Assembly: GCA_046563655.1 (NCBI GenBank)
Contig: CM102288.1
Location: forward strand, 2,914,001 to 2,978,000
Direction of reading: 5' to 3'
Source of the DNA: Yuukianura sp. NJ FZ-2021
Lineage: Eukaryota
Length of the DNA stretch: 64,000 bases
Part shown: positions 1-64,000 of the stretch, in pieces
Layout: each line of letters begins with the position of its first letter
Position numbering within the stretch: position 1 is the first letter of the stretch
Made by a program: the position numbers and the translations under genes
Notes under the pieces: generated by a model
What the model was told of the DNA's origin: nothing
The model's database searches: none
What the model saw: only the letters and a program-made list of their open reading frames with translations

Positions 1-736
1 GCTGGCGGTGTTTATCATGGAAAGCTGAAGTTCCCGACAGAGTTCCCGTTCAAACCACCCAGTATTTACATGATTACTCCCAATGGCAGGTAATTTCCGA
101 TCACTCATCTTTGGTGGATTTGTGAGCATCTAATCAGTACTTCAACCCTTAGGTTCAAGACGAATGTCCGCCTCTGTCTGTCCATTTCCGATTTTCATCC
201 TGATACATGGAATCCTGCTTGGTCCGTCGGTACTATACTTACTGGTCTTCTTTCCTTCATGGTACGTCCACGTACACCATTACACCGCCTTAGTTTCAAT
301 CCCGGTTTAATTCGTTTCTTAAATTTTTAGTTGGAAAAGAGCCCTACACTTGGATCTATCGAATCTTCAGACTTTGAGAAACGCTCTCTTGCCTACAAAT
401 CACTGGAATTCAATCTCAAGGACAAAGTTGTTCTAGAGCTTTTTCCTAATATTGCAGAGGTAATCCTAAGAACCAACTTAAAAGCAAAGGAGTCTGGCTA
501 ACCTTAAATGTTCCTTTCTTCAGGATATGAAATCAATTGTCACCGAACGAGCAATTATTGCTGCCAATACGGCCAGTCGTCCCTCTCCTTCATCTCCGAC
601 AGCTACTGAGGGAGTAATTGGTGAACCGCCGTCAAATCTCCAGTCAATGTTCGCCACCCTTTTGGTTGCAATTGGTGTCGCCCTGTTCGGATTTGCTGTA
701 AAGCACGTACTACGTTCAATCTCTTACGACGAGTAA
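1..736 (+). CDS. UBE2J2: Ubiquitin-conjugating enzyme E2 J2 (Ubc6-type), 3' exons; 5' end outside window
   Basis: Exons ~1-89, 153-261, 331-459 and 524-736 with GT-AG introns translate to [29 protein letters not shown] / [36 protein letters not shown] / [10 protein letters not shown]... The protein ends in a hydrophobic tail anchor ([18 protein letters not shown]). Confidence 0.9.
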
Positions 737-3700
737 CCACACTTCCTCCACCGTAACTTTATTTTGTCGAATCGCAAATTCCACGTTGTATCCTTGCGTA
801 AATTCAAATTAAGTCTAATGAATTATTCTCACCAAACCACTTATTTAAACTCTGAAAATCAGCAATGCAATTCTTTTAATTGGCTCCCTTTAAATCTAAA
901 TTTTTTAGAAATGTTTTATTTATAGTGGTGGTGCTAGGAATTCCTTTGTTTGCCGCAGTATTCTCCAAATTCAACTAAAAAATTTAACACAAAAAATAAA
1001 TTGAAACTCAATTTATTTTGTACGAAACTTTTCTAAACTTTTGCCTTTTCGAAGACACAAATTTTTCCGTTTTCGGTTTTAAAACCGATTTCCTGTCACA
1101 TAAACCAGAGTTGATTCTTTCTGAAATATGCATAAAGGTTTTCTTTAATAAGGGGGAAGTTGATGTTCGTTTTTACAGTCTCGTCTGCTTCCTTAACGTC
1201 AAGGCACCACACCCGGCTTAATGAGCTCCGAATTCGGAGTTTTAGAACTCTCCAGCCTAAAACCGAAAACGGGGGGAAGTTTTGATGAGAATGTTTGAGT
1301 CGTCCTAAACAAGATTTACGACTAACCCCTCATCTCATTAGTAATACGAGTGACTTTGGACGGAATAAGGGAGAGGGGGACCCTTTAATGACCTCATCTT
1401 CCTTGCTTCACAAAATTTTGAAGAAAAAAGACGTCTTGAACAAAATCTCCAAGGGCTCCGCCAAGCATCCCTTGGAGACTTTTTCAGAAATTGTTTTTCA
1501 AAAAATCAAAATCTTAGACAAGTCTTGGTTTTCCTTTTGTAAATTTAATTACTACCCGGAAAATTTCAGAGAAACTGTTTTAATTAAAACAGTTTTTCAA
1601 CTTTTTAGAACAGTATTCCTAATTTTCAAAACAGTTTTTCAATTTTTCAAACAAAACTTGAAAAACTTGTGATTCATACAGTGTGGTACCTTGAAAACTT
1701 GTTCTTCTGTTATTTTTTTTTCTAGAAGTGATTGACATGTCACCGAAACCTAACATTTGCTAACCTCCTAGGCAGAAGACGTGTGATTTTAAGCGGATTT
1801 GTTCGAAAACTTTTTTTTTCTAAACGGACCTGTTCTAAAAGTTTTCTAGGCAGTACATAGTGACATGATCTTCGTCGTTGGAGATGCTGCCGGGAGAAGA
1901 CGAGAGAGTGAAGGCTATCAGTTTTCCTTAAGATCCCTGCCAAGAAGAAGACAAACAATCCAAAACCAAAGACGACACCTAAACTCCTTTTGTTCAAACC
2001 GCAAAACACCGAAACGATCTTCCTCTTTTTTAAAAAACGGTTTTAAAAATGTAAAGTTCCAGATCAAGTCATTTCAAGCTCCATTGACTTTCTCTGGGAA
2101 AGCAAATAAACAAAAGTAACGTCCAAAAAACTAATTAACCAAGCATAAAGCCACAGGCTTCTGAGTTAACCTAAACAAATCCTGTTCTAAATTTTTTAAA
2201 ACACATTTTTTGTTTGAACTGTTCCAAAATGGAGCTTCCTCATCAGTGATTCTTGGATGTCTCTCATCATCTTACGTCTTTAGTTGTTCTTGGAAGACTT
2301 CTTTTTCTTTAGTGGAACTTGCTTAGTAGTGACACTGCACAATCACTTTGTGCTGACAACGACAGAACAAAAGGAAGTTGAAAACTATTTTTAAAACTAA
2401 ATTCTAAGAAGAGAATTTTTAGAACAAGGGGTACTGCTAGTACGAAGGAACGCTAAAATTAATTTACATCTATAGAATGTATCATCATCTTAATTAATTA
2501 GTCTCCCTGCTTCTAATTTAAAAAAACTGATCTGCTTTTCATCCCTTTTTACTCCCATTTCTGTTTCAAAGGCCAAATTTCTCCGCCATGTACTCCTTTT
2601 CTTGTTTTTTTGTCTAAATTTTTGTAAATTTTCTTAGATTTGTCCTTCTTTCAGCACCAAATTATAAGTTGTTTCTAATGGATGAGGAAGTTCGTAATTT
2701 TTTTGAAATTGAATTTAAAATTTGATTTTTTTTTCAGTTTCTCTCTTTTCGATTTTATTTTCTTAAGATTTTCGTTTGAGTTTTTTAAAAGACGATTGAA
2801 TGGTAGTGTGTTGTGCCAAAACGGATAAAAATGTCAAAGGAATAACCTCAACCAGACAAAAATCAGCGTTAGTTTGAAACGAACAGTTTCAAGTGAGGAG
2901 CAGCTTTTTAAAGGTTGAAGCTTTTTGAAAGGTTGCAAGCTTTTGCAAGGTTGAAGCTTTTGAAAGGTTGCAGCTTTTTAAAAACAAAAATGAAAATCTC
3001 ATTTTTGGAGAGTCACAGATCATCAATTTTTAGGATGTTTTCGGTTTGGGGGAAACCGGAACTGCGAAATTTGTTACCCAAATGTTTACTCCTCCCTTTG
3101 AAATGTTTCGAATTGAGCACAGAAAAAAAACAAAAATTTGGTAGTTTTTCACAACTTTTCAAGCTTTTCAATTTTTCACAACTTTTGTTTTACAAAAAAA
3201 AATAGTTTTAAAGAAACTAAAATGTTTTTCAGATGTAATGCGATTACGCCGTTCACTTTCATTTGTGTTCGTTTTTTCACCATTCTACAAAGTAAAAAAA
3301 AAATATTTTTTTGACTGTCTCTTTGTGAAAAATTCAATGGAATTTTATGCCAAGTAAAAGTGATTTAAATCTGCAAAGACAAACATGTACTTGAGAATTT
3401 AAGTGTTGAAGGATGTGATTTCATATCCGTTGAACTTGTCTTATTTGCTTTTCAATTGTTTTTGTGCCGAACTGGAAATTACTTTTTGTAAAGCAGAATG
3501 TTTCGGATGAAAAAAAACGAGTACAATTTTGGTGCTGAGGCAGCTGTATCTTCATCATCTCAGAAACGCAGTATTTTCATTTCCTTTTTTCATTTTTTGT
3601 TTTCATTTTTCGAAAAAGTGAAATTTAATACACCCTGAGAGGGTGGGAGACTAGTGTAAGAGACGCTATCAATTTTCATTACAAGTCGACCGAATCACAA

Positions 3701-3971
3701 AATGACTTCAGCACTTCACACAGTCATGAGTGTACTTTAATTAAACGAAGTTTAAAACATTTCAAAAATTTGTAGCCCAAAAAAGTCAAGTAGAAAAAAT
3801 TGACGCGAATTTATTTAGGTGAAGCTGAAAATAGTTTTTACACATTTCAAAATCCTTTAGTTTTAGTTTTACACTGGGTTCGTCACAAAAATATAATTAA
3901 AAATTCAATTTATCAATAATTATTATATTATTATTCTAATAATTACATTTAAATATGAAGTGTTTCGGTTT

Positions 3972-6158
3972 TTATTGTTGCTGTTCCTCTTCCCAAGCTC
4001 CTTCCATTCTCCACATATTGAAGGCATAAGACAGGCGGTCATACGCTAAAAAATTGGCACTAGACGGACCGTCGTCTCGCAAAACCTAAACAAACGGAAA
4101 ATCATTGAATTTATGAAAAAAAAATGATAGGAAATTATAATTTATCGAAAAAAAATTTTTAGAAATCTGTGGAATTTGAAAATAAAATGGATTATAATTA
4201 GCAATTTAAAAAGAAAGCGTCAAAAATATCTGCACTAGCAATCTGCCACTCACAAATTTCCATAAAATTTGTACCCCGAAATTAACGAGAGGAAAGTTAT
4301 CACGAACACATCAGGGGGAATTATGATAATTTAAAACGAAATAAATATTATTATATATTAATTAAAATAATAAAATAAGTTACCGTATAGAGGAAGTCGA
4401 TGTACTTGGAAGCCAGTTTGAGTGTCATGATTTTTGAGAGTTTGTCTGAGGGGAGGGTGGGGATGAGTTTTCTCAATGAAGCGAAGGCGTCATTCAAACT
4501 CTGTGTTCTCTGGCGCTCTCTAATGTTGGCCGTAATTCGCTGCTCTCCCAAAGCCACCCATAATTTCAAACAAACATGATTAGGATTCCAAAACTTAAAA
4601 AACTAAAACAAAGTTCAAACTCAAAAATGTATTCGTGTCTTGTGTCTATTACTTTGAAACAGTTAAAAAAAATACTTAAGGTGATCGAATACCCTGGAAA
4701 CGGGGGGTCAAAATGCGGCTGTAACTGATCAAATGAAAAATCGTGGGGATCAGCGTAGGAAGGTCGTAGAATGACCCACAATATATCAAACTTTAGGAAA
4801 AGACTTGATCTAGTATCCTGTTGAAAAAAAATTACAAAATTTTAGTTCTATCTATGTAAATATGGAGGTGGAATGTTTGGGTCAATTTTTTTCACAGTTA
4901 GAACTAAAATTTTCTATTTTTTTTTCAACAGGATACTAGATCAGGTCTTTTCCTAAAGTTTGATATACTGTGGGTCATTGTACGACCTTCCTACGCTGAT
5001 CCCCACGATTTTTCATTTTCAATGTCGCAGTCTAAGAAAACTTATTTACAAAACCCAGACGACGGCAACCGAACTTGAGTCAGTATTTTGTTTGTTTGAA
5101 AGTGCATACTTTTTTGACCATCATTGCACTGATCGTTTTTCACATGAGTGTTGCTTTCTGTCGATGTCTGCAACTTTTACTAACTACACAAGTTCGGTTA
5201 TCGTGGTTACTAAATTTAACAACTGTTGTTAATTAGACGCATAGCACACGTCCTTAAGTGTTATGGTTCAAAATAAAAAGAAATGAAGACGAGCGGATGT
5301 ATTTTATTTGATAAGATGCTGGCACTTGGCCCACAACATTTCTTTCATCTCCTCCTCAGAATCAAAATTTAAAAAAAACTAATCTAATCAAGTCTAATGA
5401 GACTCATACTTAATTATTATTAACAAGAGAGAAGGAGATGAAAGAAAAGCAAACCAGAGCTGCCAAAACATCATCATTATGAAACGGAATTCAATTTTTA
5501 AAAAAAGCTAATAAAAAAATAACGTTGATTTTTCAACGAAATCGGATTTCAGTCGACTATTTGGAAAATACTAGATTTTGAACTTTTCAAAGAGAAAGTT
5601 GGAGAAAGTTGATGAAATTTTGTGAAAATTGTAAAATTTCAACACCGATTTAAAAACTTTGCGAAACTGTCGTAGTACTTGACGCCAAAAAAAAAAACTG
5701 AAATTTTCGGATTGGCGTGAAACTTTTACAGAAAATTTATGTAGCGTCTTTAAAAAAGACTTTCTTTTCGACATTTTAAACGAAAATTTTGGAAGAAAAC
5801 ACTTTTTTTTTTTATTATAAAATTTTTTTTTGCATATAAAATGACACTCCAGTCTCACCTGGTTTTGAATTTCATCGAAAGTGGATTTTCTGGCAACCAA
5901 ATTTTTCTTTTTTCCGGGCGTCCTTCTGGTTTTTTTGAGTGTGGAGGTAACACTACTGCTTAGAGATTCGATTTTTGTTGATTTTGATGCTCCGTTACCA
6001 TGGTTACCACCCGCATGACACTCAGAATCATCTGAAAAATTTACACTGGACTCAGTAAAGTACGAATCGTATGAAAGTCTGTCTGGGGAAATCCGTTCTG
6101 GTTTAATTTCGTTTCCAAAGTAAAGTATTTCCGTTGAACTAAAATCTTCTGTAGCCAT
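3972..6158 (-). CDS. twi: Twist bHLH transcription factor (3 coding exons: 6158-5859, 4539-4384, 4085-3972)
   Basis: The spliced translation gives ...[65 protein letters not shown]...[17 protein letters not shown]. This is the Twist bHLH plus the C-terminal WR motif. Confidence 0.93.
4731..5018. repeat. Long inverted repeat (~120-bp arms, ~48-bp spacer) in twist intron 1; probable MITE/foldback element
   Basis: 4731-4850 (AAATGAAAAATCGTGGGGATCAGCGTAGGAAGGTCGTA...TTTAGTTCTA) is the reverse complement of 4899-5018 with few mismatches. Confidence 0.85.
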
Positions 6159-8527
6159 TTTCAAAATTTTTAATTGTCTCTTTTTTCTCAAAATTTCAAC
6201 TTCCTTCCTTGCACTTCTCTGCTCTTGTTGACTTTTTGATCTGGACTAAACCGAAACTGCTCCGAGAAAACCGTTTTAAAATTTATTTTTGGTCCCCGAG
6301 AGATCTTTCAGTCTCTCCCGACTCCGAACGCAAGTTGAGTCGCAAGAAGAACAAGAAAGCTTCTCAAATGAAGAAAAACTTCTTCTTGTTTTGAAAAAAG
6401 CAAAAAAAAAATGTCTCGTTTCGAAAATGAAAAAAAAAGTTGATGAATGGGAACAATTGTTTGAGACGGACCCCTACAGCGGCAGCTGTCCTTTGCCAAT
6501 AGCCCTTCTAACTTTTTTCTACGAATCTAAAACAAGGAAAACCAAAATTTCAACTGCCCAAAACCTCCACAATTTTTTTTTTCTCCAACTTTTTCAAAAT
6601 GTTGAAATTTCTGTCACCATGCTGGTTCTTAAACGCTTCAAAAACCCACTTAACTCTACACCCATCTCCCATTCATTAACAAAAACAAAACAATTCTATT
6701 CCCAATTGGAATTGAAGCATTTTCTTACTTTCACAAAATTTTTAACAAGATTTTTCAAAAATTCGGTGTTTTTGGAGTTTTATGGACTTTCACAACTAAT
6801 GAACCGATTCACGTGCATTTTGTAGGAGCTGTTAAACATTGATTGTGAAACTGAACTAGACGGTTTTTCGCTTGTCCTCGTCCTGTGTCCAAATTGAGTC
6901 GTTTCCTGAATCATTTATTTCACCTGACATTTTCACCCGGGAGGGAAGCAGGACGTAGGGTAGGTAACTCCCAGAATAGGCGTACTCTACACTTTCATTT
7001 GCTCATCCAAACAGTCTTTGCAGTTCAGAAATCATGGGACTCCGCCTTATTTGGATTTGGATTCAGCCAGGACTTTCACCACCTTTCACCCAAACACTCA
7101 CAAAGTCACACCAACACAACTTCTTCTTTCAACGAAAGCAGAGAAAGTAACAGCTTAAAAAAATAACACAAAAAATCCAAAGTTACGTCGATGTGAGTGT
7201 AAAATTTTGCAGACGTTCTGTAGATTTTGTAGTGAAATTTTGAAGAAAAAAGCTAAGTTTAAACTTCGTTCAAATCATTAAGTGATTATTTAAAAAGTCA
7301 TCCCATAAGTGAAAGTTTTCCTACGCTTTTTTTGCATAACACACCTGAGGTAAGTTGACTGTTCTTAAAATTTTTTCATTTCTCATTTTGAATTTTTTTT
7401 CAAAAGCTAAGCTGTGCCTCGTGCCTGCCTGGCATTGTTTTTTCTGAAATTTTTTCTCAGAATCAAATATTTTATTTCTTTGTTCATAGCTTGAACCACT
7501 TTTTTCGTACTGTAGCTGCTGGTGGTGGTGATTAATTTTTGATTCAGAGTTAATGAGTCCCTCAATGTCTCCTTGCGTAATAATTGATGAACTGTTTGGG
7601 TAGGGAAGTGGGCCATAACATATGCATATTGCATATATTAAGTTGAACTTTGGTTATTGTTATACTAACTTATATGTTACAGGGAGGTGGGGGATGAGGG
7701 TGAATTAATTGGATGTGAACTTATCACCTGCTTCAACACATGGAACACTTTCACTTTTACCAAAGAAAGTGAGGGTGTACACTTTCCCCTACTTTACACC
7801 TGTTAAAGCCTAAATTACACCATGATTAAACCAAATACACAAAACACACGTCACACACACGCAACTTAATCAACTCCACTTACATCACGATTTTTATACA
7901 AACACTTCAACATAAGCACGAAACAGGTTGATTTTTATTTTCGGAACGTCTAAATTCAATGTAGAAATCAATCACTCTCGACATGTCTCTACAAAAATTA
8001 AGTTATAAATTAAATCCAACCGCAACAACAATGCTAACTTTCTGTACTTTAGCACACACACTTTCACTTTATCATCAAATTCACGTTTATGCAAAGAAAT
8101 AAATTATTTCTGCATTATTTTAAATAATGCAACATCTTCACGCCATACAAAAATTTTTATTAATTTTTGCACCCGCTTTTGTGATTTAAAACTTTGAAAG
8201 AAGAAAGTCATAAAAATAGTTTTATACAGCGTTTTCCTTACCCATTTTTCTGGCATTTTAATAATTTCTAAAAATTCAAAATTTTGGTTTTCTCCAATTC
8301 TAAGGCAACAAATAATCGAAGCAGATAAGTATTTTGAAAATGAGAGACATCATAAAATTTGAGAGAAGTTTTGTACTGCTACACGCGTTAATTGTCACCT
8401 CAATTTGTCTCACAAAACTCCGGTTTTGAAATATCTTTTCAAATAGTTTATTTTTTCAAAATTTGTTGTTGGACAATCAATATAAGTTAGATTTCACGAG
8501 TTTTCCCAAAATTTTACGGTGAAGATA

Positions 8528-10591
8528 ATGTTTCCTCGACGTACGAAAAGTGACTATGGACGGCTCGTTCCAAAACCAACGGAAGAAGGGGACGAGGCGT
8601 ACTTGGATGAGCATTTAGACGATGCCATTCCAATTCAAGACCAACTTGATTCAATTGCAGTCAAAATTCAACTCAAAGGTGTCCAAAAATTTACTCTAAG
8701 GCAAACTGTTCAACAAAAAAGATGCCAAAAAAATCACAGTTTTTACAAATTTTTTGAAAAGAGTTGTACAACAATGTACTGAAGGATGAACTGGAAGAAA
8801 CGAAGGCCGGTGCGACAACAATTCTCAAAGACTTGCGTGCCGAAACAGACAAACTTCGTTCCGAATTGGTCGAAGCTTTAAATGCTGCCAAAAGAGCAGT
8901 GCAAAAGGCACTGCGCAGTCACCGCGAATTCCAACTGGCCATGACAGATCGAATGCCTGACGTAATTTATTCAAAATTTTGAAAATCTTTTAAAAAATTT
9001 AAAATTTTTGGATTTTGAAATTGAAGATAGCCATTCCATGGTTGGATGACAAATTGTGGGACATTAGTAGACGAATCAACATGTACGAAGCCAACTTGGT
9101 TGAAAAACGAAAAAAGCTGGAATCCGCTGAGCGATTGGTTGAGCAAATCGAACGCTGGCCACGCCCAGGCACGCTTCCTTGGGAAATTGAAGCAATTGAG
9201 AAATTCCATAATTACGAAAGTCGAATTGAACATTTGAGAGTCAAATTGGAAACGGCAAATATCCTGTTTGATAAATACTCGGAAATCGCTTACGTTTTGA
9301 AACAGGAACGTGGAAAGTATCAACCAATCATCGCAACAATTGACGATCAGTTGCGAATATTTAGCAAAGAACTTTCAGATTTGCAAAAAACGATTCAGGA
9401 AGCAGTTCGGGTAAAAGTTTGCAAAAAATTCCTAATTTCTTGTTGTCATATTTTCAAAGTTTTGAAATTCAGAACTTTCTCATGAGCAGTTCCGGGACTC
9501 TGCAATGCGGAATTACATTCAAACACAAAAGGAAGCCACAGAAAATCGACGGCGTCGAAAAATTCAAATGGTCAAAATGAAAACCGCGGTTCGACGGGTT
9601 TTGGAATCTTCGGCCAACATGATGGCCGCTACGGCACCAGGGGCTGAAGGGGCTAGAAAACGACGTGAATTTGGTAGTCGCAAGTCAACTATTACCGATT
9701 CTACTTTGGCCCTTGGAGTATTCACGGAATTGATACGCTACAAGCGCGCGGAAATTGAAAAGTTTCAAGATCGTTCAAGTCGACTCGTGGAAACAATGCG
9801 TGTACCGGACTTGACGTTTATACCGGTTCGGTTTCAAAGTGTCATGTCACTTGGAGAGCGTCTTCGACTCGAACTGTTGGCCAAAGAAGATTTACTTCAT
9901 GCTCAAATTCACCAAAAAGCTCAACTTAACATTCTTCTTGCCCATTTTACCTATACTGGACACAGCGTTGCAAAAGAGTATGAAAAATATAACAAAAATT
10001 AACCTTTGACCTTCGACCTCTTAAGTCTTAATTTGTAGCTTCCAAGTCCGTCGTGATCTGTTTCTGGAAGGACTTGAAGAAATTCGTGCCGGCATCCGGG
10101 AATTAGAAGATCAGCAACACCGAATTGGCGAAACCGTCGTGAAAATCCGGATCGGTTCGTTACGGATTTTGGAACAGTTGGAAAATCGCGGGAAAGTGGC
10201 ACTCCGTTTTCACGCCGATATTTTCACGACGCTGAAACTGATTTCAGACAAAATCAGAGAATTGATAAATCGCAACGCTGAATTGAACCAAATTGTTGGT
10301 AAAACTGATGCCGAAAGAAACTATTCACTATACGTCAAGGATCCACCTTTACCAACGCGTCTTCTGCGCGTAGTAGACTCTGGTGCAGAAGAGTCCGGGG
10401 ATTCAGATGCAGGTTGACAAAAACACCGAAATCCAAAAATTCGGTTTTTCAAAATTGTCAAACCTTAAAATTTTTTGACTTGTAATGTAGACGAAGGAGT
10501 CGTCGATACCAAAGTGGCCAGTCGGTTGGAAATGAAAGCCAGAAGTCTTCGGTTCATTCGACATGCTAAAATTCGACGCGGCCTTCGCTAA
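8528..10591 (+). CDS. Uncharacterised coiled-coil-rich protein (multi-exon, roughly 500+ aa)
   Basis: ORF segments 8519, 8764, 9015, 9505 and 10139 plus a last exon (DEGVVDTKVASRLEMKARSLRFIRHAKIRRGLR*, stop 10589-10591) are separated by short GT-AG introns. Composition is E/K/R/L-rich and heptad-like. No family recognised. Confidence 0.65.
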
Positions 10592-11082
10592 AAACAAGTT
10601 CATTCCTGAAAATTTTCAAATTTTTTGATTGTTCAGTTGATTTTGATTTTGAATAAAGTTTAGAAATAAAATTTTAGGTTTCAAGTTTTAGAAAAAAAAT
10701 GAATTGAATTAGAATCAGAAGAGAACATCACACTAAACTGAAGGTTTCTATCACTGTCTTAGGTAATTTCGTTTTAATTTTTGTATTTGGTTTTAAAATT
10801 TTGATTCTTTGTTTCGAAATTTGACTTTCAAAAAACAGGAGTGAGGATTGGAAAGGGGTCGATGTAATGACTCAATAATTCTGTCTTGTCAGTTTGACTT
10901 TTCCCTCTCCACAATTTTCATGTCCAAATGCCACTTTCTCCCGTGCTTTCCCCCTTGCCTTCCAGAAACCTTATAATTTAAGCCACATTTTGTGTTGCCA
11001 AATGTTGACATCCACATAATTACAAAGTCATTTTTTATTTAGACTTTCACTCTTTCCAAAAACCGAACCGATACGATCCGAC

Positions 11083-13377
11083 ATGGAAGGGAGTTCGGGA
11101 TTGCGTGAAGTGGAGTGTCGTGTCTGTGGTGACAAGGCTTCTGGAAAACACTACGGAGTTCCTTCGTGTGACGGATGTCGCGGATTTTTCAAAAGATCCA
11201 TTCGCAGGTCAGCAATATACTTGACCTTAAGCATAAAAAAGTTTCAAAATTTCGAAAAATCAGTTTTTTTTTTTGAAAATCTATTTGTATTTGTGTTCCT
11301 TTTAGAAATTTGGACTACGTTTGCAAAGAAGCCGGGACGTGCGTAGTGGACGTGACACGTCGGAACCAATGTCAATCTTGTCGTTTCAAAAAATGCTTAA
11401 AAGTGAACATGAAACGTGACGGTGAGTAAGGAGCCCTTAAACCTTTAACCTTAAGTACCCCCTTCCATAAAGTAGTTTTCAGTTAATAATTAAGGGCAGA
11501 GGGCCCTTAGAAGTCATGTTGTGACATGGCCCTCTCCCCTCCTGCATGAGAACTGGTCCACCTGTCTCCGCAGTTACAAAATCCAAGTGACTTTGATTCC
11601 GAAAAAGCTTCACCCCTCAGCACGAAGCCCATTAATCAATCATTACTCAAATCCAAGCCAAGGGCCCCCTAAAGGACACCTTTTGGCCTGAAGTGGGCCC
11701 TTAACACCTCCCTTGGCTATGCTAGGCACTTCTGTTTCTGTTATTTTTGGCGTGCTGAAAAGAGGGCTTTTGGGACTTTGTTTGTGGAGCCATTAGGCGA
11801 CTTTTGTCGTGGGTGAAAGTGAAACTGTCACCAACACCCGCTCACTTCACACGTCTCCCGTTAAAACTTTCACCACTTCACAATGCTCAAACTTTCACAA
11901 CCCCTCCACTTGTGACAGAAGTGAGTCTTTTAAGCCACAAAGAATGAGGGATTTGAAGATGAATGTGAATTTGATTGTTCCATTAGATCCCACAAAAGAC
12001 CAATTTAAACTAAAGGAAAACAGTTTTCGAGAAGTTTTCAAGTTTTGATTTTTCAATTTTGAAAAAATTTAAAGTCTTTTACAAAAATTCCCTCCCTAGC
12101 ACTCAAAACTTCAAATTTTTATTAGTTGGTAGCCACTTCACAAATGAGACGAATTGAATTTTTTTTTGTTTGAAAAATATACATTTTGAAATTCTGAACA
12201 ATGGTCTAACTCGTGGTTTATTTTTTATTTTTTCCCTGTTTAGCAGTACAACATGAACGAGCACCGCGGGCCAGCGGTCTCCACGGTGCAGCCAAAAGCG
12301 GTCGTCTGCCTCTCTTTCAGCCGTTTCCTGGCCACGGTCCTGGAAGTGGCCTGTACTACCCGCATTCTTCTTCCGGAGCAATACTTGGCAGCAGTTCGTT
12401 CAAACTTCCACACAGTTCAAGTAGTGGCGCTGGAAACGCTGGATTCTACATGAGTCCCAATGCATTTCTCCATCATCCATTCCACAATGGTCGTATTTTT
12501 CCGCTCCCGGGAGGTTTTAGGATGCTGGACATGGGGGACGCTGGGGAAAGTCAAGGTCACGTGAAAGACAAGTCTCCACCAATGAGCACTCGGGAAGAAG
12601 AAGTATCCACGACGACAAGCGTCGAACCACCACTGGACATCTACCCGTTGCCGCCATCTTTGAATTCAACTGAGTCCGTGTATGAATCTGCCGCCAAATT
12701 CCTGTTCCTCAGCATCAAGTGGGCTAGAAGCGTTCCTAGCTTTATCAGCGTAAGCCAAAAATCAGCATTTCAGCGTATCAGTATTCTAAAATCAGCGATT
12801 TTAGAAACAAGTTTGTTTTAATTCTTGTTTTTGATAATTTCAGCTCTCCGCCAGCGATCAGGCGACGCTGCTCGAGAACTCCTGGGCAGAACTGTTCATT
12901 CTAAGTGCTGTCCAATGGGGGCTGATTCTGGACGAAGGCTTTATGCAGGGCAAAGGTCACCGTGACGTCGTCAACGCCCGAAGGCTAATGGACATTCTGG
13001 CTCGTGTGGTCACCTTACACCCAGATCACACCGAGCTGGCTTGTCTCAAGGCCGTTGTGCTGTTCAAACCAGGTAAACACCCGCGAGACTTCAAATTTAA
13101 TTTTAAGTTGACATTTGACCTTGACTGGACAGAGGTCGTGTCACTCTCGGCTGAACTGCGCGTAGAAGTGCTCCAGGAACAAACACTGCTGATGCTCCAG
13201 GAATATGTCAATGCCAAGTCACCTCTCCAGAAAATCAGATTTGGCAAACTACTTTTACTGTTCTCCAGCCTCAAGTCTTTGTCCAGTTTGGATTTGGAGC
13301 AACTTTTTTTCAAACACACCGTTGGAGACGTCTCAATTCAAAAACTGATCTCAGACCTAGTCAAATCCAATTTCTAA
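11083..13377 (+). CDS. NR2E6: Nuclear receptor of the NR2E group, most like NR2E6 (PNR-like)
   Basis: C4 [81 protein letters not shown] (P-box CDGCRG). LBD motifs: [60 protein letters not shown]. Confidence 0.85.
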
Positions 13378-13664
13378 AAAAGTCGAGAATTTTGAAAAAA
13401 GACGTTTTGAATAAACCCGAGTTTCAAAATTTCTAGTTGAATGTATTTGAAAACAAAAATGAGAAGCCTAAGGACAAGAACCTGTCCCTATTTTAAATGT
13501 GCTTTGTAACGTATTGAACTTTGACAGCCTTTTAGGGGACTTAGGAGAGACAAGAAGTTTCTAACGAGAAGTGGGAATTGAACAATACAAAACTAGGGAA
13601 CATAAGTTACATGAATACGGAATTTAAGTTTTTAGCGGTTGAAATTGCTCTAATTTGTGGATGT

Positions 13665-16075
13665 TTAGTCGACTTCTTCCATTCGGGACTTGTCTTCCTC
13701 TCCGGTTTCCAAATCTGGGAGGTCAACATCTTTGTCCTCAGTCTCAGCCTCAGAAGTTCCTGGAAGTTCGTCTTCATCAATTCCCAAACCAAGTTTGATC
13801 ATACGGTAGATGCGACTGGCATGGATCTGAAAAGGTAAAACGAAAAATTAATTTTTTTGAAAACTTCGCAAACATTTTTTAAACTTTCAGTTGAAAATTT
13901 TTACCTGTGGATCCTCCAGGCTAAATCCACTGCTCAACAAGCTGGTTTCAAAAAGAAGCATGACCAGATCCTTGACTGACTTGTCGTTCTTGTCAGCATC
14001 AGCCTTGGCTCGGAGACTCTCGACGATTGGATGGTCTGGATTGATCTCAAGATGCTTCTTGGCTGCCATGTAACCCATAGTGGACGAGTCGCGGAGAGCT
14101 TGAGCCTTCATGATACGTTCCATGTTGGCGGTCCAGCCATACTGAGAAGTGACAATGCAGCAAGGTGAGTCGACCAATCTGTTTAAATAAAAAAAAACGT
14201 TTTTACAACAGTTCAAAGAACGATGGCGAGGAAAAACAAATGAAAACTCACCGGTTGGAAACGACGACTTTCTCAACTTTCTTGTCCAGAATGTCCTTCA
14301 TGACTTTGCAGAGTCCCTCAAACTTGGCCTTGGCTTCTTCGAACTTCTTCTTTTGCTCTTCATCTTCTGGAAGTTCCAGACCTTCCTTGGTGACGCTGAC
14401 AAGTTGCTTTCCGTCGAATTCCTTGAGTTGTTGAACGACGTACTCGTCAATGGGTTCAGTCATGTAGACAACTTCGAAGCCACTCTTGCGAACACGCTCG
14501 ACGAAGGCGCTGTGAGAAACGACATCCTTGGACTCACCGGTGATGTAGTAGATATGCTTCTGGTTCTCCTTCATTCGTGAAACGTAGTCAGTCAGAGAGC
14601 ACATCTCGTCTCCAGAAGCAGAAGTGTGGTAACGCAGGAGCTCGCTCAACTTCTTCCTGTTCTGGGTGTCTTCGTGGATGCCAAGCTTCAAGTTCTTCTG
14701 GAATTGTTCGTAGAACTTCTTCCAGTTCTCCTTGTCTTCGGCAATTTCATCAAACAGTTCCAAGCATTTCTTGACCAGGTTCTTGCGGATGACTTTGAGG
14801 ATTTTGTTTTGTTGAAGCATCTCACGAGAAATGTTGAGCGGCAAGTCTTCGCTGTCAACAACTCCTTTGATGAAGTTCAGATACTCGGGAATAAGATCTT
14901 CGCAGTTGTCCATGATGAAGACACGTCGAACGTAGAGTTTGATGTTGTTCTTCTTCTTCTTGTTCTCGAAGAGATCGAATGGAGCTCGTCGTGGTGCGAA
15001 GAGGAGAGCACGGAATTCCAATTGACCTTCAACGCTGAAGTGTTTGACGGCCATATGATCTTCCCAGTCATTGGTCAAGCTCTTGTAGAATTCTCCGTAC
15101 TCTTCCTGGGTAATGTCATCCGGGTTGCGGGTCCAGATGGGCTTGGTCTTGTTCAGTTCTTCATCCTCGATGTACTTCTCCTTGATTTTCTTAGTCTTCT
15201 TCTTGTCCTTCTTCTTATCTTCGTCTTCATCATCATCATCAACGTCCTCGACCTTTGGTGTATCTCCATCTTCATCACCTTCCTTCTTTACTTCTTCGAC
15301 CTTCGCAGCCTCCTCATCTTCAACTTCCTTCTCACGCTCCTTCTCAACGGCCAATTTGATTGGGTAACCAATGAATTGAGAGTGCTTCTTCACAATCTCT
15401 TTGATCTTACGCTCCTGCAGTAAACAGAAAAGTTGGAATAAACTAAAATGTTAAAAATTATAATTCTGTTTTCTGCAATTAATTGACTTTGGTTTGATTA
15501 CTAACCTCGCAATACTCGGTCTGGTCTTCCTTCAAAGTGAGGATAATCTTGGTTCCACGGCCAATGCTTGGTCCATGATCTGGACGAATAGTGAAGCTTC
15601 CACCGGCACTGGATTCCCAGATGTATTGCTCATCATCATTGTGCTTGCTGATGACTGTTACTTTGTCAGCGACGAGGTAGGCAGAGTAGAAACCGACACC
15701 AAATTGACCAATCATTGAGATGTCAGCACCGGCTTGAAGGGCCTCCATGAAAGCCTTTGTTCCAGATTTTGCAATGGTACCGAGGTTGTTGACGAGATCA
15801 GCCTTGGTCATTCCAATTCCAGTATCGGTGATGGTGAGAGTCTTGGCTTCAGTGTTGGGCTCGATCTTGATGCAAAGGTCCTTTCCGGAATCCAACTTGC
15901 TGGAATCGGTGAGTGACTCATAGCGTATCTTGTCCAGAGCATCAGAAGAGTTTGAGATCAATTCACGAAGGAAGATTTCCTTGTTCGAGTAGAATGTATT
16001 GATGATGAGGGACATGAGCTGAGCAATCTCAGCCTGGAAGGCGAAGGTCTCAGTCTCCATCTTCTCGTCTACCAT
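13665..16075 (-). CDS. Hsp83: Cytosolic Hsp90 (Hsp83)
   Basis: [52 protein letters not shown], charged linker and C-terminal MEEVD (stop 13665-13667). An intron ends immediately before the ATG (donor ~16286), as is typical for hsp83/HSP90. Confidence 0.98.
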
Positions 16076-16431
16076 CTAAAAAGATACAAAAAGTAAAAAT
16101 TAACTTCAATTCGAGTTCACAGTTAAGTTACTGCTTTAATCAGCAATTAGTTAAATAATCATAAGAACTGAACAAAGAGGAACAAAGAATTGCCGGGTCA
16201 CGGCCACGGCTTCCCGAACCGCGTTTCGCTCCGTTTTTTCAAAGCAAATCGTAGTGACACTTGATTTGTATGATATACAAACTTACGTTGATGATTAGTA
16301 ATCAAGAGTGTGACTCAAAACGTTGAAATTCGAAGTAAATTGTACGGTAAGCACCGTTAAAATTCACGACAGAAACGACGTCCAACGACACAATCTCAAG
16401 AAATGAGGGCGAGGAACTCTCTTCCACTGGC

Positions 16432-16472
16432 TTTTATGCATTGAATTTGTTCTAGAAAGTTCCAGAAAGTTC
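16432..16472 (-). promoter_or_regulatory. Hsp90 promoter: TATA-like CATAAAA plus a perfect 5-unit heat-shock element
   Basis: TTCtaGAAagTTCcaGAAagTTC at 16450-16472 (alternating nGAAn units), directly upstream of GCATAAAA on the - strand (16432-16439). Confidence 0.9.
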
Positions 16473-16812
16473 TATACAAGATTCTTATGGGAGAGAGGCG
16501 AGGAACGAGGAAGGGGGTGCGGAAATTTCAAAATGAAATTCCACGCGAAATCCGTATGATTCACACTTCACCAAGTGTCGGCACTAAATATTCGTTTCAG
16601 TCCACAGGAATCTGATCAGATGTTTGATTTCCCACACTAATTGTGACCGCTGGTCTGCTCATTGTCAATTAATCAAGCCATACCCGATAAACTTACTACT
16701 ACTATTACCTACCAGTAATAATAGTATTACTAATAAATATATAATTTATTACAAATTGTATCAAGAGCTTAAAAATTTACTTGGTTTAAACTTCCAGCTA
16801 CTGTATTAGGTA

Positions 16813-17088
16813 TTTTTTTTTTTTTTTATTGTATGTAGCCGCTCCCTACGGGCCCGAAGCCCATGGAGCCAAAAAATCATTTGCCTCTAAACGGGTCACA
16901 GGGAGTTCGAATTACAGGATCATGCATTATCGTCTTGATGGAAAGCTGAAGTTGAGAAATTGCTCAATAAGGCTAAATCAGGGTCACATTTCTTTGTGTT
17001 GATGAGCTGTTGAGTTGGGAATGTGCTAACTGTTACAATGTTACAATGATCAGCTTCTAACTCTAACTCAATTTGGGAAAGTTCAAAG
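16813..17088 (-). mobile_element. Short poly(A)-tailed retro-insertion (5'-truncated LINE or SINE) with 14-bp target-site duplication
   Basis: T15 at 16813-16827 reads ...CATACAAT-A15 on the - strand, with a GC hairpin GGGC-TTCGG-GCCC just before the tail. Flanks are TACTGTATTAGGTA (16799-16812) and TACTATATTAGGTA (17089-17102). Confidence 0.75.
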
Positions 17089-17297
17089 TACTATATTAGG
17101 TAGGAAGGCTGTATTCTTGAAAAATTAATTATAACCTACCAAAAATTTAAATGAATTTATGAATTATCAAGATCTAACATGGATTAATTGACTATTATAA
17201 CTTGAGGGAGATGAATACATACAAATGTCCGAAATCCACTATGGTAGATATTGTCATTTAGAGTGCCGACAATTGTTTCATTTTCTAGATGCGTCTC

Positions 17298-17421
17298 GAA
17301 TCTTCTCGAATTTTCCTCATCGATCGAATGGAATGAGAAATTCCCACGTGGAGTTCAGTAGCCGCCTATTGCTAATTTTATGGTTTAATTTCGTAAAATG
17401 ACAATGAAGAATCTTCCAGAA
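17298..17421. promoter_or_regulatory. Distal heat-shock elements
   Basis: GAAtcTTCtcGAAttTTC at 17298-17315 and GAAtcTTCcaGAA at 17409-17421. Confidence 0.7.
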
Positions 17422-17959
17422 TGATTTAATCTAGAGTATGATCAAACTAATTCCAATGGTTCCCATTAATAATTTTAGTCATTTTTATCTTTCCAAGCTA
17501 AATTCACTTGGTTTTGTTCGATCTTATGAATTTCCAATGTCATAACTCAGGAAAATCACAACTAGTAGTAGTGATTGATAATTCGATGCGTTTCTATGTT
17601 CTACTAATTTTTGAATTAGTAAATTATGTTGCTACTCTTTTATGCTAATTATAGTTAAATTTAGTTTTGTTAATATTTTTGTTCTGTCTCATTCTTACAG
17701 GATGGAGAGGGAATTCGGAGCTATATTGCGCGCGAAGCGTTTTAGAATGTTAGAAAAAGAGAGAAAAACATAAACAAAACAAATTGATCAACTTCGTTCA
17801 AGGGTCCTCAACCTCAACAGTGTTGAGTCAACACTGAACATTGAAGATTTAATTAATCTAGGGAATTTAAGTAAGAGGTAAGATAAGAACTATCAAAAAA
17901 TAATTAGACTGACGAAGTGACTCTAGTTTGTTCTTTGTTGCAGGAATCGTGAATGAGTA

Positions 17960-18705
17960 ATGTCGAAAAGGCTACCGCCGAAACCGTTACCGAAGAATCC
18001 GATCGTCAGAAGAGGACTTGGAGGAAGGCCAGTTGATTTGTCTCAATGTTTTTGTGCATGTAGCGGTCGGGGTTGCGGATGTGCCGGGGTTGATGGAGGC
18101 TCAATGTCAAATCCGCAATCTGGACGATCATCTTCATCCTTGAATTCCAATTGTCATCGAGGTCGAGGCATTGACAAGTCGCTGGGAATTCCACGGGCAA
18201 ATTCATCCAAGACTCACGAAAAACTTGTCCAGGAAGCGATCCAAAACATTTCCAGTCTACCTCAAAAAATTGAAGAAACTGTCACCAGGAAAGCTCAGCT
18301 TCCGAAGTTTCAGAAAACTTTGATGCACAAGGTAACTTCTGGAACAATTAAGAACGTATCAAAATTGAAAAGACTGACATGTTTCTCCTAAAACTACAGG
18401 CGACGATGGTTCTAAATGTTCCGAAAAATGGCAAGATATACCACGATCTTCTGGACATTGAAACTGTACCACCGATTCAAGTCAAAAGGGCAGCACCAGT
18501 TGAACCGAAGCAACTTGACCCGGTACCTCTAATTACGGATTACAACAAACCAGAGTACATCCGGATACCACCACCACCTCCACAAGTTCCATCTCTTCCA
18601 AGAAGGGAACGACGACGTCCGAATATCATAGATCTCAACTCTAACTTCGATCGGAACGACTTACTCCAGTACGAACGGAGATTCTCATCAATGCAGCCTT
18701 ACTGA
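17960..18705 (+). CDS. Uncharacterised protein (Cys/Gly cluster, Pro-rich C-terminal part), 2 coding exons
   Basis: ORF 17960 (MSKRLPPKPLPKNP...CFCACSGRGCGC...) joins ORF 18379 via a GT-AG intron at ~18332-18399. Upstream GT/AG signals suggest non-coding 5' exons (~17701-17880). Confidence 0.55.
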
Positions 18706-18843
18706 GCAAACTCTGTAAGTTGTAATTAAATATTTTTATTTTCTTGATGTTCATACCAAAACGAGTCCCATTTGCATCTTTAGTACATAAAACAACATCC
18801 GCTTTGAGCAAACAAACAATCATAAACGTAAGTAAAAAATAAG

Positions 18844-21800
18844 TTAAAGAAGAGATTTTGAGCCAAACGTTGGTTTTGCCTTGTTCGACTGATTGTGATG
18901 GGCCACCAGTAAATTCAAGTACTGGACCCACTCTGCAGCATTTTTTCCATCCTTTGGTTTGAGCACATACGTTTTCTCTTCGGTCGTAAATATTTCAAAG
19001 GCCTTTGGAATGTTACGGTGTGAACGGGAAACACGGACGGATCGAATTTGGGCCAAATCCAATGTGGTCAAAATGGAACTCTGAAATTACAATTATTCCC
19101 TTAGAAAATGCTGTTTGCAGTATACTACTATATAAAAAATACTATTTGTAAATAGTATATAGTAGGTATTTTTTCACTCAATTTAAGTATTTTTACATGC
19201 ATTACGCGATCTCTGCAGCTAAGTTGGCCTCCCGAGAGAGTGAAGTATCTAGTCCTCCATCTTTTGAACAGTCGCCATTTCCCTTTCTTCTCTTTCATTT
19301 CTCCCTCAATGACAGGATCAGTATCACTCAAAATGTCGGCAGCTTTTTCTGGATGGTTGCACAAAAAGCAACCCCATTGCTTGTATCCTCCATTAAAACT
19401 GAATAGGTCAAAGAATCCACAATTTCGTAGCTCAGCAAGTAAGTTTTCGTGGTCCTTCAAAAAACAAGGTCAGGGGGTCAAGGTTCATTAGCGTCTTCAA
19501 TTTTCAGTTAAAACTTTGTCAGTTCAAACTTACCCGACTACTTGGAAATGCCGAAGTTACAAGCGTCAGAAAACTTCTGCTTTCACATTTCAAAATGTCC
19601 CAACAGTTCTTCAAACTGCTCACTGATGGCTCCCGAGTACTGAGAGCTGCAACGGAGCGTGACTGAAGAGCTAGGAACATAATGTGAATCCAGATTCGGG
19701 GATAAGCAGTCTTGACAGTAAAAAGTCCATTAGCGAATAAGCAGTGTCGAGTCGATCGGTCCTGACATGCAAAATGTAGTTTTGCAATTTTTCGGGACTT
19801 TCTCTCTAAAAACAACAAAATTCAAACATGTCATCTTATAAATTGATTGACTAAACAAAACAACTCACCTTCGATTGTACATTTGACAGGAAGCGGGACC
19901 TTGACACTTAGTTTCTCCATGTAGCTTTTGATCTTGTCCAAATGCTTCTCACAGAAATGCTGGACAGTATCCCGCATTGGGTAAGGTTCAAAGACGCTGA
20001 TTCTCTAAGAGTTGCACGAAAATTTTTAAATCTTGCAAAGAGGAAATGTTATGTTTGAAGTTTACTTACGTTGCCGCCATTTCCAGGATCCATTTCTGGT
20101 ACTGTAATTTCAGTTTTGTAAAGATCTGGCTGACTTTGGATGACATGAGGCGTCGGAGGGAGTCCTTTGAGTAAACTGGCCTTGCTCGCTTTGTTACTCA
20201 AATTGGAATGAGTAGTACTCAGCGTCTGCGCAGAAGCCAGTGAAGTCAAGTGTGAAAACGAACGAGTAGCTTGATACTGCGGTGGATTGAAATGGTGGAG
20301 ATGATTTTCTCCAGGACTTGAAGCCATTGGTATGCTCATGCCACTGAAAAAAGTACACCAAAAATAAGTACAAGAAATTATGTTAGGAACGAAAAGATGT
20401 CGTTTCTTCACCTCGTCGATTTGGAATACATTTGTTGTGGAAGTGTCAAAGGTCGTCCAGCATGTCCATGCCCATGCAGTTTCGTCAGACTTTTATGTAG
20501 ACTTGGTCCTTGCAGTCTTCCTCTGTTCAGTTCCATTCGATTTCTAACGAGTCTTGAACTGGGTGAATTTGAGTGTGAGATGCCAGTGTATTCGTGATTC
20601 TGGTTGACCCTGATCAGTGTCACACCGTTGTTTGTGTTGATGACATTGTTGTTTTGCTGATAGAACGTGAATTGAGTGTTGTTATTGGCTAGAAGAAGAG
20701 GGTGGGTTTGGTGGATCCTAAACACAAAGATTTGAACAATAAGTCAATTCAAACGTCATTTTTAAACAAAATGTACCCAGTTCCGCTGAGTTTCTCCAGA
20801 AGTGGCATATGACACGAATTGGAACAGAGGAAGCGAAGACGTTCGATAATCGACGGATTTACTAGCAACGGATTGGATTGGCACAGGAAGATCACTTCGC
20901 GCAAAACATGACTCTGACTGGGAGGTTCCATATCCTTGTTTAGAAGATTGACCAATTGTGACAACGCTTCACTACTTTTGTCCTTGAAAGACACTCCAAT
21001 ACTTCTCATAACTTCAGCCACAGTCCCAATGCAGTTGATATTGACATCCGCAGTGGCCTTGATTTTACTCATTTGCTCCGCTACGAGTCTCGACGAAGTG
21101 GACATGGCCAGGAAGACGTGCAGTGCTGGACTGGTAGTTTGATACAGTTTTAGACAGTCAAGAAGTTGAGGTAGGGACGGTTCTAGTAACTACAACGTAA
21201 ATAGTCAATAAAGTGACGATGAAATAATAATATCCTTGTGTAATCGAAAGTTAATGAAGCCATAAAAGTTACCATTGCATTGTCTTGGGCGACAAGAGCA
21301 AAGAGTTGGAGCAGAGCCAACTTATCATTGGTTTCATTGGTTTTTGGCAGGATGCAGGCCAAGGCCATGACATGCTCTTGAATTCTCTCTCGATTTAGGT
21401 TGTAGATTTGAGGTAATACTCGAGCCAGTGGATAGTTTCCTGGAAGAGGCACGTTTGTTTCAACTTTTTAAAAAATCACTTTTCAAAATTTTGATTTCAT
21501 TACTATACCTCCAATGACGCTGTCAATGATTGGTTGGACATATTTGGCCAGCAAATCTGGATTCTCAAGGGCCCCCAGTAGATTCAAGTAGCAAGTGACG
21601 TTTCGGACAAGCTCTCGGTTTCCCTTGTGCAAAAATTTGACTGCCACTGGAAGGGCTTCTCGCATGACATTTCGATTTGTGTAATTCTGAAACAAAAATG
21701 TGCAAAACATTTTTTAAAACATTGTTTAAAAAAGGTAGTGCACTCTTGAGAACTTACGATAAACAGGCAAGCTAGGATGTCAGACGCAATTTTTGCATGC

Positions 21801-22267
21801 GGCGGATACTTTGTGCCTGGAGTAGAATGTTTGAGGTCAAAGTTGAGACATGTAATCAGTATTGAAACCAAGTTGTCACAAGTTGTATTGATCAGATTCA
21901 GCTCCCTGTTCAAAGCACACAAACATTAGAAAGCCATGATTAATTCTTGATCTTGATTGAAAACTTACCCAACACAACTTGTAACCCTTGCAACGACAAT
22001 TTCCACAACGCTTTGATCATTCTCATTGTGAAGGTACGCTTCCTGTCCAGCCACTTCCCGAATCTTGTCCAACACTTTCGGTAGATCCGGTATTATCAAG
22101 GCATCCGGAAGGAGGAAGAGGTCACCTGCCTAAAACACACCAATTTGTACTCAATTCATTCGGCATCATCTAATTCATAGGATTTCCAAAGTGGTAAACA
22201 ATTTCCTCGAAACGCCTACCTTGGACAGGTCCTTGTCATCCAATACTTGCCTAAAAAGATCATGCAT
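18844..22267 (-). CDS. melt: Melted / VEPH1 (ventricular zone-expressed PH domain protein)
   Basis: N-terminus MHDLFRQVLDDKDLSKAGDLF...NENDQSVVEI; internal PPHAKIASDILACLF and ALPVAVKFLHKGNREL; C-terminal PH domain IEGEMKEKKGKWRLFKRWRTRYFTLSG...IPKAFEIFTTEEKTYVLKPKDGKNAAEWVQYL. Confidence 0.92.
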
Positions 22268-23312
22268 TTCGTGCCGGTATGAGAAGCGGGTATTCCGTCA
22301 CTCTCCCGGATTCGGATCCAGCCAGAACCAGTAGCCTACTGCCACCACTATCATCCCTCCGTGTGTCATGCGCTTCCAACAACTGTTACACAAATAGCCA
22401 CCACCACCGAATTATTGATCTTCGGTATCTCGTCTCCTCTCCTGTGCTTTCTGCTGGAGAATAATCCCACTTTGACTTCGTCAGCCTCCTCGCAACTAAC
22501 ATCAAAATTCAATAAACTTTTACTCAATTATTCAATTTAAACCGACAATTCAATTTTAACAATAAAGTAAACCCCTTTACCTGTTTAGTACCAAATCACG
22601 CACAATTTACCAGTTAGTGAGTCACCATAAACGTTGTTGTTACTGTTCAGTACACATCCTTAACATCAATCCAATTACTAAATTAGTGTAAAGTTAACAA
22701 GCAGCTGATTGTTGAAAAGTGAAAACTTCACGGACTTCAACGCTGCACGAAACAGCTGATGAGTGACACTTTAGTTTGACAGCTCAAAACTTACCGTAGT
22801 TGAACAATTACTTTTTTCAGAGTTAATTGTCGTTAATCGGTGACAAATGCAGTGACAATTATTAATGGCTCAGACAAAATGGGTTTACTGAACTACCCCG
22901 TTGCTGTATTTTCTACCGAAGAAACTTTTTATGTGAAAGTGAAAATATTGCATTGTTGCCAGAAAGTCGTGTAGTAAGAGCCAAGTGTGAAGTCATCAGG
23001 AATTTTCACACCTCCACAATAACCTCCTCCACACAGTAAGTTTAAGCACTCGCGTCGTTGTTTTGCTAAGTCAAGAAAAAATACTAAATGCTTTACAAAT
23101 AACTTATTTTTTTTTGACAAAAAATGACAATGGTGACACTAATCGAAGGTGATAAAAAGAGTAATCAGCGTCTAATAGTTATGTTGAGGTTACTTTTTAG
23201 TTGGTGAGCTACTTTCGAACTAGGCTGGACCGATGTGTCATCTTTTTAGGCCAATGTCAATTGATTAATTAATGTTCCCATTGTTGTTGTTTTTTGTGTA
23301 AACAGGTGAATC

Positions 23313-24623
23313 ATGGCTACAAAACCTTCCCCTCCACCTAACTGTAATGAGAATCTGCCCGTGTACAAATTAGTAGTCGTTGGAGATGGAGGTGTCGGCA
23401 AAAGCGCAATTACGATCCAATTTTTCCAGAAACTATTTGTATCCGACTATGATCCAACAATTGAAGACTCCTATATCCAACACACAGAAGTTGATGGACA
23501 GTTGTGCGTACTGGATGGTATGTAAATCGCATAAAATCATGCGACCATGACCTTGTGTGCACAAGGCTTAAGAATTTGCTAAAAAGTAAAATTTAATTTT
23601 GATTTCAGTTCTGGATACGGCTGGACAAGAAGAATTTTCCGCCATGAGAGAACAGTACATGCGAAAAGGAGATGGATTTCTATTGGTGTATTCAGTTACA
23701 GACAAACAATCCTTTGACAACATCATGCACTTTTATGTTCAGATTCTTCGTGTCAAAGATAGGTAAGTCAACTTTCACTTCAACAAAAACAGCGGGAAAG
23801 TTACTTTGAAAAAAGGAAAATGGAGTTTTCTCCCAGAAATCGGAGCTGGATTATTCTCAAATCCAGGAGCATTTCCTTCCAGGAGGCCATCAATCAATCA
23901 CGTTGTCACACCAAGCACTGGGAGGTCTTTTACGCACGACTTCGTATAGCTTCGGTTCGGATGCTGGCAGCATCTCGGCTGGAGTTAACGCTTATTCAAA
24001 TAGAAAATTCCAATTACTTTTTTTTTTCTACAAAAGTCTGGTATTTCCACTTCCCTTCCCGCAGAGTTAGCAGCGTCCAACTTTCTCTTTTTTTTACTTT
24101 CTCCACTAGCTGCTCTTTTAAAAAAATCAAAAAGTAGAGAAAGTCAAACTTTTTTGTGAAATTTTACTAACGAGATCAGTTGACAGGAACTGGAGAAGTA
24201 GAAACTTGAAACTTAGAATTCCAACAGGGCAGAAAATGGTTCAGGAAAAAAAGTAATTGAAGTTATGGGGGCTTAACTTTAAAAAAAATGAAATGTCAAA
24301 ATTTTAATTTTGTTCGTTTTTGTAGAGATTCATATCCTATGCTCCTAGTTGCAAATAAAGTTGATCTCGTACACTTGCGAAAAGTAACGGAGGACCAAGG
24401 AAGAGAACTGTCACAAAAATTGAATATTCCATATATCGAAACGAGTGCTATGGTTCCTCTTAACGTGGATGCCACTTTCCATGAGGTAATTAACTAACTA
24501 ATTGATTAATTAAGTTGACTTAATTATTGTAATTTTTAATTGTAGGTTGTTCGTATCATTCGGAATTATCCACCGTCAGAGCTTGACCGAAAGAAAAAAG
24601 GTGGAAAATGCTCCATCGCATGA
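23313..24623 (+). CDS. MRAS: Ras-related GTPase M-Ras (R-Ras3)
   Basis: 4 exons give [75 protein letters not shown], and a polybasic C-terminus with CAAX ([10 protein letters not shown]). Confidence 0.92.
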
Positions 24624-25417
24624 ACAAAACCAATGAAAATGCAGAGGAACAGAAAATATGTACTCAAAAACTCATGTGGACTTCCGAAAAGCAACTCAAG
24701 TTGTTGTCTGAACTTTTTGCAAGTTTTTGCAAATTAGGCAACTAACGTAACTGCTAAAACTTCCTGAGATTTCTGTTAAAAAGTTATCAACTTCACAATA
24801 ACCAAAAACCTAGAAACAAAAACTCAAAGGAACCCCAAATCCCCATTTTTTCTGAAAAGTCAACTCGAATCTCAAGTTATAAAAAATTAACTTAATTTAT
24901 TTAATTTGACATGTTAATTACTTCACAAACTCTTTGATTAATTAGTTTCAAAATATTTCTGTTGTTCATTAATTTTTTGCCACAAACCACAATTGTTCTC
25001 CCCTTTTCCTAATTTCTGCAAACTTCATGGCATAAGTCCTCATTATGTTCATTACATAATTTATAATTTATGATTTATAATTTATAATTGTATAAAAAAA
25101 CAACAACAAAGGAGCTTTCAAATCCATTCAGACAACAATGTTTTTGAAATAATTTACACCAAAACTTAAGAAGTCGTAATTAAAGGATTGTAATTAAATT
25201 TGAATTGTCAAGCAACTTTTATAATTCGATTTTTCAGAATTCGCATTCGAATTCGAAGTTTTATGGCTTTCGAGTTTCGACTTTTAAGGAACTGCAGAGT
25301 AAGAAATAGTTGCTGTAAATTTTGAAGCTGAATTGCTAACTTGGACGGCAGTTTTAGTTTAAAATGAGCACATTTTTCTTACTTTTCTTGCGCTACTTTT
25401 GTAACGACGCTTTCAGG

Positions 25418-27238
25418 TCACCAAGGTCGCCAGACGCTACAGAAGCGAAGTGCATTTGGAGGTCGCAGGAGAGTCAAATTGATTGGTTCAGTGGGGAAAT
25501 CTTCAAGTAGAGATTCAGGGGTTGTGTGAATTGGGCCAGTGACAGGAGTGACCAATGACAGCCCTTGAAGGTCGTCAGATGCGGGGTCACAAAAGTTTGT
25601 TGTCGAGGTCAAATGTGACTTCAGTTGGGTACTTAAGTCTCCCAGGCCAGAACCTGCCAAGAACTGAGTAGCTGCCTCGAGACACTTCTAAAAACACAAA
25701 AAATGCCAAATTTTGAGGTACTTGGTAGCCTTCGTTAAGAAAATGTCATTGAAGCGTGAAAATTCACACCTAAAACGTAAAAACCAAAATTTGCTACCGT
25801 ATTTTCCCAAATAATACACCTGGTGTACTAATTTTGTTTTCGACTTCTGGGGGTGGTGTACTATTAGAGACCTGGTGTACTATTAGGGACGGTGTATTAA
25901 TTCTTTTTTCCAAAAACCTTATTATTTTTTACTAACCTCTCATTGAAATTACGCAAGAAATATTCGAATTTTGCTTGTAAAAATTTTAAAGAAGCCTGTA
26001 AATGATGTGTATTTTGTAGAATTGCTTGTGTAGGAACAAGATAGAAAGAACATTAATGTTTTTTCTGTTGTATTTAATCAGTGTGTTGGTGGATATCCAC
26101 TTTTTGAGCATTTCGTCCAAGGTATATCCACTGGATAAATGGATAAATCCGGATGAAATCCAGTTTCATATGGACGAAATTGAGTTTCGTCCGGAAGAAA
26201 CCAAGAAAATCCGGATATATCCAGCACTTTTGAGGGAAGTGGAAGAAGTATTTTATCCATTCACCAACACTGTAATTTAATTATTAAATATAGCCAAACT
26301 TTTCCAGTAGGCGTATACTCAGAGTTGCTGGAAATCCACTTTTTCGATATTTCGTCAATGGGTGCGCATATCAAGAGACGGTTTAAAATGCAAATAAATT
26401 ATTTTATAATAGTTAACTTAAATTTATTTGAACTCCGCTGAATTTTTAATTTGTTGCATTCACCGTCCACTACAACCCCATTTATTCTATTGGACATCCG
26501 GATGGATTAAGCCACTGGATGTTTAAGCATACAGCAACACTGGGCATACTCCTTGGGTGTATTACCAAAGACCAAAGACCCGGTGTACTATTAGAGACCT
26601 GGTGTACTATTTGGGACGGTGTACTAATTAATTTTTCGGGCCCTGGACCTGGTGTACTATTAGGGACCTGGTGTACTATTTAGGTATGGTGTACTATTAG
26701 GGAAAATACGGTACAACATAAAATCAAAATTTCAATTTTAGAAAACTTACTGTAAATCCATCATGGAATGCGTCGTTTCTGCTCTTCTCAACTTCACGAA
26801 GTTCCCGAACACGAGTTACCGTTAGCTCCAAAATGTCAGCTTTTTCCAATTTTGATGGATTGTCTGTCTAAAATTCAAAAATTCAAAAACTTGAATGATG
26901 CGACCTTTGACCTTGACTTAAAATTTAACACGTACCTCTACCACCACGAGGTCTTTGAGCTGTGCCAAACTTTCATTGATCCTCGCTCGTCTTCTTTTCT
27001 CCATCAAAGGTTTGTTGGTCTTAAACACAAACAGGATACTTCAAAATTTAAAAAATTTCACAAATTCAAAATTTCGAAATCTTACTTTTCGTGACAGAGT
27101 TAAGTTGACTCCTGAAGTTAAAGTATTTTCTTCAGCAGAAGAAGATGAGTCAGTAGACAAAGGTGGATTGACCTCACCAGGAATGACCTTGTTTCGAGCT
27201 GGACGCGTAGCCAGTGCTTTTCTCTTCGTCGCCGTCAT
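25418..27238 (-). CDS. Hairy/E(spl)-family bHLH-Orange repressor (hairy/deadpan/Side-like) with WRPW tail; exons 27238-27086, 27019-26936, 26867-26751, 25687-25418
   Basis: Spliced: ...LSRK|TNKPLMEKRRRARINESLAQLKDLVVVE|TDNPSKLEKADILELTV...FHDGFT|KCLEAATQFL...SVWRPW*. About 207 aa; all junctions are phase 0 GT-AG. Confidence 0.88.
25797..26711. mobile_element. Non-autonomous TIR element (Tc1/mariner-pogo/Tc2-like MITE) in intron 3 of the HES gene
   Basis: Termini CCGTATTTTCCCAAATAATACACC and GGTGTACTATTAGGGAAAATACGG, flanked by TA on both sides (25795-96, 26712-13). Multiple subterminal GGTGTACTA repeats at both ends. Confidence 0.85.
26079..26542. mobile_element. Two related small CAG...CTG-terminated elements (26079-26272 and 26320-26542) nested in the MITE; hAT-like
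   Basis: Ends CAGTGTGTTGGTG/CACCAACACTG and CAGAGTTGCTG/CAGCAACACTG; similar 5' sequences (GGATATCCACTTTTTGAGCATTTCGTC vs GGAAATCCACTTTTCGATATTTCGTC); imperfect ~8-bp flanking duplications. Confidence 0.55.
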
Positions 27239-29005
27239 TTTCTTATGCCTCACTTTTCGAAATTTTTAACTCTGCACTTTTCGAAATTTTTACTTGATTA
27301 GTTTTGTACACGAAAGGTGTGAAAAATCCACTTTGAAATATTATTGTTCGAATCTCCTCTGCCTCGTGTCTGTTTACACCAAATCTCTTTTGAAGAATAA
27401 CCTTTAAAGCCTCCCTTTCAAAAGCTTCAATTTGAGGTTGCGGTTACCTTCCTACTTTTTTTCAATTTTTTGTTACGTTCTCTCCTTGTCTTTTTCACCA
27501 GTTTGACACGAACACGAGCCTTGGAACAAAAAATGATGCGAACACGCCTAAAAGCCTGTACAGAGGGACTAAATTTTGTAATGCTAAAGAGAGACAGTTG
27601 AGCCAGAGATTTGGGAGTTATCAGTGCCAAAGTCAGTCACTTTAGTCTAGCATCCGAGAGTCAATGAGCGTAGACCAACAATCCATGGGGATGAATTGAG
27701 TACTAAAAGTATAATGTGCTGGTAGTATGTGCTGCTGAGCACATGAAACCTTCAGTTCGGCGCGTGCAGAACTTTTCCTCCCATGTCAACGGGAAGTCAA
27801 TGACCCAGATTCAGTTCCACAAGGGAAATGGCACGTGCCGATCTGCGGCCTCTCCTTAAATCTCTGCCTCTTCACTCTCTCATCCTTCCGCACTCTAAAG
27901 TGATGTACAAGTAGCACAAGTTAAGTTAAATGGACTTCTAGAACACAAAATAAAAGTTATTATTATATAATATAACATCAATTTACACAATAATATTCAT
28001 TACTCGCCGATTTTTTACAAAATATGCTTCAACTGTGGGCTTAACCTGCGGAATTATTAAAAAATGAATATTTTAATTTTTAAAATATTTACATTTTTTT
28101 TTTGGATTCTTTTGAAAAATGAATTTCAAAATCAATCGAAGTAATCGATTTTTCGATTTCGTGCAGAAAACAAGACCGAGAAAGTTTTAGCCACGAATGA
28201 GCGAATCTGTGTAATTTGACTTGTTGTTTTTGCAGGAGAAAGCGAATCAACTTTGAAAAAAAAACAACATATTTTATTCACTGAAATTCAAAATATTTAG
28301 ACTATAATTTTTTTTTGCTTTCACGAAAAGTGAAACCTTCACTTTTTTTTTCAAGAACCAAAATTATGGGAATTGTTTGTATTCCTCCTTGTAATTAAGT
28401 CTCTCATGTCAAGGTCCTAATTGCCCTCCCGTGTAACAACAACGCTCTAAACTTTTAACAAATTAAAATTCAACAGATGAAAGTTTTTCGAAAAGTACGC
28501 AACTAACTGACTATTACTTGGAGTTTTACTCGTAAAAAGTAATTGCATGAAACTTCTTTCTGAAGATTCAGAATCTTTATGACCATGTCCAGAAGGAACA
28601 ACATAAAAATTCTGTTCAAAGCAGAAGCCAAACAACCTGCTCATACACTTGTTTGTCTTGGCTTCTGCTAACACATTCAAATTCTCAATTCTTGTTCAGA
28701 ACAAAAGATTTTACAACAAGAATCTTTATAACCTCGTCAAAACAAGCCCAAATGGAAACAGGCATGTCACAAATTTTACTTGTATATTTTCAGTCAATTG
28801 TTCCACTTTTCAATTCAAGATTGAAAAGAAAGTATTACTGAAAGGATTTTGCTGAACATTTTTAATCACTTTGATAATTTAAATTTAGCGCAATTTAAAT
28901 TTAGTACTTACTGTTTAGTGACGAGACACAGTTATCTGCTGGAAAATCTTACGATTTTTTGACAATTTGAAAATTCTATCACAACTTAAACATGGAGTCA
29001 CTCGG

Positions 29006-32000
29006 CTACTTTTCCTTGTTCAAAGCTTGTATAAATTCTTCTAGTTTTTCTTGGATTTGCCTCACTCTCTCTGTTCAAACACAAAGATAAAAGAACAAAA
29101 TGAAGAACAAATCAAATACTTTTAACAAAATAAACAAAACAAAGGCAGTACTTACTCAAATCCTCTGCCAGTTGCACTCTCTTTCCAGTGAGTAACTGCA
29201 GTTTCTTATCCTTGTCTTGACTATAATCTTCTAGCACTTGCTTAATTTCTTTCTCAAGTCTTCTAGCTGCAAATAAACCCCAAATTTAAATAAAACAAGA
29301 TTGACATATGACCCCGAATGATCCTTAAATCTTTAGATTCTTACCTTCTCTATTGACTACTTGTTGTCTCAAGGCATTGGCAGTTACTTTTAGCATTTGT
29401 TGTATCCTCCAAAACAAAACTACTTCGTTACACTCCTGCTGCAGAAAAAAAGAAACACTTTCAATTAGTAATCGAACCAAAACTACAAGAGGTCAGAGAT
29501 TTACCTCCTCTAGTCCGCGTTGGTACATCCAAAATCCTTTCCGGCAATCGTAGCATTTTCCAATCGACTTCTTCAGAAAGTGTCTTCTATAAAGTGGAAA
29601 CCAAGTGGTTCTGATGCCCTCTGCATCCACTTTTACACCACGGTTCTCCAAATTCTTTCTAATCACGGTGTGCTCTTCCAGGGACAACTGCGGACTGTGA
29701 TCCTGAAATCAAAGTGTCACAATGAGTCAATTTCTGGACAGTCATGAAGTACATGGTTGTCCAATGTCCATTCCATAACATTCTGAATGTTAGCTATAAT
29801 GAGATATTCCTTACTGGATCAATGGTAAGAATATTATCCAATTCAGTCTTGATTTTGGATTTGAGTGATTGGTCTGGCGATGATGACTTCCAGTGCATCC
29901 AGCGTTCGTAAGCGCCCGGACCTATCAGTTCCCGCAGCAGCGTTTCTGTTGTCTAAAGATCAAAATTCTCTTGAAACTAAAAATTTCACGAAAGAAATTA
30001 ACTGAAACGCTGAATCGCTTACGGCTAGACGCTCTTGAAGACATTCTTCTAAGAATCTCACTGCAGCATCCCATTGGTATTTGTCATGAACATTTCGATC
30101 TTCAAGTGTATTTAGCTGGATAACTCTTAAAACTTCCGGTGCCTGCACAAAAATCAGCATTGCATTATTTTTACATAAACATTTTTTTTTGCTAAGCTGA
30201 GTCAGCATAAGATTGACCTTGACCTCCCAGTGATGTCGGCGAACAGCCTCCTCCACAACGTTTTCCTTCAAATGATCAAAAATTGAGTCATGGTCTTTGG
30301 ATGTCTTGGCCTTGGCTAGAAAATCTTCAAACTTCTCCTTTAGTACTTCCCATCCGACCTGGACCGATTTTGCTGGAAGTTGATCCTCTGCCCATTGTTT
30401 CAGCCGAATGTCAACAGTTGTATTAAAAACGGCTGAAAACGGTCAATTCTTATTAGAAACTTGTCAAATCGCTTAAGTAAATCGCTTAAACTCTACTTAC
30501 ATGCCGATCCTCCCATCGCGGCTGGTAAGAAAATGTTTTCAAAAACATAGGAACTCATGCTGTCCCAAAGCCTTGCACTGATACTGCTTTCCCATTCTTT
30601 AGCTCCTACTTGACTCAGATTGATCACTTCATCCAGAATTTCACCACGAGCTTTCTCATACAGTTCGTCACGATCCAATTCTCGCAGTCTAAATAAAAAT
30701 TTGAACCTTAGGTTAAGTTAAAAATTTAAAAAAAATTAAAAATTTTAAAATTTAAATTAACAATTTAAAAATTTGAACCTCAAAACAGAAAGGAATTTCA
30801 AACTTCCGATTTCATATTTCCTCATGCTCACCTGGGAAAATTGTTTTTCCATTCGGTCTCTAAATTGAATCGCTGAGCTTTGAAGGCGTCTGCTTGCTGT
30901 TCCACTGTTTCTCGAACCATTTTCCAAAAACATTCACTCACAGCAAAACTTAAATTTTTTGTGGTAACGGCCGTTGATGCCATTGTTTTAAACAGTTTGC
31001 TGTTCTTGAAAAAGTGCTCTTCATAGTCCCGAATTTGCTGAATCGTGTCATTCGTATTCCCTTTTCCAGTTACAACGGCAAAGTACCCCAAGGCCTTCAT
31101 CGGGAAAAGTTTTCCTGACAGTATTTTCTGAATCTGCACAACAAATAAACTTTGTAGAGTCAAATCTTAACTATTTAGGAATTCACAATTGGATTAGAAG
31201 GCTTACCCGCTGTGGATCCATCAAATTGTTTTCGGCCAAGTCAACTTTGGTGAGAACAAAAATTGTTCGCTTTCCTTGTGGATCCATTTGTGATACCAAA
31301 TCTACCATCAACAGAAACTTAAATGTAATTTTACTAACGTTTGGGAGAATTTGCTTCATTCAATGTTGCGTACCTGTAACGTTACTTCTCTCTGCATCCA
31401 CACTTCCATCTTGGATGCACAAGATGATAGCATTGGGATTGCTCATGTACATTCGGGACATTTGAATTATGGAATCCTTTGTGTCGTTTGCCATCTCAAT
31501 AGTTTGTGTCTGCAAAATGTCACACGTTAAGACAAAGTAAATCTTAGATGATAGTTGTTGAACTTACAGAAATTACTCCAGGCAAATCCACTAAAACCAT
31601 TCGACTGAGTCCGGGCCCTTTGACTGTCATTGAAATAACTTCTGAGCTAACAGTTTGACCATTCTTGACACTATTCTTCATACGAATTTCAACTTCACGA
31701 CGAAGAGCTTCTAAGTCTAAGTCTTTAGTTAGGTCAAACTCGCGGGAAGAATCTTTGAACTTGGCAATGTGGTATGGGCCTTCGGACAATGTCACCTTGA
31801 CTGGAGCTCTTGTCATCATCTCACCAGCGCCTCTGTAAAATTCATCATTAAATTAGCACCACATGATCTCTAAGTTACAACGAGTGAAACTTCCTTGACC
31901 TTGGGAATATTCTTGCTTGGGCAATCATTTCAAGGACGCTGGTCTTCCCGCTGGATTGATCTCCAACAACGACTACACGCGGAAGATGGTCTTGAGATTT

Positions 32001-33167
32001 ATATCCAAATTCAGACAGTTCATCAAGAACTTCACTGTACAAGTCTATCAGCGATTTCTGCAAAAGGAACAGCAACAACATTCAGTTCTTATCGTTTATG
32101 CTAACAAAACGATTGAGAATCTTACCTTGATTGCACGGCGAGTTCCTTCGACCTTAGCTTTTAGCAATATCTGTTTCCGCAGTTCCTTATTTTCTTTTTC
32201 TAATTTTTCTAGTTCCTTTTGATACTTCAGCTGAATTTTGATCAGCTCATCTTGAAGGGATTCGACTCTCTGGTTTAAAGTTTCTAAAGTAAAACAAAAT
32301 TTAAGTCATACATAATAATTCTTAGCGAATTTGAACCTCCTTCACTTACCAACTTTTTGCTCAGCTCCTCCTTTAGCAGAACTTTTGAAAAGTGTAAAAG
32401 AAGACGGAGGTGGAGGCGATGGAAGTGCTGGAGTGGCATCGGTTGCTTCTAGATAAGCATAAGTTAAACCTATTGAAATTATAGGATCTCTGGTACATTT
32501 GTGCAAATGAAAACCAAATTGGAACCAAAATTCATTCAGATACTCACCTCCAGATGTCAACTTATCAATTATGTCCGGAACCTTCAGAAATTCTAATGAA
32601 AATTACAAAAGTTAATAGCATGAATGTAATTCACCGAACTATATAAAATCCATTTCTTCCACTCTAACAAATTACTTTCGCGATCAAATTCAGGATTCCC
32701 CTCAGCACTTGCGTTGATGGCTCCTTCAAGTCTTTCGTCGAACCATGCCTTTAGATCCGCATACTTCATTCTCGTCAATTCTTTGAGCCTTGGATCGAAT
32801 TGAAACTCTGAAACTTTGTTCTTCAAATCAATAGCATTCTGTTGCCAACTATCCAGTTTCTCCGGTGGAGGCAGGAGATCGTCTAGCCATGTCATGTCCG
32901 GGAGTGCGTCTTTCCATTGCTTGTACGACTAGTGACAAAAAAAAGTAATGAATTATTACCTAGTAATTTGACGTTGATGTAAGCCATGAAGGAACTTACG
33001 TTATGCAAACTGACACCTCCTCCAACAGCTCCTCCCAGTAGTAAGTATCGAATTTTGAGTACACTTTTGGCAATTCTAGCTACGAGAAGACCGAATGCTC
33101 TGCTATGAACTAATTGAGACGAAGGGACACTAATTAGAAGCCGATTATTCTGCTTTATTCGCCACAT
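29006..33167 (-). CDS. Opa1: Mitochondrial dynamin-like GTPase OPA1
   Basis: [112 protein letters not shown]-terminus [14 protein letters not shown]. Confidence 0.97.
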
Positions 33168-34543
33168 TATGAGACTGTCCTCGGTGTTATAGTAGTTAAA
33201 ATCTAGCTTCCGTTAGTTAACTTCTGTAAGCTCCGTCCCGTTCACTACGCCTTCAGCGGAACAGCACGACTAATGACATTCACTACCAGCCGATGTTAAT
33301 CATTTCCGCCAGTAATTAACTGTAGTTTCTAGTGTAATTAATTAAAGCTTATATTTAATTTAAACTTAAATTTTGACGAGAAAGGTGAAATAACCTTTTG
33401 TTTTTCCGCAAATAAGCGGAGTATTGGTTAGTCCAAATTTTGCGATACCCATCAGCTGTTTTTAGACTGAGCTGGGCAACATCAATTATAATTCCTTTAA
33501 CTTTTTTGTGAAGATGAATTAATTAACTACATATAATTAAATCTTTATACTAAAAGTAATTAACACAACTTAAATAAACTAGTTTGGAACTTCACGTTTT
33601 AACTAAAATATGTATCATACATGTCCTTTTCCAGTAATTATTACTTATGTCCATGCAAGTAGAAATTTTGTAAAATGTGAAACGTGGGTATGCCTTATAC
33701 TTACGGCAAAAATCAAAATTACTTTAACTTTTTGAATTTTTTTTAAAGATGAACTCACCGCCAATTTCATAACTTCTTTCTCCAGCGGCGTCTTTTTCTT
33801 ATGGGCATGAAAAATTAAATTTTTTCAAAAAAAAAAAAACAAAAAAAAAACATGCTTTAATCATTAACGACTTTCTTAGATCTCTCAACCTGCCAATGTA
33901 AGTTGTATCTTTCATCACAGTTCGCGACAATAAAAATGTTTAATACTAAACAAAAAAATCATATGAAAAAAAAACGTTGAAATATTTGTAGATTGAAAAG
34001 TTTTCAACAACACTTTGCATCAGACAGCACTTTGCAACGAAAGTGTATGAGTTTGGGCAACTTGTTCCAGTGAACCTGTCATCAGTCATCACTCATCTTT
34101 TCATAATATGTAGCCCATTACATGTTTATTAAACCACACTTATGAGTATGACGGTTCAACGTTAAAAATGTTTGCACACAGAGGCAAGAATTTTCTAATT
34201 TTCACAAAAAAAAAATTTTCTTTAGTTTTTTTTAGTAAACCTTTATAGAGAAAACGCGTCGAGAAAATGGACCTGTGGTTTTCTACGGATCGTTTAAAGT
34301 AAAACTTGCTGAACATTTTTATTTGACTTTTTGTTTGCAATTTTCTCCCCTCCGTGTTGCTAAATCTTACATAAACAGTTAACATGAAGATTTCTAGGAG
34401 TTGATTTGGCACAGGATAAAGTTTAGAGCCACTGCGTCACTAAAATTGCTAAACCTAAACGTTAGTTTTTAATTTTTGAATGGTAGTGTTTGTGCGGTTT
34501 CGAAGGTGGTGATTGGTGGGTTTTTAGTCTCTTCAGTCCATTG

Positions 34544-37500
34544 TTAATTGCACGTACTCACTTCTATTGTTCTTTTGCACTCACTGCAGGTCACGTTGCA
34601 ACACCAATGAAACTCTAAGCAAAAAACATAAAAACATCCCAAAAATCACTTTTGAGTTGGTGTTAATTACTTTTTAAGTATCCGGAACTTACTGCAGTTG
34701 CATTTGGTTGATTGGAAGATTTTTTGAGTCTTGGAACCTCTAGAACAGCAAAGATTGGCACAGGCGTCATGTGAATTCTCATTCTGGAAATGTCAAATTT
34801 CACAGTTTAGCAAATTAGCACCACTTTTTAGTAGATTATTAACAGTTGACCTTTGACCTACCCTACTACATCGTCTTCCTCTCGTTCCTAGTGAACCTTT
34901 CTTCAAGTCCTCTTCACAAAAGTCGGGACTTGACCGCACAAAGACCAAGTCCGTGTCATGATGAACATGTCCATCTCTGTTGACCAGAACGCGTCGTGAC
35001 CCCAGTTTGGCCTCAGCGACATAATTTGCACGCTCAAATTTTTCGTGCAAAATTTCACCAATTTCCCGAAAACTTGGCATCACTCGCCAACAAGTTTTGA
35101 TTTCACAGGAGCCCGACACTCCGTGACACTTGCAGTCCACTTTCATATGTCTCATGATTATCTACAAAAAATAATGTTAAGTTATAATTTTTTTTAATTT
35201 ACCAAATTTTTAATCAACATTTTCAAAAATTTCAATTTTAGTTAAACTAAATTGAGCTCAAACACCGTTCACGAAAATCGAAAACATAAAGTACGAAAAA
35301 CTTGGCATTTTGTTCTAGATAAGTAGCAAGCATGAGTTTAAAATTCTCATCTCAGAAATGCATGTTTGTTCGAACAGTTTTTAGAAAAGAAGTTTTTTTT
35401 TTAGTTTTTTTTTTTCGAAATTGTATTTTTTGAAAACGTACCTTCCTGCCTGCCTCATTGTTGTGTAGGTTCATGAGTGCTTTGGAAGTTTTATTCCCCT
35501 TTTTCCTACTCATTTTATGATCTTTGGCATCCACAAAAGTCCTGGACAGAGACACACCGTAGTCCACGTTGTCTGAACACCCCGCCCATTTGAAATTCTT
35601 GCTCATGACTCTGGCAGCAGTGATGGCTGACTCTGGGACAGTCGCTGACCGCTCCACCATTGACCTGTCACAGCCACAGTTCGGAGAGTTACCAGCAGAA
35701 CACTGTTTAGTCACACTGTGGGCCACTCCAGCCGCTGAAATGGCATGCAGAAACGCTGCTTCTCTCGTTCCTACAAAAAGACAAAGAAATAAAGCAAGGT
35801 CAATGACCTCTGACCCCACGCTTTGACCTTTGAGTTTGTCCAGGTCAAATGACGTACCGTCAGGAACAATCGGAATTTTCCCGCTCGTAGAAGTCGTCTG
35901 GAATCTTCTAAGAGGCGTTCCGTTGTTGGAATTCAGAAAACTTCGTTTTCCTGAAAAAAGAAAGCATTCAAAATCAGATTTAACGAAAAACCGACACTTC
36001 GGGGTGAGGAAATACAAAAATTGTGTATTTTTTTCAAAATTTGGAAATCATTTTTCAATTTTTTCTTGTTTTGAAAAAAAAACGGGTTCTCTCGTGTTTG
36101 CTTTCTCTTTTCCCGCCTGATTGTCCTCCGCATGTGAGTGACAGACAGGCGGAAACTAAGAAACGATGAAAGGAAACAGATGGAGAGTGCCGCCCTGTGC
36201 TGAAGATACAGACCAGGAGCACCAGAAATCAAAAAGTCATGGAAGTACTACTGGAAGTACTTTTACTAGCAAAAAAAATAGAAAAGTACTGGCAGTATTT
36301 GTTACTCCAGCACAAAAAGTATTTGTAGTGGGAGACAGGAGAACATAAATAGCATGAAAGAGAGAAACGGAATGACAATTTGATTAGCTTCTTCCTTTAC
36401 TTTTTTGTCCCGGGCTTTCACCACTCACAAAAAATTCAAAAAAAAAAGCCGGGAGAAAGCAGAAGTGAAAGCATCAACTTTCTCTTTCTTCTTAATCTCA
36501 GCAATCAAACTTTTTTTTTCTTCCAGAAATCCACGAGGGGAACAAAAGATCAACGACAACTCAGATTTATGACCGGAAAACTGTGAACACGCACAAAAAA
36601 ATGACAAGAAAATAAATATAAAAAACATCAAAAAAGTGGAAGAAAATTTTACGCACATTTTTTCCGAAACAGAAAAGAATAGTAAACAGGTTTTTCATAA
36701 AACCAAGCCAAAAGTTGTGAGATAAAAACTGTGAATTGAAATTGACCAAGTTTGACTTTTTTGGCGAATAATATTTTAGAAGGGCGTTTTCACAATTGTT
36801 AAATCCTTAATCTCTCCCCGAGAAGAAGTGATTTTCGTTCGTTGGACCGAAGCAGTCACGAGAATTGATTTTGAAACATTTATTTTACTTATTCTGAAAA
36901 TTTAACCAATTGACCAAATTCCTTTTTCTTTTCTTAATATCCACAATCCTACTAAAAATCTTAACACACAAAATTCCAATTCAAAGACACGCCAGGAAAA
37001 AACGCCATTTCAAATCGAGCGCCTCTTTCTCAAAAATAACAAAACAAATCTGGCGCTGGTTTTTAACTTAAAATCAATAATTAAAATTAACCTTAATTTC
37101 TAACACATTCCCACCTTCTTTGGCTGGGAAGTCAAAGAAAACAACAAACCCAAACGTTAACTTTAAACTTAAAATTAAATTTAGGTCGATCAGAAAATCT
37201 TAAAACTAGTATTTAGGATGAACTGAAAACTTAAAACTAGTATTTAGGATGAACTGAAAACTTAAAACTAGTATTTAGGACGAACTGAAAACTTAAAACT
37301 AGTATTTAGGACGAACTCAAAAAAGCTTAAAACTATCAGTAGTCGCAGTACCTTACGGGCTTACGAACAGTGCGTCCACTTCGAGTAGTCGTTATCACTG
37401 GTTGCTCCGGATCTTCTGTTTCGACGTCTTCCTCTTCATCCGAGTCTTGAGCAGCCATTTCCAGTTCCAAGTCAAGGGAAAGTTCACCAGTCGGGTAGTC

Positions 37501-40500
37501 TCGGTCAAATTCCAACGGAAAAAGTCTCTGTAGTGGGCGAACCAAAATCCCATTCTTCGTCCGCAATTTGGCCACCCGATGAACCCCATCTTTTCCACTG
37601 ATCAATTCTTCAATTATCCCCATTGGCCAAAGGATCCGCTTAACGTCCTCTCTGCCAATCAGGACGCAGTCACCAACGACAAATTCTCTGGTTTTCTGTT
37701 TTCCTCGTTGCACAAGAAGTCCCAAGTACTCCTTACGAAAACGTTGTCGTAACTCCTCCAACATTTTGTCCAGCCTCTTGCTCTTCCTGTTGAAATCAGA
37801 ACCGGTTACAATTTGAGATTCTGGAACCTCACTTACCGGAAGATTGTGAATAAACATGGCTGGTGTTAGGGGGATCAAATCTTGTACATCTTCCGTTACG
37901 AAAGTCAGCGGCCTGTGGTTGATGGTGTCCTCTACTTCACACAAGCAGGTCTCGAGCTCAACTTTGTTCAACTTCCGGAACCCGAGCATCCTCTTGAGTA
38001 GGTCCTTGAGCGACCGAATAAGTCGCTCCCACCATCCACCCCACCAAGGTGCTGCCGGTGGATTGAAGATCCACTGAATTTGCTGTTCCTTTGTCCTTTG
38101 CTCCACCTCCGCCCAGTCAATTTGCTTGAAGAGATTAACGGCACCATGAAAATTAGTACCGTTGTCACTGTAGACTGTACTAGGCCGGGTCTTCCTTTTG
38201 CAAAAACGGATGAAGGCAAGAACAAAATCATTTGTCGACAAACTGTCCACCAGTTCCAAGTGAACTGCACGATACACAGCGCATGTGAAGATGACGATCC
38301 AGACCTTACTCTTGGCCTTCAGAAGTAACGGACCGGCCAAATCCACTCCTGTAACACTAAATGCGCATGTGTCCTTGACTCGATTTTCTGGTAGAGGTGC
38401 AGACGGTACATCAAAGTTCTTGGAAGTGAAACGTTGACACTTAACACACTTCTTTAGCACTTTCTTCACAGTTTGTCGCCCTTTCAAAATCCAGAATTTT
38501 TCGCGAAGAGAACACAAAACGAACTGCACTCCAGCATGACAGTTGATCTTGTGCCAGTCCATAATCAATTGTTCTGTGAGTGGATGAGAGCTCGGCACGA
38601 GGATCGGGCAACGAAAATCTTCTGTGTCTTGTCGATTTAAAATCTTCGTCCGTACTCGTACTAACCCCAGTTCATCCCGCTCAACTTTGATTCCGTCAAT
38701 CAGTCTGACATCACTTGAGAACGATTCTGATTGAACAAGTTTCCATATTTCTTGCTCGGACCTCTGAGTCTCCCAGGCTGACGGTACTCGACTATTTTCA
38801 GAACTTCTTTTCCACAACTTGTCGACGAACCTGAGAGCATAGGCGAAAACACGTAAATTTCCGAAATAGGAATTTTTAGGAGTATACCACACTGGTACTG
38901 AAGAGTTGACTGCCAGTGTAACGGTCGATCTTCTCTTCTCCCGTCCAACTTCATCTTCATCAGCATGTGGTTCTGCACTTGGCCATTCACTTTCTTTCAA
39001 TTTCAGCCACGACGGCCCTTCCCACCAGAATTTCATCTCCTTGAACTTCTTCGGAGTGACTCCTCTGGATGGTAGATCTGCCGGGTTCAGTAGGCCTGGA
39101 ACGTGATGCCAAGTCGAAACTTCAGTTAGGCTTACAATTTCTCTTACGCGATTTCCCACAAATGTCCCCCACTCGTCACTACGCCTAATCCATTGTAGCG
39201 CTGTAGTCGAGTCTGTCCAGTAGCGGATGGGAATCTTCTCCATGTCCAACGCCCCCTTCACAGAATTGGCAAGACGAGCAGCAATGGCGCATGAGAGTAG
39301 TTCCAAACGAGGAATAGTCGTCTTCTTCAATGGAGCAACTCGGGACTTTGCTTGAATTAGGCTAACTTCCACCCCGTTGGTCGTTTCCACCCGAAGATAC
39401 ACGACAGCCGCGTAAGCGTGTTGACTTGCGTCAGAAAAGACATGGAGCTGAAATTCTCCTTTGTCGTCGGCTGATCCAGTGCACTTCCTCGGGAGTCTGA
39501 ATGTTTCGAGAACTGGCAACAATTCTTCCCACCATGCGCAAAATTCTGTTTTTGCCTCTTCATTCACCTCGTCCTCCCACTTTCGATTTTCAATCCATGA
39601 CCTTTGTAGTAGGAGCTTCGGCAAAATCATGACAGGTGCCAAGAATCCCAGTGGATCAAAGACCTGTTGAATTCTAGAAAGAACAATTCTTTTAGTAACT
39701 TGCAATAAACATTCGTCTTTCAACGGAGCACAAAACAAAGTGTCTGCTCTCTTGTCCCACTTTAGGCCAAGAACACTTGCCACTCCACTGTCACCCGTAG
39801 ATTCCCATTGGGTCAAGTCCATCTTTGCTGTTGCCAAAAGTTTCGTGGCTTCTGCTCTGAACTTTTTGTAGCATTCGACTGAGTCCAAAGACACAACACA
39901 ATTATCGACATAGAGAGACTTCTGTAATTCCCTCACAATGTCCAAATGCTGTGACTCCTGTTGAGACAAATGAAAATTAATCACAGCACTTAGCAAAAAT
40001 GGAGAACTGTTCACTCCAAATACGACACGATTGTGGCGAAAAACAGTCATTTTTTCATTTCCTGGATCTTCCCACCATAGGAAACGGAGAGAATCTCGAT
40101 CTTGCTCCTGTACTTCAATTTGAAGGAAGGCCTTACGAATGTCGGAGATAACACCAACGTTCTTCATCCGGAATCGTAGAAGGATCGCCGGAATGACTTC
40201 TAACAAGTTGGGTCCCTTTTCCAAACACTCGTTCAGTGACGGGGCCCTTCCAACCTTACAGGAAGCATCGAAGACGGGTCGTATTGGTGTGGTGCTACTT
40301 TCCAATTTTAACACCGCACGATGAGGCAAGTAATGAATCTTCCCCTTCCCACCGTCTTCAACATCACGAATTTGAGAGATGATTCCGTCTTTCTCCCACA
40401 TTTTGAAAATCGCATCATAATCGTCCAGCTTGCCAAGCGACTTCAATTTCCTGGTGGTAGTCTCTAGTCTCTTCTCTGCCACCAGCCTGTTTGTCGGAAT

Positions 40501-43500
40501 CTTCAGTTCCCTGTCAATCCACGGGAGACAAATTGAGTAACGGCCGCTGTCATCACGTCGTACAGTTTCTATGAAGTGGTCGTATGTCAACTTATCCCGT
40601 TCTTCTTTCGTCTGAACTTCAACTGGATCACGAATTCCCAATGTATCCAAGTTCCAAAGTTCAGTCACTGATGCACTGGAAACTCCCATTGACAAAACAG
40701 TCATCACAGTCGCCTGATTACAAAAAGAAAAATCATTGTGAGACTGCCCCATTAAACACCAACCAAACTGAGTCTCAATTGCGGTAAGTCCACTCTTCAC
40801 GTTCACTATGTTCCCTGTGAGTAGACTTCCAACCACATCCGCTCCGAGGAGCACTTCAACTTTGGCCGGGTGTGACGAATCCACATCATTGACAGAAATT
40901 CCTCTCTTCTTCAACTCCGCCTTCCAAGACCCCTGTGTTGCTCTAGGCAAAATTCCGCAAATTTGATCTTGGTCGATGACGTTGAACTGCGTAGAGAATG
41001 AACCGTCCATGTTCTTGAGTGTTACGGTAAACGTATCGTGTTTCACATCACGGATAGTTCCACCTCCGAATACTTGATGGTTCATGGTGAGAGACGAGAC
41101 TGGTTCAAACTCCAACTCCTTCGCAGTACCTGACAGAATATAGGAACGTTGGGAACCGTCATCAATAAATACTCTCACCTTCTTCGTTTTCTGATTCACT
41201 GGATTCACCAGTTTCACCATCAAAGTCTTAAGTAGAACCTCGTTCGTGCAGTTCAGATTGGTTTGTGTAGTGGAGGTCGACTCAGTCTTAGGTACTGGCT
41301 TCTTCTTCTCGTCTCCATTACACATCAGTTTGTAGTGACGTTTCCCACATTTAGAGCATCTGACGCTGATCGTACACTTTGCCCGCAAGTGACCGGTACG
41401 AAGACAGGCCCAGCATGCTCCCTTTTCTTTCAACTTGTCCTTTCGTTCCACGTCAGTCATCTTCTGTGCCTTGAAACAGTCTTGACTGGCGTGACCTTTA
41501 TCACAAAAGACACAAGAATTAGAACCACTAAAAAGACCTGCTGCTGTAGGGATGTCATCTTCTTGACTCTGCTCCCTTCCCCGGGTCTGTCGTCTTCCAG
41601 TGTCTGTTTTCTTGGTACAAAGTACCACCCGACTTTCAGCATGCTCCACTTCCTCTTGTAGAAACATCCGCAAAAAGTCAAGCCTTGTCTGTGGAGGGTC
41701 GTCTTCACTACAATCTTTTCCATAATTGACACTGCGTTGCCAGGCGATCACTGTTTCTTCTGGGAGACTGGCTACTACCATGGGGTAAAGAAACACAGTC
41801 ATCTCCCGTACCGTAAGTCCCAGTGATTCCAGATGTTGAATTTTTGTCTCCACCGTATCAAAGTGAGAAGCAAGATCAAATCTGTCCTTATTCTTGTTAG
41901 TCACCATGGAGATCAAGTCCTGCACATACATCAGCGACAGTAGATCAGGATCACCAAACCGTTTCTTCAGTGCATCCACCGCCTTCTTGTAATTTTCTGC
42001 CGTGTGTGGATACCGCAAAATCAGTTTAGCCGCTTTCGATCCTTTCGTCATACACTGGTCAAGGTAGTGGAACTTGTCTGCATCGTTGAGCCTTGTGTCA
42101 CGGTCAATTTTCTCAAACGATGACCACCAGTCAAGCCACTCTGAAAGTTCGCCTGAATACTTCTTTAATTCAGCCTTCGGTAACTTCACATTGTTCATTT
42201 CGCCCGAACTGCCACTGCTTCCACTTCGGCTCGAACCTTGGGCAACGTCAGTAGCAACGGGCACAGTTGGTACTTCCAGTACTGCTTCAACCTGCACTCT
42301 GATCATCGCTACCTTCGTAGTGTACTCCAGGATTGATTCTGTTTCAGTTTCGAAAACCTCATCTGTAGTTGAATCCAAATCCAGAAGTGCCGACTTGTAC
42401 GATTCGTCCAGTTCTTCCAGTTTTTGGACGTGAACGTTCAAAACACGAAGGTTCGATTCGATTTTCAGTTTCGGAAGTGGGTTAACCTTCAAGTCATTCT
42501 CCAAAGTCCCGATCATCCTCGTCACGATACCCCGTTCGGCCCCTCTGAGTTTCTTCAGTTTGTCCATTTCCTTGGTCATCTTTAAGGTAAATAAATACCA
42601 CCTGTTACTAATCAGTCAGCAATCGACAAATGGAACGATTCTCACCAATTTCAGTCCTCGTCCGGTGAGGACAGACCTCGACGTATACAGTTGGTCGAGT
42701 CTTCAATGTAATGGATGAGCCTGTGATGTCCAAGTGTCCGTCAGTTTCAATCGATTCCGTGAATACCCGCTTCTGGTCCGGCCAGGGTCACCAATTTGTT
42801 AAATCCTTAATCTCTCCCCGAGAAGAAGTGATTTTCGTTCGTTGGACCGAAGCAGTCACGAGAATTGATTTTGAAACATTTATTTTACTTATTCTGAAAA
42901 TTTAACCAATTGACCAAATTCCTTTTTCTTTTCTTAATATCCACAATCCTACTAAAAATCTTAACACACAAAATTCCAATTCAAAGACACGCCAGGAAAA
43001 AACGCCATTTCAAATCGAGCGCCTCTTTCTCAAAAATAACAAAACAAATCTGGCGCTGGTTTTTAACTTAAAATCAATAATTAAAATTAACCTTAATTTC
43101 TAACAACAATATTTTTCAAAATCAAAATTTTTTGAAAAATTACCTTTGATGACTTTTGTTGTAGGAAGAGAGCAGTTCCATCTTCTTGATCTGAATTGAA
43201 ACTGACACTCACTGAGAGCTTTGGATGCTCCGCTTTTAATACTCGACATGAATTCTGGATGTGTTTTACAGAATTTGAGTTGACCTTTGATTAATTGACC
43301 GGTCAAATTTTCACACGTAGGAACAGTACTGTCTTCTATTGATGACGCAGATGACGAAGGGTTCGAAATTGCACTAAAATCACAAAAAAAAAAAGTGAAA
43401 TCACTTTGCGGCAAAACGAAAGAAGCTTTTTTTTGTAAAAAATAGCAAAAAAAAAAAGTTTGCCAATAAAAGTAAGCTCGTTCCAGTTTCGGATTTTTGG

Positions 43501-45831
43501 TTTCTAACCCCCTTGTGGCTCAATTTTAATTCTTTTTCTGTTTTTTCTCATAGACTCAAAAAAAATTGTTTTTGAACTTTTGACAGAGATGTAGACAAGG
43601 GTTGAGTCACGGGAAGTCAAAAGTTGTAAACGTCAAACAATCAGTTGACACGCGAAGTTTTAACGTTTTTGCAAAACACTGCTCAGACTCTACTCTTGAA
43701 AGCCACTTTTAACATGGAAATTCACACGAAAAAACTAAAACTGCGACTGACTCAGACACAGTCGTTCCGGTTCACCAAAAAATTAACAAGTGCAAGATCG
43801 TTTTAGTAGTTGCAAAATTTCAAAACATTTTTTTTCTTTCATGAATTCCAGGTCAACAGAAAACCTCAGCGTGACCTTAGGGGTCAAATTTTCTCTCTTT
43901 TTTGTGTCCAAAAGTGCGTCCTGCTTTGGTATAGTAAAACGAAGACAAATTGATTCAATTTTGAAACCTCCATCAAATGTGGATTTGAAGGAATTCTGAA
44001 CCTACTGGTACCCTTAGAAATCTTCTAAGAAAGGGGGACCCTTGACTGTCTGTTCTGCATACGGAATGAAGGGCTAAATTCCATTTGTGACAGATTGAAC
44101 AACTGAGGTTTTTCGTATAACCTCTGCTGCATCTGACAGGGCCCACGAACTTTGGGCTTTTGGTCCCACATGGTGGAGAATACTAATCAAGAGCCTCCAG
44201 GCCCCACCACGCCCCACCAAAATAACAAAAGTTAAACACCACTACAAAACATCAGTGGAAATTAGGGAACAAGCACCAAATGGAAATGTGGCACGCACTA
44301 GGGCAAGAAAACTACCCTGAACACTCCAAAAGAACAACACTTCAAATCCACTTCTCACTTTGGATTCTCCATTTCAAGGGGTCAAATAGGCTAATTACAA
44401 ATCACAAGGGCACGTGCCACGACCCTTGACCTGGTCCTTGGGTACTCTTGTTGCAAGTTTTCAAAAAAAAATACGAAGAATCTAATTACAAATTATTGTT
44501 AGTAAACAACAAAAAATTTTTAAACTTTTTTTTTGAAAACTGATTTTGAAGTTGAAATAGACTAAATTGTTGTTTAGTTCTTTCCTTAACAAAACCATAA
44601 CAAAACGAATCTTTAACTAGTATTTCAAACGCTTAAATGCCTTGTTATGTACTAAAATAAATATTTATAATATGAAAGATAGTGGACTTTGAGCTGGAGA
44701 CTTTGCATGTGACATGTCGTTCTACTACATGATGCATTTCGCACTTATTCTAAACAGTCTAAAGTTTCAAATTTCAAATTTACATCACTTTTTCTTTTTA
44801 CAGAAATGTTGCAATTTGCAACTTGTGCAAAGTTACAATCTTCCAAATCGACGTGGAAGTCGTGAATTGCCAGAAAAAATAGAATTCGAAAATTCGAACT
44901 TCGAATTTAATTTCTGAAATACAAAATTTGTACAATTCCCACACAAGTATTACACCAAACTACAAGTGAAAATTTCCGTAAAAAAATTAAAGTCTTCGTA
45001 ATTTTTTTATGAAGACTTAAAATATAACAGACTTTTGAAAATCACGTGCCGTTGATTATGCACTGCTTAAAAACGGCCTCAAAAGTGGGGGTTTACCCGG
45101 AAAAAGTTTTTATTGGTAACCTTTCTCTCTTTTTTTTCAGTTTTTGAGTGAATTGTTGGTCATTAGAGTCAAACTCTTTTGACACTTTGAGCCTTGGCAA
45201 AAGTACAAGGTTTTTTTTTTTCGAAAATGAAAATTCAAAATTTTCATATACTTCTTAATTAGACATAAAAAAAAAGTGCAGACGGAAGAAGAAAATGCAG
45301 TTTCTGAAAAAATAGTCTAAAAATATAAACTTTATGATTTTGTTCCACTTTTTACAACTTTTAACAAAAAAAGTTCAAAATTCTCTAAGAAATTGCAACA
45401 ACCGCCCCCTCATTCTTATTTTTTTCTAAATCCATTTTTACTTTAGACTTTCACACCTCAAGTTATGAAGGAATTAGGCACTCAAAAAGTGGCAGAACAT
45501 GCACTTTTTATTTTCAAAAAATCATCAAAATCTTTGGAAATTTTAATATTTTCTTTGAAAAACGTTATGACCTGCTTGACCCTGGCACATGGTTTGCTTC
45601 ATTTTGCCAAAATAAAAAACTTATTCAGAAATGATCTCACAGGAACTCTATTTTTTTTTTGAAAAATGCTACCCCATTATTATTTTTATGAGTTTAAATT
45701 TTCATAAAAAGGGGAGGAGTTTTGAAAACTTACAGCCAACCAATTGCTTCCGCCATGGACGTCAGTTGCGTCAAGTACAAAATTTGAATTAAATAAATTA
45801 AGCACAATTGAACTAATTTGTGTCCATCCAT
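34544..45831 (-). CDS. Wnt4: Wnt ligand, Wnt4 subfamily (exons 45831-45734, 43373-43144, 35950-35858, 35770-~35443, ~35162-34862, ~34784-34693, ~34614-34544)
   Basis: Signal peptide [130 protein letters not shown]. The motifs match Wnt4 best from memory of Wnt4 sequences. Confidence 0.85.
37199..37335. repeat. 31-bp tandem repeat x4 (plus partial) in the retrotransposon 3' UTR
   Basis: CTTAAAACTAGTATTTAGGA(T/C)GAACTGAAAA starting at 37199, 37230, 37261 and 37292. Confidence 0.95.
37336..42579 (-). CDS. BEL/Pao gag-pol polyprotein (1747 aa)
   Basis: Gag-like region and three Cys/His knuckles ([40 protein letters not shown]); protease [13 protein letters not shown] ([13 protein letters not shown]); RNase H ([14 protein letters not shown]); integrase (HAG...CVKC, GVDLAGP, SDNGTNF, WWERL). 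No stops or frameshifts. Confidence 0.97.
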   Translation of the reverse strand: MTKEMDKLKKLRGAERGIVTRMIGTLENDLKVNPLPKLKIESNLRVLNVHVQKLEELDESYKSALLDLDSTTDEVFETETESILEYTTKVAMIRVQVEAVLEVPTVPVATDVAQGSSRSGSSGSSGEMNNVKLPKAELKKYSGELSEWLDWWSSFEKIDRDTRLNDADKFHYLDQCMTKGSKAAKLILRYPHTAENYKKAVDALKKRFGDPDLLSLMYVQDLISMVTNKNKDRFDLASHFDTVETKIQHLESLGLTVREMTVFLYPMVVASLPEETVIAWQRSVNYGKDCSEDDPPQTRLDFLRMFLQEEVEHAESRVVLCTKKTDTGRRQTRGREQSQEDDIPTAAGLFSGSNSCVFCDKGHASQDCFKAQKMTDVERKDKLKEKGACWACLRTGHLRAKCTISVRCSKCGKRHYKLMCNGDEKKKPVPKTESTSTTQTNLNCTNEVLLKTLMVKLVNPVNQKTKKVRVFIDDGSQRSYILSGTAKELEFEPVSSLTMNHQVFGGGTIRDVKHDTFTVTLKNMDGSFSTQFNVIDQDQICGILPRATQGSWKAELKKRGISVNDVDSSHPAKVEVLLGADVVGSLLTGNIVNVKSGLTAIETQFGWCLMGQSHNDFSFCNQATVMTVLSMGVSSASVTELWNLDTLGIRDPVEVQTKEERDKLTYDHFIETVRRDDSGRYSICLPWIDRELKIPTNRLVAEKRLETTTRKLKSLGKLDDYDAIFKMWEKDGIISQIRDVEDGGKGKIHYLPHRAVLKLESSTTPIRPVFDASCKVGRAPSLNECLEKGPNLLEVIPAILLRFRMKNVGVISDIRKAFLQIEVQEQDRDSLRFLWWEDPGNEKMTVFRHNRVVFGVNSSPFLLSAVINFHLSQQESQHLDIVRELQKSLYVDNCVVSLDSVECYKKFRAEATKLLATAKMDLTQWESTGDSGVASVLGLKWDKRADTLFCAPLKDECLLQVTKRIVLSRIQQVFDPLGFLAPVMILPKLLLQRSWIENRKWEDEVNEEAKTEFCAWWEELLPVLETFRLPRKCTGSADDKGEFQLHVFSDASQHAYAAVVYLRVETTNGVEVSLIQAKSRVAPLKKTTIPRLELLSCAIAARLANSVKGALDMEKIPIRYWTDSTTALQWIRRSDEWGTFVGNRVREIVSLTEVSTWHHVPGLLNPADLPSRGVTPKKFKEMKFWWEGPSWLKLKESEWPSAEPHADEDEVGREKRRSTVTLAVNSSVPVWYTPKNSYFGNLRVFAYALRFVDKLWKRSSENSRVPSAWETQRSEQEIWKLVQSESFSSDVRLIDGIKVERDELGLVRVRTKILNRQDTEDFRCPILVPSSHPLTEQLIMDWHKINCHAGVQFVLCSLREKFWILKGRQTVKKVLKKCVKCQRFTSKNFDVPSAPLPENRVKDTCAFSVTGVDLAGPLLLKAKSKVWIVIFTCAVYRAVHLELVDSLSTNDFVLAFIRFCKRKTRPSTVYSDNGTNFHGAVNLFKQIDWAEVEQRTKEQQIQWIFNPPAAPWWGGWWERLIRSLKDLLKRMLGFRKLNKVELETCLCEVEDTINHRPLTFVTEDVQDLIPLTPAMFIHNLPVSEVPESQIVTGSDFNRKSKRLDKMLEELRQRFRKEYLGLLVQRGKQKTREFVVGDCVLIGREDVKRILWPMGIIEELISGKDGVHRVAKLRTKNGILVRPLQRLFPLEFDRDYPTGELSLDLELEMAAQDSDEEEDVETEDPEQPVITTTRSGRTVRKPVRYCDY

Positions 45832-48379
45832 TGTCTTCCGAGTCCTCTTAAAAAAATTTCTTCAAAAAACTTTCAAATTCACAAAATTTACAAATTGAAA
45901 ATCTTAACAAAAGTCAAGCACAATTTCCTGTTTCAAAATTTGGTGAAATCAAACTTTCACTTTTCACTCTACCAGCGTCTTAAACTTTCAGCGATTCTCC
46001 ATTTTCGTTTTCCTTTCACCAGTTCTGCATTTTGAAAAAATGTATTTTGTCCACTTTTTTTTTAAAAAAGCGGAAGCTTTTTACTTTTCTTGTAAATTGG
46101 GTCGCTAGGTATGAGTTTTGCTTTAGGTTATCACTGACATCTCAATTCCTTGTGTTCCCTGTCAACAGTTTCGTGTTTCCTTTTGTAGTTTCCTCAATGG
46201 ACAACAATACTTTTTCTTCCTCTTTTTTTCTCAACAATGGACAACTTCCAAATTCCAAGGCTCCTCTCCCAGCATCTTCTTCTTAAAATTTTGAACTGAA
46301 AGTTGGAAGTGCCGAAAAGCTGGTCCAAGATCCTCACCCTCTCGGATCCCAAAGGAAACTGCGCCTCTCAACCACCTAAGCTTCCCTTTTCCCTTTGTCG
46401 CTCTCCAAAAATCCGACCATTTCCACCCTCACTTACAAAAAACCAAAATTTAACGGTCTAAAAACTAAATTTTGAGCCAAAAAAAGTAATGAAAATTATA
46501 AATTTCCTGCTTCTCAAAAAATTTCAAGCGTTTCAATTTCAAAAATGTTGAAGTTTCAAAGCCACTTCAAATAAGCTGGAAAGTTCTGTATGCACCCTGA
46601 AATTTCGTTAGTTTTCCTATTGCTCAATGCGGGATTTATTTTAATTTTGAAAGCAAGTGGCATTTGAAGTGAAATTGACTAAAGGTCAAAGGTCAAGGCT
46701 TGAATCTTGAAATTTTGAAAAAGTTGTAAGACGAAGTGCAGTATGATGTTGAATCTGTTGGAGTAAGGGAGAGTGCATGATGTTATTAGTGGTTTGTAGC
46801 ATGTTCCTCAGCAGGTATTCACGTTGTATGTAGTCGCATCTTTCAACAATGGAAATCAACAATGAAATATACAAAGGAACACCTCAACTCCTTAACTCAT
46901 CAAAGCCTTTCCCCTCAAATGATCTTCAAAAACTTCGCTTTATGTCGTAGCAAAATTTAAAACTGAAAAAAAAAGGTTCTGGAAAAATGAAAACCGGGAG
47001 AAAACAGCGACACAACAACCAAAATTTGGATGAAAGAAGGCAAAAGGACTAAGGGATTTCACAAAAATACTAACACAAATTCAACATTCAAACAGTTTTG
47101 TACAACTTTTCATGTTTTTTGAAACGTTCAAAATGCTACAACTTTTTTTTAAACTTACGACAGTTGAGCGTGTCCATTTAATAAGTTTTGTTCCTAGGCC
47201 ATTTTCTCACTAGGTTTAAAAATTCCTTATAGGTGGGATTTGTCTATTCGTCGGTAAATCAAGGCTCTGTGCCGGAGGGGACTTCAGCTCACTTTCAACT
47301 ACCCGAAGAGGCCCTTAAGGGCTCTTGCTTCTCAATCCAGGCTTAAGTCCCTCGTCTCCTTTGAGAAGATTGTGTCGTCATACATGCTGACAGGACACAT
47401 GTCAATTGAGCTGCATTGCTGATGCAGATGACCTCCGACTAACAAAGAGTGACCTCGGCATAGGATGAGCCCCAGACATAAAGGAAGTTTACTCTGTGCA
47501 AACAAAGTGTTTAATTACTCTAGGAAGAAGTGACACACCTCGTGATGCATCTCCGCCCTCTCGTCTCCAAAGGAATGTTAGACTATAAGGGCCCCTACCC
47601 TTGGAAACTAGTTTTTAAGGGACCACCTCTGACGAAAGTCCTTCCAGTAGTCACCCCACATACAGATCACAGTTACTATCAACCAACCACTTAATTAATG
47701 GCTAAGGGCTCAGAGATAACAAAGGGACTCGAAATCTGAGACCCTTGAAACTCAAGTACCCGCAAATCACGGCTCCAAGCATCTTCCTAAAGAAAATTTT
47801 CAATTTTTAAAAAGTTTGAAGCTTAAATGTTCAAGTTTTTTTAAGTTACTTTATTTAAAAATTAGTGTGAAAATTGAGTTAAAAGGTTTAATGCTTGCAA
47901 AGTTTGGATCGATTTTCCGAGGAATTAGCACTTGATGGCCTCCTTGACCTTTGACCTTGGAGCGTGTTTTCGTTTCCGCCTTGTTGCTATCTCCTATTTC
48001 GAGATTTTGGATGGGCTATGCATGCTGCTTATTGTGCTTTGGTCTTTCTCCTTGGGAGGTTGTGGTGAAAGTACTTGAAGGCCCCTGTGCCCACTCCTCC
48101 GAATTGTCCGAAATGCCCGAATTGTGGCTCTGTCGGGATTTCCGTATCGACCCACCCATGCGCCTCTCCCTGGGTGTCAACCACTTACAAATTCCTCACC
48201 GTCTGTCTTTCCACGGAACTCCAACCGTTGTGACTCAGCCAAACCTACTATTTCTGTCTCTCTTAACTAACTTCTATTTGTAAATAAAACTAACTTTAAC
48301 TATAAACTCAACAGTTAACTAATTTAATTGAGCATAATTAACCTAACTTGAACCGACTCTGGACAAGGGCCCGAGGAAA

Positions 48380-51300
48380 ATGTCTTCAGTGAAAGTGGCT
48401 GTTAGGGTTCGCCCATTCAACTCTAGGGAAATCAACCATGACGCACAATGCATCATTGAGATGGAAGATAATTCTACTTGTAAGAGTTTTAAAAAACTGA
48501 CTTTTTCAGAATTTTTGATTTTTTTTCAAAATTTTAAAGTACATTTTGAATGTAGACATAACAAATCCAAAAGGAACTCCTGGTTCGAAAGAAAACACAA
48601 AAAGTTTCAACTTTGACTTTTCCTACTGGTCCCATGACGTAAGTGAAAGTTGGGCATGACGTAATTTTCTTAGTTGAATTTCACTACGTTTCTAATTACA
48701 ATTTTAGTTAATTAATCATGAACTTCAACTGATTTTTACACAATCAAATCTCCTTTGCCCACTCGTGTTTAAACTAACTGTAAGCGTCTCATGTATTTTA
48801 ACATTTTCCGGTTCAAAGTTTCAGCAAATGACGTCAAAGTCTGCAAAAATAAAATTTTCAGAGTTTATTTTTTCAGGGAAAGTAAAATTCTAGAAAAAAA
48901 ACATTTTTTTTTGGGAAACCTTTTCTTCTTTCTAGAAAATGAAAGTTAGAATGCTTTCTTCTAAAGAAAAATTAAACTTAACGTTATGCGTATTTTTTCG
49001 CGAAATGGAAACTGAGAGCGTCAAATGGGTCGAGAGGTGTTTTAACCAAGGTTCTGGTTCTAGATCAACATTTCCAAAATTTTAGATTGATTTTCGAATT
49101 GAATTGATTTTGGAAAATTTATTTTTAGTCAAACTCTCCGCACTTTGCGAGTCAAACTCAAGTTTACAGAGACATCGGAGAGGAAATGCTGGAACATGCC
49201 TTTGAAGGTAAACTTTCCCACGCGTTTCGAGGTCATTGACATTTCAAAACTTTCTCCATTCTTCTAAAATCTGTTATTCTTTACAACTCAAGGTTACAAC
49301 GTCTGTATTTTCGCATATGGCCAAACTGGTAATACACAGAAAACATTTTTAACTTTACCTTGCAAAAATTTTGAAATTCTTCTTTTAAAAAAAGAATTTT
49401 TCTTTTCGAAAATTTAGGTGCTGGAAAAAGTTACACGATGATGGGAAAAACGGAAGATGAAGGAATCATTCCTCAAATCTGTGAAGATCTGTTCAAACGA
49501 ATCTATGCTGACAAGGACCATGGACTCAACTTTTCTGTTGAGGTAACATTTGACCTCTTGACCTCATTTTGAAACTCTTGGCTTCTTGACCCTGGTTATG
49601 TTTCTAGGTCTCCTACATGGAAATTTACTGTGAACGAGTTCGTGACCTGTTGAACCCTCAGAGTAAAAATGCCAATCTCAAGGTTCGTGAGCACCCTCTG
49701 CTGGGCCCTTATGTTGAAGACTTGTCCAAGTTGGCAGTGACCAGCTACGAGGACATTCTGGAGTTGATGGACGAAGGAAACAAGGCTCGGACCGTAGCAG
49801 CCACCAACATGAACGAAACTTCGTCGCGATCTCATGCCGTCTTCACGATAATTTTTACTCAACAGAGACTCGACTCTCTAACGAATTTAGTTGCAGAGAA
49901 AGTTAGCAAAATCTCGCTAGTGGATTTGGCAGGGTCGGAGAGAGCAGATTCTACAGGGGCCAAGGGTGTGAGACTCAAGGAAGGAGCTAATATTAACAAA
50001 AGCTTGACCACTCTGGGCAAGGTCATCAGTGCTTTGGCAGAAGCTGTAAGTTCATTGACCTTTGCATGTTAACCTTTGACCTCTTGACATTGACATTTGA
50101 CCTGTTAATTTCAGTCGACGAAGAAAAAGAAGAAGGGAGACTTCATTCCGTACAGAGATTCGGTTCTGACGTGGCTTCTGCGTGAAAGTCTTGGCGGAAA
50201 TTCAAAAACGGCCATGATAGCCGCCATTTCTCCTGCGGACATCAATTATGAAGAAACGCTTTCAACTTTGAGGTTTCCGAAATTTTTAACTTCAAAATTT
50301 AAAATTCTTTGTTTCAGATTTTGAAAATTTTGAATTTTTGAACAGATATGCCGATAGAGCCAAACAGATCGTCTGCAAGGCTGTGGTGAATGAAGACGCG
50401 AATGCCAAATTGATTCGAGAACTCAAAGAGGAAATCATGCGGCTCAAAGAGCTTCTCAAACACGAAGGAATCGACAATTTTGAAAACGAAAACCGCGGCG
50501 GTTCAGGGGGCAGTCTCGTAGCCGGTTCCGAACCGCGCTCAAATTCAACTTCCAGTATTGCCGAAGAAGCTGTTGATCAACTACAGGCTAACGAGAAGCT
50601 CATTGCCGGTATGGAAAAAACTGCCCAATCAGCTTTTTTACCGACCATAACCGCAAATCATTTGACGACCATAACCGTACATGATTTTTTTTTGTTTTGT
50701 ATAGAGCTTAATGAAACTTGGGAAGACAAGTTGAAGCGAACCGAGCAGATTCGAATGCAGCGGGAGGCGGTATTTGCAGAAATGGGTGTTGCGGTTAAAG
50801 AAGATGGCGGCACAGTAGGCGTTTTCAGTCCAAAACAAACTCCGCATTTGATTAACCTCAATGAAGATCCACTTATGGCCGAATGCCTTTTGTATTACAC
50901 CAAAGAGGGAGTGACGCGCGTCGGAAATGGAGAAGGTGCTGCCACCGCTCAGGTATCGCACGTCATAAAAATAATGTCCACCAAAATTCTTCCAAGAATT
51001 TCACAAAAATTCAAGATTTTTTCAACTTTCTAGGATATTATTCTCTACGGACCATCGATTCTGCCGGAACACTGCACTTTCGAAAATTGCAACGGTGTCG
51101 TTACACTTACGCCATTCAGCGACGACGCAGTGGTCTACGTCAATGGTCGTCTCATCAAAGAACCTACGCAGCTCCAAACCGGTTTTCGTGTCATTTTGGC
51201 CAAATCTCATGTCTTTCGCTTCACCAATCCCAGTCAACCGCCACAAAAAGTGACGACGACTGCTTCAAGTACTGCGTCGACCACAAGTAGCTCTGACGAG

Positions 51301-54300
51301 GAAGTGGTCAATTCCGATTGGAATTTTGCCCAAATTGAATTACTGGAGAAACAAGGTGTAGATTTAAAACAGGAAATGGAGAAGAGGCTTGTGATTTTGG
51401 AGGAGCAGTACAAAAAAGAAAAATTAGAAGCTGATGTGCTGTTTGAACAACAACGCAAAGTAAGCCTAACCCCGATAACCGAAAAACTTTTTAAAAAAGC
51501 ATTCTATACGTATTGCAAGCAATTTCAAAAATCCCGTAAATTTCAATTCGAAACCGAAATAATTTTTTCCAAACTTTAGTCAAGGTGTAGGATTTGGTAG
51601 AGTTAGGTATTGGCAGGCAATGTGCCGCTTATATGCTTGTTGGTCCAATGACATTTTGAATTTAAACTCCCACATTTGACCTTGGACCTTTCTGCTTTCA
51701 TCTTTGACTTTTTGACCTTTGCAGAACTATGAAGCGAAAATTGAAGCCCTTCAGAAAACAGTAGAAGAACAATCCATGAACTTGTCTATGTACTCATCAA
51801 TGGCCAGTGAAGACTTTCTTGCTGCTGCTCAGGCTCAGCAAGCTCATGCCTCCATGGCCGCGTCCGCCTTGACCTTGACCCACTCCGGAATTGAATTTGG
51901 CGGTCCAGACATGTTTGGTAAGCTTCTGACTTTTGAACTTTGACATTTGAGCTCCTTACCTCGATGCTGATCAAGATTCAGTTGATTCCAGAATCTCATT
52001 GTTCAGATGTCGCTGAAAACTGGAGCGACAGAGTCTATGGCCTGGTGCTGCAAGCTTTCAAAAAATGGCGCTTCCATCGCTTCACGTCCCTACGAGACGA
52101 TCTCTGGGGCAATGCAATATTTCTCAAAGAAGCAAATGCAATTTCAGTCGAGCTCAAGAAAAAAGTAATAGGTTTTCGAAATTTTGAAAATGAGAGTCCA
52201 AAAAAACTGAAATTTTCTCTACAAACTTTTCAGGTTCAGTTTCAGTTTACACTCCTCAGTGACACTTTGTACTCCCCGCTTCCTACGGAATTCGGTGCAA
52301 TTATGATGGAAGACGAAGGTTGTAAGACTATAGTTGGAGTTGAAGTGCAAGATACAAAAAACGGAGCTACACATTATTGGACCCTGGAAAAATTACGGTA
52401 ATTTTGAAATTTTGAAAAAGTTCCAGGATTTCCAGCAAGTTGCGCTGCTGGAATATCGTTGTTCAGTTCGCTGCGTTCTGCTTTGTAAACTACCTCTTCC
52501 TCCAGTCTCATTCGCTCTCTGCTCTTCTTCTTCTGTTTTCTCACCTATTCTGTTCTAAAAATTTACAAAATCTAGAAAACGAAAACTAAAAAACTAACGT
52601 TTCAATTTAATGCTAAATGTAGTCCCCAGTGTGCACTTACAAAACTGTCAACTGTTAACCTTTTTGCTGCTGCTAACTTTTAGAAAGCTAAGGGCACTTA
52701 CATAACATTTGGTAAACATCAAAATTGTCAACAACAATATCGTCAAAAAATTTAATTTTTTACGAAAAACTCTGTGCTTTTTTTAGAAAAAACTTTGCAA
52801 AACCCGTTATGTAACTTGGTACTGTTTCTGCAAACTTGGTTTATGGTGAAAAGTAGAATTTCAAAATTAAATAAATTTCGAAACGGCTTGATTTCGACGC
52901 AAAATTTCTTTCGTGTGTCAAATCATGCTGATGAATTTGTTGTTGACATATTTACACTGTTTACCAAATTGGTTTTGACATCTCGGTTGATAGAAAGGAA
53001 ACCTTAAAAAAATTTACTTTAGTTTTTACTTCCATTTTGTCTGTAGACATCGAGTGGAGTTGATGCGTGAGCGGATGAGCAGTGAGGAATTCTGGGGTAT
53101 TTTTGATGGTGAGGACCACGAATTGGCGGATAGGTTAGTTGACCTTGACCTTGACCTCTTCAAAAGGTCAATGACCTTGACCTTTTGACATACAACTTTG
53201 ACTGTTGATCTTTCTGCTCTTCTACAGGCACAGGCTGGAACAAATGCGAGAGATGTACAGCAATGAAGACTCCGTTCCGTCTCCCGAATCGTCGTCGCCC
53301 AACGGCGACCCATTTTATGACCGGTAAGTCCGGCAAACCGGTATTCTCAATTTTAGTACCGGTTTGACCCTTGACCTTGATTTTTGCGTAGGTTCCCCTG
53401 GTTTCGACTTATAGGACGTGCCTATGTGTACCTCAGCAACCTATTTTATCCGGTTCCACTTCAACACCGCGTTCCAATTGTAAATGACCACGGAGATGTC
53501 AAGGGGTACTTGCAAGTCTCGGTAGAGGCTCTAACAGTTGAAGAGGCCGCTGAAAGCCAAAATACTGGCAAGGTGCCTGGAAGGGTCAATTTCAGCGATG
53601 CGATTGACTTGGTCCGAAGTATTCCGAACGTTGACGAAAACTGTATCGTTGAAGATGCTGCCGGACTTCTACCACCACATCTACAACTGACTAAAGAATT
53701 TACTTTTAAAGTGACCGTCGGAAGGTGTTTCGGAGTCGAATCGGACTATGCCGATGTCTTTTGTCAGTTTCGCTTTTTACATCAAAACGACGAAACATTT
53801 TCGACCGAACCGATCAAAAATATCGTTGGAGATACTTTGGCGTTTTCTTTTGTTCAGACGGTAAGCACAGAAAAATGATTTTCCGACGACACAAAACTAG
53901 CGGCAGTGTTTTGTCGGTAAAACCGGAAGTTCATGAAACGTTTTTTTTTTCGGTTTTTACAGATAGCTACATCCGTATCGAAGAGTTTCATTGACTACAT
54001 CAAATCGGAACCAATCATGCTCGAAGTATTTGGTCACTACCAACAGCACCCTCTGCACAAAGACGCAAAACAAGAAACTTCCACTGGACTTTCATCCAGA
54101 CATGCACCGCCGCGGAGACTTCAAATTCCCCCGGGCATTCCCATTTCAGCTCCAGTTCGCTCGTCTCGCTTTGCCCCACTTCCGCTCTTAATTTCTCCAT
54201 CAACTTCCCATGTCGCCAAGAAAATTGAGCTACTTGTTTGGTTTGAAATTTGTGAACTGGCGCCCTCTGGGGAATACGTTCCTTGCACTGTTACTCATGG

Positions 54301-56441
54301 AGATCATCTGCCATGTCGTGGAGTTTTTGTACTGCACCAAGGACTTCAACGCAGAATCAGAATTACTATTGTACATGACTCAGATGAAGAGGTTCGGTGG
54401 AAGGATGTTCGGGAAGTACTCGTCGGAAGGATTCGGACAACTCCGGAATCGGATGACGAAGATGAAAATGTGCTGTCGTTGGGCTTGTTTCCTGGAGAAT
54501 ACTTGGAGTGTCTCGGAGAAGACAAAAGTTTGTTCCGATTTGAAGCTGCGTGGGACTCCAGTTTGCATAATTCACAGCTTCTGAACCGTGTAACCCCGTC
54601 GGCTGAAAACGTTTACCTCACAGTTTCCGCATATGTTGATGTAAGTTAAAAAAAATGGACATTTTGAAACATTTTCTTTGAAATTTTGAACTTTTCTGAA
54701 ATTTCAGTTGGAGAACTGTGGAATGCCGGCAATAGTTACAAAGGACTTGAGTATTTTGATTTACGGAAGATCTGGACCTAGAAGTTTAAAACAATTTTTT
54801 ACGTCTCAGTATTACAAGAATCCTGACGCTAATAGACTCACTGGACTGTATGAACTTGTTCTAAAAAGAGCAAGTGACCTGGGTAGGATTTTTTTTTGAA
54901 AATGTTCAAAATTCTGAACCGTGAATTTTGAAATTTTGTCATATTTCAGGAATTCAGCGCAGGATTCGACGAGTTTTGGACACTTCGAATGCCTATGTCC
55001 GTGGAGAGGAGAATCTGTCAGGGTGGCGCCCTCTGGGTGACTCGCTGCTTTTTGACCACCAATGGGAGCTCGAGAAAATTAGTCGTTTAGAACAAGTGGG
55101 AAAAGTGAGACACGCTCTGCTTCTGCGTGAAGCGCTGGCAGCGACAGCATCGCATGGATTCCCAGCATCACCGAAACCTATTGGTTGGAGCAGCAAGGAA
55201 GAGAAGGTTTTGAAAATCTTCAAAAAAAATGGAATTCATAATAATTCAACAACTTTTTTTCATTTTGTTCTAAATTTTTTTTAGGAATTTGTTAATTTGG
55301 CAGCAAAAGAAGGTCGTGTGATTAAGCGTGACGGCTCACTTTCGAACGGAACTGAAGAACTGAGCGCCCGGGAGAAAGAACTGCTCATGAAATTTGCTAG
55401 GTTGATGCAAGGAAAAAACGTTGGCAAAAATGTAAGTTTTTATAAAAGCACAAAACTGATTTTCGAAAAGGAAATTATTTTTCAAAATTTTGAATTCTAG
55501 GAACCCGATTTGCTGCAGAATCTCAATGAAGAACCGACGCGTTCCATGACACCCTCACCGAGTACAGAGTAAGCACTTTTTGAAATTGCTTTTAACAGTT
55601 TCTGCCACTACTTAAACCAAATGCTTGTGCTCTGCGCATGCCTACTCCACTGACTTTGTTTCAATCCTCCTATTCCTAGTTTTAGTCACCAATTGGAACG
55701 TCCGCGCAGCTTGTTGCTTAGCAACAGTTTGGTGCCCACTTTACCTTCGCCTGGTTGCAGTGGGACCAAGACGCCTTCGCCCTCCAAGGACTTCTTCCTC
55801 TACATTCCAGAAATTGAGGAAATCAGAATCTCACCAATCATCAGTCGACGCGGATACTTGCACGTCTGTGATGATCGCAGAGGCGTTTGGCGCAAGAGAT
55901 GGATCGTAAGACTTCCAAAAATCAAAAACTTTCAAAAAAGTTTCAAAATTTTGATTTTGGTGACCTTGACCTAGGTCGTCCGGCGCCCTCATATATTTTC
56001 ATTCCGAGACGAAAAGGACCCTGTTGAAAGGAACGTCATTAACCTTGCCAATTCTCAGGTCATCTATGACCCCGATGCTGAAGGACCCCTGGCCAATACT
56101 TTTACGTAAGCAGTTGACCTTTGACCTTTGATTTTTGAATGACCTTGACCTTTGATCTCTTGTTTACTTAGGGTTGTGACCCGTGACACGAAAAGACGCT
56201 ATATTCTCCAGCCTCCACTTGACAAAGACGTCCAAGACTGGCTATATGCAATTAACCCTCTACTGGCAGGACAAATTAAGTGAGCCAATTGTGCTTTTAA
56301 AATTTTTGAAAAAAAACACAGTCATTAAATTTTTGTTATTTTGAAAATTGTTAAATTTTCTTTAGATCCAGAATGGCTCTTATCCAGAAGCAAGCAGCAG
56401 CAAACGCAGCAGAACCAGTCCAACCTGCTTTAGAATCTTAA
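48380..56441 (+). CDS. unc-104: Kinesin-3 motor unc-104/KIF1A
   Basis: [61 protein letters not shown] region ([12 protein letters not shown]), [39 protein letters not shown], and a C-terminal PH domain ending [13 protein letters not shown]. Confidence 0.97.
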
Positions 56442-57963
56442 AACTTGTTTTTAAAAAACTTTTAAAAAAATGCGCTTTTTGATTCTGTTCGCCTGATCTT
56501 ACGTACCTTTGCAAAAAGAGTAAAACGCAAGTCATATCAACTTTACTTGACCTTGTTTACTCACTCGCATTTTTTTTTCCATCAAAGGTCACTCCAAACC
56601 TGTTCAACCATCAAATTTTAAAAACCTACCCGAAATTACACAATTGGCACTCAATTAATTACTTTTAATTGCTCCACTTAAGAGTAATGTCCCAAACACA
56701 ACCGAATTGCAACTCAATTTCGTGCCTCAGTCCGTTTCTGAAATTGCTCCAACTAGGTCAAACTGACTGACCAAGCCCAAAATGGCAGGAGAAACTCCAT
56801 TTTTCGAAATATTTGGAATAGGAGAAGAACAGCAAGCCGAATTTTGTCAATTTTCCGATTTGCCGATTTTCAATCCTTCAAATTCAAATGCTAAATGATC
56901 ATTTTGAGGGAAAGTTCAATTTGATTTTTAGCTCAAGTAATTCACTCAAACCGTAGAATTTTACGCTACTTCCATTTCTTCCCGAATCAATAATAATTAT
57001 TGTTGTTTTTGCTTTGTATCAAATGAGTAACGATATTGAACATGCGGTTTAGGTGTAACTTTTCCTTTTTAATTCCTATTGTTTAAGTTTTCGTGTTGAT
57101 TAACTGTACTTGTTGTACTGCGTCTGTCTCAGTCGAAAAACAAGCATCAAATTAGCCCGTATTGTTGAGCCCAACAGTCACTGCCAACCTAAGATAGGCA
57201 TTCAATAGACACTTCCATTAGCATTTTGTTCAAAAGTGAAAGTAAGGCGTGCAAATTTTTGAAAGGAAACGCCAGTGGGAAAATTCTTCATTCTTCATTT
57301 CTCCATTTTTAATTTTCAAAGTTTCTGGGAATTTTTACGAATCAGATTTGTGAAAAAGCTGAAAGATTTGAATTCATTGTGGAATTTTTTAAGTAGATTT
57401 ATTATGGAGACAAAAGCAGAAGAGTATTGAAATCGTGTTTGAATTTGGGATTTTGAAGTGGATTGACAAGAATTTAAAAGAGAATTGAAGAATTGGAGTT
57501 TAAGGTGGATCGAATGAAGTGAAACTTGAATTGAATTGTTTATATTCTCGTTTTTATAATGAAGGAAGAAGAAAGTGGGTAAAGGGCACAAGTGACCAGC
57601 TAAACACTAAACAAACGAGACCAAATCAACCAAACCCCATCTCAAACTTAAACTTTCATTTTGCAAATCAAACACTTATTAACTCAGATTACTACTAATG
57701 TTAATTTGTTTAAGCTAAAAATACTTTTGATTGAATTCTTAAGATTTTCAAAAAAGGTCAAACGTAAAGTGAAAGTACGCAGATTTGAATTGAAAAGGAA
57801 GGAATTTTTGTTTATTGAGACTGAAAATTTAGAACAATATAAATTTGAGTTACTTGATTTGTACTTTTGTAGTTTGCGTATAAGTTTTGTGCTTAATGTT
57901 TGTAAGCTATTTTGTTTGTTGAGGTAATACTGTTGAAGTGTTGACTGTTGAGGAAGTGCTGGT

Positions 57964-58928
57964 TCAGCATTTCTTGGTGCCCCCTTTCTTCGTAGTAGAC
58001 TTCTTCTTGTCAGGTTTGGTTGCCGGGCAATTGGGCTTCGACTTCTTGATTTTCTTGACTGAAAACAATTAAAACAAATTAACTTTTAAAAAATGACCAA
58101 TCAAACTCGAAATATTTGGAGGATTTTGAATTTCGAAAATTTTACCTTTCTTGACCGGGGAACAAGATGCAGAGGATGCGCGACTTGTCTTCCCTCCAGA
58201 GGCACTACGAGTGCGGCTTCCAGGACCTGAAATCACCAAAAGGTCAAAGGTCAACTTTCTGAAATTTTCTAAAATCGTTGAATTTGATGAAAAGAATTAT
58301 CCAAGTCCTTAACTAACTGTTACTTACGGCCTCGTTTAGTTCCACGGGTGGATGGACGACGAGGCTTACAACTGATGGGTTTGCGTGTGGGTCGTCGCGG
58401 TGAACCACAACGAGTACGCGCCGGGCGGGAGCGGGAAGTAGAAGTGCTCGGTTTCGGTTTCCGAACTCGTCCGGTTCCACATTTCTTGACAGGCTTCCTA
58501 AAAGGTTAAGCGTATTAGATTAATCAACAACTAACTAAAACTTCAAAAGGTCAAAGGTCAACGAACTCACTTCTTGCATCCTAGTCCTTTGGGTGCACGC
58601 CCAAGGACCTCGCCAACACTGCTTCCGGCTCGAGAAGTTACCCTGGAAGAAACAGGTCAATAATCGTTCAATTTCATTCCAAAGCGGAATACTAAGAACA
58701 TTGAACTTACAGTGGTCGTTCTTCAAGGTCATCGTCCTCTTCGTTTTCAAAACCGCTGTCATCGACGGCTTCGTTTGACGTATGAAAGTTGTTGACCTCA
58801 CTGTCTGCTTGAGACTCCTGACCTTCTCGATCGGCTACACGGAACGAATGCATCGATTACCATGATTGACAAGAACTTGAAGCAAGTTGAAAATTCTGGA
58901 CAAACTGAGGTCAGTTCTTACCTTCCAT
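57964..58928 (-). CDS. Small protein with acidic N-terminus and Arg/Lys/Ser/Cys-rich basic body (protamine-like/sperm nuclear basic protein candidate); exons 58928-58922, 58834-58711, 58642-58571, 58497-58328, 58226-58146, 58058-57964
   Basis: Six phase-consistent GT-AG exons total 549 nt (182 aa): MEADREGQESQADSEV...ENEEDDDLEERPL-VTSRAG...CKKKPVKKCGTGRVRKPKPSTSTSRSRPARTRCGSPRRPTRKPISCKPRRPSTRGTKRGR...KKGGTKKC*. Confidence 0.7.
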
Positions 58929-59020
58929 GGCTTTCGCTTAACTTGACTGTTGAAAGGTCACTGACCTTTGAAAATTAAGAAGAGAAATGGAGGTGAACTT
59001 GTCACTGTGAAAGCAAAACT

Positions 59021-59060
59021 GGAACTGAGCTGAAAACCGACTCTGCACTCCCTTTTATAG
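59021..59060 (-). promoter_or_regulatory. TATA box plus initiator of the basic-protein gene
   Basis: CTATAAAAGG (59060-59051) lies ~30 nt upstream of an arthropod-type Inr TCAGTT (59028-59023). Confidence 0.65.
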
Positions 59061-60414
59061 ACAACCGAAAGGAGTAGAATTTGGAAAAAAAAATTACTCC
59101 CAGAGGTCATTGACCTTTTCGCAAAAATTTTCGCGCATGCGTGTCAACAGAATTACACATGCGCACGTAGGGTTACCATGGGATTCAAATTCTACGTTTT
59201 CTGGAGAATGAATTTTCCTAATCGTGACTTTTGAAAAACCGGATTTTTTTGACATTTTTGAACTTTTGAATTTGATTAAAAATTTGAAGCATGCAATAAA
59301 AAAAAAAGTTCGCAAAAAAAAGTTTTCAAAATTCGCAAAGAATTAAAAAAGATTTGGTAATTTTTTCGTCGTATTTTTCCTCATCTCTAATGCAAATTGC
59401 GTAACATAAAAAAGCTTCTCTCAGTGTTTCCTTCTTTGCAAACAAAAGAAAAACGGATTGGTGTCATTTTTGGCATTTTGTTGGCCTGAAATCTTCTAAA
59501 TGCATAACAAAATTTCTTATTCTTTACTCAATTGTTTCATAATGTGGTCGTTAATTAGTCATTAACTAAACTTAAATTCTTAATTGACCAAACTCAACTC
59601 CCACTTTATTCTAATTCCTTTATGAAATTCCGATTTTTTTATGAAAACAAAATCTTGTTTGATATCTCTCTTCCTACTAAAGAGTGTTTTGCCCCAAGGG
59701 CCCCCTGGTGCAGATATGGTCCTTTGGAATTCCTGTTGTTGGCCCTTGAGTGTTAAGATTTAGGAGGCCTACAAAGATATGGAAGTGGAAAGATGAATGT
59801 AGAATTCCTACATTCATTGGCTACATTGTTGTAAAATGAAGATTGTTGTTCAGAAGAGGCCTTCAGTCGTCTCGAAGGGAGCAGAGGAGGAAGATGTAAC
59901 AAGGTAAGAAGACTCTTCTTCATCTTCCAAATTATTGAGATCACGTTAACAAAGTTAGACTAAACAAAAGTTAGGTTTGAAAAACCTATGGTTAGGGAGT
60001 ACCTCGAGGCCAAAAGTTAGGCGGAGGCTTGTGGGGCCAACTTAAAGTCTGAAAGTGGTCTTCTGGGTCAGCCTTTCAGTTGGCCAAACCCTGTTTTCCT
60101 CTCTTCCTAGAAAAAAATAACAATTGAAACAATTAATTGCTTTTTTGTTTTTGATAGAGATGAAGAGAAATCAAAGGACACTTACGGGAATTGCTTGATT
60201 TTGGGCCCATTTCCATTCTCCACCACGTAATTTTCTGGGCCCAAGCAATTTCATTGGTTGTTTGTTATGAATTAATGTAAACATTAACTGCAATCCCTGA
60301 GCAACGTTTTCAAAAAAAAATTAAAAAAAAAAAGAATGAAAACAAAGTGACGCGATCCAGAAAAAAAAAAACAAAACAACACCAACAAACTTCAGTCTTC
60401 AATCAGGCCTGATT

Positions 60415-60505
60415 CACCTGGCCTAGTGGTGCAAATCACTAGAACTGAGCCCCCCCTGACTTGTCAGGGTATTTTCGCCCTGGGTTCAATTCCTGGGGGG
60501 GCTCG
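60415..60505 (+). other. tRNA-like / Pol III-promoter-like structured sequence (SINE head or tRNA pseudogene)
   Basis: A-box-like TGGCCTAGTGG (60419-60429), B-box GGTTCAATTCC (60483-60493), stems GAGCCCCCC/GGGGGGCTC and CCCTGAC-TT-GTCAGGG. No canonical cloverleaf. Confidence 0.45.
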
Positions 60506-61152
60506 ACTGCAGATTGGGATTTGGGTGATTTTTTTTTTTGCTTTTATGAATTACAAAAATGTTTTATTAAAATCTATAAGGAAAAAGGGTAATTAATTTA
60601 ATTAGAAAAGGTTGTATTAAAAATTGGAGATTTTTTATCCGATATTACGATGGCAAATACGTCGGCAGATTTTTTCGCGCTCCGCTCAACTAAAAATCAA
60701 AAGGAATAGGACTAATTTTGGAATTTTCCACGTCGCGAGACCCGAATTTTAACGATTTTCGATATTTTTGTGTACAAACAAATCACAGATGAAATAGAGA
60801 ATTGGATACCTACGATTATTGCCGTTTTTTATGTTTGTTATTAATAATTTTTGTACATTATATTTAATATTTTAATGTTACGTTCGTTATATGCTAAAAT
60901 CATTTAATTTATGAATTGAAATATCGAATTATTTATTCATTTATTGAAATTATTGAAATGAATGTTTAACGATTTTGTATTTAGAAGTTTTCTGAAACTA
61001 TGTCTTAAGTTAGTCAACTTTAAAATTGATTACGTATGTTCAACTTTATTATGCTTTTTTGGTTTACTGGTTTATTTTTTAAATATAATTGTGTTTTGAA
61101 TTCTATTTGAAGTATTTTTGTGAAAACAAGGACCGTTGTGGGACAAAATATG

Positions 61153-64000
61153 TTAGTCGGTGTCCGAATCTTCATCAGTTTGGGCCAACTCTTCAGCAGC
61201 ATCAAGAATGCAGTAACCCAAAGGACGGGTTTTGGGGACGGCCTGACTGTTGTATCTGGCGAACGCTAAGTACCAGATTAACGACGTGACATGACTACAG
61301 CATCCAACAGTCCTACTTCCAGTCTTGCACGAACAGTACCAAGCTATAATGGAGTCCGCGTCCTTTCCATGTGGCAGGAACCTCACAAATACGCTGTGGC
61401 ATTTTTTCTTGCAGAATCTTGATTCGATTTTAGCACAAATGAGTGTAGGGTCTTCCAAGTGGATCAGGATTGAATACGACCCATTGCTTCTCATGTGCTC
61501 TGCAACGTAGCGGACAGCCTGATCTAACTGATAACTTCCAAGGGTCAGAGTCTTCAATTCCTTCGCCGGAAGAACGGGAAATTGGGAGACATCTTTCTCA
61601 GAGGCTTTCTTCCAGATCACTCGTTTTGTTGCGAGCTTCTTTTCCTCCACATCCTTCTCTAGTTGATTTTGATTGGTCATTCTTGCCAGCGCCATTTCAA
61701 CGAGTCTCGTATGGTCATCAGATGCGGAGAACACAGGAGGAGAAAATGCGTTGATTAAGGCACATTCTATTCTGACAAAACTGCGAATTTTGGGCAGGAG
61801 TGAGTTTTTGATGACTGCATTGAGGAGTTGACATTTGTTTTTGATTTTTCCATGGACGGCCTCGACCACCCAGCGTAACATGGTAACTTGACGCGATTTG
61901 TTGCCTTCGTCCGCGGAAAACTTCTTTCTGGTTTTTGGGAGAAAAGCAGGCATGTAAGTCCAGATTTGATGATCCTCCAGGTCATCTGCGACATCTCGAA
62001 ACCCTCTGTCCAAAACAGCAACGTCGCCAATCTCGAAAAGGTTTAGTATTTCTCCAGTCTTCATCATCGCTTGCAGGATTGAAGAATCGTTATTCCCGTT
62101 ATCTGCTCCAAAGGGTCCTTCGCATTCAAGAATGTAGCCAGTACTTGTCACAACAGTCATAAACTTGACCAAATGACGTAGCTTTTGCAGGGAGTAGAGC
62201 AGCCTTTGGTCCTTATGATCTGCAGGACGTTGTATGTAAAAGTAAGTGCCGTCCAAAATCACAATCAAAACGTCATCGTCTTGCTGGAGAAGACTTTGGA
62301 ATGACTTTATGGTGTGCTGAGAAATGATTTCCTCCCTCGATTTGTGGTGATACCCAAGGAATTTCGGAACGAAGTTCTCTTCCAATGCTTTCGCTGCTGC
62401 CGTGATGGTGTCGCTAACGATGGAGTTATTTAGAATTCCGAACATAAATCCGAGCAATTTCAAGCTCAAATTCAGCCTCATCTTCATCAGCAACATGGCG
62501 ATTCCGTTTCGTTTTGTACGATTTTTGCTGGCCTTGAATCCATGTGCGTAAGACATGAGCTGGTCAAAGTTTTCCCTCGAAATTCCAAGCAACAGTTTGT
62601 AGTCATCCGTAGACAACTCCGACGATATCTCGAAGTCTACTCGGAGCTTCTTCAATGAAATTGAGCTGGTCAAAGAATGAATCCATTTAGAAAGAGCCTC
62701 AGGAGTAGTTTTGAAGTAATTCTTCATTGGCTTGATTAGTTGTAGAGCTTCTTCGTTCAGTCTGGAGTACTGTAGATGATCACCACAACATCTATTAGTC
62801 GCAGGGATTACAATTCTGTTCTTCTTCCAAGCGTCTTGAATGGCAGTCACTGGTACCCTCCTCCGCCCTTTTCGGTCGCCACATATGAAACAGCAGCGCT
62901 GAGTTGAACGGCATGTCAAGACGGAAGGAAGACGGACAACACCAGAAAATGAGACATTGGCTGAGACGCTACATACGGAATTCCCCACCGACATTTGTGA
63001 CAACTGAGAGTTCAACTCCAAGGAAAAATCCGATGCTTGTGATTGGTCCATTTCAGAAGAGGAAGCGTCATAAGGTTTCTCAGTATGGAAACGGGGGCTT
63101 CGAACGACACTGTTGAAGTGGTTCCCTGTTGAAACATTTCAGAAACAAAAAATCAAAACGGACTTCAAAGAAAAAAAACCAAGAAGCGTAAAGGCCATAA
63201 AAGTACGCTTACCGTTATGGTAGGATAAACGCACTTCGGTGTTGTCGTCAATCAGGTCATCTTCAAAAGCGATCTTCAAAGGCTCTACATTCAACTGATG
63301 AACGACAACAGCAAGTTTTTTCCACCGACTGAACGCCACAATCGCATCATTGCCACCCCAAGTTCCCCACGTAGACATTTTCTCCACTACAAATAGTAAG
63401 ACGTATTTGATCATCAGTATATTATAACTGCAACAGATTTTCATTGTTTCAATTCTAACCGTATTTGTCGAACGGAACTGAAGCATCCTCCAAGAAAGGT
63501 TCGAAGTCGTCTCGGTGTTCACCAATGAACTCTGCGACAGCTTTACGATATGCGATATGGTTTTCTTCTGTTCCGTCAAGTTGATGGGAGAACGCTCGGA
63601 AAAGACAGTTCCCATCGCCGATTATTTTGTGGACGGTTAGTCCGAGAGGAGCCAATTGTTGATTGAGAAGTTCTACCGAGTCCCGGGTAGGAAGCGATGG
63701 TACTTGAGCAAGGTCATCAGGGTTCAAAGGCAAGTCAGAGGGATGTTCCAGAGGAGTCCGTGGTACTTGAGCAGAGTCGTCAACGTTCAATGGCTGGCCA
63801 GAGGGAATTTCCAGAGGAGTCCGTGGTACTTGAGCAGAGTCGTCAACGTTCATTGGCTGGCCAGAGGGAATTTCCAGAGGAGTCCGTGGTACTTGAGCAG
63901 AGTCGTCAACGTTCATTGGCTGGCCAGAGGGAATTTCCAGAGGAGTCCGTGGTACTTGAGCAGAGTCGTCAACGTTCATTGGCTGGCCAGAGGGAATTTC
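61153..64000 (-). CDS. Spliced OTU deubiquitinase-DDE transposase fusion (PIF/Harbinger/ISL2EU-like, C-terminal SWIM); exons >64000-63460, 63386-63213, 63125-61153; 5' end outside window
   Basis: OTU: IIGDGNCLFRAFSHQL...DDFEPFLED...PFDKY|VEKMSTWGTWGGNDAIVAF...HQLN...LSYHN|GNHFNSVV. It continues in frame into ORF 63051: CFIC...CCGDHL Zn finger, HTH, DDE motifs ILDGTY / VLDRGF / RWVVEAVHG, SWIM WYCSCKTGSRTVGCCSH. Confidence 0.85.
63690..64000 (-). repeat. 63-bp coding tandem repeat (21-aa unit MNVDDSAQVPRTPLEIPSGQP), runs off the window edge
   Basis: Units start at 63979, 63916, 63853 and 63790, followed by a diverged copy. Confidence 0.95.

What the first reader, a model, noticed from the sequence alone, without database searches (positions are those of the whole stretch)
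61153..64000. DNA transposase fused, by splicing, to an intact OTUD3-like deubiquitinase domain
Seen: three ORF-track entries are one gene. Intron 63459-63387 (G|GTTAG...TAG|TG) and intron 63212-63126 (G|GTAAG...CAG|GG) are both phase 1. The last exon reads GNHFNSVVRSPRFHTEKPYDASSSE straight into the Met at 63051 of the 632-aa transposase, with no stop. The OTU catalytic elements are complete (GDGNC Cys loop; H-F-N-S His/Asn). The segments DDFEPFLED, GNDAIVAF and HQLN closely resemble OTUD3. The transposase keeps a THAP-like CxxC...CxxH finger, an HTH, an IS5/Harbinger-type DDE triad and a SWIM finger. Known: OTU domains are carried by Ginger1 and some Helitrons, and by viruses that counter ubiquitin-based defence. 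I do not know of this architecture in PIF/Harbinger/ISL2EU elements. Inference: a transposon that captured a host deubiquitinase, possibly to stabilise its transposase or remove repressive chromatin ubiquitin, or else a domesticated fusion gene.
Basis: partly seen in the sequence, partly recalled or inferred. Interest (0 to 1): 0.88.

Follow-up and report, generated by a model that had tools for sequence, protein, structure and literature searches.

The report
Spy-type transposase fused to OTUD3-like deubiquitinase
A cut-and-paste DNA transposon in an invertebrate genome has extended its transposase gene with intron-containing exons that encode an intact host-type (OTUD3-like) deubiquitinase domain, which adds another transposon group to those that carry ubiquitin-family proteases.

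Summary
On the minus strand, three pieces (64000-63460, 63386-63213, 63125-61153) join through two GT..AG phase-1 introns into one open frame of 895 codons, open at the window edge. The join rebuilds a complete OTU domain. That domain aligns without gaps across both junctions to an OTUD3-like protein (E 7e-41) and runs straight into a 632-aa DDE transposase.

The transposase has an invariant C2CH finger, an HTH, a DDE_Tnp_4 core with D(80)D(48)E spacing, and a C-terminal CxCx9CxH finger. The spacing, the size and one candidate end (host AAA, then GGA...) fit the Spy group of the PHIS superfamily better than PIF/Harbinger or ISL2EU. The second end lies outside the window.

Contigs from the source sample hold 10-13% diverged copies of both the OTU part and the transposase part. 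They also hold a deletion derivative that joins the two. This favours a multi-copy element over a domesticated gene.

None of 174 transposase relatives and none of 38 related metagenome loci has an OTU. One separate clade carries a C-terminal Ulp1 protease instead, as in Ginger1.

Splicing, expression and deubiquitinase activity are untested. I rate it a new variant of a known kind, of moderate interest.

The parts
63698..64000 (-). Tandem 63-bp repeat, in frame with exon 1. It encodes at least 4.8 copies of a 21-residue unit upstream of the OTU domain and runs off the window.
   Evidence: TRF gives period 63, 4.8 copies, 95% matches. The frame is open. Two plus-strand frames are also open through it, so openness here is weak evidence of coding.
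63460..64000 (-). Exon 1, partial, with no start codon fixed. It holds the N-terminal half of the OTU domain, including the catalytic Cys loop GDGNC.
   Evidence: Pfam OTU E 7.6e-8, 33.4 bits. The best solved relative is OTUD3 (4bou), E 6.6e-18.
63387..63459 (-). Intron 1: 73 nt, GT..AG, phase 1.
   Evidence: GC 0.27 against 0.45-0.48 in the exons. Read-through stops at the first intron codon.
63213..63386 (-). Exon 2, the middle of the OTU domain.
   Evidence: It aligns to P0027 with no gap at either junction. On its own it matches no Pfam family.
63126..63212 (-). Intron 2: 87 nt, GT..AG, phase 1.
   Evidence: GC 0.33. Retention gives a stop after 26 codons.
61153..63125 (-). Exon 3. It holds the OTU His motif (HFNS), a 16-residue linker, then the 632-aa transposase from the Met at 63051. 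The stop is at 61155-61153.
   Evidence: ORF listing and join. AlphaFold2 model of the 632 aa: pLDDT 92.0, pTM 0.83.
63097..63682 (-). OTU (OTUD3-like) deubiquitinase domain, spread over three exons.
   Evidence: phmmer E 7e-41 to P0027 and P0028. 49.6% identity over 141 aa.
62776..62892 (-). C2CH zinc finger (Cys54, Cys57, Cys89, His92, counted from the Met at 63051).
   Evidence: Invariant in 75 of 75 aligned sequences and in 72 of 72. Model pLDDT 95.4. Fold matches are not significant: THAP 3kde_C E 1.4; ZAD domains Z 2.0-2.4.
62374..62502 (-). Helix-turn-helix (HTH_Tnp_4).
   Evidence: Pfam E 7.2e-6, 26.0 bits against a cut-off of 27. The same family is matched in many relatives.
61750..62256 (-). 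DDE catalytic core (DDE_Tnp_4). The triad is D267, D348, E397, counted from the Met.
   Evidence: Pfam E 5.1e-15 over the whole profile, 1-158 of 158. Residues checked. Spacing D(80)D(48)E. Best Foldseek match is the Tn5 transposase 1muh_A, E 7.5e-4, prob 0.99.
61291..61335 (-). C-terminal CxCx9CxH finger of SWIM type (C573, C575, C585, H587).
   Evidence: Invariant in 16 of 16 sequences and nearly invariant in 75. Pfam SWIM is weak in 4 of 26 relatives, one of them above the cut-off. It did not match the window's own protein at E <= 1.
60176..61152 (-). 3' non-coding part of the element, GC 0.31. Segments 60574-60657 and 60720-61060 are absent from another copy.
   Evidence: The joints 60573>60658 and 60719>61061 occur in one contig of each of X1, X2, X4 and X5. 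GC.
60173..60197 (-). Candidate element end. On the plus strand, host AAA (60173-60175) is followed by a terminus that starts GGACACTT.
   Evidence: Left-flank contigs stop matching at 60175 and run on unlike the window. Other contigs begin at 60174-60179 behind differing flanks, with agreement 0.53-0.67. Sequence read. The 22-mer occurs once in the window. Only one end is visible, so this is not established.

Best explanation
This is the 3' 3.8 kb of a cut-and-paste DNA transposon of the PHIS superfamily, most like the Spy group. Its transposase gene has been extended at the 5' end by exons captured from a host OTUD3-type deubiquitinase gene.

Shown from sequence:
- Two short phase-1 introns split an intact OTU domain with its Cys loop and His motif.
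- The last OTU residues lie in the same exon and frame as the transposase, 16 codons before its ancestral Met.
- An OTU-complete product must therefore be an OTU-transposase fusion.
- The transposase has every conserved element of its family: a C2CH finger, an HTH, the DDE triad and a SWIM-type finger.

Inferred:
- The element is, or recently was, mobile, and has several copies.
- The retained introns suggest that the OTU was captured as genomic DNA.

Inferred mechanism (about 35% likely in this form): the fused deubiquitinase acts where the transposase acts. It would remove ubiquitin either from the transposase itself, protecting it from the proteasome, or from chromatin and repair factors at the excision and integration sites. 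OTUD3 is reported to prefer K6 and K11 chains (PMC9741609, passage read). This would raise the transposition yield or lower the damage to the host.

A separate clade of the same transposase family fused a C-terminal Ulp1 (SUMO-type) protease. That points to a recurrent advantage of ubiquitin-family proteases for these elements, as in Ginger1.
For: Fusion ORF:
- 895 codons without a stop after removal of two GT..AG introns.
- Introns have GC 0.27 and 0.33 against 0.45-0.48 in the exons, and retaining either gives a stop.

OTU identity:
- Pfam OTU E 7.6e-8 on exon 1 alone.
- The best solved relative is OTUD3 (4bou), E 6.6e-18, against OTUD1 at 3.3e-6 and OTUD5 at about 2e-3.
- The joined domain matches P0027/P0028 with E 7e-41 and no gap at either junction, at 49.6% identity over 141 aa.

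Transposase:
- DDE_Tnp_4 E 5.1e-15 and HTH_Tnp_4 E 7.2e-6.
- 3586 relatives at E <= 0.001 in the representative library.
- Invariant C2CH, DDE and CxC..CxH residues.
- AlphaFold2 pLDDT 92.0. The best fold matches are Tn5, ISCth4 and piggyBac transposases and retroviral integrases.

Spy-like features:
- D(80)D(48)E lies within the published Spy range D(79-80)D(44-62)E (PMC4122938, passages read).
- Across the family, 66 of 73 aligned rows have a D..D spacing of 77-83 and 43 of 73 have a D..E spacing of 48.
- The transposase is about 630 aa with an HTH.
- The named relatives are from springtails, ants, wasps and rotifers.
- The candidate end reads host AAA, then GGA....

Multi-copy evidence (one sample, which may be the window's source):
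- Contigs 10-13% unlike the window cover 63227-63679 (the OTU part; X1 and X2) and 62577-63033 (the transposase part; X2 and X4).
- One X1 contig joins 61686 to 63227, a 1540-nt internal deletion. This puts OTU and transposase sequence in one diverged copy.
- Exact-match element contigs have 2-5 times the word depth of exact-match flank contigs: X1 121-166 against 23-43; X2 160-176 against 50-77; X4 156-204 against 57-66. The tool warns that depth is no copy number, so this is only a weak hint.
- A second organism's run (X5) holds a 14%-diverged contig over 61061-61921 at depth 454, and a 274-nt piece with 3 differences.

Recurrent protease capture:
- 5 of 43 extended relatives scanned with Pfam carry Peptidase_C48.
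- 7 of 176 stored proteins share that C-terminal region.
- They form one clade apart from the window's clade.
Against: - There is no RNA evidence, so splicing and expression are inferred only.
- The start codon, the 5' end and the second TIR lie beyond 64000, and no genome is held. TIRs, target site and true copy number could not be established.
- The candidate terminus matches only 3 of the 4 specified positions of the Spy GGANNNNG motif and rests on contig break points.
- All copy evidence within organism A comes from one sample that may be the window's source.
- The nearest relative, P0001 (52% identity), starts at the equivalent Met with no OTU in its predicted protein.
- No OTU was found in 174 relatives or 38 related loci. 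The fusion may therefore be confined to one lineage, and no second, independent example shows that it is kept by selection.
- The transposase could also be made without the OTU from its own Met at 63051.
- The published Spy description says most Spy transposases lack a zinc finger (PMC4122938). This one has two.
Confidence: 0.7

Rival explanations
1. It is a domesticated host gene. A former transposase, fused to an OTUD3 paralogue, is now immobile and kept for a host function such as DNA-damage or chromatin ubiquitin signalling.
For: The ORF is long and intact, with host-like short introns and all catalytic residues. No pair of TIRs was seen in the window. The gene lies among ordinary animal genes.
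Against: The same sample's contigs hold 10-13% diverged copies of both parts and an internal-deletion derivative. Exact-match element contigs have higher word depth than the flanks (weak). A repeat boundary with differing flanks lies at 60174-60179. A second organism carries a related piece at high depth. The DDE triad and the DNA-binding fingers are all retained.
Confidence: 0.12
2. It is a chance juxtaposition. A transposon landed in or beside a host OTUD3-like gene, and the apparent fusion is a local chimera that is not part of the mobile unit.
For: None of 174 transposase relatives and none of 38 related loci carries an OTU. The closest relative, P0001, begins at the equivalent Met.
Against: The OTU His motif lies in the transposase exon only 16 codons before the Met and in frame. 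That leaves no room for a TIR and a 5' untranslated region. Diverged copies include the OTU part, and one contig links OTU exon 2 to the transposase 3' part. The region upstream of the OTU is a tandem repeat unlike the N-terminus of P0027.
Confidence: 0.08
3. The element is real, but the working transposase is made without the OTU, from the Met at 63051. The OTU exons are then a passenger, made as a minor isoform or not at all.
For: The Met at 63051 aligns with the start of P0001. Relatives work, or are predicted, without any OTU.
Against: The OTU frame is intact over three exons with all catalytic motifs, and it is 49.6% identical to a host-type OTUD3. Without exon 3 the OTU domain lacks its His, so any OTU product must be the fusion.
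Confidence: 0.1

Closest known systems
Spy transposons (PHIS superfamily; e.g. Spy-1..7_BMo and cgSpy; PMC4122938 and PMC11304231, passages read)
   Same: An invertebrate host, one long transposase gene of about 630-700 aa, an N-terminal HTH, and D(79-80)D(44-62)E spacing (here D(80)D(48)E). The candidate end has host AAA followed by GGA.
   Different: The Spy, ISL2EU and PHIS papers read here do not mention OTU, ubiquitin or protease (0 occurrences). Most Spy transposases are said to lack zinc fingers. This one has a C2CH finger and a SWIM-type finger plus spliced OTU exons. The second end and the absence of a target-site duplication (TSD) were not seen. No tree with reference Spy sequences was made.
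Ginger1 DNA transposons (PMC2836005, passages read)
   Same: A cut-and-paste transposase fused to either an OTU or a Ulp1 protease domain, never both, in invertebrates, with some introns. The family studied here shows the same either/or pattern (OTU here, Ulp1 in another clade).
   Different: The Ginger1 transposase is a Gypsy-integrase relative and its protease is C-terminal. Here the transposase is IS5/PHIS-type and the OTU is N-terminal and clearly of the OTUD3 subfamily.
Helitron/Helentron OTU and VTD deubiquitinase domains (PMC9741609 and PMC2836005, passages read)
   Same: A deubiquitinase domain carried inside a transposon protein. The proposed role is to protect transposition proteins from ubiquitin-dependent degradation.
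   Different: Those are rolling-circle elements with a Rep/helicase protein, not a DDE transposase. PMC9741609 states that transposon OTU activity has not been tested.
Trichomonas vaginalis PF01609 transposase fused to a C19 ubiquitin hydrolase (XP_001314237.1, as cited in PMC2836005; the original paper is not held)
   Same: An IS5-like DDE transposase joined to a deubiquitinase.
   Different: It has a USP/C19 fold rather than OTU, comes from a protist, and is known to me only from one sentence in PMC2836005.
Host OTUD3 (human structure 4bou; P0027 and P0028)
   Same: The catalytic core is 49.6% identical to P0027 over 141 aa, with the same Cys loop and His motif.
   Different: The C-terminal tail of P0027 after the OTU domain is replaced by a transposase. 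The basic N-terminus of P0027 is replaced by a 21-residue tandem repeat.

Membership tests
OTU cysteine protease (PF02338), OTUD3 subfamily | Profile match above the curated cut-off | tested here: met
   Exon 1 alone scores 33.4 bits against a cut-off of 23.3, E 7.6e-8. The joined sequence was not handed to Pfam.
OTU cysteine protease (PF02338), OTUD3 subfamily | Catalytic Cys loop and His motif both present in one reading frame | tested here: met
   GDGNC lies in exon 1 and HFNS in exon 3, and both align to the same motifs of P0027.
OTU cysteine protease (PF02338), OTUD3 subfamily | Closer to OTUD3 than to other OTU subfamilies | tested here: met
   Among solved structures: OTUD3 (4bou) 6.6e-18, OTUD1 3.3e-6, OTUD5 about 2e-3. 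No OTU phylogeny was made because only two close homologues were retrieved.
OTU cysteine protease (PF02338), OTUD3 subfamily | Deubiquitinase activity | not testable with these tools
   This needs an enzyme assay.
PHIS superfamily (IS5-related eukaryotic DDE transposases) | DDE_Tnp_4-type catalytic core with a conserved DDE triad | tested here: met
   Pfam E 5.1e-15 over the full profile. The triad is D267, D348, E397. The model has an RNase-H-like transposase fold, best match Tn5 E 7.5e-4.
Spy group | D(79-80)D(44-62)E spacing (PMC4122938) | tested here: met
   D(80)D(48)E. The family modes are 79 and 48.
Spy group | N-terminal HTH | tested here: met
   HTH_Tnp_4 E 7.2e-6, 26.0 bits, just under the 27-bit cut-off. 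The model is helical in that region.
Spy group | Insertion between AAA and TTT without a target-site duplication | tested here: inconclusive
   Only one candidate end lies in the window, with host AAA at 60173-60175. The other end is beyond 64000.
Spy group | TIRs ending in GGANNNNG | tested here: inconclusive
   The candidate terminus reads GGACACTT, which matches 3 of the 4 specified positions. No second TIR is available.
Spy group | Single ORF, with no Myb/SANT or YqaJ second gene | tested here: inconclusive
   No ORF of 150 aa or more lies between 54650 and 61152. None of the 19 large window ORFs scanned is Myb/SANT or YqaJ. The upstream part of the element is unseen.
Spy group | Placement inside the Spy clade in a tree with reference Spy, ISL2EU and PIF transposases | not tested
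ISL2EU group | N-terminal THAP domain | tested here: inconclusive
   A C2CH finger is invariant. However, Pfam THAP gave no match at E <= 1. Foldseek's top row is THAP 3kde_C at E 1.4, TM 0.35/0.39. VIA-align's best rows are ZAD domains at Z 2.0-2.4.
ISL2EU group | 2-bp AT target-site duplication (target A|AT|T) | tested here: not met
   The two bases before the candidate terminus are AA, not AT. This rests on one candidate end only.
ISL2EU group | Second ORF with a YqaJ exonuclease domain | tested here: inconclusive
   None was seen in the window. The upstream part is unseen.
PIF/Harbinger group | 3-bp TWA target-site duplication and a Myb/SANT second ORF | tested here: not met
   The flank is AAA, not TWA (one candidate end). 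No Myb/SANT ORF is in the window.
SWIM zinc finger (PF04434) | CxCxnCxH motif, with a profile match | tested here: inconclusive
   The motif is present and invariant in 16 of 16 sequences. The profile did not match the window's protein at E <= 1. It matched at the same place in 4 of 26 relatives, once above the cut-off (P0070, 20.1 against 19.6 bits).
Ginger1 | Gypsy-integrase-like transposase (YPYY, H2C2, GPY/F) | tested here: not met
   Pfam finds DDE_Tnp_4 and DDE_Tnp_1 and no integrase families. The likeness to Ginger1 lies in the protease fusion only.

The most novel reading that the evidence does not exclude
This is an active Spy-type transposon whose transposase is made as an obligate fusion with a working OTUD3-derived deubiquitinase. 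The deubiquitinase is needed for efficient transposition, by removing K6/K11 ubiquitin at the break or from the transposase. Together with the Ulp1-bearing sister clade, this would mean that PHIS elements, like Ginger1 and Helitrons, repeatedly recruit ubiquitin-family proteases. Host ubiquitin/SUMO marking would then be a general restriction on DNA transposition that mobile elements counter. This would be directly testable in the existing Spy cell-based transposition assay.
Probability: 0.25. Interest if true: 0.75.

Novelty: new variant of a known kind. Interest (0 to 1): 0.5.

Why it matters
Protease domains of the ubiquitin family (OTU, Ulp1, USP, VTD) turn up again and again in unrelated transposons: Ginger1, Helitrons, Mutator-like elements and one protist IS5-like gene. 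According to PMC9741609 (passage read), the activity of transposon OTU domains has never been tested.

This case differs from those in three useful ways:
- The donor is easy to name. It is host OTUD3, a well-studied enzyme with a solved structure.
- The capture kept the host-like introns.
- The recipient belongs to a transposase group, Spy, for which a working transposition assay in cultured cells exists (PMC11304231).

The question 'what does a deubiquitinase do for a transposon?' could therefore be answered by comparing the fusion with and without an active OTU.

The parallel Ulp1 fusion in a sister clade strengthens the view that these captures are adaptive rather than accidental.

Tried and rejected
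- Whole genome: none is held for this window. I could not extend past 64000, count copies or find empty sites.
- RNA evidence: no RNA holder is listed among the sequencing runs. This says nothing about expression.
- Organism B's run (X5) had no contigs laid over 63209-64000 and almost none over 62141-62674. A part without cover is not evidence of absence.
- Protein searches from the OTU side:
  - The 'longer' search gave only 2 proteins out of 31 candidates, both plain OTUD3-like.
  - The 'near' search gave nothing at E <= 0.001. The tandem repeat may have crowded the words.
  - The protein atlas returned only OTU clusters or unnamed clusters, none listing a transposase family.
- Metagenome scans: the single protein found no relative. 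A 7-sequence alignment gave 38 loci. tblastn with the joined OTU, the N-terminal part and the Ulp1 region found nothing in any of the 38. Many of these loci are short.
- Ends of related elements, 11 loci examined. L007 is bounded by a perfect 55-nt inverted repeat at the contig ends. L036 has 45-nt arms that are 82% complementary. The L036 flanks gave no clear target-site duplication. I drew no conclusion on the target site from them.
- THAP question: the finger folded alone with high confidence (pLDDT 95.4), but Foldseek (best E 1.4) and VIA-align (best Z 2.4) gave nothing significant.
- The transposase has no sequence relative among solved structures.
- Rfam found nothing above noise over 59500-64000. 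ARAGORN found nothing over 60000-61200. My impression of a tRNA-derived SINE near 60415-60540 is therefore unsupported.
- Earlier findings of this scan: nothing by place, words or sequence.
They list species and families and could show whether this family is already catalogued as Spy.
- Gladyshev & Arkhipova 2009 is not held.
- Literature searches that returned no paper: ISL2EU + OTU and ISL2EU + Ulp1. OTU + transposase + Harbinger returned 6 papers, none describing such a fusion judging by the listing and the passages read. Repbase and Dfam could not be consulted.
- The maximum-likelihood tree with the default method did not finish in 300 s, so a FastTree tree was used.


Full report
**The observation**

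Reading the minus strand of 60800-64000 and listing stop-to-stop frames under the standard code gives three pieces:
- a frame open at the window edge, 64000-63455;
- a frame holding 63386-63213;
- a 661-codon frame, 63138-61153.

Both are phase 1. Joining the exons by coordinates in a script gives 2688 nt, 895 codons plus the stop, with no internal stop.

The introns are 73 and 87 nt with GC 0.27 and 0.33. The exons have GC 0.45-0.48. Retaining either intron stops the frame at once or after 26 codons.

The strongest check is homology. The joined OTU segment aligns to P0027 and P0028, OTUD3-like proteins of 368 and 381 aa, with phmmer E 7e-41. Identity is 49.6% over 141 residues. The alignment passes both junctions without a gap. 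The splice sites are therefore well supported by sequence, but no RNA was available to show them.

**What the parts are**

Pfam on unjoined pieces gives:
- OTU, E 7.6e-8, on exon 1 alone;
- DDE_Tnp_4, E 5.1e-15, covering the whole profile;
- HTH_Tnp_4, E 7.2e-6, 26.0 bits against a cut-off of 27;
- DDE_Tnp_1, E 6.7e-5.

THAP and SWIM were not matched at E <= 1.

Among solved structures, exon 1 is closest to human OTUD3 (4bou, E 6.6e-18). OTUD1 (3.3e-6) and OTUD5 (about 2e-3) are well behind. The Cys loop GDGNC is in exon 1. The His motif HFNS opens exon 3, 16 codons before the Met at 63051 that starts the 632-aa transposase. An OTU domain with its His can therefore only be made as a fusion with the transposase.

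Upstream of the OTU, a 63-bp unit is repeated at least 4.8 times. It is in frame and runs off the window, so the start codon is not fixed.

**The transposase family**

- The representative library holds 3586 relatives at E <= 0.001 and 477 at E <= 1e-30.
- The word-based search gave 26 hits. The best is P0001, at 52% identity. The named hits come from springtails (Orchesella, Folsomia), an ant, two wasps, a rotifer and a protist.
- In a 75-sequence alignment, Cys54, Cys57, Cys89 and His92 are invariant (numbering from the Met). D267, D348, E397 and the C-terminal C573, C575, C585, H587 are invariant or nearly so.
- An AlphaFold2 model built on that alignment has pLDDT 92.0 and pTM 0.83. Its best Foldseek matches are the Tn5 transposase (E 7.5e-4, prob 0.99), then ISCth4 and piggyBac transposases and retroviral integrases. 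This fits an RNase-H-like DDE enzyme.
- The C2CH finger, folded alone, has pLDDT 95.4. It gave no significant fold match: THAP of the P element is the top Foldseek row at E 1.4, and ZAD domains reach Z 2.0-2.4 with VIA-align. 'THAP-like' remains open.

**Which PHIS group**

From passages of PMC4482050 and PMC4122938:
- ISL2EU elements have a THAP-HTH-DDE transposase, a YqaJ second ORF, AT duplications and TIRs that begin with GG.
- PIF/Harbinger elements have TWA duplications and a Myb/SANT second ORF.
- Spy elements have one long ORF with D(79-80)D(44-62)E and an HTH. Their TIRs end in GGANNNNG. They insert between AAA and TTT without a duplication.

The window's enzyme is D(80)D(48)E. Across the family, D..D spacing is 77-83 in 66 of 73 rows (mode 79), and D..E spacing is 48 in 43 of 73 rows.

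Laying contigs of the runs that hold this DNA shows a repeat boundary:
- Left-flank contigs of 1812 and 1651 nt stop matching at 60175 and run on unlike the window.
- Other contigs begin at 60174-60179 behind flanks that disagree with one another.

The sequence there reads host AAA, then GGACACTT.... That gives the Spy-type AAA flank and 3 of the 4 specified TIR positions. It is not the AT or TWA expected for ISL2EU or PIF.

This is one end only, found through contig break points. I call it a candidate and place the element nearest Spy without claiming membership. No tree with reference sequences was possible.

**Transposon or host gene?**

The runs X1, X2 and X4 come from one sample, which may be the window's source.
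- Contigs about 10% unlike the window cover 63227-63679, the OTU exons and intron 1 (X1: 47 differences in 453; X2: 46 in 439).
- Contigs 8-13% unlike the window cover 62577-63033 (X2: 38 in 300; X4: 38 in 457).
- One X1 contig joins 61686 to 63227, skipping 1540 nt with 16 other letters between. This is a typical internal-deletion derivative. It also shows that OTU and transposase sequence travel together in a diverged copy.
- Exact-match contigs of the element have word depths of 121-166 (X1), 160-176 (X2) and 156-204 (X4). Exact or near-exact flank contigs have 23-43, 50-77 and 57-66. The tool warns that depth is no copy number, so I count this only as a weak hint of a few near-identical copies.
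- Another copy lacks 60574-60657 and 60720-61060.
- A run of a second organism (X5) holds a 1267-nt contig, 14% diverged, over 61061-61921 at depth 454. It also holds a 274-nt piece with 3 differences.

Together these favour a multi-copy mobile family over a single domesticated gene.

**How unusual is the fusion?**

- phmmer with the joined OTU hit none of the 174 stored transposase relatives.
- Pfam on the 43 relatives with sizeable N- or C-terminal extensions found no OTU (26, 17).
- tblastn found no OTU in 38 related metagenome loci.
- Five of those 43 relatives carry a C-terminal Peptidase_C48 (Ulp1) domain.
- Seven of the 176 stored proteins share that C-terminal region.
- In a FastTree tree of 105 rows, six of those seven proteins fall in one seven-row clade (SH-like support 92; the inner node has 100); the seventh was not among the tree's rows. 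That clade is separate from the window's clade. The window's protein is sister to P0001 (support 100), inside an 18-row clade (support 100) that includes the springtail proteins.

The same transposase family has therefore acquired two different ubiquitin-family proteases, at opposite ends, in different lineages.

**Comparison with what is known**

- Ginger1 transposases carry either OTU or Ulp1 at the C-terminus (PMC2836005, passages read).
- The same paper notes OTU in Helitrons, Ulp1 in Mutator-like elements, and a Trichomonas protein that joins a PF01609 transposase to a C19 ubiquitin hydrolase.
- PMC9741609 (passages read) describes VTD and OTU domains in Helentrons. It states that transposon OTU activity is untested and that OTUD3 prefers K6 chains and also cleaves K11 linkages.
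- The main texts of the three PHIS/Spy papers contain no occurrence of 'protease'. The two Spy papers contain no occurrence of OTU or ubiquitin.
- Searches for ISL2EU with OTU, or with Ulp1, returned no paper. Broader searches listed nothing that describes an OTU on a PHIS transposase.
- Repbase and Dfam, and the closed supplementary tables, could hold such an entry.

I therefore rate this a new variant of a known kind.

**Mechanism**

Shown: the architecture, and the intact catalytic motifs of both enzymes.

Inferred:
- The product is a single polypeptide that brings a deubiquitinase to wherever the transposase binds.
- It either spares the transposase from ubiquitin-dependent degradation or edits ubiquitin marks at the double-strand breaks that excision creates.
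- I give this role about one chance in three.
- The transposase might also be made alone from its own Met.

**Context**

The window is from an animal genome. It holds HSP90, a nuclear-receptor ligand-binding exon, OPA1, Wnt and a kinesin-3 gene on the plus strand at 49608-54649, upstream of the element. It also holds a BEL/Pao retrotransposon with identical 300-bp LTRs.

Noticed in passing
window 36796-43095: A BEL/Pao LTR retrotransposon with two 300-bp LTRs that are 100% identical, 6000 bp apart. It has an uninterrupted 1759-aa ORF (37336-42615, minus strand) with DUF1759, RVT_1, Peptidase_A17, Integrase_H2C2 and DUF5641. It looks like a very recent insertion.
   Followed up: partly
proteins P0086, P0136, P0137, P0162, P0121 (also P0144, P0079): A clade of the same transposase family carries a C-terminal Ulp1 (Peptidase_C48) protease domain. 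No such fusion is mentioned in the main text of the three PHIS/Spy papers read.
   Followed up: partly
window 60574-60657 and 60720-61060: Two segments of the element's 3' non-coding part are skipped in one contig of each of four runs, including the second organism's. They are either insertions in this copy or deletions in the other.
   Followed up: no
window 63055-63089 and 63679-63713: Other copies differ from the window by 33-nt gaps. One lies in the OTU-transposase linker (one X4 contig, with one extra letter). The other lies just upstream of the OTU domain (one contig each in X1, X2 and X4).
   Followed up: no
window 62757-63030 (run X5, organism B): A 274-nt contig piece from a different organism's run differs from the window at only 3 positions. 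Another contig of that run, over 61061-61921, is 14% diverged at word depth 454. This could reflect related species, a shared active family or horizontal transfer.
   Followed up: no
alignments A1 and A3 (relatives P0029, P0003, P0031, P0008, P0013 and others): Many relatives have an extra N-terminal CxxC...CxxC motif upstream of the invariant C2CH finger. In the window's gene, the OTU domain occupies that upstream position.
   Followed up: no
L007 1-55 and 2927-2981: A 2981-nt metagenome contig that encodes a relative is bounded by a perfect 55-nt inverted repeat at its very ends. This is either long TIRs that cut the assembly or an assembler artefact.
   Followed up: no
window 4731-5018: An inverted repeat with 130-nt arms, 94% complementary, 28 nt apart. 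It is a hairpin-like or MITE-like structure.
   Followed up: no
window 25822-26706 and 37164-37349: Clusters of short direct repeats. The first has units of about 56-63 nt, the second a 31-nt tandem unit just inside the retrotransposon.
   Followed up: no
window 60191-60250: Just inside the candidate terminus, a short inverted repeat (about 15 nt, centred on a GGGCCCA motif) could form a hairpin. Other copies diverge from the window from 60211-60213 onward.
   Followed up: no
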